Positions 1-64,000 of a DNA stretch of 64,000 nucleotides are shown one piece after another (within the stretch, counting starts at the first letter, position 1; each line of letters starts with the position of its first letter). The stretch lies in assembly GCA_965206165.1 (NCBI GenBank), contig OZ242194.1, forward strand, positions 367,451-431,450, in the 5' to 3' direction. The notes under the pieces are model-generated. The model was not told where the DNA came from, did not search any database, and saw only the letters and a list, made by a program, of their open reading frames with translations. Source of the stretch: Acidimicrobiales bacterium (GTDB lineage: Bacteria > Actinomycetota > Acidimicrobiia > Acidimicrobiales > CATQHL01). A program made the translations under genes and the position numbers.

Positions 1-1
1 C

Positions 2-289
2 GTTGCGGCGATCAGTTGGTACGAGTTAGCCTGGCTCGCCCAGCACGGAAGGATCAGCGTCACTCTTCCCGTGGGCAGGTGGCTCGAGACTCTCGCGCGG
101 TCCGTGCGCACCGTGTCGCTGACCCCGTCGATCGCCGCGACCGCCATTGGGCTGCCGAGGGGGTTCCCCAGCGACCCGGCCGACAGACTCATCTACGCCA
201 CGGCTGTCGAGCACGGCTGGCAACTCGTCACGAAGGATGCTCGCCTCAGAGGCCATCGCGGTTCTCCTTCGGTCCTGACAATCTGGTGA
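2..289 (+). CDS. vapC: PIN-domain toxin (VapC-like), 5' end outside window
   Basis: Frame is open from the window edge. The translated tail ISWYELAWLAQHGRISV...PSDPADRLIYATAVEHGWQLVTKDARL shows the C-terminal acidic block (D-x-x-I-x-A-T-A ... LVT-x-D) typical of PIN/VapC toxins. Stop at 287-289. Confidence 0.6.
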   Translation, partial: VAAISWYELAWLAQHGRISVTLPVGRWLETLARSVRTVSLTPSIAATAIGLPRGFPSDPADRLIYATAVEHGWQLVTKDARLRGHRGSPSVLTIW

Positions 290-314
290 ACGCGCCGGCC
301 GAGACAGCGTCGGG

Positions 315-2162
315 CTACCAGCCCCGATCGTCGAGCAGCTTCTTGAGGTTGCGCTTGGCGCGGTGCTCGGTGCGCACCCGCTCCAGCAGCGCGGCGAAAC
401 GGTGGGGATCGCCGGCTGCGGCGGCGAGGCGGCGGATGCGGTCCATCAACTCGACGGCCGACTCGTAGTAGGAGGTTTTCTTCATGTCGATGAGAGCGAG
501 GACCTGGGTCTCGTAGACACCGACGGCGTCGAGCGGGTGGGTCTTCTCCCGCGCCCGTGCGAGCGTCATCCACATCTCGCGACCGCACCCGAATGCCAGC
601 GCCGCGCTCCAGGCCTCGTCGACACGGCCCTCGTAGAGCAGGATGGCCGCCAGAGCAGCCGCGACAGGCGAGCCGACCCGGCGCACCGCCGCCTCGCCGT
701 CGGCCTCTTGGCCCGCCACTTGGGCTCGGAGTTCCGCCACGCAGCGCTGCGACCAGCCGCCCGCGACGCCCGACTCCTCACCGGCCTCCGCCAGCAGCCG
801 GCGGTAGGACTCCAGGGACGGATCCGACCGGAACGCGGCCCAGAACAGGTCCACCGCCGCGGCAACCTCGCCGCGCCCGCGCAGGAGCTCCGCGAGGTAC
901 TCGCGCAGACCGCTCATCTGCCAAGACCGGTCGCCGGTCTCGGCGAGCCCACGTCCGGCCCACTCGACCGCCTCATCCCCACGGCCCGCAGCGGCCAGGG
1001 AACGCGCTATGTCCAGCACCGCGTCCGAGTGGATTCGCCCTCCCCGGCGATGGACATCGATGAGCACGTCGGGATCGCCGATGGCGAGCGCCCATCCCAC
1101 CATCGCATCCTGCAGAGCGTACGAGTCGATCTCCCGCCGGGAGGAGCCAGCGGAGCCGGCGATCCGTCGACGGCGCGATTCCAGGTGCTCGCGGTAAGCG
1201 GTCAGCCCGGCGTCGCCGAGCACCTCCGCGTAGGCGACAGGCGCTCGGCGGAAGCCCTCCAGGTCCGACGCCAGCTCCAACTGCAGGAGGCGCCCGGCGA
1301 GTGCGACCGGTTCCGGGCTGCCGTCCGTACAGGCCCGAAGATGAACCTCGAAGAGCCGCTCCGAAATGATCGACAGCCACCCGTCGGAATCGTCGACGTA
1401 CGCGAGGGCCTCCTCGGCACGGCGGTGTGCGTGCTCGGCCAGAAGTACGGCGGCGTCGGGATGTCCGGCGTCGCAGAGATCCTCCACGGCGTCGATCACC
1501 TCGCCGACACCTTCCGCCCAGCCCCCGGCCTCCCGGTAGTCGACGAACCCGCGATACGGCGCAAACGCGCCGTCGATGCGGTGCTGCCACTCCCGGAGAT
1601 CGGGACCCTGCCCCCGTCCGGCCCTGGCCTCCGCCAGCAGGCGCTCCCGCAGCCGCCAGTCCGACGTGGCCCGCTTGAGGACAATCTCGGCCAACCGATC
1701 CTGCGGGAGTTCGGCCACGAAATCGGCCAGCAGGTCCGCCTCGGTTGCCGCCGAGGCCGGTGGCGGGTCCCGGTCCGAGTTTCGACGACGCGACCCGCCG
1801 GCGGCAGGCGCCGACAACTGGACTCTCCGCAGGCGCTCGGCCGGATCGAGCAGCACGACCGGTCCTGGTGACTCGCCCGAATCCAGGGTGATCGCCACCG
1901 CCACGCAGTGCTTGCAGAACGAGCCGTCCTCGGCGGCGGGACACGTACACCGCCACCGCGGCTCACCCTCCTCGATCCACAACTCCACGACGTAGGGCAT
2001 CGTTCCCTGCACCGTCACCTCGAGCCGACTGTCCGTACCCGGGGAAGCGGAGACCCGACCCTCCCTGCTGTAGGCGACACCGCGCCGGTAGGACCGGGAA
2101 CCGGCGAGGTCCTCCACGACAGGCGCGGCGAACGCCCTGGCGAGACGGTCCACAGCGTCCAC
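315..2162 (-). CDS. SWIM zinc-finger family protein
   Basis: 615-aa ORF. N-terminal CTCPAAEDGSFCKHCVAV matches the CxC-x(n)-CxH SWIM signature, followed by a long helical-repeat-like C-terminal region. The start abuts the stop of the upstream SDR gene (2163). Confidence 0.7.
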   Translation of the reverse strand: MDAVDRLARAFAAPVVEDLAGSRSYRRGVAYSREGRVSASPGTDSRLEVTVQGTMPYVVELWIEEGEPRWRCTCPAAEDGSFCKHCVAVAITLDSGESPGPVVLLDPAERLRRVQLSAPAAGGSRRRNSDRDPPPASAATEADLLADFVAELPQDRLAEIVLKRATSDWRLRERLLAEARAGRGQGPDLREWQHRIDGAFAPYRGFVDYREAGGWAEGVGEVIDAVEDLCDAGHPDAAVLLAEHAHRRAEEALAYVDDSDGWLSIISERLFEVHLRACTDGSPEPVALAGRLLQLELASDLEGFRRAPVAYAEVLGDAGLTAYREHLESRRRRIAGSAGSSRREIDSYALQDAMVGWALAIGDPDVLIDVHRRGGRIHSDAVLDIARSLAAAGRGDEAVEWAGRGLAETGDRSWQMSGLREYLAELLRGRGEVAAAVDLFWAAFRSDPSLESYRRLLAEAGEESGVAGGWSQRCVAELRAQVAGQEADGEAAVRRVGSPVAAALAAILLYEGRVDEAWSAALAFGCGREMWMTLARAREKTHPLDAVGVYETQVLALIDMKKTSYYESAVELMDRIRRLAAAAGDPHRFAALLERVRTEHRAKRNLKKLLDDRGW

Positions 2163-2927
2163 TCAGCGGATCAGCAGGCCACCGTCAACCACCAGCGAGG
2201 ACCCGGTCACGAAGGAGGACTCGTCGGATGCCAGGAACACCGCTGCGGCGGCGACCTCGGAGGGTTGGCCGACGCGGCCCATGGGGTGAGCCTCGTCGCA
2301 CACCGCCCGGGCGGCATCGGGATCGGGCTGCTGGGCGCAGTAGTGAATCAACTGCTCGGTCTCGATGAATCCGGGGCAGATGGCGTTGACACGCACGCCG
2401 GCGGCGGCGTAGTCCAGTGCCACCTGGCGGGTGAGCATCAACAGCGCCCCCTTGGAGGCGCAGTAGGCGGCGTCGTTCTCGAAGCCCACGAAGCTGGCGA
2501 CCGAGGCCATGTTGATGATCGATCCCGAGCCCCGCTCCACCATGGCGGGTATAGCGTGCTTGCAGAGCCAGAAAACACCCCGGACGTTCGTGTCCATGAT
2601 GTAGTCGTACTGCTCGAACGTGGTGTCCACCACCGACCCGAGGACGCCCACGCCGGCGTTGTTGCAGAGCACGTCGATGCGCCCGTGGCGGGACTGCGTC
2701 TCGGCCACGAGCCGCTCGCAGTCCTCCGGGCGGCACACGTCGGTCGGGATGAAGTCGGCCTCCCCCCCGGCGGCCGCTATCTCGGCGACCAGCGACTCTC
2801 CCTCGGCCTCGTTGCGGTTGGCGGCCACCACGACCGCCCCTTCGGCACCGAAGGCCACGGCGACGGCACGGCCGATACCCCGCCCGGCACCGGTGACGAC
2901 GGCGACTTTTCCGGCGAGCCTGTCCAT
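2163..2927 (-). CDS. SDR family oxidoreductase
   Basis: Rossmann motif VTGAGRGIG and catalytic Y-x-x-x-K (YCASK). Start moved from the ORF-track 2987 to ATG 2927, which follows a GAGGAGGA RBS. Confidence 0.85.
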   Translation of the reverse strand: MDRLAGKVAVVTGAGRGIGRAVAVAFGAEGAVVVAANRNEAEGESLVAEIAAAGGEADFIPTDVCRPEDCERLVAETQSRHGRIDVLCNNAGVGVLGSVVDTTFEQYDYIMDTNVRGVFWLCKHAIPAMVERGSGSIINMASVASFVGFENDAAYCASKGALLMLTRQVALDYAAAGVRVNAICPGFIETEQLIHYCAQQPDPDAARAVCDEAHPMGRVGQPSEVAAAAVFLASDESSFVTGSSLVVDGGLLIR

Positions 2928-2999
2928 CGGGTCCTCCTCTACTGCGGTTTCACCGCGCTGGCCGCGGTCTGAACGATCCGCCCGCAACGCAGACCGGAC

Positions 3000-3035
3000 C
3001 GCTGGACAGTGGATTCCGGCATTCGCCGGAATGAC
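3000..3035. repeat. REP-like hairpin element (inverted-orientation copy)
   Basis: cgctggacagtggATTCCGGCattcGCCGGAATgac: an 8-bp stem (3013-3020 / 3025-3032) with a 4-nt loop. Same core as the copies at 21492, 28899, 29789, 29925 and 58446. Confidence 0.8.
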
Positions 3036-3110
3036 GCGAGAGTAGGCCCGCAGAGTGTCCGGACATCTCCTTGCCGGTGCCCAACTGCGGGAGCACGCCC
3101 GGATTCGGCA

Positions 3111-3878
3111 TCACTTGACGAGGCCGCCGTGGACGGTGACGATCGAGTCGGTTACGTAGGAGGCCTCTTCCGAGGCCAGGAAGGCGGCGTAGGCGGCAAT
3201 TTCTTCGGGCTTGCCCATGCGGCGCAGAGCCGTGGTACCGGCGACCTGGGCCACCAGGTCGGGATCTTCCAGGAACGTCGCAACCATGGGCGTCTCGACG
3301 AAGCCCGGGCAGATCAGGTTGGCGCGCAGGCCTTGCGGGCCGTAGTTCTGCGCCAGCGAGGCGGTGTAGGCCAGCAGTGCCCCCTTGCTGGCGGCATAGG
3401 CATGGAAGTGGGAATCACCCCTATACGACGCCGCTGAACCCACATTGAGGATCACCGAACCCGGCGCGGCCTCCAACAGATGCGGTAGGGCGTGCTTGCA
3501 GAACAGGAACACCCCTGTGGCGTTGATGGCCAGGACCTGGTCCCAGGTGCTGCGTTCGAGATCCTCGCTCGGCCGGTCGGCGTCGGTGAGCAATACCCCG
3601 GCGTTGTTGTAGAGCACGTCCAGCCCGCCCAGCGCCTCGACCGCTGCCCCGACGACGGCCGCCACCTGCGCCTCGTCGCGCACGTCGGCCGCCACCCCGA
3701 CGGCGGTGGCGCCGCTGTCACGCAGCTCGGCCGCGAGGTCCTCGACCCGGCCGGCGTCCAGATCGGTTGCGGCGACCGACGCCCCTTCGGCCGCGAACCG
3801 GCGACTGACCGCAGCGCCCTGGCCGCCGGTGGCTCCCGTCACCAGGCAGCGCCGACCTTCGAGCCGCTGAACATCCAT
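3111..3878 (-). CDS. SDR family oxidoreductase
   Basis: VTGATGGQG Rossmann motif and YAASK catalytic tetrad element. Start moved to ATG 3878 (MDVQRLEGRR...). Confidence 0.85.
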   Translation of the reverse strand: MDVQRLEGRRCLVTGATGGQGAAVSRRFAAEGASVAATDLDAGRVEDLAAELRDSGATAVGVAADVRDEAQVAAVVGAAVEALGGLDVLYNNAGVLLTDADRPSEDLERSTWDQVLAINATGVFLFCKHALPHLLEAAPGSVILNVGSAASYRGDSHFHAYAASKGALLAYTASLAQNYGPQGLRANLICPGFVETPMVATFLEDPDLVAQVAGTTALRRMGKPEEIAAYAAFLASEEASYVTDSIVTVHGGLVK

Positions 3879-3992
3879 CGCTTCGCTCCCCTGTCGATTC
3901 CCTGCCGCGCCCGTCGGCCGCCGACCACCTCGACCTCGCGGTCCGTGCCGCATGGTCTACGGCAGCCAGGAATGTTCTAGCGTGAGCAGCCG

Positions 3993-5753
3993 ATGGCCGC
4001 CAGCCGAGAAGTGCCCGTGTCGTTGCGCAGCGCCCGCTGGTTCGCGCCACGGGACCTCTTCGGCTTCCTGCATCGCACGGCGCTGCGCTCGGAGGGGCTG
4101 TCCGAAGCATCGATCTCGGGACGGCCCGTCATCGGCATCGCCAACTCGCACTCCGAACTGGTCAACTGCAACCTGCACTTCGGCGGGTTGATCGAGGCGG
4201 TCAAGCGCGGCGTACACCGAGCCGGGGGTCTGCCTCTGGAGTTCCCGACGATCTCGCTCAGCGAGATGCTGATGAAACCCACCACCATGCTGTACCGCAA
4301 CCTCATGTCGATGGATGTCGAGGAGATGATCCGGTCCAGCCCGCTGGACGCCGTCGTGCTTGTTGGCGGATGCGACAAGACCGTTCCGGCGCAGCTCATG
4401 GGCGCGGCCAGCGCCGGCGTGCCGGCCATCGCCCTCACCGGTGGACCCATGCAGCCGGGCAACTTCCGCGGCCGGCGGATCGGCGCCGGGACCGACATCT
4501 GGCGCTACACCGACGATCTGCGGGCCGGGCGGATGTCGGCGGAGGAGTACGCCGAACTGGAGGCCGCCACACGGCCCGGCGTCGGCCACTGCAGCGAGAT
4601 GGGCACCGCCTCCACCATGGCCACGCTCACCGAGGCGCTGGGCATGTCGCTGCCCGGCTCGGCGGCGGTACCTGCCACCGACGCCCGCCGCGGCGCCCTC
4701 GCCGAGGAGACCGGACGGCGCGCCGTCGAGATCGCACGCGAAGGGCTCCGCCCGGCCGATGTGCTGACCGTCGAGGCGCTGGAGAACGCCGTGACCGTGC
4801 TGGCGGCCGTGGCGGGCTCCACCAACGCCGTCCTGCACCTCATCGCGCTGGCCGGGCGGCTCGGGATCGATCTTCCACTGGACCGCTTCGACCGGATCGC
4901 CGCCCGCACCCCCGTGCTCACCAACATCCAACCCGCCGGCGAGCACCTGTTCGAGGACCTGCAACGGGCCGGCGGGGTCCCGGCCCTGCTCGGCGAACTG
5001 GCGCCGCTGCTGCACCTCGACGCCGTGACGGTGACCGGCCGGACGCTGGGCGAGAACATCCGCGGAGCCGAGGTCTGGGACCGCGACGTGCTCCGCTCGC
5101 TGGACGATCCGCTGCAACCCCCCGGCGGGCTGGCCGTGCTGCGTGGCTCCCTCGCCCCCGACGGCGCCGTCATCAAGGTGAGCGCCGCTGCGCCGGAATT
5201 GCTGCAGCACCGGGGACCCGCAGTCGTCTTCGATGGCATTGACGACCTGCTGGCACGCATCGACGATCCGGACCTGCCGGTGACCGCCGGCAGCGTGCTG
5301 GTGCTGCGAGGCGCCGGCCCCAAGGGAGCACCGGGCATGCCCGAATGGGGCATGCTGCCCATCCCCCGCAAGCTGCTGGCAGAGGGCGTGACCGACATGG
5401 TGCGCGTCTCCGACGCCCGCATGAGCGGCACCGGCTACGGCACCGTGGTGCTGCACGTCGCCCCCGAGAGCGCCGTCGGCGGCCCACTGCTGGCCGTGGA
5501 CGACGGCGACGAGATCCTCCTCGACGTGAGCAAGCGGCGCCTCGACCTCTGCGTTGCCCCGGAGGAGATCAGCCGGCGACTTGCCGGGCGGCCCCTACCC
5601 GATCCCCCGTACCGGCGGGGCTACGGCAGCATCTACCTGGAGCACGTGCTGCAGGCCGACGCCGGGGCCGACTTCGACGTGCTCCGCCACCGCCCCGGGG
5701 AGGACGACACAGAGCCACACGGACTCCTGGAAGGCTGGATCAGTGGCTGGTGA
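3993..5753 (+). CDS. IlvD/Edd family dehydratase (dihydroxy-acid or sugar-acid dehydratase)
   Basis: Family signatures VLVGGCDKTVPAQLMGA and PGVGHCSEMGTAST (Fe-S cluster cysteines). 586 aa, divergent from the SDR gene. Confidence 0.85.
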   Translation: MAASREVPVSLRSARWFAPRDLFGFLHRTALRSEGLSEASISGRPVIGIANSHSELVNCNLHFGGLIEAVKRGVHRAGGLPLEFPTISLSEMLMKPTTMLYRNLMSMDVEEMIRSSPLDAVVLVGGCDKTVPAQLMGAASAGVPAIALTGGPMQPGNFRGRRIGAGTDIWRYTDDLRAGRMSAEEYAELEAATRPGVGHCSEMGTASTMATLTEALGMSLPGSAAVPATDARRGALAEETGRRAVEIAREGLRPADVLTVEALENAVTVLAAVAGSTNAVLHLIALAGRLGIDLPLDRFDRIAARTPVLTNIQPAGEHLFEDLQRAGGVPALLGELAPLLHLDAVTVTGRTLGENIRGAEVWDRDVLRSLDDPLQPPGGLAVLRGSLAPDGAVIKVSAAAPELLQHRGPAVVFDGIDDLLARIDDPDLPVTAGSVLVLRGAGPKGAPGMPEWGMLPIPRKLLAEGVTDMVRVSDARMSGTGYGTVVLHVAPESAVGGPLLAVDDGDEILLDVSKRRLDLCVAPEEISRRLAGRPLPDPPYRRGYGSIYLEHVLQADAGADFDVLRHRPGEDDTEPHGLLEGWISGW

Positions 5754-5797
5754 GGCCAGCCCGAACGAGTCCCGACGGCGATCGTAGGATCGGGGCC

Positions 5798-7561
5798 GTG
5801 ACGGCGGGCAGTCCTGACGATCGAGCAGGCGCCACGGACGCAACCGCCGCAGCAGACCTGATCGCCGATTTCAATCGCGCCTACGCCGAACTGACCGCTC
5901 CCGGCGGCCCGTTCGCCTGGACCACCCGGGACGTGGGCGGCGTCCCCACTCGCACCTTCGACAAGGCCCCGGCCAACATGCGGGTGATCTGGGAAGCGGC
6001 GGCCGCCCGCGGCGACGACGAGTACCTCGTGTACGGCGACGAGCGCTACAGCTACGCCGATGCCGCGGCCCTGGTGCGCTCCCTGGCCAATCATCTGCGG
6101 AGTGAGCACGGCGTCGGCAGCGGCGACCGGGTGGCGATTGCCATGCGCAACTACCCGGAGTGGGTGTTCTCGTACTGGGCCATCACGTCCACCGGCGCCG
6201 CGGTCGTGGCCCTGAACTCGTGGTGGACCGGACCGGAGCTGGACTTCGCGCTCGGGGACTCGTCACCGGTGGTGATGATCCTCGACGGGGAACGCCTGGA
6301 GCGTCTGGCTTCGAGTCCCGCCACGCCACCGCTGATCGTGACGCGCCACGACGGCGCGTTGCCTGCCAGCGCCTCCCACTGGGACGACGTGGTCGATCTC
6401 TCTGGAGCACCCGAGGAATTGCCCGCCGCGGACATCGATCCCGACGACGACGTCTGCATCTTCTACACCTCGGGCACAACCGGCCCGCCGAAGGGCGCCC
6501 AGACCACCCATCGAGGATCGATCCACAACCTCCTGAACCTGGCGTTCATCAGGATCTGCGGCGATGCCGCACGCGCCCGCCGGCTGGCGGAGCGAGGTAC
6601 CCCACCGCCCGAAGGGGATCCCGGTCCCGCCACGGCACTGCTGCCCATACCACTGTTCCACGTGACCGGGTGCACCTGTGTCCTCCACCCGGTGGCCGCC
6701 ACAGGCACGCGCCTCGTACTGATGCACCACTGGGATCCGGCCGAGGCCCTGCGCATCATCGAGCGGGAGAGGGTCACCTCGTTCACGGGGGTGCCCACGA
6801 TGTCGCGGGAACTGCTTAGGCATCCCGACTGGCACCGCACCGACACGTCCTCGCTGCGCTCGATGGGCGGGGGTGGGGCGGCCCTGCAACCCGACCTCGT
6901 GGCACGCATCGACTCGTCGCTCGAGCGCGGACGGCCGAACACCGGTTACGGGCTGACCGAGACGACCGGGATCGCCACGGCAATCAACAACGAGTACTAC
7001 GTGGCGAAGCCGGCTTCGGTCGGCCCTCTCGTGCCCTGTATGGAAGCCATGGTCGTCGACGCCGATGGCAACGAGTTGGCGACCGGCCAGCAGGGCGAGA
7101 TTCTCCTGCGGGGGCCGAACGTGTTCAAGGGCTACCTGAACCAGCCCGAGGTGACGGCAGCGGCAATCGTGGACGGTTGGTTCCACACGGGTGACATCGG
7201 CGTGATAGACGCCGATGGCTGGGTCCATATCAAGGATCGGGCCAAGGACATCGTGATCAGGGGCGGCGAGAACGTCCACTGCGCGGAGGTCGAAGCGGCC
7301 CTGCACGAACTCGACGAGATTGCCGAGGTGGCGGTGTTCGGCGTGCCCGACGATCGGCTGGGCGAGGAGGTGGCCGCTGCGGTGGTACTGGGGCCGGGCG
7401 CCCAACTGAACGCAGCGGACCTCACCGCCCACCTGACCGGCCGCCTGGCTCGCTTCAAGCACCCGCGCCACGTCTGGTTCCTCGACGAGCCGCTACCCCG
7501 CAACGCCAACGGCAAGTTCCTCAAACGAGAGTTGCGCGAACGCCTGGCGCCGGTCTCCTGA
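5798..7561 (+). CDS. Acyl-CoA synthetase (AMP-binding, class I adenylate-forming enzyme)
   Basis: Motifs FYTSGTTGPPKG, GYGLTET, WFHTGDIG and DRAKDIVIRGGENV. The ORF-track start 5345 overlaps the dehydratase gene, so the start was moved to in-frame GTG 5798, after the dehydratase stop. Confidence 0.8.
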   Translation: MTAGSPDDRAGATDATAAADLIADFNRAYAELTAPGGPFAWTTRDVGGVPTRTFDKAPANMRVIWEAAAARGDDEYLVYGDERYSYADAAALVRSLANHLRSEHGVGSGDRVAIAMRNYPEWVFSYWAITSTGAAVVALNSWWTGPELDFALGDSSPVVMILDGERLERLASSPATPPLIVTRHDGALPASASHWDDVVDLSGAPEELPAADIDPDDDVCIFYTSGTTGPPKGAQTTHRGSIHNLLNLAFIRICGDAARARRLAERGTPPPEGDPGPATALLPIPLFHVTGCTCVLHPVAATGTRLVLMHHWDPAEALRIIERERVTSFTGVPTMSRELLRHPDWHRTDTSSLRSMGGGGAALQPDLVARIDSSLERGRPNTGYGLTETTGIATAINNEYYVAKPASVGPLVPCMEAMVVDADGNELATGQQGEILLRGPNVFKGYLNQPEVTAAAIVDGWFHTGDIGVIDADGWVHIKDRAKDIVIRGGENVHCAEVEAALHELDEIAEVAVFGVPDDRLGEEVAAAVVLGPGAQLNAADLTAHLTGRLARFKHPRHVWFLDEPLPRNANGKFLKRELRERLAPVS

Positions 7562-7577
7562 GCCTGCGGCGGCGCCC

Positions 7578-9995
7578 TCAGCCGTCTGCGGCGCCGGCGA
7601 CGGACGCCTGGCGGGCGGTCTCGATGAGGGTCACCAGTTCGGTCGCGTCGGGATCGGTACTGAAGGCTTCGGCGACAGCCACCGCCTCCGCGGCCAGCAC
7701 GGACATGCCGGCGTCGGTGCCGCCCACGAATGGGCTGCCACGTAGCACCTCGGCGAATTCGGCCACCACCGCGGCCAGCCGGAAATACTCCCCGGCGGCG
7801 GCGAATGACGAGGCCACGTCGGTCTCGCCGATGCTCATCTCGACCTCGGTGATGGATCCGATGCGGGGACGCTCGTACCGCAGTGTCACCGTGGCAAGGG
7901 TGGTCGGACCACCCGACCCGTTGCTAGCGGACGACAGTTCGAGTTCGTAGAGAGCGGTGGAACTCTGCCCGAGGCCCACCTCACCGGCATCAACGGTGTT
8001 GTCTCGGAAGTCCTCGTCGGCCACGTCGCGGTTCTCGAAACCCAGGAGTCGGTACGAGCGCACCGTGTCCGGGTTGAACACCACCTGGATCTTGGCGTCC
8101 CGGGCCGCCACCGAGAGCAGGCTCGCCAGGTTGTCGACGAAGATCCTCCTGGCCTCACCGAAGCTGTCGATGTAGTGGTACGTACCGTCGGCAGTGTTGG
8201 CGAGTTGTTCCATGAGCGCATCGTTGAACGGGCCGAGCCCCACGCCGATGGTGGTCAGACCGATGTCACCTCGATCTCCGATCTCGGAGAGGATCTCGTC
8301 GGTGCGGGTGGCTCCCACGTTGGCGACGCCGTCGGAAAGCAGCATCACGAGCACCGACCAGCCCGCCTCCGCCTCGGCAAGCGCCAACTCGTAGCCGCGT
8401 ATCAGGCCCGCCTCGGCATTGGTGCTGCCCCTCGGAGTTACCTCGTCGCGAACCCGGCGAATGATCGACTCCCTGTTACCGGCCACATCGGTCGGCTCCA
8501 CGACCGTGGCCACCTGGTCGTCGTAGGACACGATGCCCACTCGGGTACCGTCCGGCAGGCCGCCGAGAAGCAGCTCCACGGCCTGGTGCGCCAACTCGAT
8601 CCGCTCGAGCAATTCCCCGCGGTAGCCGGCCGCAGCGCCCATCGAGCCCGACCGGTCCATCACCACGACGATGCTCTGGGGCGCTGCCACGTCGGCCAGA
8701 ACGTCGGGCGCCCGCACCCCCACGCGCAACAGGACGTGGCCGTCGGCGGCGAAGGGTGACGGGGCCGCCTCGGTGTCGATCACGAACTCGTCGGGCACCG
8801 GCTCGTAACCACCGTCGAAATAGTTGACGAACTCCTCGACGCGCACAGCCTCCTGCGGCGGCAACGTGCCACCGCGCAGGAAGTTCCGCGCCACCACGAA
8901 GGAGGCCGTGTCCACGTCGAGCGCGAACGTCGAGAGCGGATCCTCGTCAGTGCTCACGAAGGGGTTCACGCCGTAGTCCTCGAACGTGTTCCCGGAGCAA
9001 TCCGGACACCCGCTCGGGGGACGCAACTGCGGCGAGCCAGGCGCCGCGGCGGCACCCGGGGATCCACGCGTCGCGGCGGCACTTGGGGAGCCGCCGCCGG
9101 AGCCGCCGTCGTCCATCGCGTCGCCCATGTCGTAGTCGCCGCTCATGTCCTCGGTTGCGATGTCCTCGGGCGGACCTTGCGGCGACGTTGCAGCGGTTGT
9201 GGTGGTCGGTGTCGTTGCCGCGGCGGTTGTGCTCGTCGGGGAGGCCGCTGCCTGTTCCTGAGCCACCCGCGCTGCCTCAGCCGCCTCAGCTTCGGCTGCC
9301 GCCGCCCGCTCAAGAGCAAGCGCGGCCTCTGCCTGCGCGGCCGCGGCGGCCTCTTCCGCCAGTTCCGCGGCTGCCTCAGCCCTCGCAAGCTCCTCACTCG
9401 CGGTCGCGAACTCGTCACGCGCCATCTCGAACTCGGCACGCACAGCATCGGCAACTGCGTGCGCCTCCTCCGCCACCGCTCGAACGGCCGCTACCACCGC
9501 TTCGGCGGTCGCCATGTGCTCGCGAGCGGCTTCCAACTCCGCACCGGCCACGGCCGCGTCAGCAGCCGCTTCAGCCGCAAACCTCGCAAGCCTGTCGTCG
9601 GCCGCCGCCTGCACGGCTGCGACCTCCTGCTGGAGGGTCTCAAACTCCCGCTCCACCTGCACCATGGCGTCGCGAGCTCTCGCGGCCTCCTCACTTGCGG
9701 CTGCATGCTCGTCACGTGCCGCCTCGAGTTCAGCGCGCATCGCGTCAGCGGTTGCCTGCGCGTCGTCGGCACGCGCTCGGGCAGCCGCCGCGTCCGTGCG
9801 TGCCGCGGCCGCGGCAGCTTCAGCCTGCGCAACGGCGGCTCCGGCGTCCTCGGTCGAAGGGATGGTCACCGGCGACGCCTGGGTCGACTCCGACTCGGAG
9901 CTGCAGGCTCCTGCCAGAAGGCCCGCGACGGCAAGGCCGGCCACCATCGTCGCCAGCCGGGCGAGCCTTCGTACACGCAACTTGGCGATTGTCAT
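7578..9995 (-). CDS. YfbK-like von Willebrand factor A lipoprotein, paralog 1
   Basis: Signal/lipobox LLAGACSS and a long Ala/Glu-rich coiled-coil-like region. This is followed by NPFVSTDEDPLSTFALDVDTASF (vWA-associated N-terminal domain), MIDAS DRSGSM and a DUF3520-like C-terminus. Start set to ATG 9995, preceded by GAGGAG. Confidence 0.85.
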   Translation of the reverse strand: MTIAKLRVRRLARLATMVAGLAVAGLLAGACSSESESTQASPVTIPSTEDAGAAVAQAEAAAAAARTDAAAARARADDAQATADAMRAELEAARDEHAAASEEAARARDAMVQVEREFETLQQEVAAVQAAADDRLARFAAEAAADAAVAGAELEAAREHMATAEAVVAAVRAVAEEAHAVADAVRAEFEMARDEFATASEELARAEAAAELAEEAAAAAQAEAALALERAAAAEAEAAEAARVAQEQAAASPTSTTAAATTPTTTTAATSPQGPPEDIATEDMSGDYDMGDAMDDGGSGGGSPSAAATRGSPGAAAAPGSPQLRPPSGCPDCSGNTFEDYGVNPFVSTDEDPLSTFALDVDTASFVVARNFLRGGTLPPQEAVRVEEFVNYFDGGYEPVPDEFVIDTEAAPSPFAADGHVLLRVGVRAPDVLADVAAPQSIVVVMDRSGSMGAAAGYRGELLERIELAHQAVELLLGGLPDGTRVGIVSYDDQVATVVEPTDVAGNRESIIRRVRDEVTPRGSTNAEAGLIRGYELALAEAEAGWSVLVMLLSDGVANVGATRTDEILSEIGDRGDIGLTTIGVGLGPFNDALMEQLANTADGTYHYIDSFGEARRIFVDNLASLLSVAARDAKIQVVFNPDTVRSYRLLGFENRDVADEDFRDNTVDAGEVGLGQSSTALYELELSSASNGSGGPTTLATVTLRYERPRIGSITEVEMSIGETDVASSFAAAGEYFRLAAVVAEFAEVLRGSPFVGGTDAGMSVLAAEAVAVAEAFSTDPDATELVTLIETARQASVAGAADG

Positions 9996-10039
9996 GACCA
10001 CTCCTCGTCGATCGATGGGCCGTAGAGTTCCGGCACCCA

Positions 10040-10068
10040 TCAGACGATGCCGGCGGCCAATAAGTTCC
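10040..10068 (-). promoter_or_regulatory. Predicted ECF-sigma-type promoter of vWA paralog 1
   Basis: On the minus strand, GGAAC (10068-10064), a 17-nt spacer, then CGTCTGA (10046-10040), about 45 nt upstream of ATG 9995. The other two paralogs have the same motif and spacing. Confidence 0.55.
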
Positions 10069-10125
10069 CGAACATTCCGGGGCGCCCAACATCCTCGCAT
10101 CTTGAGGGCACGGCTCAGCGACCAC

Positions 10126-12300
10126 CTAGCCGAAGCGTTGCCGCGCCATCTCGATCAGATCGGCCAATTCTGTGGCGTCGGAATCACCCGGCAGGTCACG
10201 CGCTACGGCGCGGGACTCCTCGAGAAGGACAGTCATGTCCAGGTCGCGGTAGTCGACGAACGGGCTGCGCCGCAGCACCTCGGCGAATTCTGCCGCGACG
10301 GCGGCGAGCCGGAATTGTGGGTCGGCGGCCGCAAAGCTGTCGACCACGTCGCCGCGGCTGATGCTGCGATCGATCTCCCGAACCGACGCCCTGTCGGGGC
10401 GCTCGTAGCGCAGCGTCACGGTGGCAAGTTCCGCCGTCTCGCCCCTGGTGGCCCGCACTTCGAGTTCGTAGAGGGCGGTGGCGCTTTGCCCCAGGCCCAC
10501 CTCGCCGGCATCGACCGTGTTGTCGCGGAAGTCCTCGTCGGCAACATCACGGTTCTCGAAGCCCAGAAGCCGGTACGAGCGCACCGTCTCCGGGTTGAAC
10601 TCCACCTGGATCTTGGCATCGCGCGCCGCCAGGAGGAGCATGCCGCCCAGGTTGTCGCCGAAGATCCGGCGAGCCTGCTCCGAAGTGTCGATGTAGTGAT
10701 AGGTGCCGTCGGCCGAGTTCGCGAGTTGCTCCATGAGCACGTCGTTGAACGGACCGAGACCCACGCCGATCGTCGACAGGCCGATGTCGCCGCGTTCGCC
10801 GATCCGCTCCAGGATCTCCTCGGTGCTCGTGGCACCCACGTTGGCGACACCGTCGGACAGCAACAGCACCAGGACCGACCGCCCCGAGTCGGCCTCCGCG
10901 AGCGCCATCTCGAAGCCGCGCAACAGCCCCGCTTCAGTGTTGGTTCGCCCCTCGGGGATGACCTGCTCGCGCACCTGCTGCATGATTCGCGCCCTGTTGC
11001 CGGCCACGTCGGTCGGCTCGAGGATCGTGCGCACCTGCGTGTTGTAGGCCACGATGCCCACGCGCGTTCCGTTCGGCAGGCCGTCGAGCAGCACGTCCAC
11101 CGCCTTGTGCGCCAGCTGCATTCGCTCGAGGGGCTCGTCGCCGAAGTCGGCCATCTCACTCATGGAACCGGATCGGTCCAGCACGACGACCACCGCGTCC
11201 AGCACCGAGGAGCCGGCCAGCGCCTCGGGAGCCTGCACGCCCACACGGAGCAGCACGTAGCCGTCCCGGGCAAATGGCGACGGTGCCGCCGCCAAGTCGA
11301 TGACGAACTCGTCCCAGATGGACTCGTAGCCGCCGTCGAAGTAGTTCACGAACTCCTCCACGCGCACCGCCTCGGGAGGAGGCAACACGCCGCCCCGCAA
11401 ATGGTTCCGTGCCACCGCGTACGACGCCGTGTCCACGTCGAGTGCGAACGTCGACAGCGGATCGGCGGAGGTGTCGACAAACGGGTTGACGCCGTAGTCC
11501 TCGAAGATGTTCGACGAGCAACCCCAGCACTCTTCGGGAGAGGCCGGCTCCAGCGATTCCCCAGCCGATTCCCGCTGTGGCGACGACTCGGGGGCGGCCA
11601 TGGCCTCCTCCGGTGCTCCCATGTCCGCCATTGCATCAGCCATGTCGTCGGGGGTGACATCGATGACCGCAGCCTCCGCGGCAGGTGGCGGCGACGTCGT
11701 TGCGGGTGGCGGTGGCTCCGCTGCCGGAGGCGGCTCCGCCGGGGCCGGCGGTGGTGCCGCAGGTGCCGGGGCGGGCACCGCCGCCTGATTGCCGTCGACA
11801 GGCGCCGCAGCCGCCTGCGCGCTTGCCGCCTCTGCAGCGGACCTCGCCGCGTCGGCCTCCGCCTGCGCAGCCGCGACCTCGTTCCTCGCCGCGTCGGCCT
11901 CGGCCTGCGCAGCCGCGGCCTGAGAGCGCGCCGCGTCCGCTGCCGCCTGGGCGTCCGCCAGGGCGTCCTCCGCTGCCGAAACGGCCTCCTGGTTGCCTTC
12001 GGCGGTGGCCTGCGCCAGTGCTGCCGCCGCCATCGCAGCCTGTGCGGTCGCGAGGGCCTCCAACGCTGCCGCCATTTCGGCTGAACCCGCGGACCCGGCA
12101 GCTTCGGCCGGCGACTCAGGTGCGGCCGGCTCCGGCGCGGACGACTTCGACGGCGCTGGAGCGGGCTCGGGCACCGCCAAGTCCCCGCTCGGACCCGCCT
12201 CGGCGCCACAGCCCGCAAGCAGAGTGCCGACGGCCACCACGGCACCGACCGCTACCCAACGTCGCACGATTCGCCGCGATCGCAACTCGAACTGCTTCAT
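10126..12300 (-). CDS. YfbK-like von Willebrand factor A lipoprotein, paralog 2
   Basis: Lipobox LLAGCGA, Ala-rich repeats (AQAEADAAR...), a Pro-rich linker, NPFVDTSADPLSTFALDVDTASY, MIDAS DRSGSM and a conserved C-terminal region. RBS AGGAGGAAG before ATG 12300. Confidence 0.9.
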   Translation of the reverse strand: MKQFELRSRRIVRRWVAVGAVVAVGTLLAGCGAEAGPSGDLAVPEPAPAPSKSSAPEPAAPESPAEAAGSAGSAEMAAALEALATAQAAMAAAALAQATAEGNQEAVSAAEDALADAQAAADAARSQAAAAQAEADAARNEVAAAQAEADAARSAAEAASAQAAAAPVDGNQAAVPAPAPAAPPPAPAEPPPAAEPPPPATTSPPPAAEAAVIDVTPDDMADAMADMGAPEEAMAAPESSPQRESAGESLEPASPEECWGCSSNIFEDYGVNPFVDTSADPLSTFALDVDTASYAVARNHLRGGVLPPPEAVRVEEFVNYFDGGYESIWDEFVIDLAAAPSPFARDGYVLLRVGVQAPEALAGSSVLDAVVVVLDRSGSMSEMADFGDEPLERMQLAHKAVDVLLDGLPNGTRVGIVAYNTQVRTILEPTDVAGNRARIMQQVREQVIPEGRTNTEAGLLRGFEMALAEADSGRSVLVLLLSDGVANVGATSTEEILERIGERGDIGLSTIGVGLGPFNDVLMEQLANSADGTYHYIDTSEQARRIFGDNLGGMLLLAARDAKIQVEFNPETVRSYRLLGFENRDVADEDFRDNTVDAGEVGLGQSATALYELEVRATRGETAELATVTLRYERPDRASVREIDRSISRGDVVDSFAAADPQFRLAAVAAEFAEVLRRSPFVDYRDLDMTVLLEESRAVARDLPGDSDATELADLIEMARQRFG

Positions 12301-12346
12301 CGTCTTCCTCCTGCGGTTGCACGCGTCCAGCGCGTCCGATCACCCC

Positions 12347-12375
12347 TCAGACGACGCCGGAGCGGGAAAAGTTCC
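12347..12375 (-). promoter_or_regulatory. Predicted ECF-sigma-type promoter of vWA paralog 2
   Basis: Minus strand: GGGAACTTTTCCCGCTCCGGCGTCGTCTGAGGGGTG, i.e. GGAAC (12375-12371), N17, CGTCTGA (12353-12347). A small palindrome ACGCG-n5-CGCGT lies in the leader (12321-12335). Confidence 0.6.
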
Positions 12376-12536
12376 CGTGCGTTCCCACGATTTCGCGAGA
12401 GCGGTCACGGCGGCACGGACGACACGCCGACCGCCGGCGATACCTCCGGCAGCCGAGCTCCCACGAGAAGAGCCCCCTGCCGGACGGAGGCGCATCCGGC
12501 GGGGGGCTCGCAGGGGGGATCGTGTCGATTCTGGGT

Positions 12537-12571
12537 GAGGGGGGCGGCCCCTCCACAGGACCGCCCCCCTC
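12537..12571 (-). terminator. GC-rich terminator-like hairpin downstream of vWA paralog 3
   Basis: Perfect 11-bp arms gaggggggcgg (12537-12547) and ccgcccccctc (12561-12571) with a 13-nt loop, about 30 nt after stop 12604. There is no clear U-tract, so it is called terminator-like only. Confidence 0.5.
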
Positions 12572-12603
12572 GCGGCCGCGCCGTCGCGCAGCCGGTTTGC
12601 CGC

Positions 12604-14601
12604 CTAGCGGGCAGCCCGCTGGGCGGTCTCGATCAGCTGGGCCAGCTCCTCGGCGTCCCGATCACGACGTAGGTCGTCGGCCGCGTACCAGGCCTCCTCG
12701 GAGAGCAGGCCCATGTCGGCATCCCGGTACTCCACGAACGGGCTGCGGCGCAGCACCTCGGCGAACTCTGCTGCCACCGCGGCGAGCCGGAAGTGCGGGC
12801 TGGCCGAGGCGAACGACCTGGCAATATCGACGCCGCTGATGGTCTCCTCGATCTCGGTGATCGAGCCGCGGCGGGGGCGCTGGTAGCGCAGCGTGGCCGT
12901 CGCCAGCCAATCACGGTCGCCCCGCTCGCGGTCCCGGCGGGCCAACTCCAACTCGTACAGGGCGGTGGAACTCTGCCCCAGGCCCACCTCGCCGGCATCG
13001 ACAGTGTTGTCGCGGAAGTCCTCGTCGGCGACGTCACGGTTCTCGAACCCCAGCAGCCGGTAGGAGAGCACCGTGTCGGGGTTGAATTCCACCTGGATCT
13101 TGGCGTCCCGCGCTGCCAGCGCCAGCAGGCTCACGATGTTGGCACCGAAGATACGGCGCGCCTCCTGCGTGCTGTCGATGTAGTGGTAGGTGCCGTCGGC
13201 GGAGTTGGCGAGTTGCTCCATGAGCACGTCGTTGAACGGTCCGAGCCCCACGCCGATGGTGGTCAGACCGATGTCGTCACGGTCGCCAATCTCGCGCAGA
13301 ATGTCGTCGGTGCGGGTGGCGCCCACGTTCGCAACGCCGTCGGAGAGCAGCATCACCAGAACGTCACGACCCCTGCGGGACTCCCCAAGCGCCATGTCAT
13401 AGCCAGCTAGGAGTCCGGCCTCGGCGTTCGTACTGCCTCGCGGCCAGACGTCGGCCCGCACCCGGCGGATGATCTGATCCCGGTTACCGGTCACGTCGGT
13501 CGGCTCGATAATCGTCTCCACCCTGTCGTCGTAGGAGACGATGCCCACACGGGTGCCGTCCGGCAGGCCGTACAGGAGCAAATCGACCGCCTCGTGCACC
13601 AGCTCGATCCGCTCGAGCGATTCCCCTCCGTAGCCGGCCGTCTCGCCCATGGAACCCGATCGGTCGATCACCACGATCACACTGTCGGGAATCACGACAT
13701 CGGCCAGCACGTCGGGGGCCTGCACGCCCACTCGCAGCAACACGTAGCCGTCGCGACTGAACGGCGAGGGCGCCGCCTCCATGTCGATGACGAACTCGTC
13801 CCACTCCGGCTGGTAGCCACCGTCGAAGTAGTTGACGAACTCTTCCACGCGCACCGCCTCCATCGGGGGCAGCACGCCGCCCTGCAGATGGTTCCGGGAC
13901 ACCACGTACGAAGCAGTGTCCACGTCCAGCGCGAATGTCGACAGCGCGTCGCGGTACGTGTCCACGAACGGGTTCACGCCGTAGTCCTGGAAGATGTTGG
14001 AGGAGCATCCCCAGCACTCCCCCGGCCGGGTCGGCTCCACCGAACCCCACGCCGACTCCGCCGCAGCGGGCGCCGCCGCGGCTGCCGCCCGCGAGCTATC
14101 AGCCTGAGCCTGCGCCGAAGAAGCCTCGGCCCGCGCCGCGGAGGCCTCGGCCTGCGCCATCGACGCCTCGGAGCGCGCGGCGTCCGCGGCCGCCTGGGCC
14201 GAAGCCAAGCCAGCCTCTGCCGCTGCTACGGCCTCCTGATTGCCCTCGGCCGTGGCCTGCGCCAAATCCGCAGCGGCCTGAGCAGCCTCTGCCACGGCCT
14301 GCGCCTCGGCGAACACTTCCCGAGCCCGCTGTGGAGCCGCCGGTGGCGCGGGTTCCGGTGAGGGTGCCGGCGCAGCGTCTTGCCACTCGGCCGCCGGCGC
14401 TGGCGCGGGTTCCGGTGAGGGTGGTGGTGCTGCCGGAGACCCCGACCTCGTTCGGGCAGATTCCGCAGCCGCCGACGGCGACGCGGCCGCGGAATCATCG
14501 TCAGAACTGCAGGCCGTCGCCAGCAGGCTCGCCACCACTAGGGCGCCAATTCCCAACCAGAGCCTGGTGGAGATCCGGGATTTCGAATCGAACTGTTGCA
14601 T
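12604..14601 (-). CDS. YfbK-like von Willebrand factor A lipoprotein, paralog 3
   Basis: Lipobox LLATACSS, an Ala/Pro-rich region, NPFVDTYRDALSTFALDVDTASY, MIDAS DRSGSM and a conserved C-terminus. RBS AAGGAGGAG before ATG 14601. Confidence 0.9.
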   Translation of the reverse strand: MQQFDSKSRISTRLWLGIGALVVASLLATACSSDDDSAAASPSAAAESARTRSGSPAAPPPSPEPAPAPAAEWQDAAPAPSPEPAPPAAPQRAREVFAEAQAVAEAAQAAADLAQATAEGNQEAVAAAEAGLASAQAAADAARSEASMAQAEASAARAEASSAQAQADSSRAAAAAAPAAAESAWGSVEPTRPGECWGCSSNIFQDYGVNPFVDTYRDALSTFALDVDTASYVVSRNHLQGGVLPPMEAVRVEEFVNYFDGGYQPEWDEFVIDMEAAPSPFSRDGYVLLRVGVQAPDVLADVVIPDSVIVVIDRSGSMGETAGYGGESLERIELVHEAVDLLLYGLPDGTRVGIVSYDDRVETIIEPTDVTGNRDQIIRRVRADVWPRGSTNAEAGLLAGYDMALGESRRGRDVLVMLLSDGVANVGATRTDDILREIGDRDDIGLTTIGVGLGPFNDVLMEQLANSADGTYHYIDSTQEARRIFGANIVSLLALAARDAKIQVEFNPDTVLSYRLLGFENRDVADEDFRDNTVDAGEVGLGQSSTALYELELARRDRERGDRDWLATATLRYQRPRRGSITEIEETISGVDIARSFASASPHFRLAAVAAEFAEVLRRSPFVEYRDADMGLLSEEAWYAADDLRRDRDAEELAQLIETAQRAAR

Positions 14602-14647
14602 GATCGCTCCTCCTTCGTTTGCACGCGCTCAGCGCGTCGATCACCCC

Positions 14648-14676
14648 TCAGACGCCCGCTACCGGAGAAAAGTTCC
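14648..14676 (-). promoter_or_regulatory. Predicted ECF-sigma-type promoter of vWA paralog 3
   Basis: Minus strand: GGAAC (14676-14672), N17, CGTCTGA (14654-14648). Leader hairpin ACGCGC-tca-GCGCGT at 14623-14637. Confidence 0.6.
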
Positions 14677-14739
14677 CGGACTCAGCGAGCCGCCACTGCT
14701 CCCGTGCTCCGGCGGGTCTGCCGTCATTAGGATTGGGGC

Positions 14740-15924
14740 ATGGAACCCAAGGTGTCCCCATTCAAAGTGCCCGAGCGCCACCGCAAATGGGTGGACATCG
14801 CCGAGGAGTTGAGCCGGGACGCCTTCGCCCCTCGAGCCGCCATGGTCGATGCGGAGAACCGGTTCCCGTTCGAGAACTACGACGACCTACGCGCCAGTGG
14901 CCTCCTGCCGCTCATGGTGCCCGAACGCTTCGGTGGCATCGGCGCCGACTCCTTCACCTACGCCACCATCCTGTCGAGGATCGCACAGGGCTGTGCCAGC
15001 ACCGGGCTGACGTTCAACATGCACTCGGCGATCCTCTTCTTCCTGCGCCAGATCGCCACACCGGACCAGCAGGAGCGCTACTTCGGTGAGGTGGTCACCG
15101 ATGGCGCCGTGTTCTCGTCCATCACCAGCGAACCGGGAATCTCCTTCCGCCACAAGGGCAAGATCCGGACCCACATCGAGCGCGACGGCGACGGCTATCG
15201 ACTGACCGGCAGGAAGATCTTCTGCTCCCTGTCGACCGGTGCCACGTACTACTTCACCTGGAGCTTCCTCGAGGGTGCCGAGAGCCTCGCCGACGGGCTG
15301 CTGACAGTGCTCATCCCGGCAGGGCGGGACGGCATCACCATCCTCGACGACTGGGACACGCTCGGGATGAGAGGCACGGCGTCGAATTCCATCGATTTCG
15401 AATCGGTCCGCATCGAGCCTGAGGAAGTCGTCGGCGACATCGGCGCCATCCTGGGCCAGAACATGAGCATCTGGTCGGTCGGCTACACGGCTGTCTACAT
15501 CGGCATCGCCGAGGCGGCGTTCGAGTACTGCGTCAACGCCATGCGCGCACCGCGGTCCGACGGCAGCCCTCCCCGGAGCGAGGACCCCCTCACCTGGCAG
15601 CAGATCGGTCGGCTCTCGATGCAGCTCGAGGGCGCCCGCCGGGCGCGCGACACGTTGGGCTACCTGAGCGGCGAACTCGACACCGAGGCGCTGACCTACG
15701 TGCTGAACCAGGCCAAATACCTCGCCACTGAGGCTGCGCACGACATCACGACCCAGGGCATGCGGCTACTGGGTGGCCGGGGCCTGCACCGCGCGCTGCC
15801 GATGGAGCGATACCTACGCGACGCCATGGCCGGACTCGTCATGCCGCCGGCCAACGAGCGCTGCCTGGAGACCGTCGGCAAACTCGCCCTCGGCCTGCCG
15901 GCGAAGACGGTCGAGTTCGTATGA
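14740..15924 (+). CDS. Acyl-CoA dehydrogenase family protein
   Basis: 394 aa with the three-domain ACAD layout. C-terminal block GMRLLGGRGL...PMERYLRDA is typical of the family. Confidence 0.75.
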   Translation: MEPKVSPFKVPERHRKWVDIAEELSRDAFAPRAAMVDAENRFPFENYDDLRASGLLPLMVPERFGGIGADSFTYATILSRIAQGCASTGLTFNMHSAILFFLRQIATPDQQERYFGEVVTDGAVFSSITSEPGISFRHKGKIRTHIERDGDGYRLTGRKIFCSLSTGATYYFTWSFLEGAESLADGLLTVLIPAGRDGITILDDWDTLGMRGTASNSIDFESVRIEPEEVVGDIGAILGQNMSIWSVGYTAVYIGIAEAAFEYCVNAMRAPRSDGSPPRSEDPLTWQQIGRLSMQLEGARRARDTLGYLSGELDTEALTYVLNQAKYLATEAAHDITTQGMRLLGGRGLHRALPMERYLRDAMAGLVMPPANERCLETVGKLALGLPAKTVEFV

Positions 15925-16057
15925 TCCGGCGGGCAGCCGAGCGCGCAAGAGGCCGCGCAGGGCGGACCACGTCTCCAGCGGACAGCCACAGAGACGACAC
16001 AGATCGAACAAACGACACGACCGACACGACCGACACGATCCGAACCGGGAGGTAGCC

Positions 16058-16429
16058 ATGGCAAAGCTGACCAAGTTGGACCACGGGAGCATTTCTGTGG
16101 GAGACATCGACAAGGGTGAATGGTTCTACGGCGAGTTGCTGGGGATGACGCCGGTTCCGCGCCCCGACTTCGGGTTCCCCGGCGCCTGGTTCGACGCCGG
16201 CGGCACTCCCGTCCACCTCACGACCGGTGGGGACATGCGGGGCGCCGGTGTGAAGCTGCGCCCCAACGACCCGCACCTGGCGTTCCTGGTGGACGACATC
16301 GAGGAGATGGCACAGCAACTCACCGCCAACGGCATCGACTGGTGGGAGTTCCCCAACTCGCCCGCCGCCCTACGCCAGATCTTCTTCTGCGACCCGTGGG
16401 GCAACATGCTCGAGCTCATCGACTACTGA
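16058..16429 (+). CDS. VOC (glyoxalase/bleomycin-resistance/dioxygenase) family protein
   Basis: 123 aa: LDHGSISVGDIDKGEWFYGELLGM...HLAFLVDDIEE...DPWGNMLELI. Start at ATG 16058 after GGGAGG. The ORF-track N-terminal extension overlaps the ACAD gene. Confidence 0.7.
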   Translation: MAKLTKLDHGSISVGDIDKGEWFYGELLGMTPVPRPDFGFPGAWFDAGGTPVHLTTGGDMRGAGVKLRPNDPHLAFLVDDIEEMAQQLTANGIDWWEFPNSPAALRQIFFCDPWGNMLELIDY

Positions 16430-16834
16430 GCCGCCTCGACGCGCCCAGAGAACCATCGAGGAAATCCGGCCGCGGTCGCCCTTCTCGGCGTTGCTTGCAT
16501 CCAAGCCCCGCGCCTGCCGGACGGCGGGCCGCGTCCGAGCCGACCGCACCGAGCAGCGTCAGATCAATAAGAGTTGGGCTAAAACTCTTAAGCTAGTTCA
16601 ATCTGACCAAGAAAAACTGAACACACCCCACTCCCGAATCACCCCGATCGGACCAACCCGTCGAGGCCGGTAGAGAGACGTGCAGGATCTGCCGACGTCC
16701 GGCCGACTGCTGGTCGCCGGTTGCAGCCCAGAAATGCCTCGAGCGACGCCGCGAGTTGGCGGACCAACTACCACCCAATAATATTTAGCCTGAAACTCTT
16801 AATCAATCTGGAGCCGACTAAGGAACGCTGAACG

Positions 16835-18001
16835 ATGCACCGCGGCGAGACCGGCCACTACCGGGAAACGGCCTACAGGGGAGAGAAAGTCCGCGCATTC
16901 GTCCCGGCACCTCTCCCTCCGGTGCCCTCGCTCGTGCTCGACGGACCGCTGCTCCGAGTTCTCGAAGCCGCAAACCTTGCTCTCGGTCGCCTCGACGGCA
17001 TTTCGGCCCTGCTTCCCGACAAGTCGCTCTTCCTCTACCACTACGTGCGCAAGGAGGCCGTCCTCTCCTCGCAGATCGAGGGGACACAGTCTTCATTCGC
17101 AGATCTCTTACAACACGAGCGACACAATGCCCCAGGGGTTCCCGACGACGACATCACCGAGGTGTCCAACTACGTCGCAGCGTTGGAGCACGGACTGAAG
17201 CGGCTACGGGAGGACGACTTTCCGCTGTCGAACCGGCTCCTCCGGGAAGTCCACGGGGTCCTGCTCGCGTCCGGGCGTGGCAGCACCAAGACGCCCGGCG
17301 AGTTCCGACGCTCGCAGAACTGGGTCGGCGGAACCCGGCCCGGCAATGCCTCCTTCGTCCCGCCACCGGAAGACGAAGTGCAGAATTGCATGGCCTCGCT
17401 TGAGTTGTTCCTCCACTCGATCGACGACGACCTGCCGACTCTGGTGCGGGTCGGTCTGGCACACGTGCAGCTCGAGACAATTCACCCGTTCCTGGACGGC
17501 AACGGCCGGGTGGGGCGGCTGCTCATCACGTTCCTGCTCTGCCATGCCGGAGTGCTGCAGGACCCGCTGCTGTACCTGAGCCTCTATCTCAAGGAGCACC
17601 GCGACGAGTACTACCGGCTGCTCAACGAGGTCCGCCTCAGCGGCGACTGGGAATCATGGCTGGCATTCTTCCTGGAAGGCGTTCGCGTCACCGCGGAGGG
17701 CGCCTTTTCCACTGCGATGCGCCTGTCGGAGATGTTCAGGACCGACAGGACACGCATCTCGTCGCTCGGCCGCCAGGCCAACTCCGCCCTGCGGGCGCAC
17801 GACGCGCTCATGACCTCGCCGTTCCGCACTATCCCCGACGTCTGCCGCCACTCCGGGCTCTCCTACCCCGGCGCGGCAGCCGGTATGAACCGACTCGTCG
17901 AACTCGACATCGCGACGGAGATCCCAGGCGATCGCCGCGGTCGAGTCTTCGTCTACGACCGCTACCTGAGCATCCTTGCCGAAGGAACAGAGCCATTGTG
18001 A
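16835..18001 (+). CDS. Fic family protein (class II, auto-inhibited)
   Basis: Fic core HPFLDGNGRVGR. N-terminal inhibitory motif S-x-x-x-E-G (SSQIEGT) lies in the same polypeptide. C-terminal wHTH-like tail. Confidence 0.85.
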   Translation: MHRGETGHYRETAYRGEKVRAFVPAPLPPVPSLVLDGPLLRVLEAANLALGRLDGISALLPDKSLFLYHYVRKEAVLSSQIEGTQSSFADLLQHERHNAPGVPDDDITEVSNYVAALEHGLKRLREDDFPLSNRLLREVHGVLLASGRGSTKTPGEFRRSQNWVGGTRPGNASFVPPPEDEVQNCMASLELFLHSIDDDLPTLVRVGLAHVQLETIHPFLDGNGRVGRLLITFLLCHAGVLQDPLLYLSLYLKEHRDEYYRLLNEVRLSGDWESWLAFFLEGVRVTAEGAFSTAMRLSEMFRTDRTRISSLGRQANSALRAHDALMTSPFRTIPDVCRHSGLSYPGAAAGMNRLVELDIATEIPGDRRGRVFVYDRYLSILAEGTEPL

Positions 18002-18091
18002 TCTCATCGACCAGCATCGGCGCACGATGCCGGATCGGCGCATGATGCCTCCGCCTATGCTCACGCGGTTCGGCGGCCCGGGGAGAGCGCA

Positions 18092-18763
18092 ATGACGAGG
18101 ACGAGCGAAATCGAGCGTCTCAAAGCTGAGGTAGCGGCGACGGCACGGATGATGTCGGCAGCACGGCTCGTCGACGCATTCGGCCATGCGTCCGCCCGTC
18201 TGCCCGGCGGCGGCTTTCTGATGACCTCCACCGCACCGCTGCTCACGACGGCGGCCGACACCATTCTCACCGTCAACGACTCGGGCGAGACGATTCACGC
18301 CCCCGCGGGCAAGCCGCTGGAGATCGTCATTCACGCCGGGATCTACCGGGCGCGCCCCGACGTGGGCGCAATCTGCCGCGGCCACGGAGCCGCCATGGCC
18401 GCCTGGGGAGAGCGCGGCCCCGAGGTGCCACTGATGCACGGCATGGGCGGGCTGGCCGGCAAGGTGGTCCCGGTGCATCCCGACCTGGACCTCATCACGA
18501 CGCTGGACTCCGGCGACCGGATGGCCGCCACGCTGGGGGACAACCGGTCGATGCTGCTGCAGGCCAACGGCGGGCTGTCCGTCGGCGCCGACCTGGTCGA
18601 GGCCGCCACGCGGCTGTGGTATCTGGAGGAGCGCTGCAGGGTTGCGGTGGAAACCGCGGGACTCCCGCAACCGGTGGGCGCCTGGGAGCAGCGCCTCAGC
18701 CACAGTGCGCCCGAACTCATCCGCGCCAAGGCCTGGTTCGCGGCACGTTTCGGCGACGGCTGA
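18092..18763 (+). CDS. Class II aldolase/adducin domain protein
   Basis: 223 aa. The N-terminal AARLVDAFGHASARLP...FLMTS pattern and overall length fit the class II aldolase/adducin fold. Confidence 0.6.
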   Translation: MTRTSEIERLKAEVAATARMMSAARLVDAFGHASARLPGGGFLMTSTAPLLTTAADTILTVNDSGETIHAPAGKPLEIVIHAGIYRARPDVGAICRGHGAAMAAWGERGPEVPLMHGMGGLAGKVVPVHPDLDLITTLDSGDRMAATLGDNRSMLLQANGGLSVGADLVEAATRLWYLEERCRVAVETAGLPQPVGAWEQRLSHSAPELIRAKAWFAARFGDG

Positions 18764-18827
18764 GGCCGGCCGGTCTCCTCGGCGCCGAAGCGTGGGCACA
18801 ACGCCAGAGACCGCCAGAGACGCAGCC

Positions 18828-20606
18828 GTGAGTCGCAGCCGCGTGCTTGGAGTTCGTAGGCGCATCACAGGCGCTGCCCTGTCGGCGCTGCTCCTCTCAA
18901 CCGGCGGACTCGGCTTCGTCGTCGACGGCTCGGCGGCAGCCCAGGAGGCCGGACCCGGCACCGAGGTGCGCATCGTGGCCCGCCTCCTCGACAGCGGCAA
19001 GATCGAGTTCGGACTCCAGCAGCGCCGCGCCGACACCACGTGGGGGGAGCAACAGTTGCCGGAGCGGCGGCTGTTCCCCGCTGACGCCGCCGTTGACCGC
19101 TGGCTGTGGTCGGAGGAACTGGATCTCAGCTTCGCCGTGGTGCGCATCACGGCCCGGAAGCTCCCCGACGGCGACGTGGAGTTCGGTCTGCAGCAGCGCG
19201 GCGCCGACGATGCCTGGGGCGAGCGCCTGCTGCCGACGCGCCGGTTCTTCCCTGCCGAGGCGACGGTCGACGAGTGGTTGCCGTCGTCCTCGCTGGATCT
19301 GGGAGCCCCCGGCGACCCGGAGGTCACCGATCCCTTGGGTCTCGTCGCCGGCTACGAGTTTGCGACGGCCTACAGCCTGGGACCCGACGTCTGGGAGGTG
19401 TGGCTGTGCGACACCCCGGAGGGCGAGTTGTTCTCCACCGATCGGGACGTGCGGCTGAACCCGGAGAACTACGCCGACGCCTTCACCCAGCGTGTGGGCC
19501 CCTGGTTCGCCTGGCAGTCGAGCGGCGCCTACGAGCCGGTGTTCCGGGGTGGCGGGCTCGTCACCTCCCCTGAGGCCGAGCCCGCGCAGTGCGAGGAGGC
19601 CGTCGCCGGGGCGATTCGCAGCAACGACGTCAACGGTGTGCTGATCGTGGCGGCGCAACTGGACCCCGACACCGATGGCATCCTGGGCTACGCCGGATGC
19701 GGGCTGCGCTCACGCCGCTCGTGGCCCGACAGCGGCCGCTCGGCCGTGGTGTACGCCGGGGCGTTCGGCCATCCCACGGTCGTGGCGCACGAACTCGGCC
19801 ACGCGCTCTGCTGGCCGCACTCCTATACCGGCAGCACCCTCACCGACGGTGAGATCGGCCAGTACGACAACGTCATGGACCAGATGTCCGGGGCGCGGGG
19901 GGACAATCCGCCGAGCGCCAACGACGTGCCCTTCCCGCTCACGATCGGGACGATCGCCTTCAACCGTTATGCCGCCGGCTGGATCGACCCCGCAGAGGTG
20001 GCGATTCACGAACCCGGGACCACCGCCGACTACGAGCTGGCTCCACCCGGCGAACCGGGGACGCAGATGCTCGTCCTCGCCGATCCCGAGACCGGCACCG
20101 ATGGGGTGTTCGCCGTACTGGGCGCCCGCGTGCGCGGCGCCGGGGGCGAGGAGTGGCACGACGGCAACATTCCCGCCGAGGGTGTGGAGTTCTATTGGAT
20201 CGACCAGACCCACGAGGGGTGCCGGCTGCCCGAACGGGGCGCCTGCAGCGGTCTGGATCGGCGCACCGTCCCGATCGACGCCGCTCCCTACCGCACCAGC
20301 CACGTCGCCGGAGCGGGCAGCACATTCTGGACGATCAGCGGCCACGAAGTCACCGTCGGCGAACCCACCGACGAAACGGGTGCCTACCCGGTCACGGTTC
20401 GACCGATCGACGTGCTGGCGTGGCACTACACGTCACGAGCCGATTCGGACGAGAGCGGCCAGGAGGACCTCGGCGGCGCGACCGGTGAGGCCAACGAGGA
20501 CGAGGAAGACGAGGCCGAGGAGCAGGAGGGAGCCGCCCGAACGAGTGCCGACCTGATCTCCGGCGAGCAGGACTTCGGCTCGAAGTACGGCGTGGTGTCA
20601 CTGAAA
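18828..20606 (+). CDS. Secreted zinc metalloprotease (HExxH) with two N-terminal 58-aa repeats; 3' end disrupted by a frame change
   Basis: GTG 18828 with signal-like ALSALLLSTGGLGFVVDGSAAAQ. Tandem repeats at 18966-19301. HELGH at 19788-19802 and an acidic tail. Coding signal leaves this frame at about 20602-20608. Confidence 0.7.
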
Positions 20607-20607
20607 C

Positions 20608-21420
20608 GTGTCGTGCTCGGAGGGTCTCGTCGGCGTCGTCCTGTATTCGTGGAACGGCTACCTCGATCGCGATGTCGCCAGGGGAGCGGCTACGGCGCGA
20701 GCGACCGACGTCACCTACCGGTTCGGAGAGGAGTCCGACCCGCAGCAAGCCCGATGGTCGGTGACCGGCGGCGGGCAGGGCGCCAGGGCTCCGGCGGCCG
20801 CCATCGGCGAACTCGTCGGCGACCTGCTGGAGCAGGAGGAGCCGTTGCACGTGACCGTGCGGGCGGTCGGCGGCACCCAGGTCGGCAGCGCCACATTCCC
20901 CGCGCCGACCGACACCGGGGCAATCGAGCGGGTGCTGGCGGACTGCGGCGCCGAGCCCGCAGGTCCGGTTCCCGCCGGCGACTGGATCTCACTGACCGAC
21001 GAGAGCGACGCCCTCGAGGGGCCGCTGCCGTTCGCGGTCCTGACCTCCTTCGAGCACGACCTGCCGGTGCCGTTCCACCGGACGCCTGCGAGGCTCTACG
21101 TGGAGTGCATCGAGCGACGACCCACCGTCAGCGTCACCCTCGGCGGCATGGCAATCTCCAACGACGCTGACGACCGGGTGGCCGTGGCCCACCGCTTCGA
21201 CACCGAGAGAATCGTGGAGCGCGACTGGCAGGTCCTCAGCGGGACGCGGGCTTCCATGTACTGGTACGAAGCCCGCGGATTTCTCTCAGATCTTCAGGAC
21301 CACGACCGCCTGGTGCTGCGAGTCCGAGATCCCGCCGGCCGAGTGCTCGCCACGGTCACCTTCGCCAGCCTCGCCGGCGCCGGTGAGGCGCTACAGCCGG
21401 TCCTCCGCGCCTGCCGCTGA
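20608..21420 (+). CDS. Hypothetical protein, or C-terminal continuation of the metalloprotease in the +1 frame
   Basis: Strong G/C third-position bias in this frame from 20608 to stop 21418-20. An in-frame TGA lies at 20602-20604 immediately upstream. Two internally similar halves each end ...TF..........VL..C. Confidence 0.6.
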   Translation: MSCSEGLVGVVLYSWNGYLDRDVARGAATARATDVTYRFGEESDPQQARWSVTGGGQGARAPAAAIGELVGDLLEQEEPLHVTVRAVGGTQVGSATFPAPTDTGAIERVLADCGAEPAGPVPAGDWISLTDESDALEGPLPFAVLTSFEHDLPVPFHRTPARLYVECIERRPTVSVTLGGMAISNDADDRVAVAHRFDTERIVERDWQVLSGTRASMYWYEARGFLSDLQDHDRLVLRVRDPAGRVLATVTFASLAGAGEALQPVLRACR

Positions 21421-21453
21421 GACTCCAGGGCGGTTGGGTCGGCGAGAACCGCC

Positions 21454-21526
21454 TAGGGACTGCTGAGTAACGCGCCGGGATCCCTCACCTGCCGTTCCGG
21501 CGAAGGCCGGAATCCAAGATCCAGCG
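21454..21526. repeat. REP-like element: three-frame stop box plus hairpin
   Basis: TAGGGACTGCTGAGTAA (TAG 21454, TGA 21464, TAA 21468, one stop per frame) followed by gTTCCGGCgaagGCCGGAAtccaagatccagcg. Sits between convergent genes. Confidence 0.8.
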
Positions 21527-21558
21527 CGTCGACCGGCGGCGGCACACCTCGATGAGAG

Positions 21559-21870
21559 CTAGATCAGGCTCGTCACCGACCCGCCGCCGATGGCAACGAG
21601 ACCCACCGAGTTCAACCCGCCGATTGCGACGAGACCGATGGAGTTGATCCCGCCGATCGACACGATTCCGATCGAGTTCACGCCACCGATCGCAACAAGG
21701 CCCATCGAGTTCACGCCACCGAACGTCACGACGCCCATCGCGTTGAGCAGGGCCAGTGCGCCAACCGCCAGAGCGTTGTAGCGAGCCACAGCCGCCACAC
21801 CGATCGCGGAGTTTCGACTGGTCACGGCGACGCCGACGTCGCACCAACTCATGCTGTTGTCGTCCGACAT
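21559..21870 (-). CDS. Small hydrophobic protein with 11-residue N-S-x-G-x-V-x-I-G-G repeats
   Basis: 103 aa from ATG 21870 (RBS AAGGAGGAG). 33-bp DNA periodicity at 21589-21753 encodes GGVNSMGLVAI / GGVNSIGIVSI / GGINSIGLVAI / GGLNSVGLVAI. Confidence 0.6.
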   Translation of the reverse strand: MSDDNSMSWCDVGVAVTSRNSAIGVAAVARYNALAVGALALLNAMGVVTFGGVNSMGLVAIGGVNSIGIVSIGGINSIGLVAIGGLNSVGLVAIGGGSVTSLI

Positions 21871-22120
21871 GTCGCTCCTCCTTGGGCTGGGCGTACCTTG
21901 CGTGTTCCGGCCGGCCGAAAGCAGGTTCAAAGCAGGTTCAGCGTGCGGTCCGCAGGGCGGAGTCCCAGCTGTTCCCCCTGATGAGGCCAGACCGGATCGT
22001 CGTCACCGTAGTACGGCACTCGACCAAGCACCCCGAGGCGGCGCCGTCCAATGGGTTCGGGGCCATCGCCGCGGCCCCGCTCAGCGATGGGCACGAGTAC
22101 GACTCGCGTAGGGTGCGAGC

Positions 22121-22951
22121 ATGAGCATCCCGCAACCGGCCAATCCGCAGTCCTCGCCAAGTGAGTCGCCGTATCCGCGACGCTTTGCGGGCCGGGTCGT
22201 CATCGTCACCGGGGCGGCCGGAGGAATCGGCCGGGCGGCGGCGCGGAGATTCGCCGCCGAGGGAGCTGCCGTCGTAGCCGTCGACCTTCCGGGCAGCGAC
22301 CTCCCTGGGACCGTTGCGGCGGTGGCGGCGGTGGGCGGGAAAGTCACGTCCGTCACTGCCGACGTCCGGTCCGAAAGCGATGTGGCCGGCTACGTTGCCG
22401 CCGCTCTGGACGCCCACGGCAAGATGGACGCACTGTTCAACAACGCGGGGGTCGAGGGCCCGGTGGCTCCGCTGGTGGACTACCCCGCCGACGACTTCGA
22501 CCGCGTGATGGCCGTCAACGTCCGTGGCGTCTGGCTGGGCCTCAAGCACGCCGGCCCGGCGATCGCCGCCTCCGGAGGCGGGGCGATCGTCAACACCGCG
22601 TCAATGGCGGGCGTAACCGGCACGGCCCGCCTCTGTGCCTACGGGGCCAGCAAGCACGCCGTCATCGGCCTGACGAAGACCGCGGCCCTCGAGTTGGCCC
22701 CGCTCGGCGTACGGGTCAACGCCGTGGCGCCGGCACCCATCGACACCCGCATGCTGCACGCCATCGCGGCGGGCATGAACCCCGACGATCCATCCGTCGC
22801 AACGGCGCAGATGGCGGCCCGAGTCCCGCTCGCCCGCTACGGCACCCCCGACGAGGTCGCCGCGGTCGCGGCGTTCCTCTGCAGCGACGACGCCACCTAC
22901 ATGACCGGCGCCATGATCCCCGTCGACGGCGGCTGGTGGGCCGGCGGCTAG
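22121..22951 (+). CDS. SDR family oxidoreductase
   Basis: VTGAAGGIG Rossmann motif and YGASKHAV catalytic motif. Close paralog of the next gene. Confidence 0.85.
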   Translation: MSIPQPANPQSSPSESPYPRRFAGRVVIVTGAAGGIGRAAARRFAAEGAAVVAVDLPGSDLPGTVAAVAAVGGKVTSVTADVRSESDVAGYVAAALDAHGKMDALFNNAGVEGPVAPLVDYPADDFDRVMAVNVRGVWLGLKHAGPAIAASGGGAIVNTASMAGVTGTARLCAYGASKHAVIGLTKTAALELAPLGVRVNAVAPAPIDTRMLHAIAAGMNPDDPSVATAQMAARVPLARYGTPDEVAAVAAFLCSDDATYMTGAMIPVDGGWWAGG

Positions 22952-23115
22952 GACGGTCACTCACCAGTCGCGCCGCCCGCCGCGTTTCGTCAGGACTCTC
23001 GGCACCGTTTCATCCAAACCTGCACTCATCCCGCAGCCACGATGAAGTCCTGACCGCCGGTGAGCACGTTGAGCCGTCAACCGGCGATGCGTCCCAGGCT
23101 CACTAGCATGCAGCC

Positions 23116-23910
23116 ATGAGCAGTGAGAGGCAGTCTTCGCGGTTCGAGGGTCAGGTCGTGATCATCACAGGGGCAGCCGGAGGGATCGGCCGGGCAGCGG
23201 CGCGGCGCTTCGCCTCCGAGGGTGCCACGGTCGTGGCGGTCGATCTTCCGGGCAGCGACCTCGACGGAACAGCTGCCGCGGTGGCGGCCGAAGGCGGGGA
23301 CATCACGACGGTCACCGCGGACGTACGCTCCGACAGCGAGGTGGCGTCCTACGTGGCGGCAGCGCTCGACGCCCATGGCAGGGTGGACGCGCTGTTCAAC
23401 AACGCCGGGGTCGAGGGCCCGATTGCTTCGCTGGTGGACTATCCCGCCGACGGCTTCGACCGGGTGCTGGCCGTCAACGTCCTCGGCGTCTGGCTGGGCA
23501 TCAAGCACACCGGTCCGGCGATCGCAGCCTCAGGCGGCGGGGCGATCGTCAACACGGCGTCGATGTTGGGCATGGTCGGTGTGGCGGGAATGGGCGCCTA
23601 CGTAGCCAGCAAGCACGCCGTCATCGGCCTCACGAAAACGGCGGCCCTCGAGTTCGCCCCACTCGGCGTGCGCGTCAACGCCGTGGCGCCGGCACCCGTC
23701 GACACCCGCATGATCCGCTCGATCGAGCAGAGCATGAACCCCGATGATCCCTCCGCCGTACGGGAGTTCCTCGTGTCCCGGGTGCCGCTGGCGCGCTACG
23801 CCGACCCGGAGGAGGTGGCCGCGGTGGCGGCGTTCCTCTGCAGCGACGACGCCACCTACATGACCGGCACCGTGGTGCCCATCGACGGCGGCTCGCACGC
23901 GGGCGGCTAG
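23116..23910 (+). CDS. SDR family oxidoreductase (tandem paralog)
   Basis: ITGAAGGIG and YVASKHAV. Collinear with 22121-22951 over nearly the full length. Confidence 0.85.
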   Translation: MSSERQSSRFEGQVVIITGAAGGIGRAAARRFASEGATVVAVDLPGSDLDGTAAAVAAEGGDITTVTADVRSDSEVASYVAAALDAHGRVDALFNNAGVEGPIASLVDYPADGFDRVLAVNVLGVWLGIKHTGPAIAASGGGAIVNTASMLGMVGVAGMGAYVASKHAVIGLTKTAALEFAPLGVRVNAVAPAPVDTRMIRSIEQSMNPDDPSAVREFLVSRVPLARYADPEEVAAVAAFLCSDDATYMTGTVVPIDGGSHAGG

Positions 23911-24024
23911 ACCACCCGGACCCCAGCAACAGAGCGAGGTCGGCGATGCCGGGGGCCGGCGCAGGCGGCCATTTCGAGGCCGCCGGAGCGCCACCGGCAG
24001 CACCACCCGGACCGCACGGCCAGC

Positions 24025-25827
24025 TCAGGCCGGCGGGATCACCGGGACGAGGATGTAGTTGCGGTGCTCGGGGCTGAAGTGCAGGGTGACTTCGTTCTCG
24101 AAGATCTCCGGCGGGCGGTCGCGGGGATCGTTGTGGAGGAACGGTCCGCAGCCGCGGAGTTCGTTCTTGAAGTTGGACAGCATCATGCCGGAGGTGTCGC
24201 CGCCGTACTCGTAGTCCCGCCCGCGCACGCTGAAACCGATGCGGTAGCCGGGCGGCACCACGATGCATGTGGGCCAGATCTCGATGTCCAACTCGTAGAC
24301 CTCGCCGGGCACCAGCGGCTGCGCGTCGGCCTCGAGATGGGTGTGATACGGCCGCCACGGCTCGGACAACTCGGGGTCCAACCGGCGATGGCTGGCCCGC
24401 AGCCAGCCCTGGGCGATCGGCGTGTGCGGGTCGATCGCCCCCATGAAGGTCACTTCGGTGCCGTCGGGGTCGAACACCCGGTACACCACGAACAGGTCGG
24501 CGTCAGCCGTCGACGACGACACGAACAGCTTCGCCGCCAGCGGTCCGGTGATCTCCATCTCCTCGGTGGTCGGCGCGGTGAGGAACGTCAGGCCGTCGCC
24601 CGTCGCCTCGTAGCTGAGCGTGTCGGTCCGGGCGCAGGGGTTGAAGCGCAGTTGCCCGTTGGCGTGCAGGTACATCTGGCGCCAGTCGGTGCGCGGGATC
24701 GGCCAGTCGTCCTCGGCCCGCTCCACGAAACCGTCGACGTGGCGCACCTGCAGGAGTACCCGCGGCTGGCTGTCCCAGCCGGTGTCGGCGCCCTTGAGGT
24801 AGTGCCCGAAGAAGCGCTTCTGCAGGTCCACCCCGTAGTCGGTGTAGTACTCGGTCCAGTGCTCGATGCCATGGACCTCGAGCCAGCACTCCGGTGACGC
24901 GGAGCGGGTGTAGGCCTCGAAGTTGCCCCGCGGGTGCAGGCCCTGGCCGCCCCAGTTGGCCGACGACAGGAACGGCACGGCCACCTTGTCCCACACGGGC
25001 GAGCGGTCGGCGTGGTACTCGTCGTCGAAGGGATGCGCACAGATGTCGTCGCCGAAGGCGCAGCGGTTGGCGGCCAATTCCTCCTCGCTGAACGTGGGGG
25101 GACCCGACACCAACTCGCCCGTGTTGGAGTTGACCGAACCCCGGGTGCCCAGACCGTGCTGCACCGTCTTGACCTGCATGTCGTACCAGTTGTCCCAGAA
25201 CGTGCAGAGGATGCCGCCGTGGTGGGTGGAGTCCCGGTACCACTCCGCGGCACCCTCCCACGGGATCATGGCCACGAGGTGCGGGGGCTGGCGGGAGGCC
25301 ACGGCCCACTGGTTCATGGCGTAGTAGGAGACCCCCGAGATCCCGATCTTGCCATCGCTCCAGGGTTGGACGGCCGCCCACTCGATGCAGTCGTACAGGT
25401 CCTGCGTCTCCCGGGGAGAGAAGTGGTCGATGTAGCCCGGTGAGCGGCCGCAGCCGCGGGCGTCGATCCGCAGGCACACGTAGCCGTCGGGCACCCACTT
25501 CTCGGGGTCGCACACCTCCCAGCTCTGGTACTTGTTGGTGGAGCCGGCGACCACGTCGGGATGCTCTTCGGCCATCCGGTTCCAGGCACTCGGATAGCCC
25601 TCCTGGAAGGCGAGGCCCTTGGCGTAGGGGCCGTACGACAGCAGCACCGGATAGCGCCCCCCGTCGTCGGGACGGTAGACGTCGGCGCGCAGGACGAGGC
25701 CGTCGTCCATCTCGATGGGGACGTCCCAGTCGACGCGCATCCCATCACGCACCTCGCTGACCGTCTGGTCGTCAGCAGGCAAGGCGTCAGTGTCCATGGC
25801 GTCAGTGTCCATGGCGTTATCGGTCAT
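24025..25827 (-). CDS. CocE/NonD family hydrolase (S15 X-Pro dipeptidyl-peptidase-like)
   Basis: 600 aa from ATG 25827 (RBS GGAGGGAG). YPVLLSYGPYAKG and nucleophile region GISGVSYYAMNQW. The 1202-aa ORF-track call is a read-through into the antisense of the next gene. Confidence 0.8.
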   Translation of the reverse strand: MTDNAMDTDAMDTDALPADDQTVSEVRDGMRVDWDVPIEMDDGLVLRADVYRPDDGGRYPVLLSYGPYAKGLAFQEGYPSAWNRMAEEHPDVVAGSTNKYQSWEVCDPEKWVPDGYVCLRIDARGCGRSPGYIDHFSPRETQDLYDCIEWAAVQPWSDGKIGISGVSYYAMNQWAVASRQPPHLVAMIPWEGAAEWYRDSTHHGGILCTFWDNWYDMQVKTVQHGLGTRGSVNSNTGELVSGPPTFSEEELAANRCAFGDDICAHPFDDEYHADRSPVWDKVAVPFLSSANWGGQGLHPRGNFEAYTRSASPECWLEVHGIEHWTEYYTDYGVDLQKRFFGHYLKGADTGWDSQPRVLLQVRHVDGFVERAEDDWPIPRTDWRQMYLHANGQLRFNPCARTDTLSYEATGDGLTFLTAPTTEEMEITGPLAAKLFVSSSTADADLFVVYRVFDPDGTEVTFMGAIDPHTPIAQGWLRASHRRLDPELSEPWRPYHTHLEADAQPLVPGEVYELDIEIWPTCIVVPPGYRIGFSVRGRDYEYGGDTSGMMLSNFKNELRGCGPFLHNDPRDRPPEIFENEVTLHFSPEHRNYILVPVIPPA

Positions 25828-25992
25828 CGTGTCGCTCCCTCCGGTCGGCCGGCGGCGAGTGTAGATCACCGCTCTCCGCCCTCGGCAAAGTGACTCGTTC
25901 GCTCCCGGCATCCGGAGCGAGGGTGCCCACGACGGCACACCGGCGGGCGAACTCGCCTCGGCGAGGCCGATCGGCGGGTCGAGGTCACTAGC

Positions 25993-27549
25993 GTGAGAGG
26001 CATGGCTGGTTGGCTCATCGCAGTGACGGTCATCGGGGGACTGCTCGTGGCGGTCGCCCTCTACGACATGGTCCAGCGCCGGCACACGATCCTGGCGAAT
26101 TTCCCGATCATCGGGCACTTCCGCTACCTGCTCGAGAGCATCGGCCCGGAGCTGCGCCAGTACATCGTCACCAGCAATGACGAGGAGCGACCCTTCAACC
26201 GGGCGCAACGCCGCTGGGTCTACGCCTCGGCCAAGCGGCAGAATCCGAACTTCGGGTTCGGCACCGACCAGGATCTCGACCAGACCGGCTACCTCATCGT
26301 CAAGCACTCCGCCTTCCCGCACCTCGACGAGATCGACGAGGCAGCCACGTTGCCGTGTGGCAAGGAACTGGGCGCCTGGCGGGATCGCCCCGGTCGCTTC
26401 CGGCCGGCATCGGTGGTGAACATCTCCGGCATGAGCTACGGCTCGCTCAGCGGGCCGGCTGTCGAGGCGCTGAACATCGGCTCCCAACTCGCCGGCTGCC
26501 TGCACAACACCGGAGAGGGAGGGATCTCCAAGTACCACCGGCGTGGCGGCGAACTCATCTACCAGATCGGCACCGGGTATTTCGGCTGCCGCAACCCCGA
26601 CGGCACGTTCAGCCTGCCGCTGCTGATGGAGACGGTCGGTTCCGCGCCGGTGCGGGCGATCGAGGTCAAGCTCAGCCAGGGGGCCAAGCCGGGCCTCGGG
26701 GGCATGCTGCCCGGCGTCAAGGTCACGCCGGCGATCGCCGCGGCACGCGGCGTACCGGTGGGCAAGACGGTGGAGAGCCCGAACGCGCACAGCGCCTTCG
26801 GCAACGTGGACGGCCTCATCGACTTCACCGAGCAACTCGCGGATGTCACCGGCCTGCCGGTGGGTATCAAGTCCGCCGTCGGGTCCGGGCGGTTCTGGGA
26901 CGAGCTGGCGCGCCGCATGTCCGAGCGCGGCGAGGGACCCGACTTCATCACCATCGACGGGGGTGAGGGCGGCACGGGTGCGGGGCCGCTGGTCTTCACC
27001 GACCACGTGGCGCTGCCGTTCCGGCGGGGATTCGCCCGCGTCTACTTGACGTTCGTCGCCCATGACCTGCACCAGAAGGTGGTGTTCATCGGCGGCGGCA
27101 AGTTGGGCTTCGGCGCCGACGGCCTGGCTGCCATGAACCTGGGCGCCGACCTCCTGAACGTGGGGCGCGAGGCGCTGCTGGCGATCGGCTGCGTCCAGAC
27201 CCAGCGCTGTCACACGGGGCGTTGCCCCACCGGCGTCACGACGCACAGCCGCTGGTTGACCCGTGGCCTGGATCCGGCGCTCAAGTCCGTTCGCTGCGCC
27301 AACTACATCATGAGTCTGCGGGCCGAACTGTTGCAGCTGGCGCACGCCTGCGGGCAGCCCCACCCGGCACTGGTGCCGCCGACAGCTCTGGAACTTCTCT
27401 ACGAGGAACCCGTCAAGCGGGTCGACCTCTGCCAGCACTACCTCTACCCTCCCGACCTGGCGCGCCTGGGCCCCGAGCAGGCAGCGACCGCCACCGGGCT
27501 CTGCGCCCGTCCCGCCGGGGGTGGAGAAATTCCCGTTGCCCTCCCGTGA
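25993..27549 (+). CDS. FMN-binding glutamate synthase-related protein (GltS domain 2-like)
   Basis: N-terminal TM helix. Motifs SGMSYGSLSGPAVEALN, NTGEGGIS and IDGGEGGTGAGP. Confidence 0.8.
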   Translation: MRGMAGWLIAVTVIGGLLVAVALYDMVQRRHTILANFPIIGHFRYLLESIGPELRQYIVTSNDEERPFNRAQRRWVYASAKRQNPNFGFGTDQDLDQTGYLIVKHSAFPHLDEIDEAATLPCGKELGAWRDRPGRFRPASVVNISGMSYGSLSGPAVEALNIGSQLAGCLHNTGEGGISKYHRRGGELIYQIGTGYFGCRNPDGTFSLPLLMETVGSAPVRAIEVKLSQGAKPGLGGMLPGVKVTPAIAAARGVPVGKTVESPNAHSAFGNVDGLIDFTEQLADVTGLPVGIKSAVGSGRFWDELARRMSERGEGPDFITIDGGEGGTGAGPLVFTDHVALPFRRGFARVYLTFVAHDLHQKVVFIGGGKLGFGADGLAAMNLGADLLNVGREALLAIGCVQTQRCHTGRCPTGVTTHSRWLTRGLDPALKSVRCANYIMSLRAELLQLAHACGQPHPALVPPTALELLYEEPVKRVDLCQHYLYPPDLARLGPEQAATATGLCARPAGGGEIPVALP

Positions 27550-27640
27550 GACCGGCCCCCGTCGCAGGTGGGCGCTCGCCGCCACCGGGCTCTGCGGCCG
27601 TCCCGCCGGGGGTGGAGAAACTCCCGTTGCCATCTCGTGA
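27488..27640. repeat. 62-bp direct duplication (27488-27549 and 27579-27640)
   Basis: 58 of 62 positions are identical by eye, with a period of 91 bp. Copy 1 is the 3' end of the GltS-like gene and copy 2 is the 5' region of the YHYH gene. Confidence 0.85.
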
Positions 27641-28874
27641 CAGAGGCGTCCACCGTGTGCAGGCGCTTGCCGTCGCCGGGCTGCTGCTGGGCGGCGGATG
27701 CGCCGCAGCCGCCTCTCCCGCGGCGCTCAACGCCGACAGCCGGGCCGCCCTGCTCGATGTCTGGCTGATTCCGGAGACCGAAGAGGCGCACGACGCTCCG
27801 AGCAGCGAGGATGCCCGCGACCGGGGCCTCGGGGGCGGGCGGTTCGGTCTGGACGATGAGTTCGAGCTGTCCGGTGATGTCGACCTCATTGTTCTGGAAG
27901 GAATCCCCGATCCTCCCGAGCCGACGCCGCTGGCGATCCACGTCACCTCGGTGGAGACCCTCACCGTCGGCGGCACGGGGTATGCCGACGTGTACGTGGC
28001 GGTCGAAGGGGTCGACACGGACCGCGTCGCCGGCCGTTTCCCCCTCGAGCCCGTGCCGGCGTCCGCACCGGCGGCCACGACTCTTGGGCCGGTCGGGCTC
28101 TGGGTGACCGGTGCCGCGTTCTACAACTGGAGCGACGGAGGGAGTCACCGCGGCGAGGGGATCTGGCGGGCGGTGGCGCCCGGCGCCGTGGGTGACGACG
28201 GGTTCTCCTGCGCCGGACCGACCGCCGACGAGCTGATGCCGCACGTGTACCCCGAGTGCCTGGCCCTGCATCTCGGCGACGACAGCGCCCGGCACTCCCC
28301 CGTCTACGGCTTCGCAGCCGACGGCTACCCGGTGCACGGTCCCTGGGCCGACCTGGAGCTGCCGGCGAGGAGTTCGTGGCGGATCCGGGACTACGAGACC
28401 GCCGGCTCGGCCACCGGTTGCAGCGAGCCCGGCCGCCGTACGTGCCTGCTGGTCAACCCCCTGGACCCGACGGCCGGGACGGTGCGTGCTCCCGCTGCGG
28501 GACCCGACACCGGGGAGGTTCCCGCGGGGGCGTTCTTCGAGGACTACTGGTTCGACATCGGCCTCGACGACGGTTCACCGCACGCCCTGGACGCCTTCAA
28601 CGGTCACGCCCATGACGAGTTTGGCTACCACCACCACATCACCCGGATCCAGAACGGCGACGGGAGCTTCACCGACGTGTTCCCGTACATCCTCGGCCCC
28701 TGGTTCCGCGGTGAACTGCACCCCGGAGCCGTGAGCCCGGGCGGCCCGAAGCTCCCCGACACAACGGGCACAACCGGCACAACACGGGTAGTCGAAGCGC
28801 CAGAGTCCCCCGAAGCCCCCGGCCCTGCCACCGAGCCCCCCTTCGTCTGCGCCCCTCGCCTGGGAGACTGCTGA
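27612..28874 (+). CDS. YHYH domain-containing lipoprotein
   Basis: Lipobox LLLGGGC and C-terminal FNGHAHDEFGYHHH (YHYH motif). The start is uncertain (GTG 27612, TTG 27627 or GTG 27657). The ORF-track N-terminal extension overlaps the previous gene. Confidence 0.7.
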   Translation: MEKLPLPSRDRGVHRVQALAVAGLLLGGGCAAAASPAALNADSRAALLDVWLIPETEEAHDAPSSEDARDRGLGGGRFGLDDEFELSGDVDLIVLEGIPDPPEPTPLAIHVTSVETLTVGGTGYADVYVAVEGVDTDRVAGRFPLEPVPASAPAATTLGPVGLWVTGAAFYNWSDGGSHRGEGIWRAVAPGAVGDDGFSCAGPTADELMPHVYPECLALHLGDDSARHSPVYGFAADGYPVHGPWADLELPARSSWRIRDYETAGSATGCSEPGRRTCLLVNPLDPTAGTVRAPAAGPDTGEVPAGAFFEDYWFDIGLDDGSPHALDAFNGHAHDEFGYHHHITRIQNGDGSFTDVFPYILGPWFRGELHPGAVSPGGPKLPDTTGTTGTTRVVEAPESPEAPGPATEPPFVCAPRLGDC

Positions 28875-28934
28875 GTCATGCTGCGGGCCACACCGTCTGT
28901 CATTCCGGCGGAGGCCGGAATCCATGGTCCAGCG
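28862..28934. repeat. REP-like element (stop box plus hairpin)
   Basis: gggagactgcTGAgtca supplies the YHYH stop (28872-28874), followed by gtcATTCCGGCggagGCCGGAATccatggtccagcg (28899-28934). Confidence 0.8.
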
Positions 28935-29062
28935 GATCCGACGGCGTCCGGCGTCGATTGCTCGGCACACTCCCAGGTACTCAGCACACTTCCGGGCGTC
29001 CGCGACTGACCGCAGCGCACCCAACCACTGCGACCACATATCCTCAGACGCAGGGTGAGACG

Positions 29063-29761
29063 ATGAACGATCCCGGCGGGGTGCTGGCGCAACTGGAGGA
29101 ACTGGGCACGGCCCAGAATCGGAAGGTCTATGCCCGCCACGGTGTCGGTGAGCCGATGTTCGGCGTGAGCTTCGCCTACCTCCGCAAGCTCGGCAAGAAG
29201 CTGCGGCACGACCACGATCTGGCGCGGACTCTCTGGGCGAGCGGCAACCACGACGCCCGGGTACTGGCACTTGCGGTCGCCAACCCGGCGGAGACGGATC
29301 CGGGCGAGATCGAGACATGGGCCGGTGAAGTGGACAACTACGTCCTGATCGACGAGTTCGCCGCCTTCGTCGCCGCCACGCCCCACTTCGGCGCGTGCGC
29401 TGACGACTGGACCGATCGCGACGGCGAATGGGTGACCTCGGCCGGCTGGAGCCTGGTGGCTCAGCAGGCGCTCCGGGACGACGAACTGCCCGACGTAGAA
29501 CTGCCCGACGACTACTTCGACGAGCGGCTCCGCATCATCGAGTCCCGCATCGCCGACGCCCCCAACCGGGTACGGCACTGCATGAACGGCGCCCTCATCG
29601 CCATCGGCGGGCGCAACGAAGCGCTACGCGAGAGCGCCACCGCCGCGGCCAGGCGCATCGGCCCGGTCATCGTCGACCACGGCGAGACCTCCTGCAAGAC
29701 TCCCGAGGCGGTGGCCTACATCAACCGCATCTGGGCACGACGAAGCAAGCAATCGGCGTAG
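29063..29761 (+). CDS. DNA alkylation repair (AlkD-like HEAT repeat) protein
   Basis: 232 aa from ATG 29063. AQNRKVYARHG...FGVSFAYLRKLGKKL...LWASGNHDARVLA resembles the AlkD/HEAT-repeat family. The stop TAG is part of the downstream repeat. Confidence 0.55.
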   Translation: MNDPGGVLAQLEELGTAQNRKVYARHGVGEPMFGVSFAYLRKLGKKLRHDHDLARTLWASGNHDARVLALAVANPAETDPGEIETWAGEVDNYVLIDEFAAFVAATPHFGACADDWTDRDGEWVTSAGWSLVAQQALRDDELPDVELPDDYFDERLRIIESRIADAPNRVRHCMNGALIAIGGRNEALRESATAAARRIGPVIVDHGETSCKTPEAVAYINRIWARRSKQSA

Positions 29762-29960
29762 GAGACTGCCGAGCAATCCCGCTCCTCCGTCATTCCGGCG
29801 CAGGCCGGAATCCACAATCCAGCGGCCCGACCTGTAGGGACTGCCGAGTAGTCCCGCGATCCAGCCCCTCCGTCAATCCGGCGAGTCAGACCCACCACCA
29901 AGCGGGGACCCGCACAGTATGAGTGTCATTCCGGCGGAGGCCGGAATCCACAATCCAGCG
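29759..29960. repeat. Cluster of three REP-like elements (one degenerate)
   Basis: d1 at 29759-29824: TAGGAGACTGCCGAGCAA ... gtcATTCCGGCgcagGCCGGAATccacaatccagcg. d2 at 29835 to about 29888: TAGGGACTGCCGAGTAG with a decayed hairpin. d3 at 29925-29960: core hairpin only. Confidence 0.8.
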
Positions 29961-30048
29961 ACCCGGCCTTCGGTGCCACTGCGCCACGCAGCACAGTCCT
30001 GGATTTGCCGCCCGGACCTCCAGCAGCCCGACGGTGCGCCGTACCCGC

Positions 30049-30876
30049 TCAGACGTCCATCAGCGCCTTGCGCTGCCCGCCGTCGAGGAGAATGTGCGCA
30101 CCGTTCACGTACCCGCCGCGCGCCGATGCCAGGAAGATGACCACGTTCGCCACCTGTTCGGCCGTGCAGATCGTCCCGAGAGGAAGGCTGTCGATGGTGA
30201 TGTCGTGGGCGCGCTCGACGCTGATCTTCTTGTCGCGAGCCATGGCCTCCTCGAGATAGTCCCAGCGCGTGGTCGCCACCGGCCCGGGGTTCACCGTGTT
30301 GCAACGGATGCCGATGCGGCCGTACTGCTCGGCCACCGAGGAGGCGAAGTTGATGTCGGCGGCGTTGGCGGCACCCGCGGTCATCTCCCAGTACGAGGGC
30401 TTGATGCCGTCATTCCCCACGACCATGACGATCGAGCCACCGCCCCGCGCCCGCAGGTGCGGCACCGCGGCACGCACGGTGCGGACATGGCCCATGAACT
30501 TGAGTTGCAGGCTCTGGTGCCACTGATCGTCGGTCAGCTCCTCGAGGAGCCCGCCGGGCGAGCTGCCGGCGTTGGGCACGCAGATATCCAGCCCTCCGAA
30601 CGCCTCGGCAGCCGCGTTCACGGCACGATCGGCGTCCTCGGAGCTTCTCATGTCGCCCACGAGGGGAAGGCACCGTCGCCCGCTGGACTCCGAGATCTGC
30701 GCCGCCACCTCCTCCAGCAGTTCCTGGCCCCGAGCAACGATGGCCACGTCGCAGCCCTCGGCGGCCAGACCTTCGGCCACAGCCTTGCCGATACCCATGC
30801 TCCCGCCGGTGACGATGGCGGCCTTGTCAGTCAACTGCAGGTCCACGGGCACTTCTCCTGATTCGCTGTCGGGCAC
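30049..30876 (-). CDS. SDR family oxidoreductase
   Basis: VTGGSMGIG Rossmann motif. SDR length and layout. Confidence 0.8.
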   Translation of the reverse strand: MPDSESGEVPVDLQLTDKAAIVTGGSMGIGKAVAEGLAAEGCDVAIVARGQELLEEVAAQISESSGRRCLPLVGDMRSSEDADRAVNAAAEAFGGLDICVPNAGSSPGGLLEELTDDQWHQSLQLKFMGHVRTVRAAVPHLRARGGGSIVMVVGNDGIKPSYWEMTAGAANAADINFASSVAEQYGRIGIRCNTVNPGPVATTRWDYLEEAMARDKKISVERAHDITIDSLPLGTICTAEQVANVVIFLASARGGYVNGAHILLDGGQRKALMDV

Positions 30877-30980
30877 GAAATGATGTCACACCCCAGCCCT
30901 CGCTTGTCGGTCGTTGTCCGGGTGGTGCTGTCGGTGCGCGGTGTCCGGTGGGGCCGCCGGTGGCCGCCGGCGGCGCGTCT

Positions 30981-31148
30981 GGCGAAATCGCGCCGGCGCC
31001 GTCCCCCGGCGTCCCCACCTCGGTTGTTGGCGGTTCGTGCGGTGCTGTTGTCAGCGTCGGAGGGGGCGAAATCGCGCCGGCGCCGTCCCCCGGCGTCCCC
31101 ACCTCAGCTATTGGCGGTTGGTGCGGTGCTGTTGTCAGCGTCGGAGGG
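30981..31148. repeat. 84-bp tandem repeat x2
   Basis: Units 30981-31064 and 31065-31148 differ at 4 positions by eye. Unit 2 contains the last codons and the stop (31135-31137) of the HNH gene. Confidence 0.85.
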
Positions 31149-32751
31149 GTTGATTGACGGTGCCGCGCGCTCCGGTGGTGCTGGTTCGGTGGCGTGACGG
31201 GCCGCGTTTGCTCTTGTGGGCTTTGCCGTTGCGGGCCGTGGGCGGTGGTCGGTTGGGTGGGGGTTCGAGGCTGAATTTGCCGTCGGGGCCGCGAATCAAG
31301 TTGGCGCCGAGTTCGTGGATCTGCTTGTGGTGACAGTCACCACAGAGCAGGCAGAGATTGTCGATGTCGGTCGGCCCTCCCTTCTCCCACCAGATGACGT
31401 GGTGGGCCTGACAGAAGCTGTTCGAGGCGCCACAGACGGCGCAGCCCTTATCTCGAACGGCGAGGGCGACGCGCTGCGCGGTGCTGGCGTGGCGGTACTT
31501 GTGGCCCAACCACAGGGGCTGGCCCTTCGTGTCGAACAGGGCCGGAAGGATGTCGGCGTCGAGGGCCAACTTGAGGAGTTCGCTGGGCGCCAGGAGGGTG
31601 CCGTCGATGAGGCGGGCATCGCGTAACTGCCCGGCGACGAGGTCGTAGTCGGCGACGATCACCAGCGTGGCGCGCTGGGGGTTGCCGGCGCCTTGGCGGG
31701 TGATGAGCGCTTCGAGCGCATCCGCGTACCGCTGGGCGGGCGTGGCGCGGCTCTTGGCGTCTTCGGCGTGCCAGACCTTGTTGGCCATCGCCGCGAGCGC
31801 GATTTCGATGCGTGCCCCGGCGACGGGATCGAAGTGGCCGAACAGCTTGTACATGCCGTCGGATTGCTGCTTGATGTTCGCCTCGCGCTGCGCGCGCTGG
31901 CGGCGACGCCGCTCCTCGAGGTCTTCGCCGGCTGAGCGCTCGTTGACGTGGTCTCGGACCGTGTGGGCGAACACGTCGGCGGGTTCCTTCTCAGCGGCGG
32001 CCAGCAGTTCGGCCTCGTCAACGGGCGTGTGCGCAGCGGCGTCGGCGATCGCCCGGGCGTGCTGAGGCGTGATCGCACCGTCGGCGAGCGCCCCGGCAGT
32101 GCCCGGCAGGTCGGCGAGCCGCCCGGCGAACTGCACCTCCCGCTTGGCGCCACCCCGGGACTGCTTCAAGTCGCCGCGCAGCACCTCCGCGGCGCGCGCC
32201 TCACCATCACGGGCCGCCAGCGCCGCGACCGTCTCGGTCCGCACGCCCGCCAGACGGGCGTCGCAGCGCCCCACCAATCCCAGACGCTCCTCGAGCCGCT
32301 CCCCGCCCAGAGACCGCAACCCCACCACCAGCGCATCCAGCAACCCCAACAGATGCACCGAGGACGGCTCGCCGGCGCCTGGCGCAATGCCGGCGGCGTC
32401 GGTCGGCGACGCGGACGTCTCTCGCCCACTGGGCCGACGCTCGGAGGTGGTCGCACTGGCCGGGGAGGTCGTAGGCGACGCGGACGCATCTTGCCGACCC
32501 GGCCGACGTCCCGGCGACGGCTCAGCGCAACCCTTCGCACCGGCGGAGGAAGTGAGAGGTGACGCCGATGCGTCTCGCCGAGCCGGCCCATGCTCCAACG
32601 CAGGAGCACCGGCAGAACCAGCACCGGCCACAGCAGCCGGAGTCGTGGGGTCCGAGAAGAGGTTCAGGTCGGTCATCGGTGGCTCCCCCGGGGAACGCGT
32701 CGTCATCGGGTTCGGGTCGGCGGGGCCGACGAGCCGGTTGGGGAAGCTCAA
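31135..32751 (-). CDS. DUF222 / HNH endonuclease (REP13E12-type repeat-family protein)
   Basis: C-terminal HNH block CAVCGASNSFCQAHHVIWWEKGGPTDIDNLCLLCGDCHHKQIH. The upstream region is typical of actinobacterial DUF222 proteins. The start is uncertain (32751 or ATG 32676, MTDLNLF). Confidence 0.8.
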   Translation of the reverse strand: MSFPNRLVGPADPNPMTTRSPGEPPMTDLNLFSDPTTPAAVAGAGSAGAPALEHGPARRDASASPLTSSAGAKGCAEPSPGRRPGRQDASASPTTSPASATTSERRPSGRETSASPTDAAGIAPGAGEPSSVHLLGLLDALVVGLRSLGGERLEERLGLVGRCDARLAGVRTETVAALAARDGEARAAEVLRGDLKQSRGGAKREVQFAGRLADLPGTAGALADGAITPQHARAIADAAAHTPVDEAELLAAAEKEPADVFAHTVRDHVNERSAGEDLEERRRRQRAQREANIKQQSDGMYKLFGHFDPVAGARIEIALAAMANKVWHAEDAKSRATPAQRYADALEALITRQGAGNPQRATLVIVADYDLVAGQLRDARLIDGTLLAPSELLKLALDADILPALFDTKGQPLWLGHKYRHASTAQRVALAVRDKGCAVCGASNSFCQAHHVIWWEKGGPTDIDNLCLLCGDCHHKQIHELGANLIRGPDGKFSLEPPPNRPPPTARNGKAHKSKRGPSRHRTSTTGARGTVNQPLRR

Positions 32752-32991
32752 CCCCCACAGCAGCAGGGGTCAGTGACCGGTACCCGTACTCTACACGACC
32801 CCTGGGACAGTCACAACACCTGTTCGTGTAACCAGGGAAATATATTTGCAACACCCGACGATTGCCGGCCACACCGGCGAGACATCGATCCACGGTCGTG
32901 ATCGCCCTATGGCCGAGCGGCCGCTGCCGACCGGGTGGTTCCCCGGTGGATCGCTCGTCGTTGGATCGAGGCTGACGATCCGCATCCGAGA

Positions 32992-33235
32992 GCCGGCTCC
33001 GGTTGCGCCGGCTTCACCGAACCCGGCGGGGCGACCGCCTTGGCGATCTGGACATCGGCGTCGCCGGCTCCGGTTGCAACGGCTTCGCCGAACCCGGCGG
33101 GAGCGGTGTCGATCGATTCCCGAAGCGGTGGCAAACATCGGATCCTTCGCTATTTCGGTCCACCACGCGAGCCCGCCAACAACTCCGCCGCCGCCGGCGT
33201 GGCGAACATCGGAGCCTTCGCGATTCCGGTCCACC
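32992..33235. repeat. 71-bp-periodic degenerate intergenic repeats
   Basis: Pair A at 32992-33030 / 33063-33101 (gccggctccggttgc..cggcttc.ccgaacccggcggg). Pair B at 33128-33164 / 33199-33235 (gtggc.aacatcgga.ccttcgc.att.cggtccacc). Both pairs have a 71-bp offset. Confidence 0.75.
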
Positions 33236-33313
33236 TCCCGCTCACCGCCGGCGTGGATGACCCGACGGACAAGGCATCGGCACTAGTGTCCTCCAGGGAG
33301 GCCAGCGGACACG

Positions 33314-33775
33314 ATGACTGAGTATTCCGTGGACGGCACGTCGCTCGATCGTGATCGGATGATGATCCTCTCGCTCAGGCCCCGATTCGCGGATGCGATT
33401 CTCGGGGGAGTCAAGACCGTTGAACTTCGTCGCACCGAGCCGAGGATTCGCCTTCCGACACTTGCTCTCATCTATGCGACGACGCCCGTGCGGGCGCTGC
33501 TCGGGACTTGCATCGTGACGAGTGTCGAGTCGGGTCGTCTTGCCGCCCTCTGGCAGGCGCACGGCGGGAGCAGCGGTCTGGATCACGGAGAGTTCCTGAA
33601 CTACTTCGAGGGTATCGACGCGGGAAGCGCTCTGAGCCTGGCGAGCCCGAGGCGACTCGGCCGGCCGATTCCTCTCGCCGAGTTGCGTTCGAAGCCGAAG
33701 GGATTCCGTCCCCCGCAGAGCTTTGCCTACGTCGACACCGAGACCGGCAAGCGACTTCTGCAGATGGCGGTGTAG
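33314..33775 (+). CDS. ASCH (PUA-like) domain protein
   Basis: MILSLRPRFADAILGGVKTVELRRTEP...LIYATTPVRALLGTCIV...PPQSFAYV follows the ASCH pattern. The true start may be the internal MMILS (about 33359). Confidence 0.6.
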   Translation: MTEYSVDGTSLDRDRMMILSLRPRFADAILGGVKTVELRRTEPRIRLPTLALIYATTPVRALLGTCIVTSVESGRLAALWQAHGGSSGLDHGEFLNYFEGIDAGSALSLASPRRLGRPIPLAELRSKPKGFRPPQSFAYVDTETGKRLLQMAV

Positions 33776-33945
33776 TCAACTGCGCACGCCCTGTTCCCGG
33801 TACGGGCGGTCTCGGCATCACAGCGACGCGAATGACCCGTCGCCCGAACCGGGCCGGCTCGTGTCCCTCGACAACCCAATCAGCGCCGGCGAGTCCTGCG
33901 TACGGCCGGCCAGCGCTTGACGACCGAGAACCGGCTCGCCCGACC

Positions 33946-34632
33946 TCAGACGCTGTCGGTGTGCGTCGGGATGCCGACATGGATCGTCCGTCGCTCTGGC
34001 GGAGTGATGCAGACCTCAAAGCGAAGCAATGGCTTCGGGAGGCGAACATCAACGGTCGAACTCGCGGTGTTGTAGAAGCTCCGCAGTACGAAGTCCACGA
34101 AGGCGTGGGGCGTCACGCCGGCGGAGACCGGAATCCGGCATCCGGTGTATTGGCCGAGGGTCAGGTGCGACACCGGATGAGCCAGCTCAACTGCGACGCC
34201 TGCCCGACTGTCATAGTCGAACCGGCAGGGAATGGTTACGACCCCCTTCTCGACGACATCCGCGTACACCCGCTCCTGTATGTAGATCTCAGGATCGTTC
34301 TGGTATTCCAGCAGGTCGGGCGACGGGAGGAACGCGAGACGATGGCGGAACAGGCGTCGCCCTCGGAACTCGTACTCCATCTGCAGCATCGCGCCGTCGA
34401 GCATCAGGACGTTGAACGAGCGCGCTCGCCTCAACGCCTGGTAGGCCTCGTCGTACGGTGTGTTTCGGAATGCCGACCGGACTGTGCCGTGTGGCGCGTA
34501 GCGAACGAGGTGGTCACCGGCGCCCACGTGGGACTCGTACGGCGGGTTCTGATCGTCGGCGAGCCCGGACTCGACGAGCGCCGCGGTTGCGCTGTTGATC
34601 TCTTGGACCACCTTGCGATGCGCGGTCACCAT
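33946..34632 (-). CDS. Putative DUF2290-family protein (partner of the upstream helicase)
   Basis: 228 aa starting 7 nt after the helicase stop. The assignment to DUF2290 rests on size, gene context and my recollection of the family, not on a diagnostic motif. Confidence 0.45.
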   Translation of the reverse strand: MVTAHRKVVQEINSATAALVESGLADDQNPPYESHVGAGDHLVRYAPHGTVRSAFRNTPYDEAYQALRRARSFNVLMLDGAMLQMEYEFRGRRLFRHRLAFLPSPDLLEYQNDPEIYIQERVYADVVEKGVVTIPCRFDYDSRAGVAVELAHPVSHLTLGQYTGCRIPVSAGVTPHAFVDFVLRSFYNTASSTVDVRLPKPLLRFEVCITPPERRTIHVGIPTHTDSV

Positions 34633-34639
34633 CCGACTG

Positions 34640-36799
34640 TCACGCCCCGGCCTCTCCCAGAAGCTCGCGGAGTGTCGCCAACTGTTCGCCGTCGATGTCT
34701 TCGCGGAGGATGCGACGGTGTCGCAGATCGTCGATCAAGCCCTCGACGGACTTCAGACGCTTCTGCCAGTCCTGCCGCTCCTTGTCCGACATGTCCCGGT
34801 GGACGACGGTGAGCTGTTCGAGCTCGTCTTGCGTGGGATAGCGAAACGACAACTCGAAGTTCGCGTTCCTGACTTGCTCGTATTCATCGATCAGAGAAGA
34901 CATGTCCGGGCCGATGCCACATACCCGAACCCAGGCCGTGCTTCGTGTCATCGCCGTGAAGAGCCGGTTCCGGACGTGTGCAAGGTTGGCAGTCGAGCCG
35001 TGCGCCTCCTCCGCGTTGACCACGTAAACCATCGCGGCCTCGTTGCCCTTGGCCCTGTGGATCCCGGTGCAGGTCACCGATCCGGTCCGGCGGAACACGT
35101 CGGCCTTCGTGTCAACGCCGGCGAGGTGGCTTGGAATGTCCCGCGCAAGTAGCTCTGCTCTGATCCGCCCTAGTTTCTTCCGTGCTGAAAGCGGGTCGGT
35201 GTTGATGACGATGACGTCACTGTGTCTCAGTTCGTCCTCGTCGAGGTTGCGCTCGATCTGAGACGCGACCCACTTGGCCTGAGTCATCTGATCGTCGAAC
35301 TGATGGAACTGGACCAGGTCATCGATGGGAGAGTGGGATTCAAGGAACTTTGGACTGGTGTCCGGCGGCCGGGCCAGCCGGACATCCTTGCCGAGCGCCA
35401 GCTCGTCGGAGAGGACTGCGTAGCCGACGTCGGTCCAGAGTTCGGGTCGATCGAACATCTGCACGAGCCCTGTGTGGCTCCACTCGGGCGGCTCCCGATA
35501 GATGCCGAACCCCAGTCCATGAGCAGAGACCAGAACCGGGCGTGAGTTCCGATAGCACTTCTCAAGGATGATGTCCTGCTGAGCGCCGTCGCGGTTGAGA
35601 TCGTCGAAGTTGACTCTCGGCCCACCGCCGTCGTCCAGCCCGAAGATGTCTTCCGGTGATGGCAACCCCTCGTTCGTCAGGTTCTGCAGTTCGTCGTACG
35701 CATAGACGAGACGCTTCGGGCGCTCGAGGATCTCGTAGCAGAGCCTGAGAAAGGCAGGAGGAAAGTCCTGCGCCTCATCGACGAGAATGGCATCGTACGA
35801 CGTCCGAATCTCACCGACGTTGTCGAGCGCCGTCTCCACGGCACCCTCGAAGGCGCCTTCGAACCCGAATCTGGCCTTCGCCGCGAAGAAGTCGCGGTAC
35901 TCGAGATCGTGGGTTCGGCAGAACTCGAAATAGATCCCGTCCCGATCGGCTCCTCCCGGCGCACCCCAGGAACTGACGACTCGAAGCCTGTCCCAGTCCG
36001 GTTCCTCACCGGTCTGTTCAATCGAGAAGTTCGTGATGAGGCGTGTGAAGTGGCTCTTGAGGGAGCGCGTGTGAAACGTGACTGCTATCCGCCAGTTCGG
36101 ATGTCGGGCATGGAGGTACGCCGCCTTCAGAGCGAGGACGATCGTTTTGCCCGAGCCCGCAAGGCCTCTAATTCGCTGGACGCCATCTACGGTCTCGATC
36201 ACTGCCTGGCTCTGGCTCCGGTCCAGCGTCGCGATGGAGTTCTCAAGCGCGTTGAGCCTGGCGGCTCTCGAGTCAGGCGTACCTGGGGACCGCGCCCCAC
36301 CGGGCCGGCGGATCGCCGTGATGCTTTGAATCGCGGAGAGCGTCCTGTCGTAGAGATCCTGTGTGGAGGACTCCCAGACGAGTTGTTTCAGGTGGGGCAC
36401 CAGGGAGGCACTATCCAGGACGGGATGCTCCTGATTGGCCACTGCGCGCGAGACCGCTGGTGCATACGTCAACGCCTCGATCTTGGTAAGCAGGTTTCGG
36501 CGGTGCACGAGACCCTGATGCGGCACGAGCCGCGCATATAGCCGGTTGTAGGCCTCGTCCTGCCCCGCGACGTAGTCCCCCAGATCGGTTCCCTCGACGA
36601 GATCGAAGCAGACCAGCCCATGATCTGGAGACACGAGCAGCGCATCGATTGCGTACCGCCCATCGGGTGAAGCGATGACCGGGTATCCGATGAGCAGTTG
36701 GCCCTTGATGTCCTGATCGCGCAGTGCGCGGATAAGTGCGTCGGTCGTAGCGGGCTTGTCGGTGGTGCCGTGGACGATGGTCAGTGATGGACTGCTCAT
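34640..36799 (-). CDS. SF1 (UvrD/Rep-like) helicase with NERD-like N-terminal domain
   Basis: 719 aa from ATG 36799. Walker A GLAGSGKT, Walker B ILVDEAQDF and a late motif TGIHRAKGNEA. The N-terminal roughly 120 aa resemble a nuclease-related (NERD-like) module. Confidence 0.8.
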   Translation of the reverse strand: MSSPSLTIVHGTTDKPATTDALIRALRDQDIKGQLLIGYPVIASPDGRYAIDALLVSPDHGLVCFDLVEGTDLGDYVAGQDEAYNRLYARLVPHQGLVHRRNLLTKIEALTYAPAVSRAVANQEHPVLDSASLVPHLKQLVWESSTQDLYDRTLSAIQSITAIRRPGGARSPGTPDSRAARLNALENSIATLDRSQSQAVIETVDGVQRIRGLAGSGKTIVLALKAAYLHARHPNWRIAVTFHTRSLKSHFTRLITNFSIEQTGEEPDWDRLRVVSSWGAPGGADRDGIYFEFCRTHDLEYRDFFAAKARFGFEGAFEGAVETALDNVGEIRTSYDAILVDEAQDFPPAFLRLCYEILERPKRLVYAYDELQNLTNEGLPSPEDIFGLDDGGGPRVNFDDLNRDGAQQDIILEKCYRNSRPVLVSAHGLGFGIYREPPEWSHTGLVQMFDRPELWTDVGYAVLSDELALGKDVRLARPPDTSPKFLESHSPIDDLVQFHQFDDQMTQAKWVASQIERNLDEDELRHSDVIVINTDPLSARKKLGRIRAELLARDIPSHLAGVDTKADVFRRTGSVTCTGIHRAKGNEAAMVYVVNAEEAHGSTANLAHVRNRLFTAMTRSTAWVRVCGIGPDMSSLIDEYEQVRNANFELSFRYPTQDELEQLTVVHRDMSDKERQDWQKRLKSVEGLIDDLRHRRILREDIDGEQLATLRELLGEAGA

Positions 36800-37565
36800 G
36801 ATCTCGGTGTCTCGGATGGAATTCCTTGTCTTGCAGGAGCTTGCGGCCGGTCTATCCCAGCGTCGAGGTGCATGCCGCCTTGCGCGGCGAGCATACGCTC
36901 CCGCTCGGTCCGCAGGTAGGGGCAACGTGGGCGTCACAACGATGCGATCGACATGACGTGGGTGCGCATTCCGGGGCCGCCGGCCCCAATGGCGAGGAAC
37001 GATCACAGCGGCACTGAGGTGTAAGTTCAGTTAGTTCTATGATTGTAAGGTCTGCGAATAGAAGTGTCAATCCCCGCGGGTCCGCGGTGACTCCTAGACC
37101 TGGTGGCTGTAGGCGCACCGGCGCTGAAGCGCACACCTCGATCCCACCGTCGGCGGCGCTAGCGGCTGAGGGATGCGTCCCTGACGGGGTCCGCCGAGGA
37201 GGCGTTGTCGGGGGTGGGAATGACCTGCATCGGCGAGTTGGCGACATCGACGTCGTCGATCGCCAGCCAGGCCGAGACCACCCGGCGGCCAGCGCCCCGG
37301 CCAGCAGGTCGTCGAAGTAGCGATGGTGGTCAGGCCGTCTATGTCGATACCGGAGCGGCGGCATGTTCTGCGTCGGTGGGGATGAGGAGTCTGGGGTCGG
37401 TGCGCGGAAGAACCGCCCGCGCTGCTGGCTGCGGAGCAGCCGCGATGACAGCGAGTGAACCGATACCTCGCCGTGAGGTGCTGTTCGGTGTCCTCGTGCT
37501 CGCCAACGAGGTCCGCTCGATGGATGACGAGGCTCACAGCTAGGCGACAACCGGCGGGGTCGCTT

Positions 37566-39770
37566 CTACCCCCGCCGGCGGGAGCGGTGCCAGAGGCGGC
37601 GGCGTTTGGGGGGCGGGACGGCATGCGGCTCGGGCGGGGCTTGGCCGTCGGGGCCGGCAAGTTCCGCGGTCCAGTCGGTGAGGAATTGTTCGAGCTCGCT
37701 GTGGTGGAGGACTGTGTGGCCGCTGCTGCGGGCGTCGTCGTCGAGGATGGTGGAGGGCACCTCCTCCCAGTGGAAGGCGCCGCGCCCGTACTGGTCGATC
37801 CGCTCACGCACGATGACGCGTCGGCCGTCGAGCCACCATCCCTGGGGTCTGTCGGAGCCCGGGTCGATCCGTGCGTCGGGGCGCAGTAGGTAGCGGAGCT
37901 TGGCCTGTAGGCCCCGGTAGCGGCGCTGGGCGTACTGCTCCCAGGTTTGGGGAGCCGCCCAGGGCCGGGGGCGGAGTTGCGCCTCGGGCGGCGCCAGCGT
38001 GTCGGGTGGCTGCAGGGTGTCGGGCAGCGTCAGGGCCTCGCTCAGTGCACTGGAGGACAGCGCGAGGTAGTCGGCGGGCAGGGGGTCGTCGGCGAGCGCG
38101 TCGAGGACGGTGTCGAGGTAGCGCTTGTAGAGGTGCCCGGAGAGCCGGTCGGTGACAGCGCGTATCCGGTCGTCCTGTTGTTGGCGGATGGCGTGCTTGT
38201 AGACGGGCAGCGCGGTGTCGGTGTAGATCAGCAGCGCCCGTTTGACGATCTCGTCGGGGAAGCCGTGTTCCTGGCGGTTCATCGACAGGACGAAGGCGGG
38301 GTACTCGTCGAGTCCGGGGGGTGTCTCGTCCTTGATGAAGTCCTTGCCGGTGCGTCCCATGCTGCGGGTGCTCACGTCGTCGAAGAAGACGGGGCAGCGC
38401 TTCGCCGAGTGGGTGATCTCCAGCAGTGCGGCGGTCTTGAAGTTGGCCTTCGGCTGGCACGGCCCGAGTGGGTCGGCGGGGAACATGGAGCGCAGCAGGG
38501 TAGCGATGAGGCTGCTCTTGCCGCAGTTGGCCTTGCCGTAGACGATGGCGACGCGCTCGTAGCGGATGACGTCGCGGTTGCGAAGGGCGGCCCGGTTGCG
38601 CAACTCGCAGACGAACGGCGCGAAGTACAGCCACGCCCAAAGAGTGAAGTACTGCGCCTTGAGGTCGCTGATCTGCTCGGGGGTGCCGGAGAAGTGGTCG
38701 AAGCCGTCGAAGTACTCCACCATGAGTCGGGCGTCGGCGGCTGCGAGCGCCGGGTCCCAGCGCAGGTCGAAGGGTTTGCCGGCGAAGGCCGCGCTGCGGG
38801 TCACGTGGTCGATGGACAGCGAGGCGGGTTCGCGCTGCTCGGCGGGCCGGAAGCGCAGTGCCTCACGAATGTTGCGCTTGGCGGCGCGGCTGAGGATGTG
38901 CTCGCCCCTGCGGGCGGGCGGCACGTGGGAGCCGATCCGGGTGCGGATGATCTTGGCGTGCCGTTCGATGGTGGCCTGGTCGTCGCGCCCGCTGCGCGGC
39001 GACGCGTCGTCGGCCACGGCAAGGACCGTGTGCGCCTCCTCGTCGCCGAGCAAGGGAGCGTCCTGGATCTCGATGGGGCGGTTGCGTTCCGCGAGCACCT
39101 TCGGATCGATGGCCTGCGATGCCTGGTCACGGACCTCGCGGTACTTGGCGCCGAAGTGCTCCCAGGCGCCGGGATCGTCGTCGTAGGAGGCGATGGTCTC
39201 CTGCTGCCAGCCGCCGAAGGCCTGCTCGGAGAAGTTGGCCGAGCCCATCACGACGCGACGCTGCGGGTCCTGCCCGCCGTCGAGGAGGTACAGCTTGGAG
39301 TGCGAGACCTGCTTGCGCAGCACGCGGAACGCCAGTCGCCCCTCCAGCAGCGCTTCGATGACGGACTCCTCGGTCTTGGAGAGGTCGTCGATGAGAACCT
39401 TGGCGCTGTGCATGGCCGCGTGCTGCGCGGCGAGCACCTTCTCGATGCGATTGATGGTCGCCGTGGTGCCGATGATGCATTCGATCTCGTCGAAATCGAA
39501 GTCGACGATGAGGCGGTTCACGGTGCGCAGGTCGACCGAGTACGTCAGGATCCGACAAGAGGTGAAGCCGGCGAACAGCTGCCAGGTGAACTTCTGATCT
39601 CCGACGAAGCGGGATTGGGCGACGCGCAGGCCCGTGCCGTCGTCGAGCGTCAGGCCAGGCTGGTCAACCACTGCGGGCGCGACCGACGCTCGGAGCGGAG
39701 CGGGTCCAGCGAGCCGGTCGCCAGCGGTGATGCTGGCCGGAGGGGGAATGTTCGGAATCGTGACGGACAT
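37566..39770 (-). CDS. PLD/Nuc-type (single HKD) nuclease domain fused to SF3-helicase-like P-loop NTPase
   Basis: HKD: HSKLYLLDGG...VVMGSANFSEQAF (nt about 39228-39302). Walker A GKANCGKS (38514-38537), Walker B-like VFFDDV (38373-38390) and FVLSMNRQ (motif C-like). RBS GAGGAG before ATG 39770. Confidence 0.75.
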   Translation of the reverse strand: MSVTIPNIPPPASITAGDRLAGPAPLRASVAPAVVDQPGLTLDDGTGLRVAQSRFVGDQKFTWQLFAGFTSCRILTYSVDLRTVNRLIVDFDFDEIECIIGTTATINRIEKVLAAQHAAMHSAKVLIDDLSKTEESVIEALLEGRLAFRVLRKQVSHSKLYLLDGGQDPQRRVVMGSANFSEQAFGGWQQETIASYDDDPGAWEHFGAKYREVRDQASQAIDPKVLAERNRPIEIQDAPLLGDEEAHTVLAVADDASPRSGRDDQATIERHAKIIRTRIGSHVPPARRGEHILSRAAKRNIREALRFRPAEQREPASLSIDHVTRSAAFAGKPFDLRWDPALAAADARLMVEYFDGFDHFSGTPEQISDLKAQYFTLWAWLYFAPFVCELRNRAALRNRDVIRYERVAIVYGKANCGKSSLIATLLRSMFPADPLGPCQPKANFKTAALLEITHSAKRCPVFFDDVSTRSMGRTGKDFIKDETPPGLDEYPAFVLSMNRQEHGFPDEIVKRALLIYTDTALPVYKHAIRQQQDDRIRAVTDRLSGHLYKRYLDTVLDALADDPLPADYLALSSSALSEALTLPDTLQPPDTLAPPEAQLRPRPWAAPQTWEQYAQRRYRGLQAKLRYLLRPDARIDPGSDRPQGWWLDGRRVIVRERIDQYGRGAFHWEEVPSTILDDDARSSGHTVLHHSELEQFLTDWTAELAGPDGQAPPEPHAVPPPKRRRLWHRSRRRG

Positions 39771-40372
39771 CGGCGCTCCTCATGTCGGGATCCGGGCCAA
39801 AGCGGCTGACCATGAACCTAAGACGGGGGTGTGACACCCCAAGGAGGGCGGGAGTATCGCGGTGTCCACGACGCCAGCCACTGTGCCGACCGCCGGCTCT
39901 GCCCACAGGTCACGCCGGTGTTGCGCGCCCAGCGCGTGGTCTGGTCCGCGAGGCCAGCGGCGGATCATCGTCGACTCCGCCCGCGCCGGCCGCAGTGTCG
40001 CCTCGCCCCGTCCCCGGTGGTCATCTACCGTTCGCTGCGCTCGTCTTCTCACAGTTTGGAGGCCCGACGGTGTTGGTGGACCACCGAGCCTGCCGCACCG
40101 GTGCTGCCAACCCGAGCTGAACACGCACGTGGGTCGGGCGCCGGTGAGAGAGACAATGCCGATCGCGGGACTCCGGGGCAGACCGCGGCTATTTGCGCCC
40201 AGCAGGTGCGTACGATTCCAGCCACCGACGCGGCGGAACTGCGCGCCGGCACGGCTGCTTCGACTACACACCACTGATGTAAGCCCAAGATGCCCACGGG
40301 CAAGCCAGGGCGACATGGAGTCGTCTCGCGGGATACTGCGCGACCACGCCGTTTCGGCTGAAATGAGGACCG

Positions 40373-41923
40373 ATGATCACCGGTGAACTCAGAACCAAGA
40401 TCGACGCTGTCTGGAACGACTTCTGGTCGGGCGGTATCTCCAACCCGCTCGAGGTGATGGAGCAGCTCACGTATCTGCTGTTCATCAAGGCCCTCGACGA
40501 GCGCCAGACGCTCGCTGAGAACAAGGCGAACCGAACCGGCCAGCCGATCGACGAGGTCATCTTTCCCGAGGGTGAAGATTTCCTGCCCGAAGGACTCGTC
40601 CGCAGCCGACCGTACGGCGACCTCCGCTGGTCGAGGTTCAAGCACCTGCCCGCGGCCGACATGTTCGAGGTGGTCGAGAACTACGTCTTCCCGTTCCTGC
40701 ATCAGCGGGCGGACGAGAGCACCCACGCCAAGCACATGCAGGGTGCCCGTCTCACGATCCCCACTCCAGGGCTCCTGCAGAAGGCGGTGGATGGTCTCGA
40801 CGCGATCCCGATGGCAGACCGTGACACCAAGGGTGACGTCTACGAGTACATGCTCTCCAAGATCGCCACCGCGGGGCAGAACGGCCAGTTCCGGACGCCA
40901 CGGCACATCATCCGGCTGATGGTTGAGATGATGGCTCCCCAGCCGGACGACGTGATCTGTGATCCCGCGAGCGGAACGTGTGGGTTCCTGGTGGCGGCAG
41001 GCGAGTACATCCGCAATCACCATCCGAGCGCACTCACCGACTCAGCGAAGGCACGGCACTTCCACAACGGACTGTTCTCCGGCTACGACTTTGACAACAC
41101 GATGCTACGGATCGGGTCGATGAACATGCAGTTGCACGGCGTGCAGAACCCCAACATCAGCTATCGGGATTCTCTGGCCGAGGACCACGCCGGTGGCACC
41201 GAGGCCTACAGCCTGATCCTCGCCAACCCGCCCTTCGCCGGCTCGCTCGACTACGAGAGCACAGCCAAAGACCTCCTCCAGGTTGTGAAGACCAGGAAAA
41301 CCGAGCTGTTGTTCCTAGCGTTATTCCTGCGGCTCGTCAAACCCGGTGGCAGAGCAGCGGTAGTCGTCCCCGAGGGGGTGTTGTTCGGATCATCCAAGGC
41401 CCACCGCGAGTTGCGCCGCATCCTAGTGGACGATCAGAGGATCGACGGTATCGTCTCGCTGCCAGCTGGAGTGTTCAAGCCCTACTCCGGGGTCTCCACG
41501 GCGATTCTCTTGTTCACCAAGACTAACTCTGGCGGCACCGACTACGTCTGGTTCTACGACCTTGAGGCCGACGGATATAGTCTTGACGACAAGCGAGCGG
41601 CACTGCTCGATCATGCCAAGCTCGGTTGTTCTGCAGTGGCGCTTACAGATAGCGACCGCGCTAAGAATAATCTCCCCGACGCGCTTGACCGCTGGAAGAA
41701 GCGGAACACTTATGAGCGCGATCGCACTCGAATCAACCAGTCCTTTTGCGTTTCCAAAGCTGACATCGTGCGCAATAGCTATGACCTCAGTATCAAGCGC
41801 TACAAGGAAGCTGTTGTCGAAGCGATGGCCTACCCCCAACCAATGGCACTCGTTGCTGAACTCGAAGCACTTGAGATCACGATTGTTCAAGGTATCGCCG
41901 ATCTAAGGGCGATGTTGACATGA
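40373..41923 (+). CDS. hsdM: Type I restriction-modification system, methyltransferase subunit
   Basis: N-terminal HsdM domain (IDAVWNDFWSGGISNPLEVMEQLTYLLFIK), motif I DPASGTCGFL and motif IV NPPFAGS. Confidence 0.95.
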   Translation: MITGELRTKIDAVWNDFWSGGISNPLEVMEQLTYLLFIKALDERQTLAENKANRTGQPIDEVIFPEGEDFLPEGLVRSRPYGDLRWSRFKHLPAADMFEVVENYVFPFLHQRADESTHAKHMQGARLTIPTPGLLQKAVDGLDAIPMADRDTKGDVYEYMLSKIATAGQNGQFRTPRHIIRLMVEMMAPQPDDVICDPASGTCGFLVAAGEYIRNHHPSALTDSAKARHFHNGLFSGYDFDNTMLRIGSMNMQLHGVQNPNISYRDSLAEDHAGGTEAYSLILANPPFAGSLDYESTAKDLLQVVKTRKTELLFLALFLRLVKPGGRAAVVVPEGVLFGSSKAHRELRRILVDDQRIDGIVSLPAGVFKPYSGVSTAILLFTKTNSGGTDYVWFYDLEADGYSLDDKRAALLDHAKLGCSAVALTDSDRAKNNLPDALDRWKKRNTYERDRTRINQSFCVSKADIVRNSYDLSIKRYKEAVVEAMAYPQPMALVAELEALEITIVQGIADLRAMLT

Positions 41924-43122
41924 GTCCGCTCATTGCGGTCAATCAGTTGGCTACCCAGGTACGCGGAGTCTCATACAAGAAGGCGGAGGCTTCACTGACA
42001 CCAGCACCTGAGTTGATTGGTGTGGTCCGCGCGGGCAATATTGTCGATGGCGAGCTAACGACAAGCGCCCTTGTTTATGTACCGGCCGCGAGGGCAAAGG
42101 CAAGCCAATTGTTGAGAAAGGGCGATGTTCTGATTGCCACCTCAAGTGGCAGTCTTGACGTCGTTGGTAAGGCCGCCCGTATCCGCGAAGACGAGAGGGT
42201 GGCGTTTGGAGCGTTTTGTAGAGTGTTGCGGCCCGGTGGACATGTTGATCCAGCTTACTTTGCCCATTATTTCCAGACTGAGAGTTACCGAGCTTACGTG
42301 TCAAGTGTGGCTGCGGGTACTAATATAAACAACCTAAAGAAGGATCATCTCGACGAAATTGCGATTCTTCTGCCACCGATCGAGGAGCAGCGGCGGATCG
42401 CGGCGGTGCTCGACGCGGCTGATGCACTTCGCGCGAAGCGCCGCCAGGCTCTCGCCAAACTCGATTCCTTGAGCGAAGCCATCTTCATCGAGATGTTCGG
42501 TGACCCAGTCACCAATCCTCTGGGATGGCGCAATGACCGTGTACTCGCCGAAGTTGCCGAGGTCCGGTCTGGAATCACGAAGGGACGCAAAACCAGGGGC
42601 GCACCGTTGACCGCCGTGCCATATCTCGCCGTTGTGAATGTCCAAGATGGCTTCATCGCACTCGATCCGCTGAAGTCGATCGACGCTACTGCCGCGGAAG
42701 TCAAGAAATACGCTTTGCACGTTGACGACATCCTTCTGACAGAGGGCGGTGACCCCGACAAACTTGGTCGAGGTGCTGTGTGGCATGGCCAAGTCGAGCC
42801 GTGTATCCATCAGAATCATGTGTTCCGTGTACGGCTGGCTGATAACGGCATGACGCCTGAGTTCCTGAGTCGTCTTCTCGGAAGTCAGCGCGGCAAGCGG
42901 TATTTCCTCCGCATGGCGAAGCAGACCACGGGGATTGCGTCGATCAACATGACGCAGCTTCGAGCTTTTCCTCTACTCGAGCCGCCGCGAGCAGCCCAGG
43001 ACGAGTTCTGCAAGCGACTTTCCTGGGTACAGGCGGCTGAGGCGACACTCCAGCACTCGGCAGACCAACTCGACGCGCTGTTCGCCTCGCTACAGCAGCG
43101 GGCCTTTCGGGGTGAGTTGTGA
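41920..43122 (+). CDS. hsdS: Type I restriction-modification system, specificity subunit
   Basis: Two target-recognition halves separated by conserved helices (LPPIEEQRRIAAVLDAADALRAKRRQAL ... LDALFASLQQRAFRGEL). 4-nt overlaps with hsdM and hsdR. Visibly A/T-richer. Confidence 0.9.
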   Translation: MSPLIAVNQLATQVRGVSYKKAEASLTPAPELIGVVRAGNIVDGELTTSALVYVPAARAKASQLLRKGDVLIATSSGSLDVVGKAARIREDERVAFGAFCRVLRPGGHVDPAYFAHYFQTESYRAYVSSVAAGTNINNLKKDHLDEIAILLPPIEEQRRIAAVLDAADALRAKRRQALAKLDSLSEAIFIEMFGDPVTNPLGWRNDRVLAEVAEVRSGITKGRKTRGAPLTAVPYLAVVNVQDGFIALDPLKSIDATAAEVKKYALHVDDILLTEGGDPDKLGRGAVWHGQVEPCIHQNHVFRVRLADNGMTPEFLSRLLGSQRGKRYFLRMAKQTTGIASINMTQLRAFPLLEPPRAAQDEFCKRLSWVQAAEATLQHSADQLDALFASLQQRAFRGEL

Positions 43123-46100
43123 GCGGATCGCAGTTTTCGTTCCTGGAGGCGGAGTTTTCGGCGGAGTTCGAGATGGCGTCTTGGGCGGAGCGACACGCCT
43201 TGTCGGATCCGGGCCCGGCTGTGATCTATGCGCGGAAGTGCTTGGAATCTGGGGTCAGGTGGGCGTACCGGCACGACCGGGCGCTTCCGCTGCCGTATGA
43301 GGAGAACCTCAATGCGTACCTGAGCGAGCCGGCGTTCAAGGCTCTGGCCGGAGGTCGGGTCTTCGACGTGGCGAGGAAGATCCAGCGAGCTGGGAATCGG
43401 GCGGTGCACGAGTCGAAGCCGCCGTCGAAGTTGGAGGCGGTCGAGATTCTCTCGGCGCTGTTCCAGTTCTGCTTCTGGTTGGCGTTCACCTACGGCCGAT
43501 CGGCGAAGCCCGACCGCTCGGCGAAGTTCGATCCGCACAGGCTGATGGACGCAGGCAAGGCTGCGCAGACCTCGCTGAACGAACGCAGGGACCTTGAGGA
43601 GCGGCTGGGGCGGGAGGCCGAGGAGAATCTCCTGGCCCGTCGGAGGTTGGTGGAGGCGACCCGGACCGCCGAAGAGATCGAGGCTGAGCTGGCCAAGTTG
43701 CGGGCCCAGGTGGCGGCGGCGAAAAAGGCGGCCGAGTCGATTCCGATCGAGGCACACGACTGGTCCGAGGCCGACACGCGCCGGTACAAGATCGATGTGC
43801 TGCTGGCCGAAGCGGGCTGGACCGACTTCGTCGATGGTCGCGACATCGAATACGAGGTGCACGGGATGCCCTCCGACTCGGGAGTCGGCTACGTCGACTA
43901 CGTCCTGTGGGGTGAGGACGGGAAGCCGTTGGCGGTGGTGGAGGCGAAGAAGACCCTGGTCGACCCTCGGGTGGGTGAACAGCAGGCCAAGCTCTACGCC
44001 GATTGCCTCGCTGCTGCGACCGGTCAGCGGCCGGTCGTGTACTACAGCAACGGCTACGAGCACTGGCTGTGGGATGACACCCAGTACCCGGCACGACAGG
44101 TGCAGGGCTTCTACACCCGCGACGAACTCGCCTTGCTCATCCAACGACGCAAGACCCGGCAGCTGCTGTCGTCGCTGGACATCGAGGATCGGATCGTGGA
44201 TCGCCACTACCAGCAGCGAGCGATCCGGGCCATCACCGAGCACTTCGAGACCGATAAGCAACGCAAGGCGCTGGTGGTGATGGCCACTGGTGCGGGCAAG
44301 ACCCGTGCCGTGATCGCTCTAGCGGATCTGCTGATGCGGGCCGGTTGGGTCAAGCGGGTGTTGTTCCTGGCGGATCGTACGGCGCTGGTGCACCAGGCGG
44401 TGAACGCGTTCAAGGCTCACCTGCCGGATTCGGGGCCGGTGAACCTGGTGACCGAGGGCCACGAAGACGGTCGGGTGTACGTCTCGACCTATCAGACGAT
44501 GGTAGGCAAGATCGACGAGTACCGGGCCGATGGCACCCGCCGGTTCGGTGTCGGGCACTTCGATCTGGTGGTGATCGACGAGGCTCACCGGTCGGTGTAC
44601 CGCAAGTACCGGGGCATCTTCGACTACTTCGACTCGCTGCTGGTGGGGCTGACCGCCACCCCGAAGGACGAGGTCGACAAGAACACCTACGACCTGTTCG
44701 ACCTCGAGACCGGCGTGCCCACCGACGCCTACTCGCTCGATGAGGCCATCAAGGACGGCTACCTCGTCCCGCCCCGGGGCGTGTCTGTGTCGTTGAAGTT
44801 CGTGCGCGAGGGAATCCGCTACGGCGACCTGACCGAAGACGAGAAGGACGAGTGGGACGAACTCGACTGGGGCGAGGACGACGACGGCAAGCCGATCGAT
44901 CCGCCCGACGAGGTCAACCCCGATCAGTTGAACAAGTGGCTGTTCAACGAGGACACCGTCGACCGGGTCCTTGAACACCTCATGACCGAAGGGATCAGGG
45001 TGGCCGGCGGCGACCGGCTCGGCAAGACGATCATCTTTGCCAAGAACCAGCTCCACGCCGACTACATCAAGACGCGGTTCGACGCGAACTATCCGGCGCT
45101 GGATGCCGGGAACTTCGCTCGGGTGATCACCTACCAGGTGAACTACGGGCAGAGCCTGATCGACGACTTCTCGAACAAGCACAAAGCACCCCACATAGCG
45201 ATCAGCGTCGACATGCTCGATACCGGCATCGACATCCCCGAGATCGTCAACCTGGTGTACTTCAAGCTGGTTCGCTCCAAAACCAAGTTCTGGCAGATGC
45301 TCGGCCGCGGCACCCGGCTGTGCGAGAACCTGTTCCGGCCCGGTGACGACAAGGCCAACTTCAAGGTGTTCGACTTCTGTCAGAACCTCGAGTACTTCAG
45401 CCAGCCACTCGCCCCGGCCGAGCCGTCCGGCGGCATACCGCTCGGCGAGGCACTCTTCGCTGCCCGTCTCGAACTGCTCGACGTGCTTGGGGGGATGGAG
45501 GCCCTCGGTGACGCACGGGCAAGTGTCGCTACCACCTTGTGCGAGACCGTTGCGTCGATGAACGAGAACAACTTCCTGGTACGCCCCCACCTGGAGCTGG
45601 TCGAACGCTTCCGCGCTCCCAAAGCGTGGGAAACGATCACTCTCGAAGACCTGGCAGCGCTCAAGAGCCGGGTCGCGAAGCTGCCCGACCAGCTCGACGC
45701 CGACAACGAGGACGCCAAGCGCTTCGACGTCGTGATGCTCAGTGCCCAACTCGGCCTGCTCCGCCATGAGCCGTTCGAGCGGCAACGCAAGCGCATCATC
45801 GCCGTCGCGTCCGCGCTCGAAGACCTCGGCGCCACTATCCCTGCCGTCGCCGAGCAGATGGAGCTGATCGCCGACATCCAAACCGACGAGTGGTGGGTGG
45901 ACGTCAGCTACCCCATGCTCGAAGACGCTCGCAAGCGGCTGCGCAGCATCGTGCAACTCATCGAGCGCTCCCGCAAGACGCCGCTGTACTCCGACTTTGG
46001 CGACGATCTCGGTGAGAGCACCGAAGTCGAGCTCCCCGGCACCGGGGGCAGTGTTGGCAGCCCCGAGTTCGCGCAGTTCCGCAAGAAGGCCCGGCACTTC

Positions 46101-46535
46101 CTCAAGGAGAATCTCGCTAACGACATCGTGGCCAAGATCCGCAGCGGCGAACCAATCGGCGCCGCCGAGATGGACGAACTCCAGCGGGTGCTCGTTGCCG
46201 CCGGTATCGGCGATACCGAAACCTTCGCCCAGGCCTCAGAACGCGCCGGCAGCTTCGGGCTCTTCGTCCGCTCCCTCGTCGGCCTCGACCGGGCTGCCGC
46301 GAAACGGGCCTTCGCAACGTTCCTCGACGACAAGCGCTACAGCCGCAACCAGCTCACCTTCGTCAACCTGGTCATCGACTACCTCACCGAGCACGGCACC
46401 ATCGACCCCGCCCGTGTCTACGACTCACCGTTCACCAGCGTCGCACCGGAAGGTCCCGAGGTCATCTTCGTCAAGGACGATCTAGACGACTTCTTCGAAA
46501 TCGTGCGACAGCTTCACGACGCAGCCATCGCGTGA
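43119..46535 (+). CDS. hsdR: Type I restriction endonuclease subunit R (EcoEI-like, with DUF4145-like N-terminus)
   Basis: HsdR_N block EADTRRYKIDVLLAEAGW, Walker A MATGAGKT, DEAH box VIDEAHRS and a long C-terminal EcoEI_R_C-like region. Confidence 0.9.
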   Translation: MSGSQFSFLEAEFSAEFEMASWAERHALSDPGPAVIYARKCLESGVRWAYRHDRALPLPYEENLNAYLSEPAFKALAGGRVFDVARKIQRAGNRAVHESKPPSKLEAVEILSALFQFCFWLAFTYGRSAKPDRSAKFDPHRLMDAGKAAQTSLNERRDLEERLGREAEENLLARRRLVEATRTAEEIEAELAKLRAQVAAAKKAAESIPIEAHDWSEADTRRYKIDVLLAEAGWTDFVDGRDIEYEVHGMPSDSGVGYVDYVLWGEDGKPLAVVEAKKTLVDPRVGEQQAKLYADCLAAATGQRPVVYYSNGYEHWLWDDTQYPARQVQGFYTRDELALLIQRRKTRQLLSSLDIEDRIVDRHYQQRAIRAITEHFETDKQRKALVVMATGAGKTRAVIALADLLMRAGWVKRVLFLADRTALVHQAVNAFKAHLPDSGPVNLVTEGHEDGRVYVSTYQTMVGKIDEYRADGTRRFGVGHFDLVVIDEAHRSVYRKYRGIFDYFDSLLVGLTATPKDEVDKNTYDLFDLETGVPTDAYSLDEAIKDGYLVPPRGVSVSLKFVREGIRYGDLTEDEKDEWDELDWGEDDDGKPIDPPDEVNPDQLNKWLFNEDTVDRVLEHLMTEGIRVAGGDRLGKTIIFAKNQLHADYIKTRFDANYPALDAGNFARVITYQVNYGQSLIDDFSNKHKAPHIAISVDMLDTGIDIPEIVNLVYFKLVRSKTKFWQMLGRGTRLCENLFRPGDDKANFKVFDFCQNLEYFSQPLAPAEPSGGIPLGEALFAARLELLDVLGGMEALGDARASVATTLCETVASMNENNFLVRPHLELVERFRAPKAWETITLEDLAALKSRVAKLPDQLDADNEDAKRFDVVMLSAQLGLLRHEPFERQRKRIIAVASALEDLGATIPAVAEQMELIADIQTDEWWVDVSYPMLEDARKRLRSIVQLIERSRKTPLYSDFGDDLGESTEVELPGTGGSVGSPEFAQFRKKARHFLKENLANDIVAKIRSGEPIGAAEMDELQRVLVAAGIGDTETFAQASERAGSFGLFVRSLVGLDRAAAKRAFATFLDDKRYSRNQLTFVNLVIDYLTEHGTIDPARVYDSPFTSVAPEGPEVIFVKDDLDDFFEIVRQLHDAAIA

Positions 46536-46905
46536 TCAAATCAATTGGTCAATTCCGGATTTCATGCGGTCGAGATTTACAATTGCGGCAGGCAACGACG
46601 CGGGCTCCGGGACTCGAGCAAGTGGCAGCTTGGTGCGCTGTGGCCACCGCGGCGCAGACGACGATAGGGATATTCGCATACGTCCGCTCAGGGCGAACTC
46701 TCCCGGTCGTCGTAGTTAGCGGGCCACTGCCAGGAACGGCATCCGATCCCACAACCCCAGAACATAATGACCTCAGCGGCCGAGGGCGGACACCGACTGG
46801 CGTTCGGCAGAGGAGACACGCCTACACGTTGTTGCCGACGAACCATGGAAGCTGAGCTGCCCGCGCACCGATGTTCGGAACGGTCCCCGCGACGAGATGC
46901 CACGA

Positions 46906-48117
46906 TCAGAGTACACTGTCCTTGTCGACAGCTTGGGCTGGCGCACCGAATGTGAGTATGGTCTCCGTCCGCATACGGCGCGCTAGCGAGGACGTGCTTG
47001 CGGAAGGTGGCGGAAGATAGCGTCTCGTAGGCGGTAGGTCTCGCTCGAAGCGTTCAGTCAGCAACAATCCGTGCCTGCATGCTACCGTCGCCACAATCGC
47101 TGCATTGTCAACCGCAACTCCGCGAATGGATGAGTTGCCAATGATGAAGACCGCGCGACCGTTCTCTTCTAGGACGCGGGAAGTTTCTGCAAGTACCATG
47201 TCCATGTCTCCAGCAAAGCGACGGAGCATGTTCCGAGAACGTCCAGGTAATGCTTCGACATTGCGGCAACTTCGTAGAATCTGCTCTACGCAGTCATGGT
47301 CGTAGTCCTGCGTTGGCGCTCGCTCAGCTCCGATGCTCGCTGAACGAATACGCCGTAGACCATCCAAGGGCTCTCCAAGCCAGATCAGTGCTAGGCGATG
47401 ACCGCGCAGGTAGTCGATAGCGTTGAGGTACGGTGGTGATGTCACCACCGCAGCAATGCTGCCGTTTTCGATATCGGCTAGGTTCCTTGCGTCGCCAAGT
47501 CGGACAGAAGAATTCGAGCCACATGGAACATCAATAGCAGCGACAATCTGTTCTACAGATGGGATGAAAGCGTCGAGAACATCGAAGCTACTTTGATCCC
47601 AAACTCGGTGAGGCCGACTATGTGCGGTATCACGTGCCAATGAAGCGCCGGGCTCCTTGCGGATGATCAGACGGCTGAGGGCTAGTTTCAGCAGATCGCT
47701 AGTTGCGCCATGTTCAGTGAGCAGTGCCAAAGCAAGGGCACGCAACTGCTGTTCTTGCTTGGACGCAAACCAGAAGCGTACGAACGCCGTCGCCTGGGGG
47801 TTGTTGTCAATGGCCGGCAACGAGAGGGCGCCATATCCAAGCAGCTCGTGCGCTCGCTTGAGCGTTGCTATCGCGGCATCTCTGACGGCCGTCAGATCCG
47901 GCTTCGTGGTCGCGACCCTAGACATAAGCACCGCGAGCGGATCGATGTCTCTACCAGTGGCCGCGAGGCCTTGACGTAACGATTCGGTAAGGACGGTGCC
48001 GGATCCACACATCGGATCAAGTACGCGAGCACCCGGGCGGACTCCCTGCAACGCGTCCAGCGCTAGTTGCGGGGCCATCCGAGCCGGGAACGGATGTACA
48101 TAGCGAGTGGCCATCAC
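46906..48117 (-). CDS. DNA methyltransferase (N6A or N4C class)
   Basis: AdoMet motif VLDPMCGSGT near the N-terminus and catalytic TSPPY (VVTSPPYLNAIDY). The start overlaps the stop of the upstream GHKL gene (GTGATG). Confidence 0.8.
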   Translation of the reverse strand: MMATRYVHPFPARMAPQLALDALQGVRPGARVLDPMCGSGTVLTESLRQGLAATGRDIDPLAVLMSRVATTKPDLTAVRDAAIATLKRAHELLGYGALSLPAIDNNPQATAFVRFWFASKQEQQLRALALALLTEHGATSDLLKLALSRLIIRKEPGASLARDTAHSRPHRVWDQSSFDVLDAFIPSVEQIVAAIDVPCGSNSSVRLGDARNLADIENGSIAAVVTSPPYLNAIDYLRGHRLALIWLGEPLDGLRRIRSASIGAERAPTQDYDHDCVEQILRSCRNVEALPGRSRNMLRRFAGDMDMVLAETSRVLEENGRAVFIIGNSSIRGVAVDNAAIVATVACRHGLLLTERFERDLPPTRRYLPPPSASTSSLARRMRTETILTFGAPAQAVDKDSVL

Positions 48118-50675
48118 GTATCGGCTATCAGGGCGTGTATTTCAATCTGCAGATCGTCGGCCAGGCGCCGGTCGAGTTCGCGAATGACCTCGGCCGCAGA
48201 TTGGTCCATACGGACATAACCGTCATCCTCCACACTGAGCCAGCGTTCACCTAGGAGTTGGGCGATTGCCTCTAGTGCGGACTTTAGTCGCTCGGGATTA
48301 TGTAGCTTGAGCGGAGCGTGATTCGCTCTTGCCGCGTTCAGATGAGGCCTCGAATTTTCGTCGTGTTGCTTTTCCTTCTCGAGGGCCCGGAGAAGCTCGC
48401 CTAGAGGTAGTTCTTGCTTGGCCTCAAGGCGTTCTTGAAGCCGCTTCACCCAGTCCTTTGTCTCGGGAACCGTGTGGGCACTCTCGAAGAGATCTCTCAG
48501 TTCAGGAAACGTCAATCCGAACCTGTAATGAAGTCTCACTAAGGTTATGAGATCAATTGTCCGCAGCACTGTCACCTTGTCTCCTCTTTCAGCAACGGAG
48601 TCAATACGCCGGTTTAGTGCTCCAGCCGCATCATTCTCTGCCTCGAAGCTGTGTCCAACGACTAAACCGTACTCCGCGCTCATAGAATCGGCAAATTCGA
48701 CAATCGCCTGGACGTTCACTTTGTTGGCCGCAATTCCAGTGCTATCTGATGTCTTCGCATCGTAGACGACCGAATAGTCAAGAGTATCGTCCAATCCGCG
48801 CCCCAAACGTGCACGGATAATCCCATCGGGACGGCCTGCACCGCCGAGTGGCTCGTAGTCGAATCCAATAATCTCAAAGCCGCGCCCGACGGCGCGCTCC
48901 ATCGCAAGAGGATCTGCATTGGCAATCTGGAGGTGGCGCAGCACTGCTGCTACGTCCATTGGCTGTTCGCCTGCCAGACGGCGAAGGATGTGATCACGCT
49001 GACGGAAAATCTCATGTACTTCGTAACCGCTTAGTCCACTGCTGCGGACGAGCGCGTAGGTCATGATCTCTGACGCTGTCAGAAGCCGCGCGGGACTGCT
49101 TCCCTTAGCGTTTGCAACGATACGAGACCCAAACGGGTGATCCTTGTTTAGGTACATGATGCCTGTCGCAGAATCGTATCTGCACAGTTGCCCTTGTGGC
49201 TCATCGCGGACCACCTCAAAATCAGCAAATGTTTGCTGCCGGAGTCTCTCGTCGGTTTCCGCTAGCCACGAGTCAACTGCGGCGTCGTCAATCTCCGGTG
49301 TCTGTATGTAGTTGAAAGCCGGGCCCCCATCATGGAGGTCGCTACGAATGGCCGCTAGGAGAGGAGCGACTAGGACAGGCGATATGTCCCTTTCAAGGAT
49401 GCTGTCGATCTCGATGTCGTCAAGCTGTGTTTTGGCGTGGTTGTCATAGAACGCGCGACAAGCGTTAAAGGACTTGTGCATGTAACGCCGCAAATCTCTG
49501 ATTGGTTCTGAGTCGCGGACGCCCTCGCGCGACGATAAGAGATGATCTCTGAGGCCATCGGCATCTATCTCCATTATGAAATGCGCCCAGGCCGAATGGT
49601 TCATAGCATTAAGGCCAAATAGCTCATCGTCAAGATTGATGACCCGTCCTCGGACTCGAACGAAAAAGCCATTGCTCCGGCCATACTCAAGAGACTTGCC
49701 TCTCGTTAGCTCATCCTTGAAGATTCTTGCCTTCCCGGTTACGCTTCCGATACCAGCGATCTTGACTCCGCTGGCAGTGGTTGATAGGTTGAGATCTATC
49801 GCAGCTCTGTCGTCGGTTCCACCGACCTCGATCGTATGGAGCACTTCTCCTTGGGTCTTCGAGGGTTCTAGTCGCGTGGCATTGAGATGGATGGTGAAGT
49901 TTGATATCAAGGGAAGGCCCGTCCTCAGTACCCATCCGAGTCGGCCCTCTTGGAGCTTGTCAACCAATTCACGGAAATCAGAAAGGGCAGCAGCTGTCCA
50001 AGTGGGAGAGCTGTCGGGTCCAAAGAGACGCCCCCACATGTGCGGATCAAGCTCCTCTATTCTGCTCAATAGAACACGGGCGTCAGCCTCCGAGATGCTG
50101 TGAAGGTGCACCTTGGCAGGGTCGGACTTTGGGTCGCTCTGCCGGCCGGTAACCGTACGGAAGTTCATGTTCGCGAATCGGAACTCGCCTGCCGCGGACT
50201 TACTGATGTGGGTCAACTGCCAAGCTAAGACATATGCTGCAAGCTTTCCGATCCCGAACTGACCAATCGGAGAACGACCGTGCTGTTCATTTCCACTGGC
50301 CTTGTTCGACTCTGCAACGAGCCATAGTTGGCGGAATCCATCGTCGTCCATCCCGCACCCGTCGTCGACTACCCAGAGTACTTGGTCCTCGACATCAACA
50401 GGATCTGCGGAAGGTAGCACCACCGATACGAGCTGCGCTCCTGCATCGAACGAGTTCGCGACCAGTTCTTCAACAGCCTTGTGAGGACTCTGGTATAGCC
50501 CTTCTGAAAAGAGTCTGATGATGTCGTAGCTGATCGGGACTGGGATCTCAGTACCTTCAGTATTCTCGGCCAGGCGATGCCGGAGCTGTCGAGGTGAAGG
50601 TTGGTATTGATTCACGAGATCGTTCTCCTCTGATACGCGGAATACTTGGTGCTTCAACGTTGCCCTTGCATCCAC
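48114..50675 (-). CDS. GHKL (HATPase_c_3, MORC-like) ATPase fused to a PD-(D/E)xK nuclease-like C-terminal domain
   Basis: Bergerat N-box EELVANSFDAGA and G1 box VVDDGCGM (nt about 50346-50471), then G2-like GQFGIGKLA. C-terminal GRPDGII...YSVVYDAKTS (nt about 48750-48840) fits PD...(D/E)xK. Confidence 0.75.
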   Translation of the reverse strand: MDARATLKHQVFRVSEENDLVNQYQPSPRQLRHRLAENTEGTEIPVPISYDIIRLFSEGLYQSPHKAVEELVANSFDAGAQLVSVVLPSADPVDVEDQVLWVVDDGCGMDDDGFRQLWLVAESNKASGNEQHGRSPIGQFGIGKLAAYVLAWQLTHISKSAAGEFRFANMNFRTVTGRQSDPKSDPAKVHLHSISEADARVLLSRIEELDPHMWGRLFGPDSSPTWTAAALSDFRELVDKLQEGRLGWVLRTGLPLISNFTIHLNATRLEPSKTQGEVLHTIEVGGTDDRAAIDLNLSTTASGVKIAGIGSVTGKARIFKDELTRGKSLEYGRSNGFFVRVRGRVINLDDELFGLNAMNHSAWAHFIMEIDADGLRDHLLSSREGVRDSEPIRDLRRYMHKSFNACRAFYDNHAKTQLDDIEIDSILERDISPVLVAPLLAAIRSDLHDGGPAFNYIQTPEIDDAAVDSWLAETDERLRQQTFADFEVVRDEPQGQLCRYDSATGIMYLNKDHPFGSRIVANAKGSSPARLLTASEIMTYALVRSSGLSGYEVHEIFRQRDHILRRLAGEQPMDVAAVLRHLQIANADPLAMERAVGRGFEIIGFDYEPLGGAGRPDGIIRARLGRGLDDTLDYSVVYDAKTSDSTGIAANKVNVQAIVEFADSMSAEYGLVVGHSFEAENDAAGALNRRIDSVAERGDKVTVLRTIDLITLVRLHYRFGLTFPELRDLFESAHTVPETKDWVKRLQERLEAKQELPLGELLRALEKEKQHDENSRPHLNAARANHAPLKLHNPERLKSALEAIAQLLGERWLSVEDDGYVRMDQSAAEVIRELDRRLADDLQIEIHALIADT

Positions 50676-51351
50676 CGCTTCGTGAACGCGATTCTTGGGC
50701 TCAATGGGGAAGGGAATGAGCTTGTTTCAGGAAGCCAGTTAGCGCTCGCACGTGCTACGTGTCGATGACGTGAGCAGGTGCTCCTTTTTGGCGCGCGCTT
50801 GCGGGAGCTCAGCACTCCGAGAGGCTCGACGTCTTCCGTCGGAGTTGTCTCTTTGTTCATCGAAATCCAGTTCGTCCACGGGAGAAACGGTAGCCACTGG
50901 GGGATGATCTCGATGTTACAGTCTAGTGGGGTGCCGAACGGCGGGTTCCGCATCGACCGTGTTGTCTCGTGCAACTTCTATCACTCCAGGTGCCAATGGG
51001 GCTTTCCGACAGTTCAGCACGGGTCTGTGACAGGGTCGGACCATAGTACGTAAGAATCGCCCTAGGCGTGGTGACGTGAGTGTCTGGTGTCCGACCGGAG
51101 CGGTGGCGCGACGTCGGCAGTGTCAGAGGCGTCCAAGTCTGGTGGAGTTCTCGCCATCAGACCGGGTCATCGGTCCGTGGTCCTCGAGGGACGAGGAGTT
51201 CCGCCCACCGAGGGCCATGCCTACGACTGTCCTACAGGTAGACCCTCCCAGCTACCTCGAGGGCCCAACCGGTTAGGGGAACTGTCTGGCGGGTGGTGCA
51301 AGGCCGGGAGCGGCGGTGCGCGTTGATGCGGCGGTCGTTGGGTCTGCTTCG

Positions 51352-51878
51352 TCACGTGTGTGTGCCGAGGAAGGTGCGGAGATGGTCTGTCAGGATCTTC
51401 AGTTGGTCGATCGGGATGAGGGTTCGGCTGTCGTCGACCCACACAAGTTGGGTGTTCTTGAAGCGTTCGGCTATCCGTTCGGCGCGGGCGGGGGGCATGA
51501 GTTCGTCGTGTCGTGCCCAGACGATGAGAACCGGGCCGCCGAAGGTGCGCTGCTGGGCGGCCCACTCGAGCAGCAGCTTGGGTTTGGGGACGTTGCGGAG
51601 GTACTTGTTGAGGTCGCGGCGGACCTTGGGGTTGTCGCGCAGCGGGTGGATCCAACTCCCGAAGAAGTCGTCGGAAACCCGCCGCTTCGACAGGGCGCCG
51701 AAGGGGAGGGGGGCGTTGCAGACCACTGTGACGTGGCGCAGGTCGAGTTCGGTGAGGAACCCCGGCGATCATGGTGGCGAGCGCTGGGAGGGAGAGGGTG
51801 CAGCAGCACCACGACCGGCCCGTCGCCGCCGGTGTCGGAGTACATGAGGCCGGCGGCCGTCGGCCCCGCGAGCCGCAT
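51352..51878 (-). pseudogene. Alpha/beta hydrolase remnant (frameshifted, internally deleted)
   Basis: An N-terminal piece MRLAGPTAAGLMYSDTGGDGPVVVLLH sits in one frame (from 51878). A C-terminal piece ...GGPVLIVWARHDELMPPARAERIAERF... sits in another (51352-51726). The G-x-S-x-G elbow region is missing. Confidence 0.6.
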
Positions 51879-51961
51879 CGCCCTACACCGTTGACAGTCG
51901 CGAGCCCGAGCCGCCGCGACGACCGCCACCGCTTCTGGGCCTCAACGGCAAATCCGCGGGG

Positions 51962-52282
51962 CTAGATGTCGAGGGCCGGCGCGTCACCGCCAACCCCTGG
52001 GCCGGGGACGTCCGGGCGGGCCTGCAGCGCGGCGGCGAGATCGGGTACTGAGACAGTGATGGCGTCCCACACCAGATCGGGGTCCACCTTGAAGTAGGAG
52101 TGGGCGATGAAGTCGCGCATGCGCCTCGCGCCGGCGAGATCGAGTCCGGGGAGTGCGGCCACAAACCGTGCGGAGAGGTGGCCGGCGGCCTCCCCGATGA
52201 TCTCCAGGCGGCGCTCTGCGATGTCGCGCTGGCGCCAACCCGTGTCGAAGGCCTCGCGGCCCTCGGCGACGATCTCCGCCAA
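51962..52282 (-). CDS. hepT: HepT-like (DUF86) ribonuclease toxin, N-terminally compromised
   Basis: R-x(4)-H-x-Y motif (RMRDFIAHSY). The longest ORF starts at TTG 52282. Upstream in-frame sequence (ARRDAERVEHILDAVAK) is cut off by TAG at 52334-52336. Confidence 0.65.
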   Translation of the reverse strand: MAEIVAEGREAFDTGWRQRDIAERRLEIIGEAAGHLSARFVAALPGLDLAGARRMRDFIAHSYFKVDPDLVWDAITVSVPDLAAALQARPDVPGPGVGGDAPALDI

Positions 52283-52344
52283 CTTGGCGACCGCGTCCAG
52301 GATGTGCTCGACCCGCTCGGCGTCGCGGCGGGCCTAGCGGTCGG

Positions 52345-52635
52345 TCACAGTGCGATAGCCGCGCGAAACATGTCCGCGTGCTTCGGCTCGAGGCTCCCGG
52401 TGGAGATCACGTCCACATCGACGCCCAGCATCTCCTCGAGGGCGAGTTCGAGGTGCGCCAGATCCAACAGCGAGGCACCCTTGGCGGACGTCACCAAGAA
52501 GTCGTAGTCACTGTCCTCGGTGTCCTCGGCACGGGCCACCGAACCGACCAAAGCAATCGAGGTGGCCTTGTTCGCGGCGGCCGCGGCCACGATGGGCTCG
52601 CGGTGTTCGCCAAGGACGCGGTCGCGACGGGTCAT
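52345..52635 (-). CDS. mntA: MNT-type nucleotidyltransferase antitoxin
   Basis: GSVARAEDTEDSDYDFLV matches the G-S-x(n)-D-x-D minimal nucleotidyltransferase motif. 96 aa, directly upstream of hepT. Confidence 0.8.
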   Translation of the reverse strand: MTRRDRVLGEHREPIVAAAAANKATSIALVGSVARAEDTEDSDYDFLVTSAKGASLLDLAHLELALEEMLGVDVDVISTGSLEPKHADMFRAAIAL

Positions 52636-52862
52636 AACCCCATGGTACCCATGGTCCCGCCACCGATCCCGTGGCGGCGGTCGATGTTCGGCGAGGCGCG
52701 GTGGTGTGGCACATGTCGCGGTGTGAGCGCTCGGCGCAACTTGCGGTTGTGGCGCAGCGGATGGATCCAGCTCCTGAACAGGTCGTCGAGAACCCGCCGC
52801 TTCGAAAGGGTGGAGGTCCCCCAGCGGAAGCGCGCAGTGGCTTCTCGGCGATAGCCGACCCT

Positions 52863-53000
52863 CCCCCTCGAATTGGGGGCGAATAGAGAGGGTATTGGGA
52901 GAGCGAGGACTGCCTACGACGTGAAACCGCAGGTCAGAGGGGTTTCACCGGGCCAATACACCCCCCTCGAATAGAACGCGGATAGAGAGGTCTTGCGCCG
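52863..53000. repeat. Partial copies of the 88-bp repeat family (left flank of the AlbA_2 gene)
   Basis: ccccctcgaattgggggcgaatagagag...gaaaccgcaggtcagaggggtttcaccgggcc (52863-) and the terminal variant cccccctcgaatagaacgcggatagagaggtcttgcgcc (52961-). Homologous to 54650-54950. Confidence 0.75.
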
Positions 53001-53251
53001 AAGGGCAAACCCGGGACGATGCACTGCTGGCAATCTCGCAGGCCGTTGAATCGAGCACGAATTGAACGGCTGGCTATTGCCAACGACGCGAAACCGCAGT
53101 GCGGCAGGTTCAGGCATCTCCCCCGACTTGAACGCCAATGGAGCGGTGGGCTGGGTTGGATCGGCATCGCCGAGCCCTGTGCGGCCCTTGCAGGGAGCGG
53201 ACTCGAGTTGTATTCGCCCCTCAGCATCTCTGCCCCGGCGATACTGGAGTC

Positions 53252-54664
53252 ATGACAACGTCCGACGAGGTTGCTCTGCTGGCGGCGGCGGGTGAATCCG
53301 AGACCATCGAGTTCAAGGCCACGACAGGCCAGCGAACCGAGGCGGCGCGGACCTTGTCGGCCATGCTGAACGGCCGGGGTGGACGGGTGCTGTTTGGTGT
53401 GCAGCCCGGGGGCCATGTGACCGGCCAACAGGTGGCCGACAAGACACTGCAGGACGTGACGCAGGCATGCCGGGACATCCACCCGTGGCATCCGCCGTCG
53501 ATCGACCGTGTCCCCTTGCCGACCGGCCACCAGCGAGCGGTTCTCGTCGTCACGGTCCCCGCCGGCGCCAACAAGCCCTACTCCCACAAGGGGCGCTACT
53601 ACGTGCGCTCAGGCGCGTCGACAGTCGACATGCCCGACGAGACCCAGGTGTCGCTGGTGCTCGAGCGCGCTCATGGCTGGCAGCGATGGGAGGTCGAGAG
53701 TTCGCAACGCGACCTCGACGCCATCGACGACGACGAAGTGTACGCATTCCGCAACGATGCGGTAGCCGCAGGGCGTGCCGGATTCGATGCCGACGCCTCG
53801 GTGGCCGACGTTCTACGGGCGCTGCACCTTCTCGATGCGGACGGCAAGCCGAATCGAGGTGCCGTTGCACTCTTTGGGCGGTCTGATGCGTTCTCCGGCG
53901 AGTACCCGACCCTGGGTTGCCGGCTCGTGGCGGTGGCCGGCACGGACCTCGGCGAGGAGTTCCGTGACGACGATCTCCTGGAGGACAACGCGTTCGCTTC
54001 GCTGCGCCGGGCGATGGTGTTCTGCGAAGAGCACCTTCACCGCCCGGTGCGCATCACGGGCAGGCTCCAGGCCGAGACGGGCTCGGAGATCCCGCCCGAG
54101 GTCGTGCGCGAGGCGCTCGCGAACAGCTTCGGCCACCGCGATTACGCCGTCGCAGGGCGGGTTCAGGTGCGGATCTTCTCGGATCGGCTGGAGGTATGGT
54201 CGCCGGGCAGGCTGCATTTCGGGCTCACGCCCGCCGATCTGTACGTACCCCACGGCTCGCATCCATGGAATCCCAACATGGTGGGCTGCCTGTACCGGCG
54301 TGGCATCGTGGAGCAACTCGGGTCCGGAACGCTACGCATGGCGAGAATGTGCTCCGAGGCCGGACTCGGTCGTCCGGTTTTCACCGCTGACAGCACATCG
54401 GTGACCTGCAGCGTTCCGAGGCGTGGACACTGGCTGGCGCCGGACGGGTTGAGCATTGCGGTCAGCGAGCCGGAGGCGACCGTGCTAGCGGTGCTCGCGG
54501 ACGGCCCGGCCGCGCGAGGCCAACTCGCCGCCGACGTGGGTGCCAGTGCTGCGACGATGCGGGAGATGCTGACGCACCTGCGGGAACTCGGTCTCGTGCG
54601 CGTGGAGGGCCACGGCCGGGGCGCGCAATGGCTTCTCAGCGACGGCTTGCCCCCCTCGAATTGA
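53252..54664 (+). CDS. AlbA_2 (Schlafen-like) / HATPase_c_4 / wHTH protein (often mis-annotated RecG-like)
   Basis: 470 aa from ATG 53252. N-terminal ESETIEFKATTG, central REALANSFGHRDY ... GSGTLRMARMC, and C-terminal wHTH LTHLRELGLVRVEGHGRGAQW. Confidence 0.7.
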   Translation: MTTSDEVALLAAAGESETIEFKATTGQRTEAARTLSAMLNGRGGRVLFGVQPGGHVTGQQVADKTLQDVTQACRDIHPWHPPSIDRVPLPTGHQRAVLVVTVPAGANKPYSHKGRYYVRSGASTVDMPDETQVSLVLERAHGWQRWEVESSQRDLDAIDDDEVYAFRNDAVAAGRAGFDADASVADVLRALHLLDADGKPNRGAVALFGRSDAFSGEYPTLGCRLVAVAGTDLGEEFRDDDLLEDNAFASLRRAMVFCEEHLHRPVRITGRLQAETGSEIPPEVVREALANSFGHRDYAVAGRVQVRIFSDRLEVWSPGRLHFGLTPADLYVPHGSHPWNPNMVGCLYRRGIVEQLGSGTLRMARMCSEAGLGRPVFTADSTSVTCSVPRRGHWLAPDGLSIAVSEPEATVLAVLADGPAARGQLAADVGASAATMREMLTHLRELGLVRVEGHGRGAQWLLSDGLPPSN

Positions 54665-54950
54665 GAGCGAATGGAGAGGCCGGAGACAGCCCACGACACG
54701 AAACCGCAGTTCAGAAGGGGCTCACCGGACCAGCACACCCCCCTCGAATAGAGAGCGAATAGAGAGGCCGGAGACAGCCCACGACACGAAACCGCAGTTC
54801 AGAAGGGGCTCACCGGACCAGCACACCCCCCTCGAATAGAGAGCGAATAGAGAGGCCGGAGACAACTCGCAACACGAAACCGCAGTTCAGAGGCGGCTCA
54901 CCGGGCCAGCACACCCCCCTCGAATAGAACGAGAATAGAGAAGGTCTTGT
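54650..54950. repeat. 88-bp tandem repeat, three full units plus a terminal variant
   Basis: Units start at 54650, 54738, 54826 and 54914 (exact 88-bp period). Unit 1 overlaps the last codons and the stop (54662-54664) of the AlbA_2 gene. Confidence 0.9.
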
Positions 54951-55133
54951 GCCAGCGACGCAGGCGGATTCGGTGCCCCTCCACCCAGGGAGCATCAACC
55001 TCCCCGGTCGTCACAGTTAGCGGTAGGCATCCTTGCGTGCGGCGATCCTCAGCACGACGATTCGGCAGGACCCTGACCGTGGCGTCAGCGGGTGCGGCCA
55101 AGTAGGGCGGCGGGCGACGCAGCCGCCTATTGC

Positions 55134-55442
55134 GCTGTCAGGAGAAGCCGGTGATGGCTCTCGGGTCGGCGCGGGGGTCGGCCAGTTCTAGTGGCCCCCA
55201 GGCCTCGGCCGCTACCCGGCTCAGGAAGTCGGCGATGAGGGTGTTGGAGTTGCCTGAGCGCTCCCTGAGGGGTCATGCCGAGCGCCTCCGCGAGTGTTCT
55301 CGTTGGTAGAGGTCCGTCGGGCCAAGTGCGAGTTGCGCGACGACGTCAGGGGCTCGCTGAACAGGCGGGTGCGGCTGATCTCGCCGTGCGAGCCGCCGGG
55401 GTTGGTGGCTCGGAGGCGGTCGGGGTAGGCCTCGATGCGCAC
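55134..55442 (-). pseudogene. Mosaic gene remnants: alpha/beta-hydrolase 3' end copy plus a HATPase_c_4/wHTH fragment
   Basis: 55134-55247 parallels the 3' end of gene 56760-57704 (NTLIADFLSRVAA...ITGFS*). 55322-55442 encodes RIEAYPDRLRATNPGG...LFSEPLTSSRNSHLA, like the C-terminal half of the AlbA_2-type proteins. The reading frame shifts between the pieces. Confidence 0.55.
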
Positions 55443-55476
55443 TTGAGCGCCGTGGGCGAGATGATCCTGCCAAATC

Positions 55477-56676
55477 GTGCATGATGTGATGGATCTTCAA
55501 GGATATGCTGGCTGGATGCCGTTGGTAGACCGGCCGGTTGACGCCCGAAACCTGCACGAGGCCATATCCCATGCTCCGGTGACGCTGCTGACCGGCCCCC
55601 GTCAAGTGGGCAAGACCACCCTTGCCCGCCAGACCATTGCCTCGTCGCCATCGGCGTTCTACGACCTCGAGGACCATCGCGACCTCGCCCGCCTCGCCGA
55701 GCCGACGCTGGCGCTGCGCGACACCGGCGAGACAATCGTGATCGACGAGGCCCAGCGACTGCCGGAGTTGTTCCCGACGCTGCGAGTCCTCGTCGACGAG
55801 GATCGCCGGCCCGGCCGCTTCGTCGTGCTCGGCAGCGCGTCGCCCGATCTCATCGGCCTGGGTTCGGAGTCATTGGCCGGCCGAGTCACCTTTGTCGAGT
55901 TGGGGGGCTTGCGGCTTGCCGATGTCGGTGCGCAACGCCTGGACGACCTCTGGCTGCGCGGCGCCCTGCCCGAGTCGTTCGTCGCCGCAACCGACGAAGC
56001 ATCGAACCGCTGGCGCGACGACTACATCTCGACGTTCCTCGAGCGCGACCTGGCCAATCTGGGATTCCGGTTTCCGGCCACGACGATGCGGAGATTCTGG
56101 ACAATGCTGGCCCACTACCACGGTCAGACCTGGAACGGCGCCCGAATCGCCCGCTCTATCGACGTGTCGGAGTCAACCGTCAGGCGGTACATCGACGCGC
56201 TCACCGATGCCCTGATTGTTCGCCAGCTGCCGCCCTGGTTCGCCAACATCTCAAAGCGCCAGGTCAAGTCGCCCCGGGTCTACATCCGCGATTCGGGCGT
56301 GCTGCACCGCCTTCTGGGCATCGCCGGCATGCTCGACCTCGAGCGCTCGCCGATGCTCGGTGCCAGCTGGGAGGGCATGATCGTCGAACAGCTCCTGACC
56401 AGATTCACCCCCACCCATCCGGCTTACTGGTCGACCCACGGAGGCGCCGAACTCGACCTGCGCCTGGAGATCGACGGACGACTTCTGGGATTCGAGATCA
56501 AGCGCACCACCCGGCCATCGGTATCCAAATCGATGCACAGCGCCATTGCCGATCTCGACCTCGATCATCTGTTCGTCGTTCACGCCGGCCCCCACCGGTT
56601 CCCCCTCAACGAGCACGTCACCGCCATCAGTGCCGTCGAACTCCTGACAGGAACAAACCCGCTCGCCGGCCCGTGA
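55477..56676 (+). CDS. AAA ATPase with DUF4143 domain
   Basis: Walker [10 protein letters not shown], Walker [11 protein letters not shown] and a C-terminal DUF4143-like region. GTG start, with alternative starts slightly downstream. Confidence 0.75.
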
Positions 56677-56759
56677 GCGACCAAGTGCGAGTTGTGCGAC
56701 GACGTGAGGGGCTCGCTGAACAAGCGTGGGGCGGGGGCAGCCACCTCCCGCCATCGCTG

Positions 56760-57704
56760 TCAGGAGAAGCCGGTGATGGCTCCTGGGTCGGCGCGCGGAT
56801 CCCGAGGCCCCCACACCCCGGCCGCTACCCGGCTCAGGAAGTCGGCTATGAGGGTGTTGACGAGGTCGGGCTCTTCGATGTTCAGCGTGTGACCCGACTT
56901 CGGAAGGACGGCGAGGCCGGCCGTTGGGATCACCCTCTTCAGCCACACGCTTGTCTCCAGGCAGCCATCGTCCTCGTCGCCGGCCAGGACGAGCACCGGC
57001 GTCGTGATCGCCGCTAGTTCGGCCTCCAGGGCGTAGAGCGACGGCCTTCCCCGCTGCACGCCGCGCATCGTGGCGGCCGAACCTTGCGCCGAATGCTCGC
57101 TCAGCCATTTGGTGTACTCCCGCCAGGCGCGGGGGTCCTTGTTCTGCAGTTGTACCCGCGACGGACCGGACATGTACTGCCGGGCGAAGGCACCGATCCC
57201 CGCGGTCTCGATCACCTCGGCGATGGCATCGCACTCCCCGCGGAAGCGGTCAACCTCGCCGGGGCGGGCGCCGTAACCCGTGCCGGCCGCGACCAGCGAC
57301 CGGACTCGCCCCGGATGGTGCATGGCGAGGTGCAATCCGGCGAAGCCCCCCATGGAGATCCCGACGACGTGCGCCTCCCCGACCCCATGAGCGTCCAGTA
57401 CCGCGACGACGTCGTCGACGGCGTGCTGCTGGGAATACGCGGCGGGATCGGCGGGGACCTGCGACGGGGGATACCCCCGGGCGCCGTAGGTGATGCAGCG
57501 GTGGCTCCGCGAGAACCGCCGCATCTGCGGCTCCCACGTGCGATGGTCGCCGGCGAACTCGTGGATGAAGAGGATCGGGTCGCCGCTCCCCACCGACTCG
57601 GTGTGCAACGTCACGCCGTCGGCGGTCGTAACCACCTGCGCAGACATCTCTAAGGCTGCTTCCACGTCCATCACCCCCGTCGTTCGGCACCTCTTGTAGG
57701 TCAT
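56760..57704 (-). CDS. Alpha/beta hydrolase
   Basis: HEFAGD oxyanion region and nucleophile elbow GISMGG. The start is uncertain (57704, 57671 or 57647). Confidence 0.8.
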   Translation of the reverse strand: MTYKRCRTTGVMDVEAALEMSAQVVTTADGVTLHTESVGSGDPILFIHEFAGDHRTWEPQMRRFSRSHRCITYGARGYPPSQVPADPAAYSQQHAVDDVVAVLDAHGVGEAHVVGISMGGFAGLHLAMHHPGRVRSLVAAGTGYGARPGEVDRFRGECDAIAEVIETAGIGAFARQYMSGPSRVQLQNKDPRAWREYTKWLSEHSAQGSAATMRGVQRGRPSLYALEAELAAITTPVLVLAGDEDDGCLETSVWLKRVIPTAGLAVLPKSGHTLNIEEPDLVNTLIADFLSRVAAGVWGPRDPRADPGAITGFS

Positions 57705-57706
57705 CT

Positions 57707-58408
57707 ATGGTGAACGACGTGACCGACGGGCGCAACCCACCGCTGGCCCGGTCGGGCCGGCGCGACGAGATCGTCGAGTTCGTGATGTCGTCGGAGCGGC
57801 GCCGCAACGCGGTCGACAGCGCCTTCCTGGACCGGTTGAACGAGGCCATCAGCGATGCCGAGGAGCGGCAGTCGGCGACGCTGGTGTTCCGCTCGACGCT
57901 CCCCGGGGTGTTCAGCTCCGGCGCCGACCTCACGCTCCCCGACGCCGAGCGGGCAGACGTGTCCGACGGCCTCTACGCCACCTACCAGCGGATGCTCCGC
58001 TCGCCGGTCATCTTCGTGGCCGACGTCGCCGGCGCCGCCGTGGGCGGGGGCGCCCAGCTCTGCCTCGCCGCCGATATCTGCATGGTCACACCCGATGCCT
58101 GGTTCCGCTTCGCCGGTGTCGGCCACGGGTTGGCCGTGAGCGCCTGGGCCCTGGTGAGCACCGTCGGGCGCCACGCAGCAGCCGACATGTGCCTGACGAT
58201 GCGCAAGGTGGACGCCGCCGAGGCCATCGGGCTGGGGCTGGCGACACCCCGGCGGGACGAACTCGTCGCCGAGATCGCCCGGACGGACCCAGCGGCTCGC
58301 CGGCGCCTGAAAGAACTGCTGACCGCCGAAGTGCACGAGCCGCTGCAGCAGGAACGGAGGGGAAACCGTGATAACTGGACCGGGAGCATCCAGGGACTGC
58401 GCCGCTAG
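57707..58408 (+). CDS. Enoyl-CoA hydratase/isomerase (crotonase) family protein
   Basis: RRNAVDSAFLDRL, VFSSGADL and AAVGGGAQLCLAADI. Confidence 0.8.
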   Translation: MVNDVTDGRNPPLARSGRRDEIVEFVMSSERRRNAVDSAFLDRLNEAISDAEERQSATLVFRSTLPGVFSSGADLTLPDAERADVSDGLYATYQRMLRSPVIFVADVAGAAVGGGAQLCLAADICMVTPDAWFRFAGVGHGLAVSAWALVSTVGRHAAADMCLTMRKVDAAEAIGLGLATPRRDELVAEIARTDPAARRRLKELLTAEVHEPLQQERRGNRDNWTGSIQGLRR

Positions 58409-58481
58409 GGATGTGCTGAGTCATCGGTCCGCAGCGTCGGTCGACCGCTGGACTGTGGATTCCGGCCTTCGCCGGAATGAC
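58406..58481. repeat. REP-like element (stop box plus inverted hairpin core)
   Basis: TAGGGATGTGCTGAGTCA, whose TAG is the crotonase stop (58406-58408), followed by cgctggactgtggATTCCGGCcttcGCCGGAATgac (58446-58481). Confidence 0.8.
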
Positions 58482-58531
58482 GAGAGGAATAGTCCGAACT
58501 TGACTCGGCAACCGGCAGGCGAACCGGTCGC

Positions 58532-60148
58532 TTGCCCATCGGGGGGCGGCCAGAGAACGTGACAGCCGCACACCGACCGCAAGAAGAGCCTGTCGACAGC
58601 GCTACGTTGCGTGCCTGGCGGATGCACGATCCGACCCTCCCGCCGACACCCGACCTCGCGCGGCTCTCCCGCCGGCTCCGGCGCGGCTCCATCTCGCGGG
58701 CGCTGCGCCAACGAGCCCTCACCGGCTCGACGAACTCGCGGATCGGCGTGGACGGTGAGCACATCGGCCTGCGAGAGCTGCACAGCCAGACCGAAGCCCT
58801 CGCGGCGACGCTGGCCCGCAAAGGCGTGGACCGGGCACACCCAACACTCCTGGCCGCCCCGACGTCGCTGGACTTCATCAGGTGCTACCTGGCGCTGCTG
58901 GCCGTTCGCTCCCCCGTCGTGCTCGCCAACCCGTCGGCCACGGCACCCGAACTCGAAGCGCAGATGGCCGCGGCGTCGGTGTCGGTGGCGATCACCGGCG
59001 GCCAGGCAACCGACACGCTCGCCGGCCTCGCCACCGGTACGTCCGTGGCGCACTGGCCGATCACCGGTCTGGACTACAACGGTGGCGGCACCCTGGGGCA
59101 CACGCACCTTCCCCGCTCGGGCGACGTGGCCGTCTGCGCGTTCACCTCGGGGACGACGGGCGCACCCAAGTTGACCCCGTTGCGCCACGGAGACATCCAG
59201 GCATCCATCCGCAGCGCCATGACCGCTTGGCGTTGGCACCGCGACGACGTCCTGGTCCATGCGCTTCCGATGTACCACCAGCACGGGCTCAGCGCCCTCC
59301 ATGCCGCCGTGCTGAGCGGCTCGTCGCTGCACTGCCTCTCCCGGTTCGACCCCGAACGGCTCATCGACGAGGCCAAGCGGCGCCACGCCTCGGTCGTCTT
59401 CGCCGTCCCCGCCATGTGGGAACGCATCACGAGCGCCTATGCGACCGTGGATGCGCCCCACCTGCGCCTGCTCATCTCGGGCTCGGCCCCGCTGCCGGCG
59501 ACCCTGTTCGAGCGGATCAACGACGTCTTCGGCCAACCTCCCCTGGAGCGCTACGGGACGACCGAGTCGGGGCTCAACGTCTCGAACCTCTACGACGGCC
59601 CCCGGCAACCCGGCGGCGTGGGATACCCGCTGCCCGGCGTCGAGATCACCATCGACAACAAGACGGGCGAGATCTCCGTGCGGGGTCCGCAGGTCTTTGC
59701 CGGCTACGCGGGCCGGACGCCCCGCGCGGAGGCCGAATGGTTCCCAACCGGTGATCTGGCAAGACGCGACCCGGACACCGGCGCGGTCACGATCACGGGG
59801 CGTTCAAAGGACATCATCATCACCGGAGGCATGAACGTCCTGCCCCGGGAGGTGGAGGACGTGCTGGCCCGCCACCGGGCCGTCGACGCCGTGGCCGTTG
59901 TCGGTGCGCCGTCGAAGCGCTGGGGCGAGGAGGTCACCGCGTTCGTGGTCAGTGCCCAGGGCTTCACGCCCGACGAGCTTCGCCGCTGGGCCCGGCAGCA
60001 ACTGAGCGGCTACAAGGTTCCGAAGCGCTTCCATCCCATCGCGGACATCCCCCGGAACCCGACCGGGAAGGTCATGCGGAACGAACTCGTCGAACGCGCT
60101 GTAACCCTCGCTGAGCAGCCGGAGGGGCACAAAACCGACGAGGTGTGA
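58532..60148 (+). CDS. Acyl-CoA synthetase (AMP-binding enzyme)
   Basis: FTSGTTGAPK, YGTTES, WFPTGDLA and GRSKDIIITGGMNV. The exact start is uncertain. Confidence 0.8.
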   Translation: MPIGGRPENVTAAHRPQEEPVDSATLRAWRMHDPTLPPTPDLARLSRRLRRGSISRALRQRALTGSTNSRIGVDGEHIGLRELHSQTEALAATLARKGVDRAHPTLLAAPTSLDFIRCYLALLAVRSPVVLANPSATAPELEAQMAAASVSVAITGGQATDTLAGLATGTSVAHWPITGLDYNGGGTLGHTHLPRSGDVAVCAFTSGTTGAPKLTPLRHGDIQASIRSAMTAWRWHRDDVLVHALPMYHQHGLSALHAAVLSGSSLHCLSRFDPERLIDEAKRRHASVVFAVPAMWERITSAYATVDAPHLRLLISGSAPLPATLFERINDVFGQPPLERYGTTESGLNVSNLYDGPRQPGGVGYPLPGVEITIDNKTGEISVRGPQVFAGYAGRTPRAEAEWFPTGDLARRDPDTGAVTITGRSKDIIITGGMNVLPREVEDVLARHRAVDAVAVVGAPSKRWGEEVTAFVVSAQGFTPDELRRWARQQLSGYKVPKRFHPIADIPRNPTGKVMRNELVERAVTLAEQPEGHKTDEV

Positions 60149-60277
60149 GGCCCAACCCCTGCGACCGGCACGTACCGAGGCCGCTCACTAGCATCGGACT
60201 CACCGCGGTCCCTCAAGAAGCATGGTCTCAGTCCCCTGCCAGCCGGACGCACCGCGGTCGAACCGAAGGGGAAGTCA

Positions 60278-62149
60278 ATGCCGTCCACTCTGCTGCGAAC
60301 CACCTGCTCCCGGCGATTCCATCGGCTGCTCGCCACAGCGATCACGGTCGTTCTGGTCGCCGCCGCGTGCGGCGGGGGCGGTGGTGACGACAGTTCACGC
60401 GCGTCTGAGCCCATTGCGGTACCTGCTCCGCCCACCGCACCCGGCGACCCACCACCACCGCCACCCGCACCCGGCGACCCGCCAGCACCGCCACCCGCAC
60501 CCGGCGACCCACCACCACCGCCACCCGCACCCGGCGACCCACCACCACCGCCACCCGCACCCGGCGACCCGCCAGCACCGCCACCCGCACCCGGCGACCC
60601 ACCACCACCGCCCGATGCCCCGCAGCCCCCGCCGCCGGCCCCGGTCGCAGCGCCCGAGCCGGTCTCCGAGCCGGTCTACGGAGGCGAGTTGGTGTTCGGC
60701 CTCGAGGGGGAGACGCCCGACGGCTGGAACCCGGCGACGACGCAGTGCGCCGTGGCCTGCCACACCGTGATGCGCGCCATCTTCGACCCGCTCACCATCC
60801 AGGACGACTCCGGAGCGACCCGGCCCTACCTCTTGGAATCCTTCGAGTCGAACGAGGACTTCACCGTCTGGACGCTGCGGATGCGCCCCGGCATCACCTT
60901 CCATGACGGAACGCCGGCCGACGCCAACGCCGTGTCCACGCACTTCGACGCCCTGCGGAAGGGCACCCTCACCGGCCAGGTCATGCGACCTCTGGATAGC
61001 TGGACGGTCATCGACGATCTCACCCTCGAGGTGCAGAACAACCGGTCCTTCGCCGGTCTGCCCGACATGCTGACGGGCCAGATGGGCTACCTGACCGCAC
61101 CGAGCCAGCACGCCGACCCCGACGGGGCGGCCAACCCGGTTGGCACCGGGCCGTTCGTCTTCAACTCCTGGATCCCCAATCAGCATCTGGTCGTGGACCG
61201 CAACCCCAACTACTGGAAGACCGACGCCGAGGGGCGCTCCCTGCCCTACCTGGACCGCGTGGTGTTCCGATCTATCCCCGACGGCGACACCCGGAGACTG
61301 GCCCTGCGATCGGGCGACCTGGACGTGTACCACGTCAACGACCCCCTGATTGCCACCGACAACAGGGAGAACCACAAGGTCGTGGAGGAGGGCAGTTTCT
61401 TCCAGACCGTCTACATGTTGCTCAACAACGCCAAGCCGCCCTTTGACGACATCCGCGCCCGTCGGGCGGTGGCGCACTGCACCGACTACGAGACCTACAA
61501 CCTCCTGCGTGCGGGCGGCAACGTCCCCATCGCCAACGGTCCGTTCGGGCCGAACACCCCCGGCTACCTCGCCGACACGGGGTTCCCCACCTACGACCCC
61601 GAGGCCGGGCGGGCCCTCTGGAGCCAACTCGACAACCCCGGAACCGTCGAACTCGGAACCACGAACAACCCCGTGAACCTGATCACCACCGAACTCGTCG
61701 CCCAGATGTGGAACGGCTGCGGTATCGACACCACGATCACCCAGTACGACCAGGGAACCCTCATCCTCAACGCCGTGATAGGGAACTTCCAGACGTTCCT
61801 GTGGCGGAACCACAACGGAGCCAGCCTGGAGGCCGAGCGCATCTGGTGGCACACCGAGTACGCCAGCGGCCTGGCCATCAACTTCGGGCGCATCCTGAGC
61901 CCCCGGATCGACGCTGCCCTGGACGCGGCATCACAGACAGCGGACCGCGACGAACTGCGGGCGCTCGCCGAGGACATCAACCGCGCCTTTGCCGAGGACG
62001 TGCACAACGTCTGGCTAACTTGGTCGCTATGGATGCTCCCCCACCAGGACCACGTCCAGAACCTAGCGCTGCTGACGCTGCCCGACGGGCGCGAAATCCT
62101 TAACCTCATCGAGGGTCGCGCGTTCCTCACCGAGACCTGGATCGAGTAG
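60278..62149 (+). CDS. ABC transporter substrate-binding lipoprotein (family 5, peptide/nickel type) with Pro-rich linker
   Basis: Lipobox VAAACGGG, six APGDPP(P/A)PPP decapeptides, then the family-5 SBP core (TVWTLRMRPGITFHDGTPADANAV...). Confidence 0.85.
   Translation: MPSTLLRTTCSRRFHRLLATAITVVLVAAACGGGGGDDSSRASEPIAVPAPPTAPGDPPPPPPAPGDPPAPPPAPGDPPPPPPAPGDPPPPPPAPGDPPAPPPAPGDPPPPPDAPQPPPPAPVAAPEPVSEPVYGGELVFGLEGETPDGWNPATTQCAVACHTVMRAIFDPLTIQDDSGATRPYLLESFESNEDFTVWTLRMRPGITFHDGTPADANAVSTHFDALRKGTLTGQVMRPLDSWTVIDDLTLEVQNNRSFAGLPDMLTGQMGYLTAPSQHADPDGAANPVGTGPFVFNSWIPNQHLVVDRNPNYWKTDAEGRSLPYLDRVVFRSIPDGDTRRLALRSGDLDVYHVNDPLIATDNRENHKVVEEGSFFQTVYMLLNNAKPPFDDIRARRAVAHCTDYETYNLLRAGGNVPIANGPFGPNTPGYLADTGFPTYDPEAGRALWSQLDNPGTVELGTTNNPVNLITTELVAQMWNGCGIDTTITQYDQGTLILNAVIGNFQTFLWRNHNGASLEAERIWWHTEYASGLAINFGRILSPRIDAALDAASQTADRDELRALAEDINRAFAEDVHNVWLTWSLWMLPHQDHVQNLALLTLPDGREILNLIEGRAFLTETWIE
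60437..60616 (+). repeat. 30-bp in-frame tandem repeat x6 within the SBP gene
   Basis: gcacccggcgaccc(a/g)cca(c/g)caccgccaccc units start at 60437, 60467, 60497, 60527, 60557 and 60587. Two sequence variants occur in the order A B A A B A. Confidence 0.9.
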
Positions 62150-62182
62150 CGAACCGGCCGAATCCCTTGGTGGAGTAGAGCA

Positions 62183-63778
62183 TTGAGGCAGGCCGCGCCT
62201 AACAGAACAGCCCCGCACCTGCTCGCCATCGGCGTGACGTTCCTGCTGCTCGCCGCGGCCTGCAGCGGTGACGATGGCTCGTCGCAGCCGACCACTGGGC
62301 CCGTCTACGGCGGGACGCTGATCTTCGGCCTGGAAGCGGAGACCTCCGACGGTTGGAATCCCGCCACCACGCAGTGCGCCGTCTCGTGCCACACCGTGAT
62401 GCGCGCCGTCTTCGACCCGTTGGTCCTCAACGACTCCGACGGCGTGCCGCAGCCCTACCTGCTGGAGTCCTTCGATGCCAACGAGGACTTCACCGTCTGG
62501 ACGTTCAGGATGCGTCCCGGCATCAAGTTCCACGACGGGACGCCCGCGGACGCCCACGCCCTGGCCACACACTTCCGGAACCTTCTGGCAGGCGCCCTCG
62601 CGGGCCAGACCCTGCGACGGCTGGATAGCTGGGAGGTGATCGATGATCTGACACTCGAACTGCACTCCAGCGTCCCCTTCGCCGGCCTTCCCGGTGGCCT
62701 GACCGGTCAATTGGGCTACATGCCCGCCCCCAGCCAGTACGCCGATCCCGACGGCGCCGCCAACCCGGTGGGAACAGGACCGTTTGTCTTCAAGTCGTGG
62801 ATTCCCGACGCGGAACTCGTCGTGGAACGCAATCCCGACTACTGGCGCACCGACGCCGAAGGGCGTGCCGTGCCGTACCTCGACCGGATCGTGTTCCGAC
62901 CCATCGTCGAGTCGGACTCCCGGAAGCTGGCCCTCCAACTCGGAGACATCGATGCCACGCACTCCGACAACGGGCTCGACTTCAACGACTACCGGGAGAA
63001 CTTCGACACGGTCGAGGAGCGCAGCTTCCTGCAGACACACCACCTGCTGATCAACAATGCCAAGGCGCCCTTTGACGACATCGGTGCCCGGAGGGCACTC
63101 GCCCACTGCACCGACCACGAGACCTACAACCTGCTGCGCACCGCGGGCAACTTCGACATCGCCAACGGTCCGTTCGCGCCGAACACACCCGGTTACCTGG
63201 CCGGCACCGGGTTCCCCGGCTACGACCTCCAAGCCGGTCGCGCGCTCTGGGCACAGGTCCCCGACCCGGGCACGATCCAACTCGGCACCACCAGCGATCC
63301 GTTCGACCGGACATCCACCGAACTGCTCGCCCAGATGTGGGACGACTGCGGCATCGACGTCCAGATCACCCAAGTCGACCAGGGCGCCCTGATCCTCAAC
63401 GCCGTCATGGGGAACTTCCAGGTGAACCTATGGCGCAACCACGACGGCATCAGCCTGGCGACCGAGCGCGTCTGGTGGCACTCCAACTTCTCCACCGGAC
63501 TGGCCCTCAACCTCGGGCGCATCCAGAACGAGTCACTCGACGCAGCCCTTGACGAGGCAACCGTGACCACCGACCGCGACGAGTTGCGACAGATCGCAGA
63601 GAAGGTCAACCGGATCCTCGCCGAGGGCATCCACAACATCTGGTTGCACTGGGTGAAATGGATTCTGCCCCACCGTGACGAGGTCCGGAATCTTGCCCGG
63701 ATCACGCTGCCGGAGGGGGGCGAACTCCTGAACATCCTGCAGGGGCGAGCGTTCCTGACCGAGACTTGGCTCGGCTAA
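62183..63778 (+). CDS. ABC transporter substrate-binding lipoprotein (family 5), paralog
   Basis: Lipobox LLAAACSG. Collinear with 60278-62149 minus the Pro-rich linker (TVWTFRMRPGIKFHDGTPADAHAL...). Confidence 0.85.
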   Translation: MRQAAPNRTAPHLLAIGVTFLLLAAACSGDDGSSQPTTGPVYGGTLIFGLEAETSDGWNPATTQCAVSCHTVMRAVFDPLVLNDSDGVPQPYLLESFDANEDFTVWTFRMRPGIKFHDGTPADAHALATHFRNLLAGALAGQTLRRLDSWEVIDDLTLELHSSVPFAGLPGGLTGQLGYMPAPSQYADPDGAANPVGTGPFVFKSWIPDAELVVERNPDYWRTDAEGRAVPYLDRIVFRPIVESDSRKLALQLGDIDATHSDNGLDFNDYRENFDTVEERSFLQTHHLLINNAKAPFDDIGARRALAHCTDHETYNLLRTAGNFDIANGPFAPNTPGYLAGTGFPGYDLQAGRALWAQVPDPGTIQLGTTSDPFDRTSTELLAQMWDDCGIDVQITQVDQGALILNAVMGNFQVNLWRNHDGISLATERVWWHSNFSTGLALNLGRIQNESLDAALDEATVTTDRDELRQIAEKVNRILAEGIHNIWLHWVKWILPHRDEVRNLARITLPEGGELLNILQGRAFLTETWLG

Positions 63779-63901
63779 CACGTCCGCGGCACGTGTAGGA
63801 CTCGCTCACTAACATTCGGACACACCCTGATCCGGTGAGCCCTGCTCATCCACCGCGCAACTCGCCCCACGCACCGCGGCACCACAGGAACGGAGCATGT
63901 C

Positions 63902-64000
63902 ATGCCGGCCACCCCTCACCGAAGCAGTCGCCGCCGGAGAGTTCCGCTGGTCATCGCAGCCCTGACAGCCGTCCTGCTGCTCACCGCTGCTTGCGGGGGA
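63902..64000 (+). CDS. Lipoprotein, 3' end outside window (probably a third SBP paralog)
   Basis: MPATPHRSSRRRRVPLVIAALTAVLLLTAACGG has a basic n-region, a hydrophobic core and a lipobox. It sits in the same position and orientation as the two preceding SBP genes. Confidence 0.5.
   Translation, partial: MPATPHRSSRRRRVPLVIAALTAVLLLTAACGG

Follow-up and report, generated by a model that had tools for sequence, protein, structure and literature searches.

Three tandem lipoprotein-type genes

The locus raises the question of what three similar genes, lying side by side on one strand in an Acidimicrobiales bacterium, encode, how they are controlled and in which part their products differ. The array is real. 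In the window, i.e. the whole 64-kb stretch of DNA that was analysed, three consecutive minus-strand open reading frames each encode a vWA protein with a lipobox cysteine at position 31, in line with the initial annotation.

12604-14601, minus strand: g3, 665-aa lipoprotein-type vWF_A/VWA/YfbK_C protein, lipobox Cys31 (ORF, Pfam, alignment)
10126-12300, minus strand: g2, 724-aa paralogue, LLAGC lipobox, Cys31 (ORF, Pfam, alignment)
7578-9995, minus strand: g1, 805-aa paralogue, start MTIAKL, Cys31 (ORF, promoter position, orthologue P0109)

The lengths first given were 806, 724 and 665 aa; the latter two stand, but the first included the stop codon. The g1 frame is open as far as 10100, and the in-frame ATGs at 10100 and 10040, upstream of the g1 start, fall before or within the g1 promoter. 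The g2 product is identical to the public protein P0001, which shares a 3.67-Mb contig with the 805-aa g1 orthologue P0109, and g3 orthologues start MQQFDSKSR...LLATAC.

All three proteins have a basic n-region, a hydrophobic core and Cys31 (LLAGAC, LLAGC and LLATAC in g1, g2 and g3, respectively), and this signal is kept with its cysteine in essentially all full-length orthologues. Only about 13 cytoplasmic residues precede the signal core, HxxxCxxC is absent from g1-g3, and beyond the signal peptide no membrane-spanning segments were found in them. Position -3 of the lipobox is Ala and not Leu in g1 and g3, which counts against a lipid anchor. Judged by the signal, g1-g3 are probably lipidated at Cys31.

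A shared vWA head

The three products share a C-terminal head.

12607-14016, minus strand: g3 head, residues 196-665, with CxxC, vWF_A N-domain, VWA with MIDAS, and YfbK_C beta-sandwich and helical bundle (Pfam, alignment, AlphaFold2, Foldseek)
10129-11535, minus strand: g2 head, residues 256-724 (Pfam, alignment, MIDAS)
7581-9008, minus strand: g1 head, residues 330-805 (Pfam, alignment, MIDAS)

The YfbK-like vWF_A/VWA/DUF3520 assignment made earlier is correct, as vWF_A (PF12450), VWA (PF00092) and YfbK_C (PF12034) are above the Pfam gathering thresholds in all three proteins. The conserved region and its MIDAS had also been recognised as shared, but in the alignment of the three proteins it runs from the CxxC motif to the C-terminus and covers about 470 aa, not about 430. 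NPFV...LSTFALDVDTAS and DRSGSM are unchanged among g1, g2 and g3, and the MIDAS (DxSxS/T/D) is complete in each (447-451/525/555 in g1, 375-379/453/483 in g2 and 313-317/391/421 in g3). Of 464 head positions, 254 do not vary over the three orthologue groups and just 35 are specific to one group; omega in the head is 0.10-0.31.

Structurally, the head of the g3 model is matched in Foldseek by ArnB/ArnA (8s05, E = 4e-16), ITIH1 (6fpy) and a Catenulispora vWA protein (4fx5). Together with 5a8j and 1m2v, these best matches represent the class of Sulfolobus ArnB, the Sec23-Sec24 core and ITIH1 (vWA, beta-sandwich and helical bundle), although identity is just 13-17% and the TM-scores are modest, 0.34-0.48 on the target. 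The predicted YfbK structure has already been assigned to this class (PMC12852372). ArnB and Sec23/24 are cytoplasmic, while the g1-g3 proteins are predicted to be exported.

The pilus adhesins PitA (7w6b) and SpaC (6m48) are also among the matches of the g3 model. As in Gram-positive pilus adhesins (PitA, SpaC, RrgA-type) and CglB, a myxobacterial lipoprotein cited as a vWA surface adhesin (PMC12204202; the paper's text writes 'AglZ'), an exported MIDAS vWA head would be held away from the cell. However, g1-g3 have no sortase signal and no pilin or Cna-type domains, the flanking domains differ, and adhesion is not part of the likeness. Escherichia coli YfbK has the same three domains in the same order behind an exported or lipoprotein-type N-terminus. 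Compared with it, g1-g3 add long Ala-heptad stalks, the CxxC before the head, the tandem triplication and an ECF-type promoter; the region upstream of E. coli yfbK is AT-rich and without the GGAAC-N17-CGTC motif described below.

The KEGG-style label 'Ca-activated chloride channel homolog, YfbK' would make g1-g3 ion-homeostasis factors, and YfbK is listed among chloride channel proteins in a sponge Acidimicrobiia genome paper (PMC12263773). There is also a weak match to TIGR00868 (hCaCC), but it reaches 24.6 bits where the cutoff is 900 and covers the VWA domain alone, and besides the signal peptide nothing in these proteins spans the membrane. The eukaryotic CLCA proteins, for their part, do not form channels but are secreted and act as regulators. 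We regard a role in ion homeostasis as extremely improbable and, given the domain content of g1-g3, as effectively excluded.

Heptad stalks and linkers

The N-terminal regions are 331 (g1), 259 (g2) and 197 aa (g3) long, have an Ala content of 35-39%, along with Glu, Gln and Pro, and contain the stalks.

14083-14337, minus strand: g3 stalk, one predicted helix, residues 89-173, heptad-periodic, Ala-rich, with a 21-bp repeat at 14101-14158 (AlphaFold2, Fourier test)
11803-12084, minus strand: g2 stalk, Ala-rich heptad region, residues ~73-166, with 21/42-bp tandem repeats (repeats, indels, composition, Fourier test)
9243-9854, minus strand: g1 stalk, helices 48-147 and 154-251 (~100 residues each), modelled as an antiparallel hairpin (AlphaFold2 pLDDT 85-93; Foldseek)

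After the g2 stalk come two segments, one Pro-rich (167-210) and one rich in Asp and Met (218-227), while the g1 stalk leads into linkers rich in Thr/Pro and in Asp/Met/Gly. With mean pLDDT values of 66 and 72, the AlphaFold2 models deserve moderate confidence; they are also monomer models, in which oligomeric coiled coils cannot appear. Antiparallel coiled coils of SMC, chemoreceptor and RipA hairpin type match the g1 stalk model. An Ala-rich heptad helix right after the anchor is likewise found in coiled-coil spacers (Lpp Ala-zipper, RipA N-terminal hairpin, PcsB coiled coil, TolA domain II), but the matches of the g1 stalk to RipA (6ewy) and PcsB (4cgk) have non-significant E-values of at least 0.09, with no sequence homology. 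As modelled, the g1 hairpin would turn the chain back to the membrane, which fits poorly with a longer stalk raising the head higher.

A conserved head on a length-variable helical N-terminus had been proposed and is borne out, with a heptad pattern in the stalks. At periods of 7, 3.5 and 2.33, Fourier power in the stalks is above that of shuffles; at 3.6 it is not. Indels among g2 orthologues between strains are multiples of 7 aa and keep the register. The g2 and g3 stalks share a core segment, LAQATAEGNQEAV..., at 57% identity. Evolutionary rates in the stalks are up to 10 times those of the head; stalk omega, however, is 0.25-0.85 and exceeds 1 in no comparison, which lends no support to diversification in the sense of positive selection.

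It is quite possible, if short of probable, that the stalk differences are non-adaptive, arising by neutral slippage and unequal recombination in the 21-bp repeats of a low-complexity spacer that need only remain helical and soluble. An omega below 1 in every stalk comparison is consistent with this, as are the tandem repeats of periods 21 and 42 in the DNA, with which the indels coincide, a stalk composition that is conserved where the sequence is not, and a g1 copy decayed to a remnant in one relative (L006). On the other hand, the periodicity is significant, the register is kept and the core segment is shared. The three architectures (single helix or hairpin, with or without Pro-rich and Asp/Met-rich segments) are also each retained across the orthologue groups. 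Finally, g1 occurs with two allelic N-terminal cassettes, differing in their signal peptides too, on heads that differ by a dN of only ~0.03, a pattern that suggests recombinational exchange and not just drift.

Candidate ECF-type promoters and leaders

Each gene is preceded by a promoter-like motif and a leader, as had been noticed earlier.

14650-14676, minus strand: g3 promoter, ECF-sigma-type, GGAAC-N17-CGTCT, extended form CGGGAACTT...CGTCTGAGGGGTG (motif search; conserved upstream of orthologues)
12349-12375, minus strand: g2 promoter, ECF-sigma-type (motif search)
10042-10068, minus strand: g1 promoter, ECF-sigma-type, starting only ~58 nt past the g2 stop codon (motif search)

GGAAC-N17-CGTC has exactly three matches in the window, each on the coding strand 45-50 nt 5' of a g1, g2 or g3 start codon. 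The number itself is not unusual, since 15 of 100 shuffles of the window give at least three matches; the argument for a promoter comes from position and conservation. Of the 58 homologue copies found in 52 Acidimicrobiia loci, 56 have the motif ahead of them with the same spacing, whereas the background rate predicts ~0.008 matches per upstream window. Across families of this class both boxes are invariant and the 17-nt spacing is conserved, while the spacer sequence varies freely. GGAAC (-35) and CGTC (-10) follow the general ECF promoter pattern. A consensus scan detected no sigma-70-type promoter upstream of g1, g2 or g3, and the sole sigma-70 consensus match of the region sits inside the g2 coding sequence. 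These features point to sigma-dependent transcription of g1-g3.

The initial annotation had missed the ECF identity of the motif, yet its guess of stress induction gains real support from an ECF-type promoter conserved across the class. Its view that separately retained regulation is unusual is not borne out, because in Acidimicrobiia the gene had this promoter ancestrally and each duplicate therefore carried its copy along.

The leaders and the g3-g2 spacer contain hairpins.

14623-14637, minus strand: g3 leader hairpin, ACGCGC-TGA-GCGCGT, downstream of the predicted transcription start and ahead of the GGAGGAG ribosome-binding site (folding; stem covaries between clades)
12321-12335, minus strand: g2 leader hairpin, ACGCG-CTGGA-CGCGT (folding)
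10019-10034, minus strand: g1 leader hairpin, weaker and divergent, GCCG-N8-CGGC (-7.2 kcal/mol, z = -0.6)
12537-12571, minus strand: g3-g2 hairpin, 15-bp perfect G+C stem, 33 nt past the g3 stop, terminator-like, no U tract (region folds at -63.5 kcal/mol)

The leader hairpins are 5-7 bp long, conserved in position and show compensatory stem changes; g1 orthologues of L001 and L002 have another small leader hairpin. No terminator with a T run was found by a consensus terminator scan. The 15-bp hairpin 3' of g3 would insulate g3 from g2.

We find it highly improbable that the motif does not function as an ECF promoter, g1-g3 being read by a housekeeping sigma or as a single operon and the boxes serving, for example, as a repressor site. 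A search for the cognate sigma gave none, and with no strong hairpin between the g2 stop and the g1 promoter, read-through is possible. However, the conserved boxes and spacing, the fit to the ECF pattern, the lack of a sigma-70-like promoter and the strong hairpin between g3 and g2 all argue for ECF promoters, and the motif recurs ahead of anti-sigma and SIMPL genes in sigma loci.

Links to ECF sigma factors in relatives

Neither an ECF sigma nor an anti-sigma gene occurs in the window or within 10 kb of the vWA gene in the Acidimicrobiia loci (n=52). In Dehalococcoidia (L065/L078) the vWA lipoprotein gene, with its promoter, is followed by that of a SigM-like ECF sigma, and then come a zf-HC2 anti-sigma gene and a SIMPL gene, each again behind a promoter, the promoters having the same GGAAC-N17-CGTC motif. 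On its outer side this anti-sigma has a long Pro-rich stretch in which no domain can be recognised. The SigM-like sigma scores 143.9 bits against the SigM equivalog cutoff of 190, and no orthologue of it was located in the genome of the window. Relatives of this sigma in L080 and L081 have the motif ahead of the anti-sigma gene, in L080 also after it, before a transposase insertion preceding SIMPL. Neither has a vWA neighbour, so the sigma linkage in L065 is local.

The vWA-DUF3520 head family is also the extracytoplasmic part of the ECF289 anti-sigma factors (Casas-Pastor et al. 2021, PMC7826278), a relationship that the initial annotation had not noted. Compared with these, g1-g3 have no anti-sigma domain and no HxxxCxxC, do not adjoin a sigma gene, and have a lipobox Cys where the ECF289 proteins have a cytoplasmic domain and then a transmembrane helix. 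Of the 149 closest cluster representatives, 17 have an N-terminal HxxxCxxC; in many more, a transmembrane helix comes after a short, conserved motif on the cytoplasmic side, MKEQFDRH.DRLT....

It can be speculated that g1-g3 are inputs and not outputs of an ECF pathway, i.e. detached anti-sigma sensor domains. The vWA head would capture an envelope or external signal and act on a membrane anti-sigma without a folded outer domain, and the sigma's own promoter on the sensor genes would form a feedback loop, as for anti-sigma genes generally. The fusion of the head to anti-sigma segments in many relatives, the ECF289 precedent, and the lipoprotein directly upstream of the sigma and its domainless anti-sigma in L065/L078 all suit such a role. 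We nevertheless consider it rather unlikely: none of the 52 Acidimicrobiia loci shows sigma or anti-sigma linkage, no vWA gene adjoins the sigma relatives in L080/L081, and triplication, free copy loss and a stalk evolving ten times faster than the head are unexpected for a signalling component.

Proposed mechanism

We suggest, at about even confidence, that g1-g3 are a tandem, lineage-specific family of ECF-sigma-dependent envelope lipoproteins with one binding head on different stalks. An ECF sigma with its gene at another place in the genome, probably resembling the SigM-like one that adjoins the homologue in a Dehalococcoidia genome, would be freed from its anti-sigma and transcribe g1, g2 and g3, each from its own promoter. 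The short conserved stem-loop opening each mRNA would most likely protect its 5' end. The products would be exported and lipid-anchored via Cys31 on the outer face of the cytoplasmic membrane, with the stalk and the Pro/Thr-rich linkers after it keeping the head off the membrane. In g2 and g3 the stalk would be a single helix of ~85-95 residues, probably oligomerising, and in g1 an antiparallel hairpin with arms of ~100 residues; the stalks may span the wall.

The head, an ArnB/Sec23-like module, would use its complete MIDAS and a metal ion to bind a protein ligand at an acidic residue, and this ligand may be host matrix or a cell-envelope component. As the heads are nearly alike on unlike stalks, the paralogues would differ mainly in head presentation and not in binding. 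Three stalked vWA lipoproteins are a variation on known themes, and the conserved ECF-type promoters open an uncharacterised protein family to experiment.

Copy number and history

Among relatives the array varies from one to three copies, a variation that the initial annotation had not noted. An old, lineage-specific triplication has been followed by loss of copies. The vWA-type head family as a whole comprises 5,877 clusters at 50% identity (E <= 1e-30).

Three tandem genes with one conserved head

The initial annotation had described three tandem vWA lipoprotein genes at 7578-14601, and this description is correct apart from two small sizes: g1 encodes 805 aa and not 806, and the conserved C-terminal block spans ~470 aa and not ~430. 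The genes are:

12604-14601, minus strand: g3 ORF, 665 aa
10126-12300, minus strand: g2 ORF, 724 aa
7578-9995, minus strand: g1 ORF, 805 aa from MTIAKL

Third-position G+C is high in all three ORFs, as in real genes. The g1 frame is open up to 10100; ATGs further upstream fall before or within the g1 promoter, and the annotated g1 orthologue, on the same public contig, likewise has 805 aa.

The last ~470 residues, here called the head, align without gaps. In all three proteins the head contains, in the right order, vWF_A (PF12450, 78-85 bits, Pfam gathering cutoff 25), VWA (PF00092, 54-60 bits, cutoff 23.8) and YfbK_C (PF12034, 111-116 bits, cutoff 25), which places them in the YfbK-like vWA family. 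The complete MIDAS (DRSGS, G(S/R)TN, LSDG) does not vary among the three paralogues or 64 relatives; judged by the DxSxS...T...D residues the vWA domains are predicted to be MIDAS-competent and to bind metal. At the N-terminus a hydrophobic core follows a basic stretch and precedes Cys31 (LLAGAC / LLAGC / LLATAC), a signal pattern kept in nearly all full-length orthologues, with Ala at lipobox position -3 in g1 and g3. By the lipobox pattern rule alone, the three would be bacterial lipoproteins.

Structurally, the top Foldseek match of the g3 model (mean pLDDT 66) is the archaeal ArnA/ArnB complex 8s05 (E = 4e-16), and other matches include ITIH1 (6fpy), a Catenulispora vWA protein (4fx5), an ArnB paralogue (5a8j), PitA, SpaC and Sec23/24. 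For 8s05, 5a8j, 4fx5 and 6fpy the E-values lie between 1e-13 and 4e-16, with TM-scores of at most 0.48 at a model pLDDT of 66. At this model quality and these TM-scores, g3 may follow the ArnB/Sec23 plan of vWA, beta-sandwich and C-terminal helical bundle, with which its secondary-structure order agrees. Sequence searches of the PDB returned marginal vWA matches only. A 2026 paper on ArnAB already counts the predicted structure of YfbK in the vWA / beta-sandwich / helical-bundle plan (PMC12852372).

Several other family labels were rejected. The CLCA/hCaCC model TIGR00868 scores 24.6 bits, under a cutoff of 900.85, in the VWA domain only, and with a score this low the 'chloride channel homolog' label of annotation pipelines is unsupported. 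The marine proteobacterial sortase target model TIGR03788 reaches 34-38 bits (cutoff 551) and BatA 20 bits (cutoff 380). None of the PADLOC anti-phage defence models matches the vWA proteins.

A conserved ECF-type promoter

Each of the three genes is preceded by the same promoter motif, GGAAC-N17-CGTC:

14651-14676, coding strand: core of the g3 promoter
12350-12375, coding strand: core of the g2 promoter
10043-10068, coding strand: core of the g1 promoter

The extended form upstream of all three is CGGGAACTT-N16-CGTCTGA. These are the only matches in the whole window, all on the coding strand and 45-50 nt ahead of the start codons. At least three matches were also found in 15 of 100 shuffled sequences, so the count is unremarkable and it is the placement that is remarkable. 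GGAAC as -35 box together with CGTC as -10 box is a general signature of ECF sigma factors.

Among 79 fetched loci of relatives, all 52 from Acidimicrobiia were scanned for the motif. It is present with the 17-nt spacing upstream of 56 of their 58 gene copies, against a background expectation of ~0.008 per upstream window; one of the two remaining copies is truncated by a contig end and the other has an 18-nt spacing. The spacer is entirely different between genera, with both boxes unchanged. Taking GGAAC/CGTC boxes at 16-17 nt spacing, close upstream and conserved in orthologues, as the definition of an ECF-sigma-dependent promoter, the motifs of g1, g2 and g3 are predicted to be such promoters. 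The only sigma-70-type match in a consensus scan lies within the coding sequence of g2, and none was found upstream of any of the three genes. No ECF-type promoter stands ahead of E. coli yfbK.

In six Aldehydirespirator-type loci (L010, L012, L016, L028, L030 and L051, at ~9380-9500) the gene is preceded by two tandem motifs at a distance of ~30 nt, of which the second overlaps with the leader hairpin described below.

A stem-loop in the leader

A small stem-loop recurs at a constant position in the leader of every Acidimicrobiia copy, ~13-18 nt after CGTC, in the stretch that runs from the -10 box to the GGAGG ribosome-binding site. The stem differs between clades while the pairing is kept (ACGCGC/GCGCGT, GGGCGC/GCGCCT, GGACGC/GCGTCC, GGACA/TGTCC, GGATGC/GCATCC); in the Poriferisodalis group the hairpin is longer and two-tier, and in the g1 leader there is only a weak, different hairpin. 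In the MAFFT alignment of the leaders two clades are one column out of register, which makes it unsuited to an RNAalifold consensus, and because of this offset the hairpins were tabulated per sequence. In this table, which is not a formal covariation test and leans to pairing as the arms were chosen per sequence by RNAfold, all 125 cells for the five inner pairs (25 distinct hairpins) contain canonical pairs, and each position shows three to five pair types; shifting the 3' arm by one base reduces the canonical cells to 23 of 125. On this comparison of sequences, a conserved leader hairpin is well supported, short of formal proof. Comparison of the leader with the Rfam 15 covariance models gave no family, and one sub-threshold chance snoRNA match lies within a coding region. 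The simplest function of the stem-loop would be that of a 5'-terminal stabiliser.

At its other end, g3 has a 15-bp perfect G+C hairpin beyond the stop codon (12537-12571), which probably ends g3 transcription. No comparable hairpin is found between g2 and g1, and a consensus scan found no U-tract terminators near the three genes.

An old triplication, repeatedly eroded

In a distance tree, g1, g2 and g3 form three orthologue clades, all within one sub-lineage of the Acidimicrobiales; at the fetched locus, only one copy is present in other genera. The copies in seven related loci are as follows.

Copies of the vWA gene in related loci
L001, L002: three copies
L004: g3 and g1
L006: g3, g2 and a g1 remnant
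L003, L005, L007: g3 only

The g1 remnant of L006 (13863-14289) has an intact ECF-type promoter followed by a 139-codon stalk/linker fragment, with neither signal peptide nor head, within unaltered flanking synteny. The three clades within one sub-lineage, together with the patchy copy losses, indicate that the triplication is old relative to the compared genomes and has been repeatedly eroded since. The initial annotation had considered the separately retained regulation of the copies unusual. This needs no special explanation, since the ancestral promoter came along with each copy.

Evolution differs between the regions of the proteins. The heads of 109 orthologues have the same residue in all three groups at 254 of 464 positions. 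Group-specific positions number only 35, and a few of them cluster directly after the DRSGSM loop. By the Nei-Gojobori method, omega of the head is 0.10-0.18 in g2 and g3 and 0.27-0.31 in g1, values which indicate that the heads are under purifying selection. Omega of the stalk, the Ala-rich spacer between Cys31 and the head, is 0.25-0.85, and stalks exceed heads 3- to 10-fold in dN; for g1 of the window versus L001, dN and dS are 0.35 and 0.74 in the stalk and 0.035 and 0.12 in the head. As omega is below 1 everywhere, positive selection was found in neither stalks nor heads, and the proposed diversification of the stalks has no support in that sense. The g1 alignment contains two types of N-terminal cassette with different signal peptides on near-identical heads, which points to recombinational exchange or repeat misalignment over point substitution. 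Recent gene conversion between the paralogues was rejected: there are no tracts, and third-position identity is at most 0.80.

Three stalk designs

The composition of the stalk after Cys31 is different in each protein. In g3 a Pro/Ala-rich stretch is followed by an Ala-rich helix and a short linker; in g2 a short PAPAP spacer is followed by an Ala-rich helix, a Pro-rich segment and an Asp/Met-rich segment; and in g1 a short spacer leads to ~200 Ala/Glu-rich residues, a Thr/Pro-rich part and then an Asp/Met/Gly-rich segment. The Asp/Met-rich low-complexity segment is present in g1 and g2, not in g3, and a CxxC stands just before the head in all three:

9108-9149, minus strand: Asp/Met-rich segment of g1, DMSGDYDMGDAMDD
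11620-11649, minus strand: Asp/Met-rich segment of g2, DDMADAMADM
8997-9008, minus strand: CxxC of g1
11518-11529, minus strand: CxxC of g2
14005-14016, minus strand: CxxC of g3

The CxxC is nearly invariant in the Acidimicrobiia clade and absent in the Chloroflexota homologues. Together, the Asp/Met-rich segment and the CxxC could form a metal- or redox-sensitive element.

The DNA of the stalks contains tandem repeats with periods of 21 and 42, and in g2 orthologues with heads 93-96% identical the length differences are AAAAQAE-type insertions in multiples of seven residues. Hydrophobicity power is above shuffled controls at 7, 3.5 and 2.33, not at 3.6 (g3, p = 0.002 at 3.5 and p < 0.001 at 2.33; g2, p < 0.001 at 2.33; g1, p = 0.014 at 7), and the a/d-like positions are occupied by Ala. 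AlphaFold2 predicts a single helix at 89-173 of g3 and two helices of equal length at 48-147 and 154-251 of g1 (pLDDT ~90). Long helices with heptad periodicity are what defines a coiled coil, and the stalks are predicted to be of this kind. The refuting case of the initial annotation, simple recent indels that lack conserved heptads, was not observed: the indels are recent, yet they follow the heptads. The Foldseek matches of the g1 model, over ~200 columns and with E-values that are not significant, are to antiparallel coiled-coil hairpins of SMC arms, chemoreceptors and RipA. From these matches and the two equal-length helices, in models of the monomer only, we infer that the g1 stalk may fold as an antiparallel hairpin.

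Relationship to sigma and anti-sigma factors

Vicinity to a sigma factor gene is seen in two Dehalococcoidia genomes, L065 and L078, and only there. In these the vWA homologue is a lipoprotein without anti-sigma domain and the first gene of a cluster with the order motif, vWA lipoprotein, ECF sigma, motif, zf-HC2 anti-sigma, motif, SIMPL / 'oxidative stress defense' protein. The best NCBIfam match of the sigma factor is SigM, at 143.9 bits under a cutoff of 190 bits. More distant relatives of this sigma factor, in L080 and L081, keep the sigma and anti-sigma genes (in L080 also SIMPL) and have no vWA gene; there the motif precedes the anti-sigma genes, with a second motif after the anti-sigma gene in L080. 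Since the motif is kept at these sigma loci, it is plausibly the target site of the L065-type sigma family, and in that sigma's neighbourhood the vWA gene is facultative.

In L065 the sigma gene itself lies behind a good sigma-70-type promoter (TTGACC-N17-TAATAT, 11353-11440) rather than the ECF motif, which is located within the end of the sigma gene, ahead of the anti-sigma gene. This arrangement suggests sigma-driven negative feedback and not classical autoregulation. In L073, from Anaerolineales, the vWA lipoprotein gene follows two paralogous membrane or lipoprotein-type ORFs (7581-9539), and the motif precedes the second of these.

The window itself contains no sigma or anti-sigma genes in its 64 kb. 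Neither tblastn (queries RpoE, SigW and the sigmas of L065 and L006) nor an HMM scan of all six-frame ORFs found a sigma gene in the window or the 79 loci, apart from the L065/L078 sigma and a SigK-like gene of L006 that is unrelated. With the L065 sigma as query, a database search found Chloroflexota-like proteins alone and none from the source contig of the window. The SigK-like gene of L006 lies at 3941-4870 (minus strand) with a downstream anti-sigma-like ORF, adjoining a fasciclin-domain protein, a layout which resembles mycobacterial SigK-RskA-MPT70/83; the GGAAC-N17-CGTC motif is absent from this locus.

Fused forms exist elsewhere in the family. Among the 149 nearest representatives of 50%-identity clusters, 17 have the HxxxCxxC zinc-finger motif of anti-sigma factors at the N-terminus, in many others a transmembrane helix comes after a short, conserved cytoplasmic segment, and 33 have lipobox-like signals. 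The proteins g1, g2 and g3 are themselves not anti-sigma factors of the ECF289 type, the ECF group whose anti-sigma factors carry a vWA-DUF3520 outer domain (PMC7826278). They have only ~13 residues before the hydrophobic core, no cytoplasmic domain, no HxxxCxxC and a lipobox instead, and neither the window nor the Acidimicrobiia loci have a sigma gene next to them. The extracytoplasmic head is the sole part that they have in common with these factors.

The fused relatives and the L065 cluster would fit an explanation in which g1, g2 and g3 are detached sensor heads that act on an anti-sigma factor. Set against this are the lack of sigma linkage in any Acidimicrobiia locus and the dynamics of copy number and stalks, and although it is the main rival, we consider it rather unlikely. 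A still bolder version, which we regard as improbable, is a split ECF anti-sigma system, in which the domain fused to anti-sigma factors in other phyla is here detached, triplicated and placed under the sigma's own promoter. The stalk geometries would then sample a ligand at different depths of the envelope, and the previously undescribed leader stem-loop would put the genes under a second control, at the post-transcriptional level. We instead suggest, at about even confidence, that g1, g2 and g3 are ECF-induced lipoproteins which present one MIDAS head on three stalk designs in a monoderm envelope.

Many of the closest relatives belong to lineages named for sponge association, and the names in the related lineages include Candidatus Poriferisodalis, Poriferisocius and Poribacteria. 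From these names and the analogy to vWA adhesins alone, host adhesion might be suggested, and a host-contact role is worth testing. A comparative study of sponge Actinobacteriota makes no mention of vWA or ECF.

The elements of the locus, i.e., the YfbK-type head, the ECF promoter, the coiled-coil spacer and tandem paralogy, are known; the finding is real and richer than first described. So far no function is known for the YfbK-type vWA family, whose members number in the thousands: the literature examined contains no functional study of YfbK, DUF3520 or vWA anti-sigma factors, only the ECF289 remark and structural comparisons, and this bioinformatic association with one ECF anti-sigma group was the family's sole functional foothold. 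A class-wide conserved ECF promoter before a free-standing lipoprotein head adds an experimental handle on the sigma factor, the stress and the ligand. One binding head on three stalk designs, with changes in heptad steps between strains, is also a natural experiment, and the series could be useful for studying effects of spacer length and geometry in monoderm envelope proteins.

Other genes in the window

The genes flanking g1-g3 are metabolic or unrelated: two SDRs, a dihydroxy-acid dehydratase, an acyl-CoA synthetase, an acyl-CoA dehydrogenase, a glyoxalase and a Fic protein. The Fic/DOC gene, with a Fic_N domain (16835-18001), lies three genes upstream of g3, and the divergent acyl-CoA dehydrogenase and glyoxalase genes stand between the two. 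At the start of the window (315-2162) there is a SWIM zinc-finger + DUF6880 gene. The remainder contains additional SDRs, a peptidase and a defence island of lower G+C.

For the minus-strand ORF of 1,233 codons at 24025-27726, the S15 peptidase match is confined to the C-terminal half (residues 675-1187), and a plus-strand ORF (25894-27549, third-position G+C 0.88) overlaps the N-terminal half; the peptidase gene is probably shorter in reality, next to a distinct gene on the plus strand.

Between 33900 and 54700 the G+C content is 0.55-0.66 versus ~0.69, and the stretch contains defence-type genes:

33946-34734: DUF2290 gene
37566-39779: PLD/NgoFVII-like nuclease gene
43116-46535: type I restriction R subunit gene
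53132-54664: Schlafen/AlbA_2 + HATPase_c_4 gene

This stretch is probably a horizontally acquired defence island. Just ahead of it, at 31135-32769, lies a DUF222 + HNH endonuclease gene, a type that is often mobile and multi-copy in actinobacteria.

Follow-up and report, generated by a model that had tools for sequence, protein, structure and literature searches.

A predicted GHKL ATPase-nuclease and its coupled DNA amino-methyltransferase: a putative restriction-modification module in an Acidimicrobiales bacterium

We analyzed a 64,000-nt stretch of an Acidimicrobiales genome (GenBank assembly GCA_965206165.1, contig OZ242194.1, positions 367,451 to 431,450; the window), in which two overlapping minus-strand genes encode a large ATPase-nuclease and a DNA methyltransferase (Table 1). 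An earlier reading of the letters and translations without database searches (the sequence-only reading) had described this pair. Both of its ORFs are present in the ORF list and by translation, one of 853 aa from a GTG (48114..50675) and one of 403 aa, and all the motifs that it quoted are found in the two translations (EELVANSFDAGA, VVDDGCGM, GQFGIGKLA, GRPDGII...VVYDAKTS, VLDPMCGSGT, and TSPPY). The length of 853 aa holds for the ORF from GTG 50675 but probably not for the product: the true start is likely the GTG at 50615, giving 833 aa, because GAGGAG lies 9 nt upstream and database gene calls include an 833-aa protein that is 100% identical. Homologues of the large protein are typically ~830 aa. 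The two ORFs are real genes and not chance, since the large protein has >1500 homologues and the methylase >7000, many of them full-length with E = 0 to 1e-100. At the GTGATG junction, the nuclease stop TGA (48116-48114) overlaps two possible methylase starts, GTG (48117-48115) and ATG (48114-48112). The terminator-like hairpin beyond the methylase is not significant on its own, as 5 such sites were found in the region against 4.0 expected from shuffles.

Table 1. Features of the gene pair and domains of the ATPase-nuclease (window coordinates).
Feature	Coordinates	Strand	Basis
ATPase-nuclease gene (putative restriction subunit), 833 aa	48114..50615	-	Stop codon 48114-48116 included; the 853-aa ORF is the mechanical maximum
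GAGGAG, Shine-Dalgarno-like	50625..50630	-	Read from sequence, 9 nt upstream of GTG 50615; putative function
Bergerat-fold GHKL ATP-binding domain, residues ~25-200	50016..50543	-	Pfam, invariant motifs, Hsp90 matches
Middle (transducer, S5-like) domain, residues ~201-370	49506..50015	-	AF2 model, Foldseek
Helical linker and small three-stranded unit, residues ~371-554	48954..49505	-	AF2 secondary structure
PD-(D/E)xK nuclease domain, residues ~555-700	48516..48953	-	AF2, Foldseek, conserved residues
C-terminal helical domain and short beta-hairpin, residues ~701-833	48117..48515	-	AF2 model
GTGATG junction, nuclease stop/methylase start overlap	48112..48117	-	Sequence
DNA amino-methyltransferase gene, 402/403 aa	46906..48117	-	Translation, family matches
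Terminator-like hairpin	46771..46785	-	~120 nt 3' of methylase stop; consensus scan; weak

The two genes had been described as A/T-richer than their surroundings, and base composition agrees with this. GC content is ~0.53-0.58 over positions 47000-51000 and ~0.65-0.71 in most of the flanking DNA; the GC3 of the two genes is 0.58 and 0.57, against 0.75-0.90 for neighboring genes with the exception of hsdS (0.61). The composition is thus atypical for the host. The neighborhood holds a type I R-M operon, a PLD nuclease with a UvrD-like helicase, a HepT toxin, and a Schlafen/AlbA_2 protein.

The N-terminal part of the large protein is a GHKL ATPase with the Bergerat boxes expected of it. The superfamily motifs (ExxxNxxD, DxGxG, GxxGxG) are found as E49-E50-x3-N54-x2-D57 (motif I), D84-x-G86-x-G88 (motif II), and G118-x2-G121-x-G123-K124 (motif III), of which E49/E50, N54, D57, D84, G86, G88, G118, G121, and G123 are invariant among 118 homologues. 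The HMM search with Pfam HATPase_c_3 that the sequence-only reading had suggested gave a match above cutoff (residues 63-179 in 853-aa numbering, E 2.3e-15), and the domain matches Hsp90 N-domains in PDB searches by sequence and by fold. The full-length AF2 model (pLDDT 85.5) places mixed alpha/beta elements after the ATP-binding domain. We take these to form a middle domain because the Foldseek alignments run well past the ATP-binding domain: ~420-446 columns align to the ATPase modules of MORC2/3/4 at a target TM of ~0.5 (a fold-level likeness only), and Hsp90/TRAP1 alignments are longer (N-terminal 420-700 columns overall) and score slightly higher. Its conserved blocks are R313-S-x-G-F-F and S361-S-R-E-G-V-R367, both invariant, and the near-invariant K307. 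By fold the middle domain is Hsp90/MORC-like, but the protein matches no Pfam S5 or MORC profile; "Hsp90-like" fits no worse than the earlier label "MORC-like", which is not specifically supported. The helical linker that follows (~371-554) shows the lowest conservation of any region in the alignment, has no Pfam family match, and is a candidate for dimerization or DNA recognition.

The C-terminal part had been read as a restriction-endonuclease core, and structure prediction and fold comparison bear this out. The AF2 model of residues 548-833 (pLDDT 88.7, pTM 0.86) has the order alpha-beta-beta-beta-alpha-beta (helix 569-583, strands 586-589, 598-602, and 614-621, helix 635-644, strand 649-654). 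This is the PD-(D/E)xK core order, with D597 and D619-x-K621 where the acidic residue and the (D/E)xK motif are expected on the predicted structure. The catalytic set is intact and consists of E573 in the first helix, D597 where strand 2 begins, and D619-A-K621 where strand 3 ends. In the homologue alignment E573, D597, and K621 are invariant, and conservation of D619 is 90% or higher. In Foldseek searches of the PDB with the nuclease domain, FokI was the top match (E 5e-6, 186 columns, rmsd 4.1), followed by HindIII, EcoT38I, Nt.BspD6I, SPARDA, and PaqCI. The assignment rests on predicted structure and motif conservation, as sequence-only searches fail to identify the nuclease. A PDB profile search with the nuclease sequences found nothing, and the Mrr_cat/RE-like HMM check proposed earlier was only partly positive, with weak Pfam Mrr_cat matches in 3 of 24 family members and none better than E 0.014. 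A transitive sequence link connects the nuclease domain with a "restriction endonuclease" from a Priestia plasmid, whose Mrr_cat domain shares 25% identity with it over 169 aa. We concluded that the domain is predicted with high confidence to have a FokI/Mrr-like PD-(D/E)xK restriction-endonuclease fold. The helical domain at the C-terminus always co-occurs with the nuclease domain in profile searches and has no confident Foldseek match; it is possibly involved in DNA binding. No sequence-specific DNA-recognition domain was identified in the ATPase-nuclease. As had been claimed, ATPase and nuclease are one polypeptide, both domain folds being found in the 833-aa protein.

The second gene was correctly assigned to a DNA methyltransferase. 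Pfam N6_N4_Mtase is matched by 26/26 members of the methylase family (best E 6e-23), the REBASE-derived PADLOC model MTase_II (PDLC03322) matches the window methylase over its full length (9.6e-26), and the family profile finds in the PDB the modification methylase TTHA0409 (3e-13), DNA cytosine-N4 methyltransferases (3e-10), and M.PvuII, aligning at motif I, motif IV, and the next strand. The SAM-binding motif VLDPMCGSGT occupies residues 31-40 and is followed by a variable insert of ~120 aa and the catalytic TSPPY at residues 225-229. We therefore classify the protein, by these family matches, as a DNA amino-methyltransferase of the N6_N4 family in which the SAM-binding motif has shifted to the N-terminus. 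Motif IV is TSPPY in 65 of 67 methylase relatives and SSPPY in the other two. N4-cytosine DNA methyltransferases carry the signature [LIVMF]-T-S-P-P-[FY] at this position, which the V-T-S-P-P-Y of the window protein fits; the motif is suggestive, not decisive, between m4C and m6A. A 49%-identical UniRef homologue is named cytosine-N(4)-specific. The methylase is probably an m4C enzyme, and N4-methylcytosine would be the likeliest product given the V-T-S-P-P-Y motif.

Linkage of the two genes is conserved. At least 435 relatives were found across Bacteria and some Archaea, with a patchy distribution across phyla. Of 80 related loci, 70 carry the methylase, which in 68 adjoins the nuclease gene on the same strand; at one more locus a different N6_N4 methylase takes this position and is likewise coupled. 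Among 55 related loci with the methylase downstream, a start codon falls between -8 and +30 nt relative to the nuclease stop in 44 and overlaps or abuts that stop in 28; the translational coupling proposed from the GTGATG overlap is therefore a family trait. Divergence of nuclease and methylase is correlated (Spearman 0.80, n = 66), and the two are the only conserved genes of the neighborhood, with no third gene among the related loci. Of the copies that lack a methylase, one no longer has the nuclease triad and a second is truncated, as expected for a decaying R-M pair. Two Chloroflexota loci (L014 and L018) hold intact copies without an adjacent methylase among housekeeping-type genes, which fits poorly with a strict R-M reading, except if a methylase encoded at another site serves them. 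The gene order, nuclease before methylase with coupling and no controller gene, was counted against the R-M reading with regard to protection of a new host at entry.

Restriction enzymes with GHKL N-termini are known: HgiDII and BbrUII are real examples (Orlowski and Bujnicki, 2008, PMC2441816; NCBIfam NF050001). Like these type II enzymes (GTCGAC), the present protein has an N-terminal GHKL domain and an adjoining methylase gene. It is not a member of the BbrUII/HgiDII family, as its NF050001 match covers the GHKL domain only (residues 60-177) at 48 bits against a full-length cutoff of 550; moreover, the C-terminal domain of HgiDII was assignable to no nuclease fold (PMC2441816), and the HgiDII/BbrUII methylases are m5C enzymes whereas the present one is an amino-methyltransferase. 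The R.VeiORF1182P subfamily, a putative type II enzyme in REBASE, combines an N-terminal GHKL domain with a C-terminal PD-(D/E)xK domain (PMC2441816); it has the architecture of the present family by description only, not by sequence comparison, and is itself a prediction. FokI, the best structural match, shares the P-D ... D-x-K pattern, and its nonspecific cleavage domain must pair to cut both strands, which suggests the mechanism proposed below; other type IIS enzymes, Nt.BspD6I and PaqCI, were grouped with it as related folds. Unlike the present enzyme, FokI has no ATPase, and DNA and protein concentration drive its dimerization instead of the nucleotide-gated clamp proposed here; the recognition domains of FokI bear no relation to the present protein, and identity is only 18%. 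R-M systems of the CglI/NgoAVII type, which belong neither to type I nor to type III, tie cleavage to nucleotide hydrolysis by an accessory motor. These have a helicase-like motor ATPase on a separate subunit, a PLD-type nuclease, and no GHKL domain, unlike the present module.

We consider it probable that the pair is a horizontally acquired, self-contained R-M module in a defense island, in which ATP-driven dimerization would gate a FokI-like nuclease. The R-M-like character that the sequence-only reading had proposed finds strong support in the conservation of the pair: as in type II R-M systems, nuclease and methyltransferase are separate, linked, and co-inherited genes, and by homology the methyltransferase is predicted to act on DNA. 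The methylase would mark a specific sequence in host DNA and so protect it. The restriction subunit, made of five parts (GHKL ATPase, Hsp90/MORC-like transducer, helical linker, FokI/Mrr-like nuclease, and C-terminal helical domain), would bind target DNA that lacks this methylation. On binding ATP the N-terminal GHKL domains may then dimerize and so shut the gate, as MutL, Hsp90, MORC, and GyrB do; gate closure would pair two FokI-like nuclease domains, each able to cut just one strand, to give a double-strand break, and ATP hydrolysis would reset the clamp. Because the ATPase is intact and invariant, the "no ATP" property of type II enzymes may fail here. A GHKL domain alone is no proof of ATP-requiring cleavage, since enzymes of the HgiDII type count as ordinary type II.

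An alternative is that the protein is a Shedu-like, infection-sensing nuclease whose GHKL domain senses a phage cue and sets the nuclease free to act, with the methylase not the protective partner of a classical R-M pair. In VcSduA, a GHKL + PD-(D/E)xK protein, mutation of either the ATPase or the nuclease abolishes phage defense (Adams et al., 2025, PMC12137116); VcSduA, or Shedu type 1D, was formerly called paraMORC3 (see also the preprint of Gu et al., PMC10441436, and Iyer et al., 2008, PMC2292703). The domain order agrees: both are single polypeptides found in defense islands, with an N-terminal GHKL domain, an Hsp90/MORC-like middle, and a C-terminal PD-(D/E)xK domain bearing an E-D-(D/E)xK signature, and the intact copies at L014 and L018, with no methylase alongside, would fit such a nuclease. 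However, the Shedu nuclease is a DUF4263 domain, and this Pfam family matched 0 of 24 C-terminal sequences even at E up to 10; the PADLOC Shedu models did not match the window protein at E up to 1. In fold comparisons the present nuclease comes nearest to FokI and HindIII rather than Shedu, and in sequence it comes nearest to Mrr_cat. paraMORC3/Shedu genes are described as standalone, without a conserved neighbor, whereas in the present family an adjacent same-strand methylase accompanies the nuclease in 68/77 loci with flanks (~90%), usually start-on-stop, and co-diverges with it. We regard the Shedu-like explanation as unlikely.

It appears quite improbable that the pair serves genome maintenance as a methyl-directed repair or nicking system (MutL/MutH or very-short-patch type), with the ATPase-nuclease cutting a single strand close to hemimethylated target sites of the methylase. 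MutL does join GHKL, transducer, and nuclease, one of the fold matches (Nt.BspD6I) is a nicking enzyme, and Iyer et al. (2008, PMC2292703) mention some MORC/paraMORC genes outside R-M contexts, maybe recruited for repair. One would expect a repair system, however, to belong to the vertically inherited core functions; this pair shows patchy, horizontal spread across phyla, has a foreign base composition, and lies inside a variable defense island; no MutS-like or helicase partner is conserved in the neighborhoods.

That the nuclease domain resembles an Mrr_cat-type protein in sequence could point to a type IV enzyme that cuts foreign methylated DNA beside a functionally unrelated methylase, Mrr enzymes being modification-dependent. 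We hold this to be very improbable: a coupled, co-evolving methylase is the opposite of what would be expected, as it would endanger a type IV enzyme, and Pfam searches of the ATPase-nuclease and 24 family members found none of the modified-base reader domains SRA, EVE, and YTH. Hardly any weight is left for an RNA methyltransferase (Trm11/Trm14-like, N2-guanine) in a toxin-antitoxin-like module acting on RNA: homologues are labeled "tRNA G10 N-methylase Trm11" or "TRM11 family methyltransferase" in several databases, and the single sequence has archaeal Trm11 as its best PDB match and UPF0020 in Pfam, but these matches span only the SAM-binding motif of ~50 residues, the DNA methyltransferase matches given above are family-wide or full-length, and the partner protein has a DNA restriction-enzyme fold.

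The sequence-only reading had regarded this architecture as experimentally uncharacterized, which holds for the methylase-linked family but not for the GHKL + PD-(D/E)xK fusion as such, VcSduA having been assayed in 2025. The paper that it cited for MORC-like ATPases beside methylases itself already contains, in its account of paraMORC3, a fusion of GHKL, S5, and a restriction-endonuclease-fold nuclease (Iyer et al., 2008, PMC2292703). The design thus has precedents: its prediction dates from 2008, and phage defense by a related ATPase-nuclease fusion was demonstrated in 2025. The methylase-linked family of ATPase-nucleases is itself widespread and unnamed.

Both minus-strand open reading frames described by the sequence-only reading were confirmed in the ORF list (see table), as were the motifs it quoted from the two translations and the overlap between the genes: the TGA of the upstream gene (48116-48114) shares bases with two codons of the methylase frame, GTG (48117-48115) and ATG (48114-48112). 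The large ORF is present as claimed, but its start is more likely GTG 50615 than GTG 50675. GTG 50615 lies 9 nt past GAGGAG, and an 833-aa product in public gene calls is 100% identical to the large protein; residue numbers below follow this product. The two genes are A/T-richer, with a GC content of ~0.53-0.58 versus ~0.65-0.71 in most flanking DNA. Their GC3 is 0.58 (ATPase-nuclease) and 0.57 (methylase) versus 0.75-0.90 in neighbouring genes, among which the type I specificity gene is the exception (0.61).

Features of the module and its surroundings (window coordinates)
Feature	Position	Strand	Details
UvrD-like helicase and 734-aa protein	34640-39770	-	helicase 788 aa; 734-aa protein with weak PLD/NgoFVII-type nuclease matches
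Type I R-M operon	40373-46535	+	hsdM 516 aa, hsdS 400 aa, hsdR 1138 aa
hsdS region	~41808-43078		low GC3
Small ORF	46532-46855		107 aa, overlaps hsdR stop
Methylase gene	46906-48117	-	403 aa
ATPase-nuclease gene	48114-50675	-	853 aa from GTG (833 aa from GTG 50615)
87-nt direct repeat	51609-51695 and 52724-52810		copies 83% identical
HepT gene	51962-52282	-	
88-nt repeat regions	52873-53108 and 54650-54941		
Schlafen/AlbA_2 + HATPase_c_4 gene	53138-54664		
AT skew spike	54500-54999		0.41
~230 bp direct repeats	55133-55367 and 56681-56859		91-93% identical
AAA_14/DUF4143 ATPase gene	55477-56676		

HATPase_c_3 was the sole Pfam match on the large protein (E 2.3e-15). The NCBIfam model for BbrUII/HgiDII reached 48 bits against a cutoff of 550, on the ATPase domain only, and PADLOC at E values up to 1 gave two REase_II models, both over the ATPase domain, and nothing else. 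The Bergerat motifs E49/E50-x3-N54-x2-D57, D84-x-G-x-G88, and G118-Q-F-G-I-G-K124 are invariant in an alignment of 118 homologues, as are the blocks R313-S-x-G-F-F and S361-S-R-E-G-V-R367 in the domain that follows the ATPase. Foldseek alignments of a confident AlphaFold2 model of the whole protein (mean pLDDT 85.5) with Hsp90/TRAP1 and with the MORC2, MORC3, and MORC4 ATPase modules span 420-700 columns; a middle domain of the transducer type therefore follows the GHKL domain. These alignments give the label 'MORC-like' no advantage over 'Hsp90-like'. Among viral structures (BFVD), the full-length model matched generic GHKL proteins alone (RIIA, Hsp90, and topoisomerase). Phage RIIA ('protector from prophage-induced early lysis') was among the best viral matches to the GHKL and middle-domain part, a reminder that RIIA is itself a GHKL-type protein.

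By sequence alone, phmmer and profile hmmsearch of the C-terminal domain against the PDB returned Hsp90 N-domains or noise only, and Pfam scans of 24 C-terminal sequences gave sporadic Mrr_cat or PDDEXK_1 matches, all above E 0.01. Because the C-terminal third gave nothing in this way, residues 548-833 were modelled separately (AlphaFold2 model, pLDDT 88.7, pTM 0.86). The best Foldseek matches of this model among solved structures were the catalytic domains of restriction enzymes: FokI (E 5e-6, 186 columns, rmsd 4.1 Å), followed by HindIII (E 1.9e-4), EcoT38I, and the FokI-like nicking enzyme Nt.BspD6I, with weaker matches to the SPARDA and PaqCI nucleases. The modelled secondary-structure order is the canonical alpha-beta-beta-beta-alpha-beta; helix 1 carries E573, strand 2 opens at D597, and strand 3 closes with D619-A-K621. 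E573, D597, and K621 are invariant among the homologues; D619 is at least 90% conserved and is otherwise replaced by Glu. The claimed restriction-endonuclease core thus holds in the predicted structure, with the catalytic residues on the canonical elements. An independent sequence link came from a Priestia plasmid 'restriction endonuclease': its Mrr_cat-bearing part aligns with the nuclease domain in a stretch of 169 residues at 25% identity, and E, D, and DAK coincide in position.

That 687-aa Priestia aryabhattai protein (locus L081, plasmid NZ_CP083270, 2768-4831) is composed of winged-helix and Mrr_cat domains. It shares with the window protein the nuclease domain and some of the helical region behind it, carries DNA-binding winged helices at the place of the GHKL module, and adjoins AbiH and an AAA ATPase. 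In profile searches the helical domain after the nuclease always co-occurred with the nuclease domain. No sequence-specific DNA-recognition domain was found in the ATPase-nuclease protein.

As a single sequence the methylase gave significant matches only over the ~50-residue SAM-binding motif, which explains why its homologues are variously named 'Trm11', 'TRM11 family', and 'DNA modification methylase'. An RNA methylase identity was rejected: all 26 family members tested reached Pfam N6_N4_Mtase (best 6e-23), and the family profile found DNA methyltransferases first, led by the Thermus TTHA0409 modification methylase (3e-13) and DNA cytosine-N4 methyltransferases (3e-10), and then, in order, M.PvuII, M.MboIIA, M.RsrI, DpnA, and CcrM. 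The three stretches that match TTHA0409 are permuted, with motif IV first, the strand after it second, and motif I last. The REBASE-derived PADLOC MTase_II model aligned to the methylase end to end (1e-25). The initial assignment to the DNA methyltransferases, as opposed to an RNA or protein family, therefore stands. The catalytic motif TSPPY, present in 65 of 67 methylase relatives, fits the N4-cytosine methyltransferase signature; it points to m4C as the product without proving it.

The distribution and linkage of the two genes were examined. At least 435 relatives were found among 185,579 species genomes (one genome per species), in many bacterial phyla and a few Archaea, and a search of 1.84 billion representatives with a profile of the C-terminal module collected 714 clusters (50% identity). 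Almost all full-length matches of this profile search share the same ~830-aa architecture. Proteins of ~600-700 aa were considered as an alternative architecture, and the one checked was a 5'-truncated fragment of the same architecture. A methylase homologue was present in 70 of the 80 best loci, and among the 77 loci with enough flank 68 have it adjacent and on the same strand, downstream in closer relatives and upstream in a clade with ~30% identity; at one further locus a different N6_N4 methylase is coupled in the same place. Where the methylase is downstream (55 loci), a start codon lies between -8 and +30 nt from the nuclease-gene stop in 44 and overlaps or abuts that stop in 28. Divergence from the window pair is correlated between nuclease and methylase (Spearman 0.80, n=66). 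All-against-all clustering of neighbourhood ORFs from the 80 loci revealed no third conserved gene; a larger multi-gene system including the adjacent type I R-M genes was ruled out, since the two genes alone are conserved across these loci. The family is not plasmid-borne in PLSDB, where tblastn gave two partial matches only.

Among the relatives lacking a methylase, one (L038:5980-8433) has lost the nuclease triad (D597G, D619G, and K621R) and kept the ATPase motifs, and another (L011:6193-8403) is truncated at the N-terminus. Two Chloroflexota copies (L014:5902-8403 and L018:5950-8454) are intact and stand alone among housekeeping-type genes, in conserved synteny between an MFS transporter and a beta-eliminating lyase. 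This setting hints at a domesticated or differently regulated copy, and the two copies are the main loose end. In nine related loci (e.g., L003:11164-14334) a protein of ~900-1050 aa with an N6_N4_Mtase domain is encoded a few kb downstream of the pair (1056 aa in L003; a similar 1055-aa protein is found at L033:10297-13464). It may be a second, separate modification or defence gene travelling with the module in one clade.

The module lies within a defence island, in which a complete type I R-M operon converges on it. That operon shares its side of the module with the genes for a PLD/NgoFVII-like nuclease and a UvrD-like helicase, and the opposite side holds those for a HepT toxin, an AAA_14/DUF4143 ATPase, and a Schlafen/AlbA_2 protein. 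HsdR carries DUF4145 at its N-terminus and an EcoEI_R_C domain. The small ORF at the end of hsdR matched no family, and the gene calls of a related contig do not include it. The UvrD-like helicase and the 734-aa protein may form another two-gene defence system of the same island. The best match of a contig from a related strain covers 43078-51878 at 96.7% identity. Unrelated sequence replaces the hsdS region in this contig, a change that specificity swapping would produce, and 51878-55415 is exchanged for another cassette. The island thus varies, but the two-gene module within it is stable. Horizontal acquisition, as proposed in the sequence-only reading, is well supported by the low GC3 and the patchy distribution; it was not very recent, since a strain with ~97% identity shares the module.

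Several repeats were found on the HepT side. An 88-nt unit occurs in three tandem copies just after the Schlafen/AlbA_2 gene and in diverged copies just before it, so that this gene is bracketed by one repeat in a cassette-like manner; a spike in AT skew was also observed there. The 87-nt direct repeat brackets the HepT toxin gene and its presumed MNT partner. Related contig L083 is without 51878-55415 and has an NYN-domain gene instead, which together with the 87-nt repeats suggests cassette exchange within the island. The ~230 bp repeats flanking the AAA_14/DUF4143 ATPase gene look like the result of an insertion that duplicated the 3' end of the neighbouring gene.

GHKL domains have been connected with restriction before. 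Prokaryotic MORC/paraMORC ATPases were predicted to work in R-M systems, as the sequence-only reading had correctly cited, and paraMORC3 was described, in which a C-terminal nuclease of the RE fold, with an E-D-ExK signature, is joined to GHKL and S5 domains (Iyer, Abhiman and Aravind, 2008). Proteins of the paraMORC3 type are now classed as Shedu type 1D, of which one, VcSduA, has been validated: defence is lost when its GHKL glutamate or its nuclease lysine is mutated (PMC12137116). GHKL N-termini were listed for five REBASE subfamilies, including the real enzyme HgiDII and the putative R.VeiORF1182P with a PD-(D/E)xK C-terminus (Orlowski and Bujnicki, 2008). Membership of the window family in Shedu or another PADLOC-modelled defence family was ruled out, as PADLOC at E values up to 1 hits the nuclease protein with REase_II models only, over the ATPase domain, and DUF4263 is absent from the 24 C-terminal sequences scanned. 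Unlike Shedu/paraMORC3, the family has a nuclease without DUF4263, whose nearest relatives are FokI and HindIII in fold and Mrr in sequence, and is almost always coupled to a methylase. With HgiDII/BbrUII it shares the ATPase domain only, and its methylase is of another type. By its published description, R.VeiORF1182P likewise combines GHKL with a PD-(D/E)xK C-terminus. The architecture had been called uncharacterised; the family is widespread, unnamed, and indeed experimentally untouched, but its design principle was foreseen in 2008 and has been partly validated elsewhere (VcSduA).

ATP-driven closure of an N-terminal gate into a dimer is established for MutL, Hsp90, GyrB, and MORC. The present analysis shows the folds, residues, and linkage of the pair, and for its function we infer a restriction activity that depends on ATP and is blocked by methylation: the methylase would mark host sites by modifying a base, the nuclease protein would bind unmarked DNA, ATP binding would shut the GHKL gate to form a dimer, and the dimer would pair two FokI-like domains to cut both strands. 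It is possible, if somewhat short of probable, that the family is a mechanistically new R-M class in which a GHKL clamp, rather than a helicase or translocase motor, uses ATP to dimerise two FokI-like nuclease domains on unmethylated DNA. The loss of defence in the ATPase and nuclease mutants of VcSduA supports this mechanism by analogy, while HgiDII/BbrUII, treated as ordinary type II enzymes despite their GHKL domain, call for caution about ATP gating. With these caveats, the overall reading of the pair as an R-M-like module is supported.

The names that databases give the family go no further than 'ATP-binding protein' plus 'hypothetical protein' or 'TRM11 family methyltransferase'. In PADLOC the methylase is recognised and the nuclease protein is matched over its ATPase domain only; the pair therefore probably counts as an orphan methylase, and R-M systems may be underestimated by a whole class. 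The methylase would bring a new specificity to methylome catalogues, and for enzyme engineers a FokI-like cleavage domain that is controlled by a nucleotide could be of interest. Eukaryotic MORC proteins link ATP-driven DNA clamping to methylation-marked chromatin. The role of a GHKL ATPase in restriction, a question that dates from the 2008 predictions and bears on these MORC proteins, could be addressed in this compact system of two genes. If the proposed mechanism is true, gating by a MutL/Hsp90/MORC-type ATPase would have been shown for a restriction enzyme for the first time, and the family would provide a simple model, in bacteria, of the way in which ATPases of the MORC type tie their action on DNA to its methylation state.
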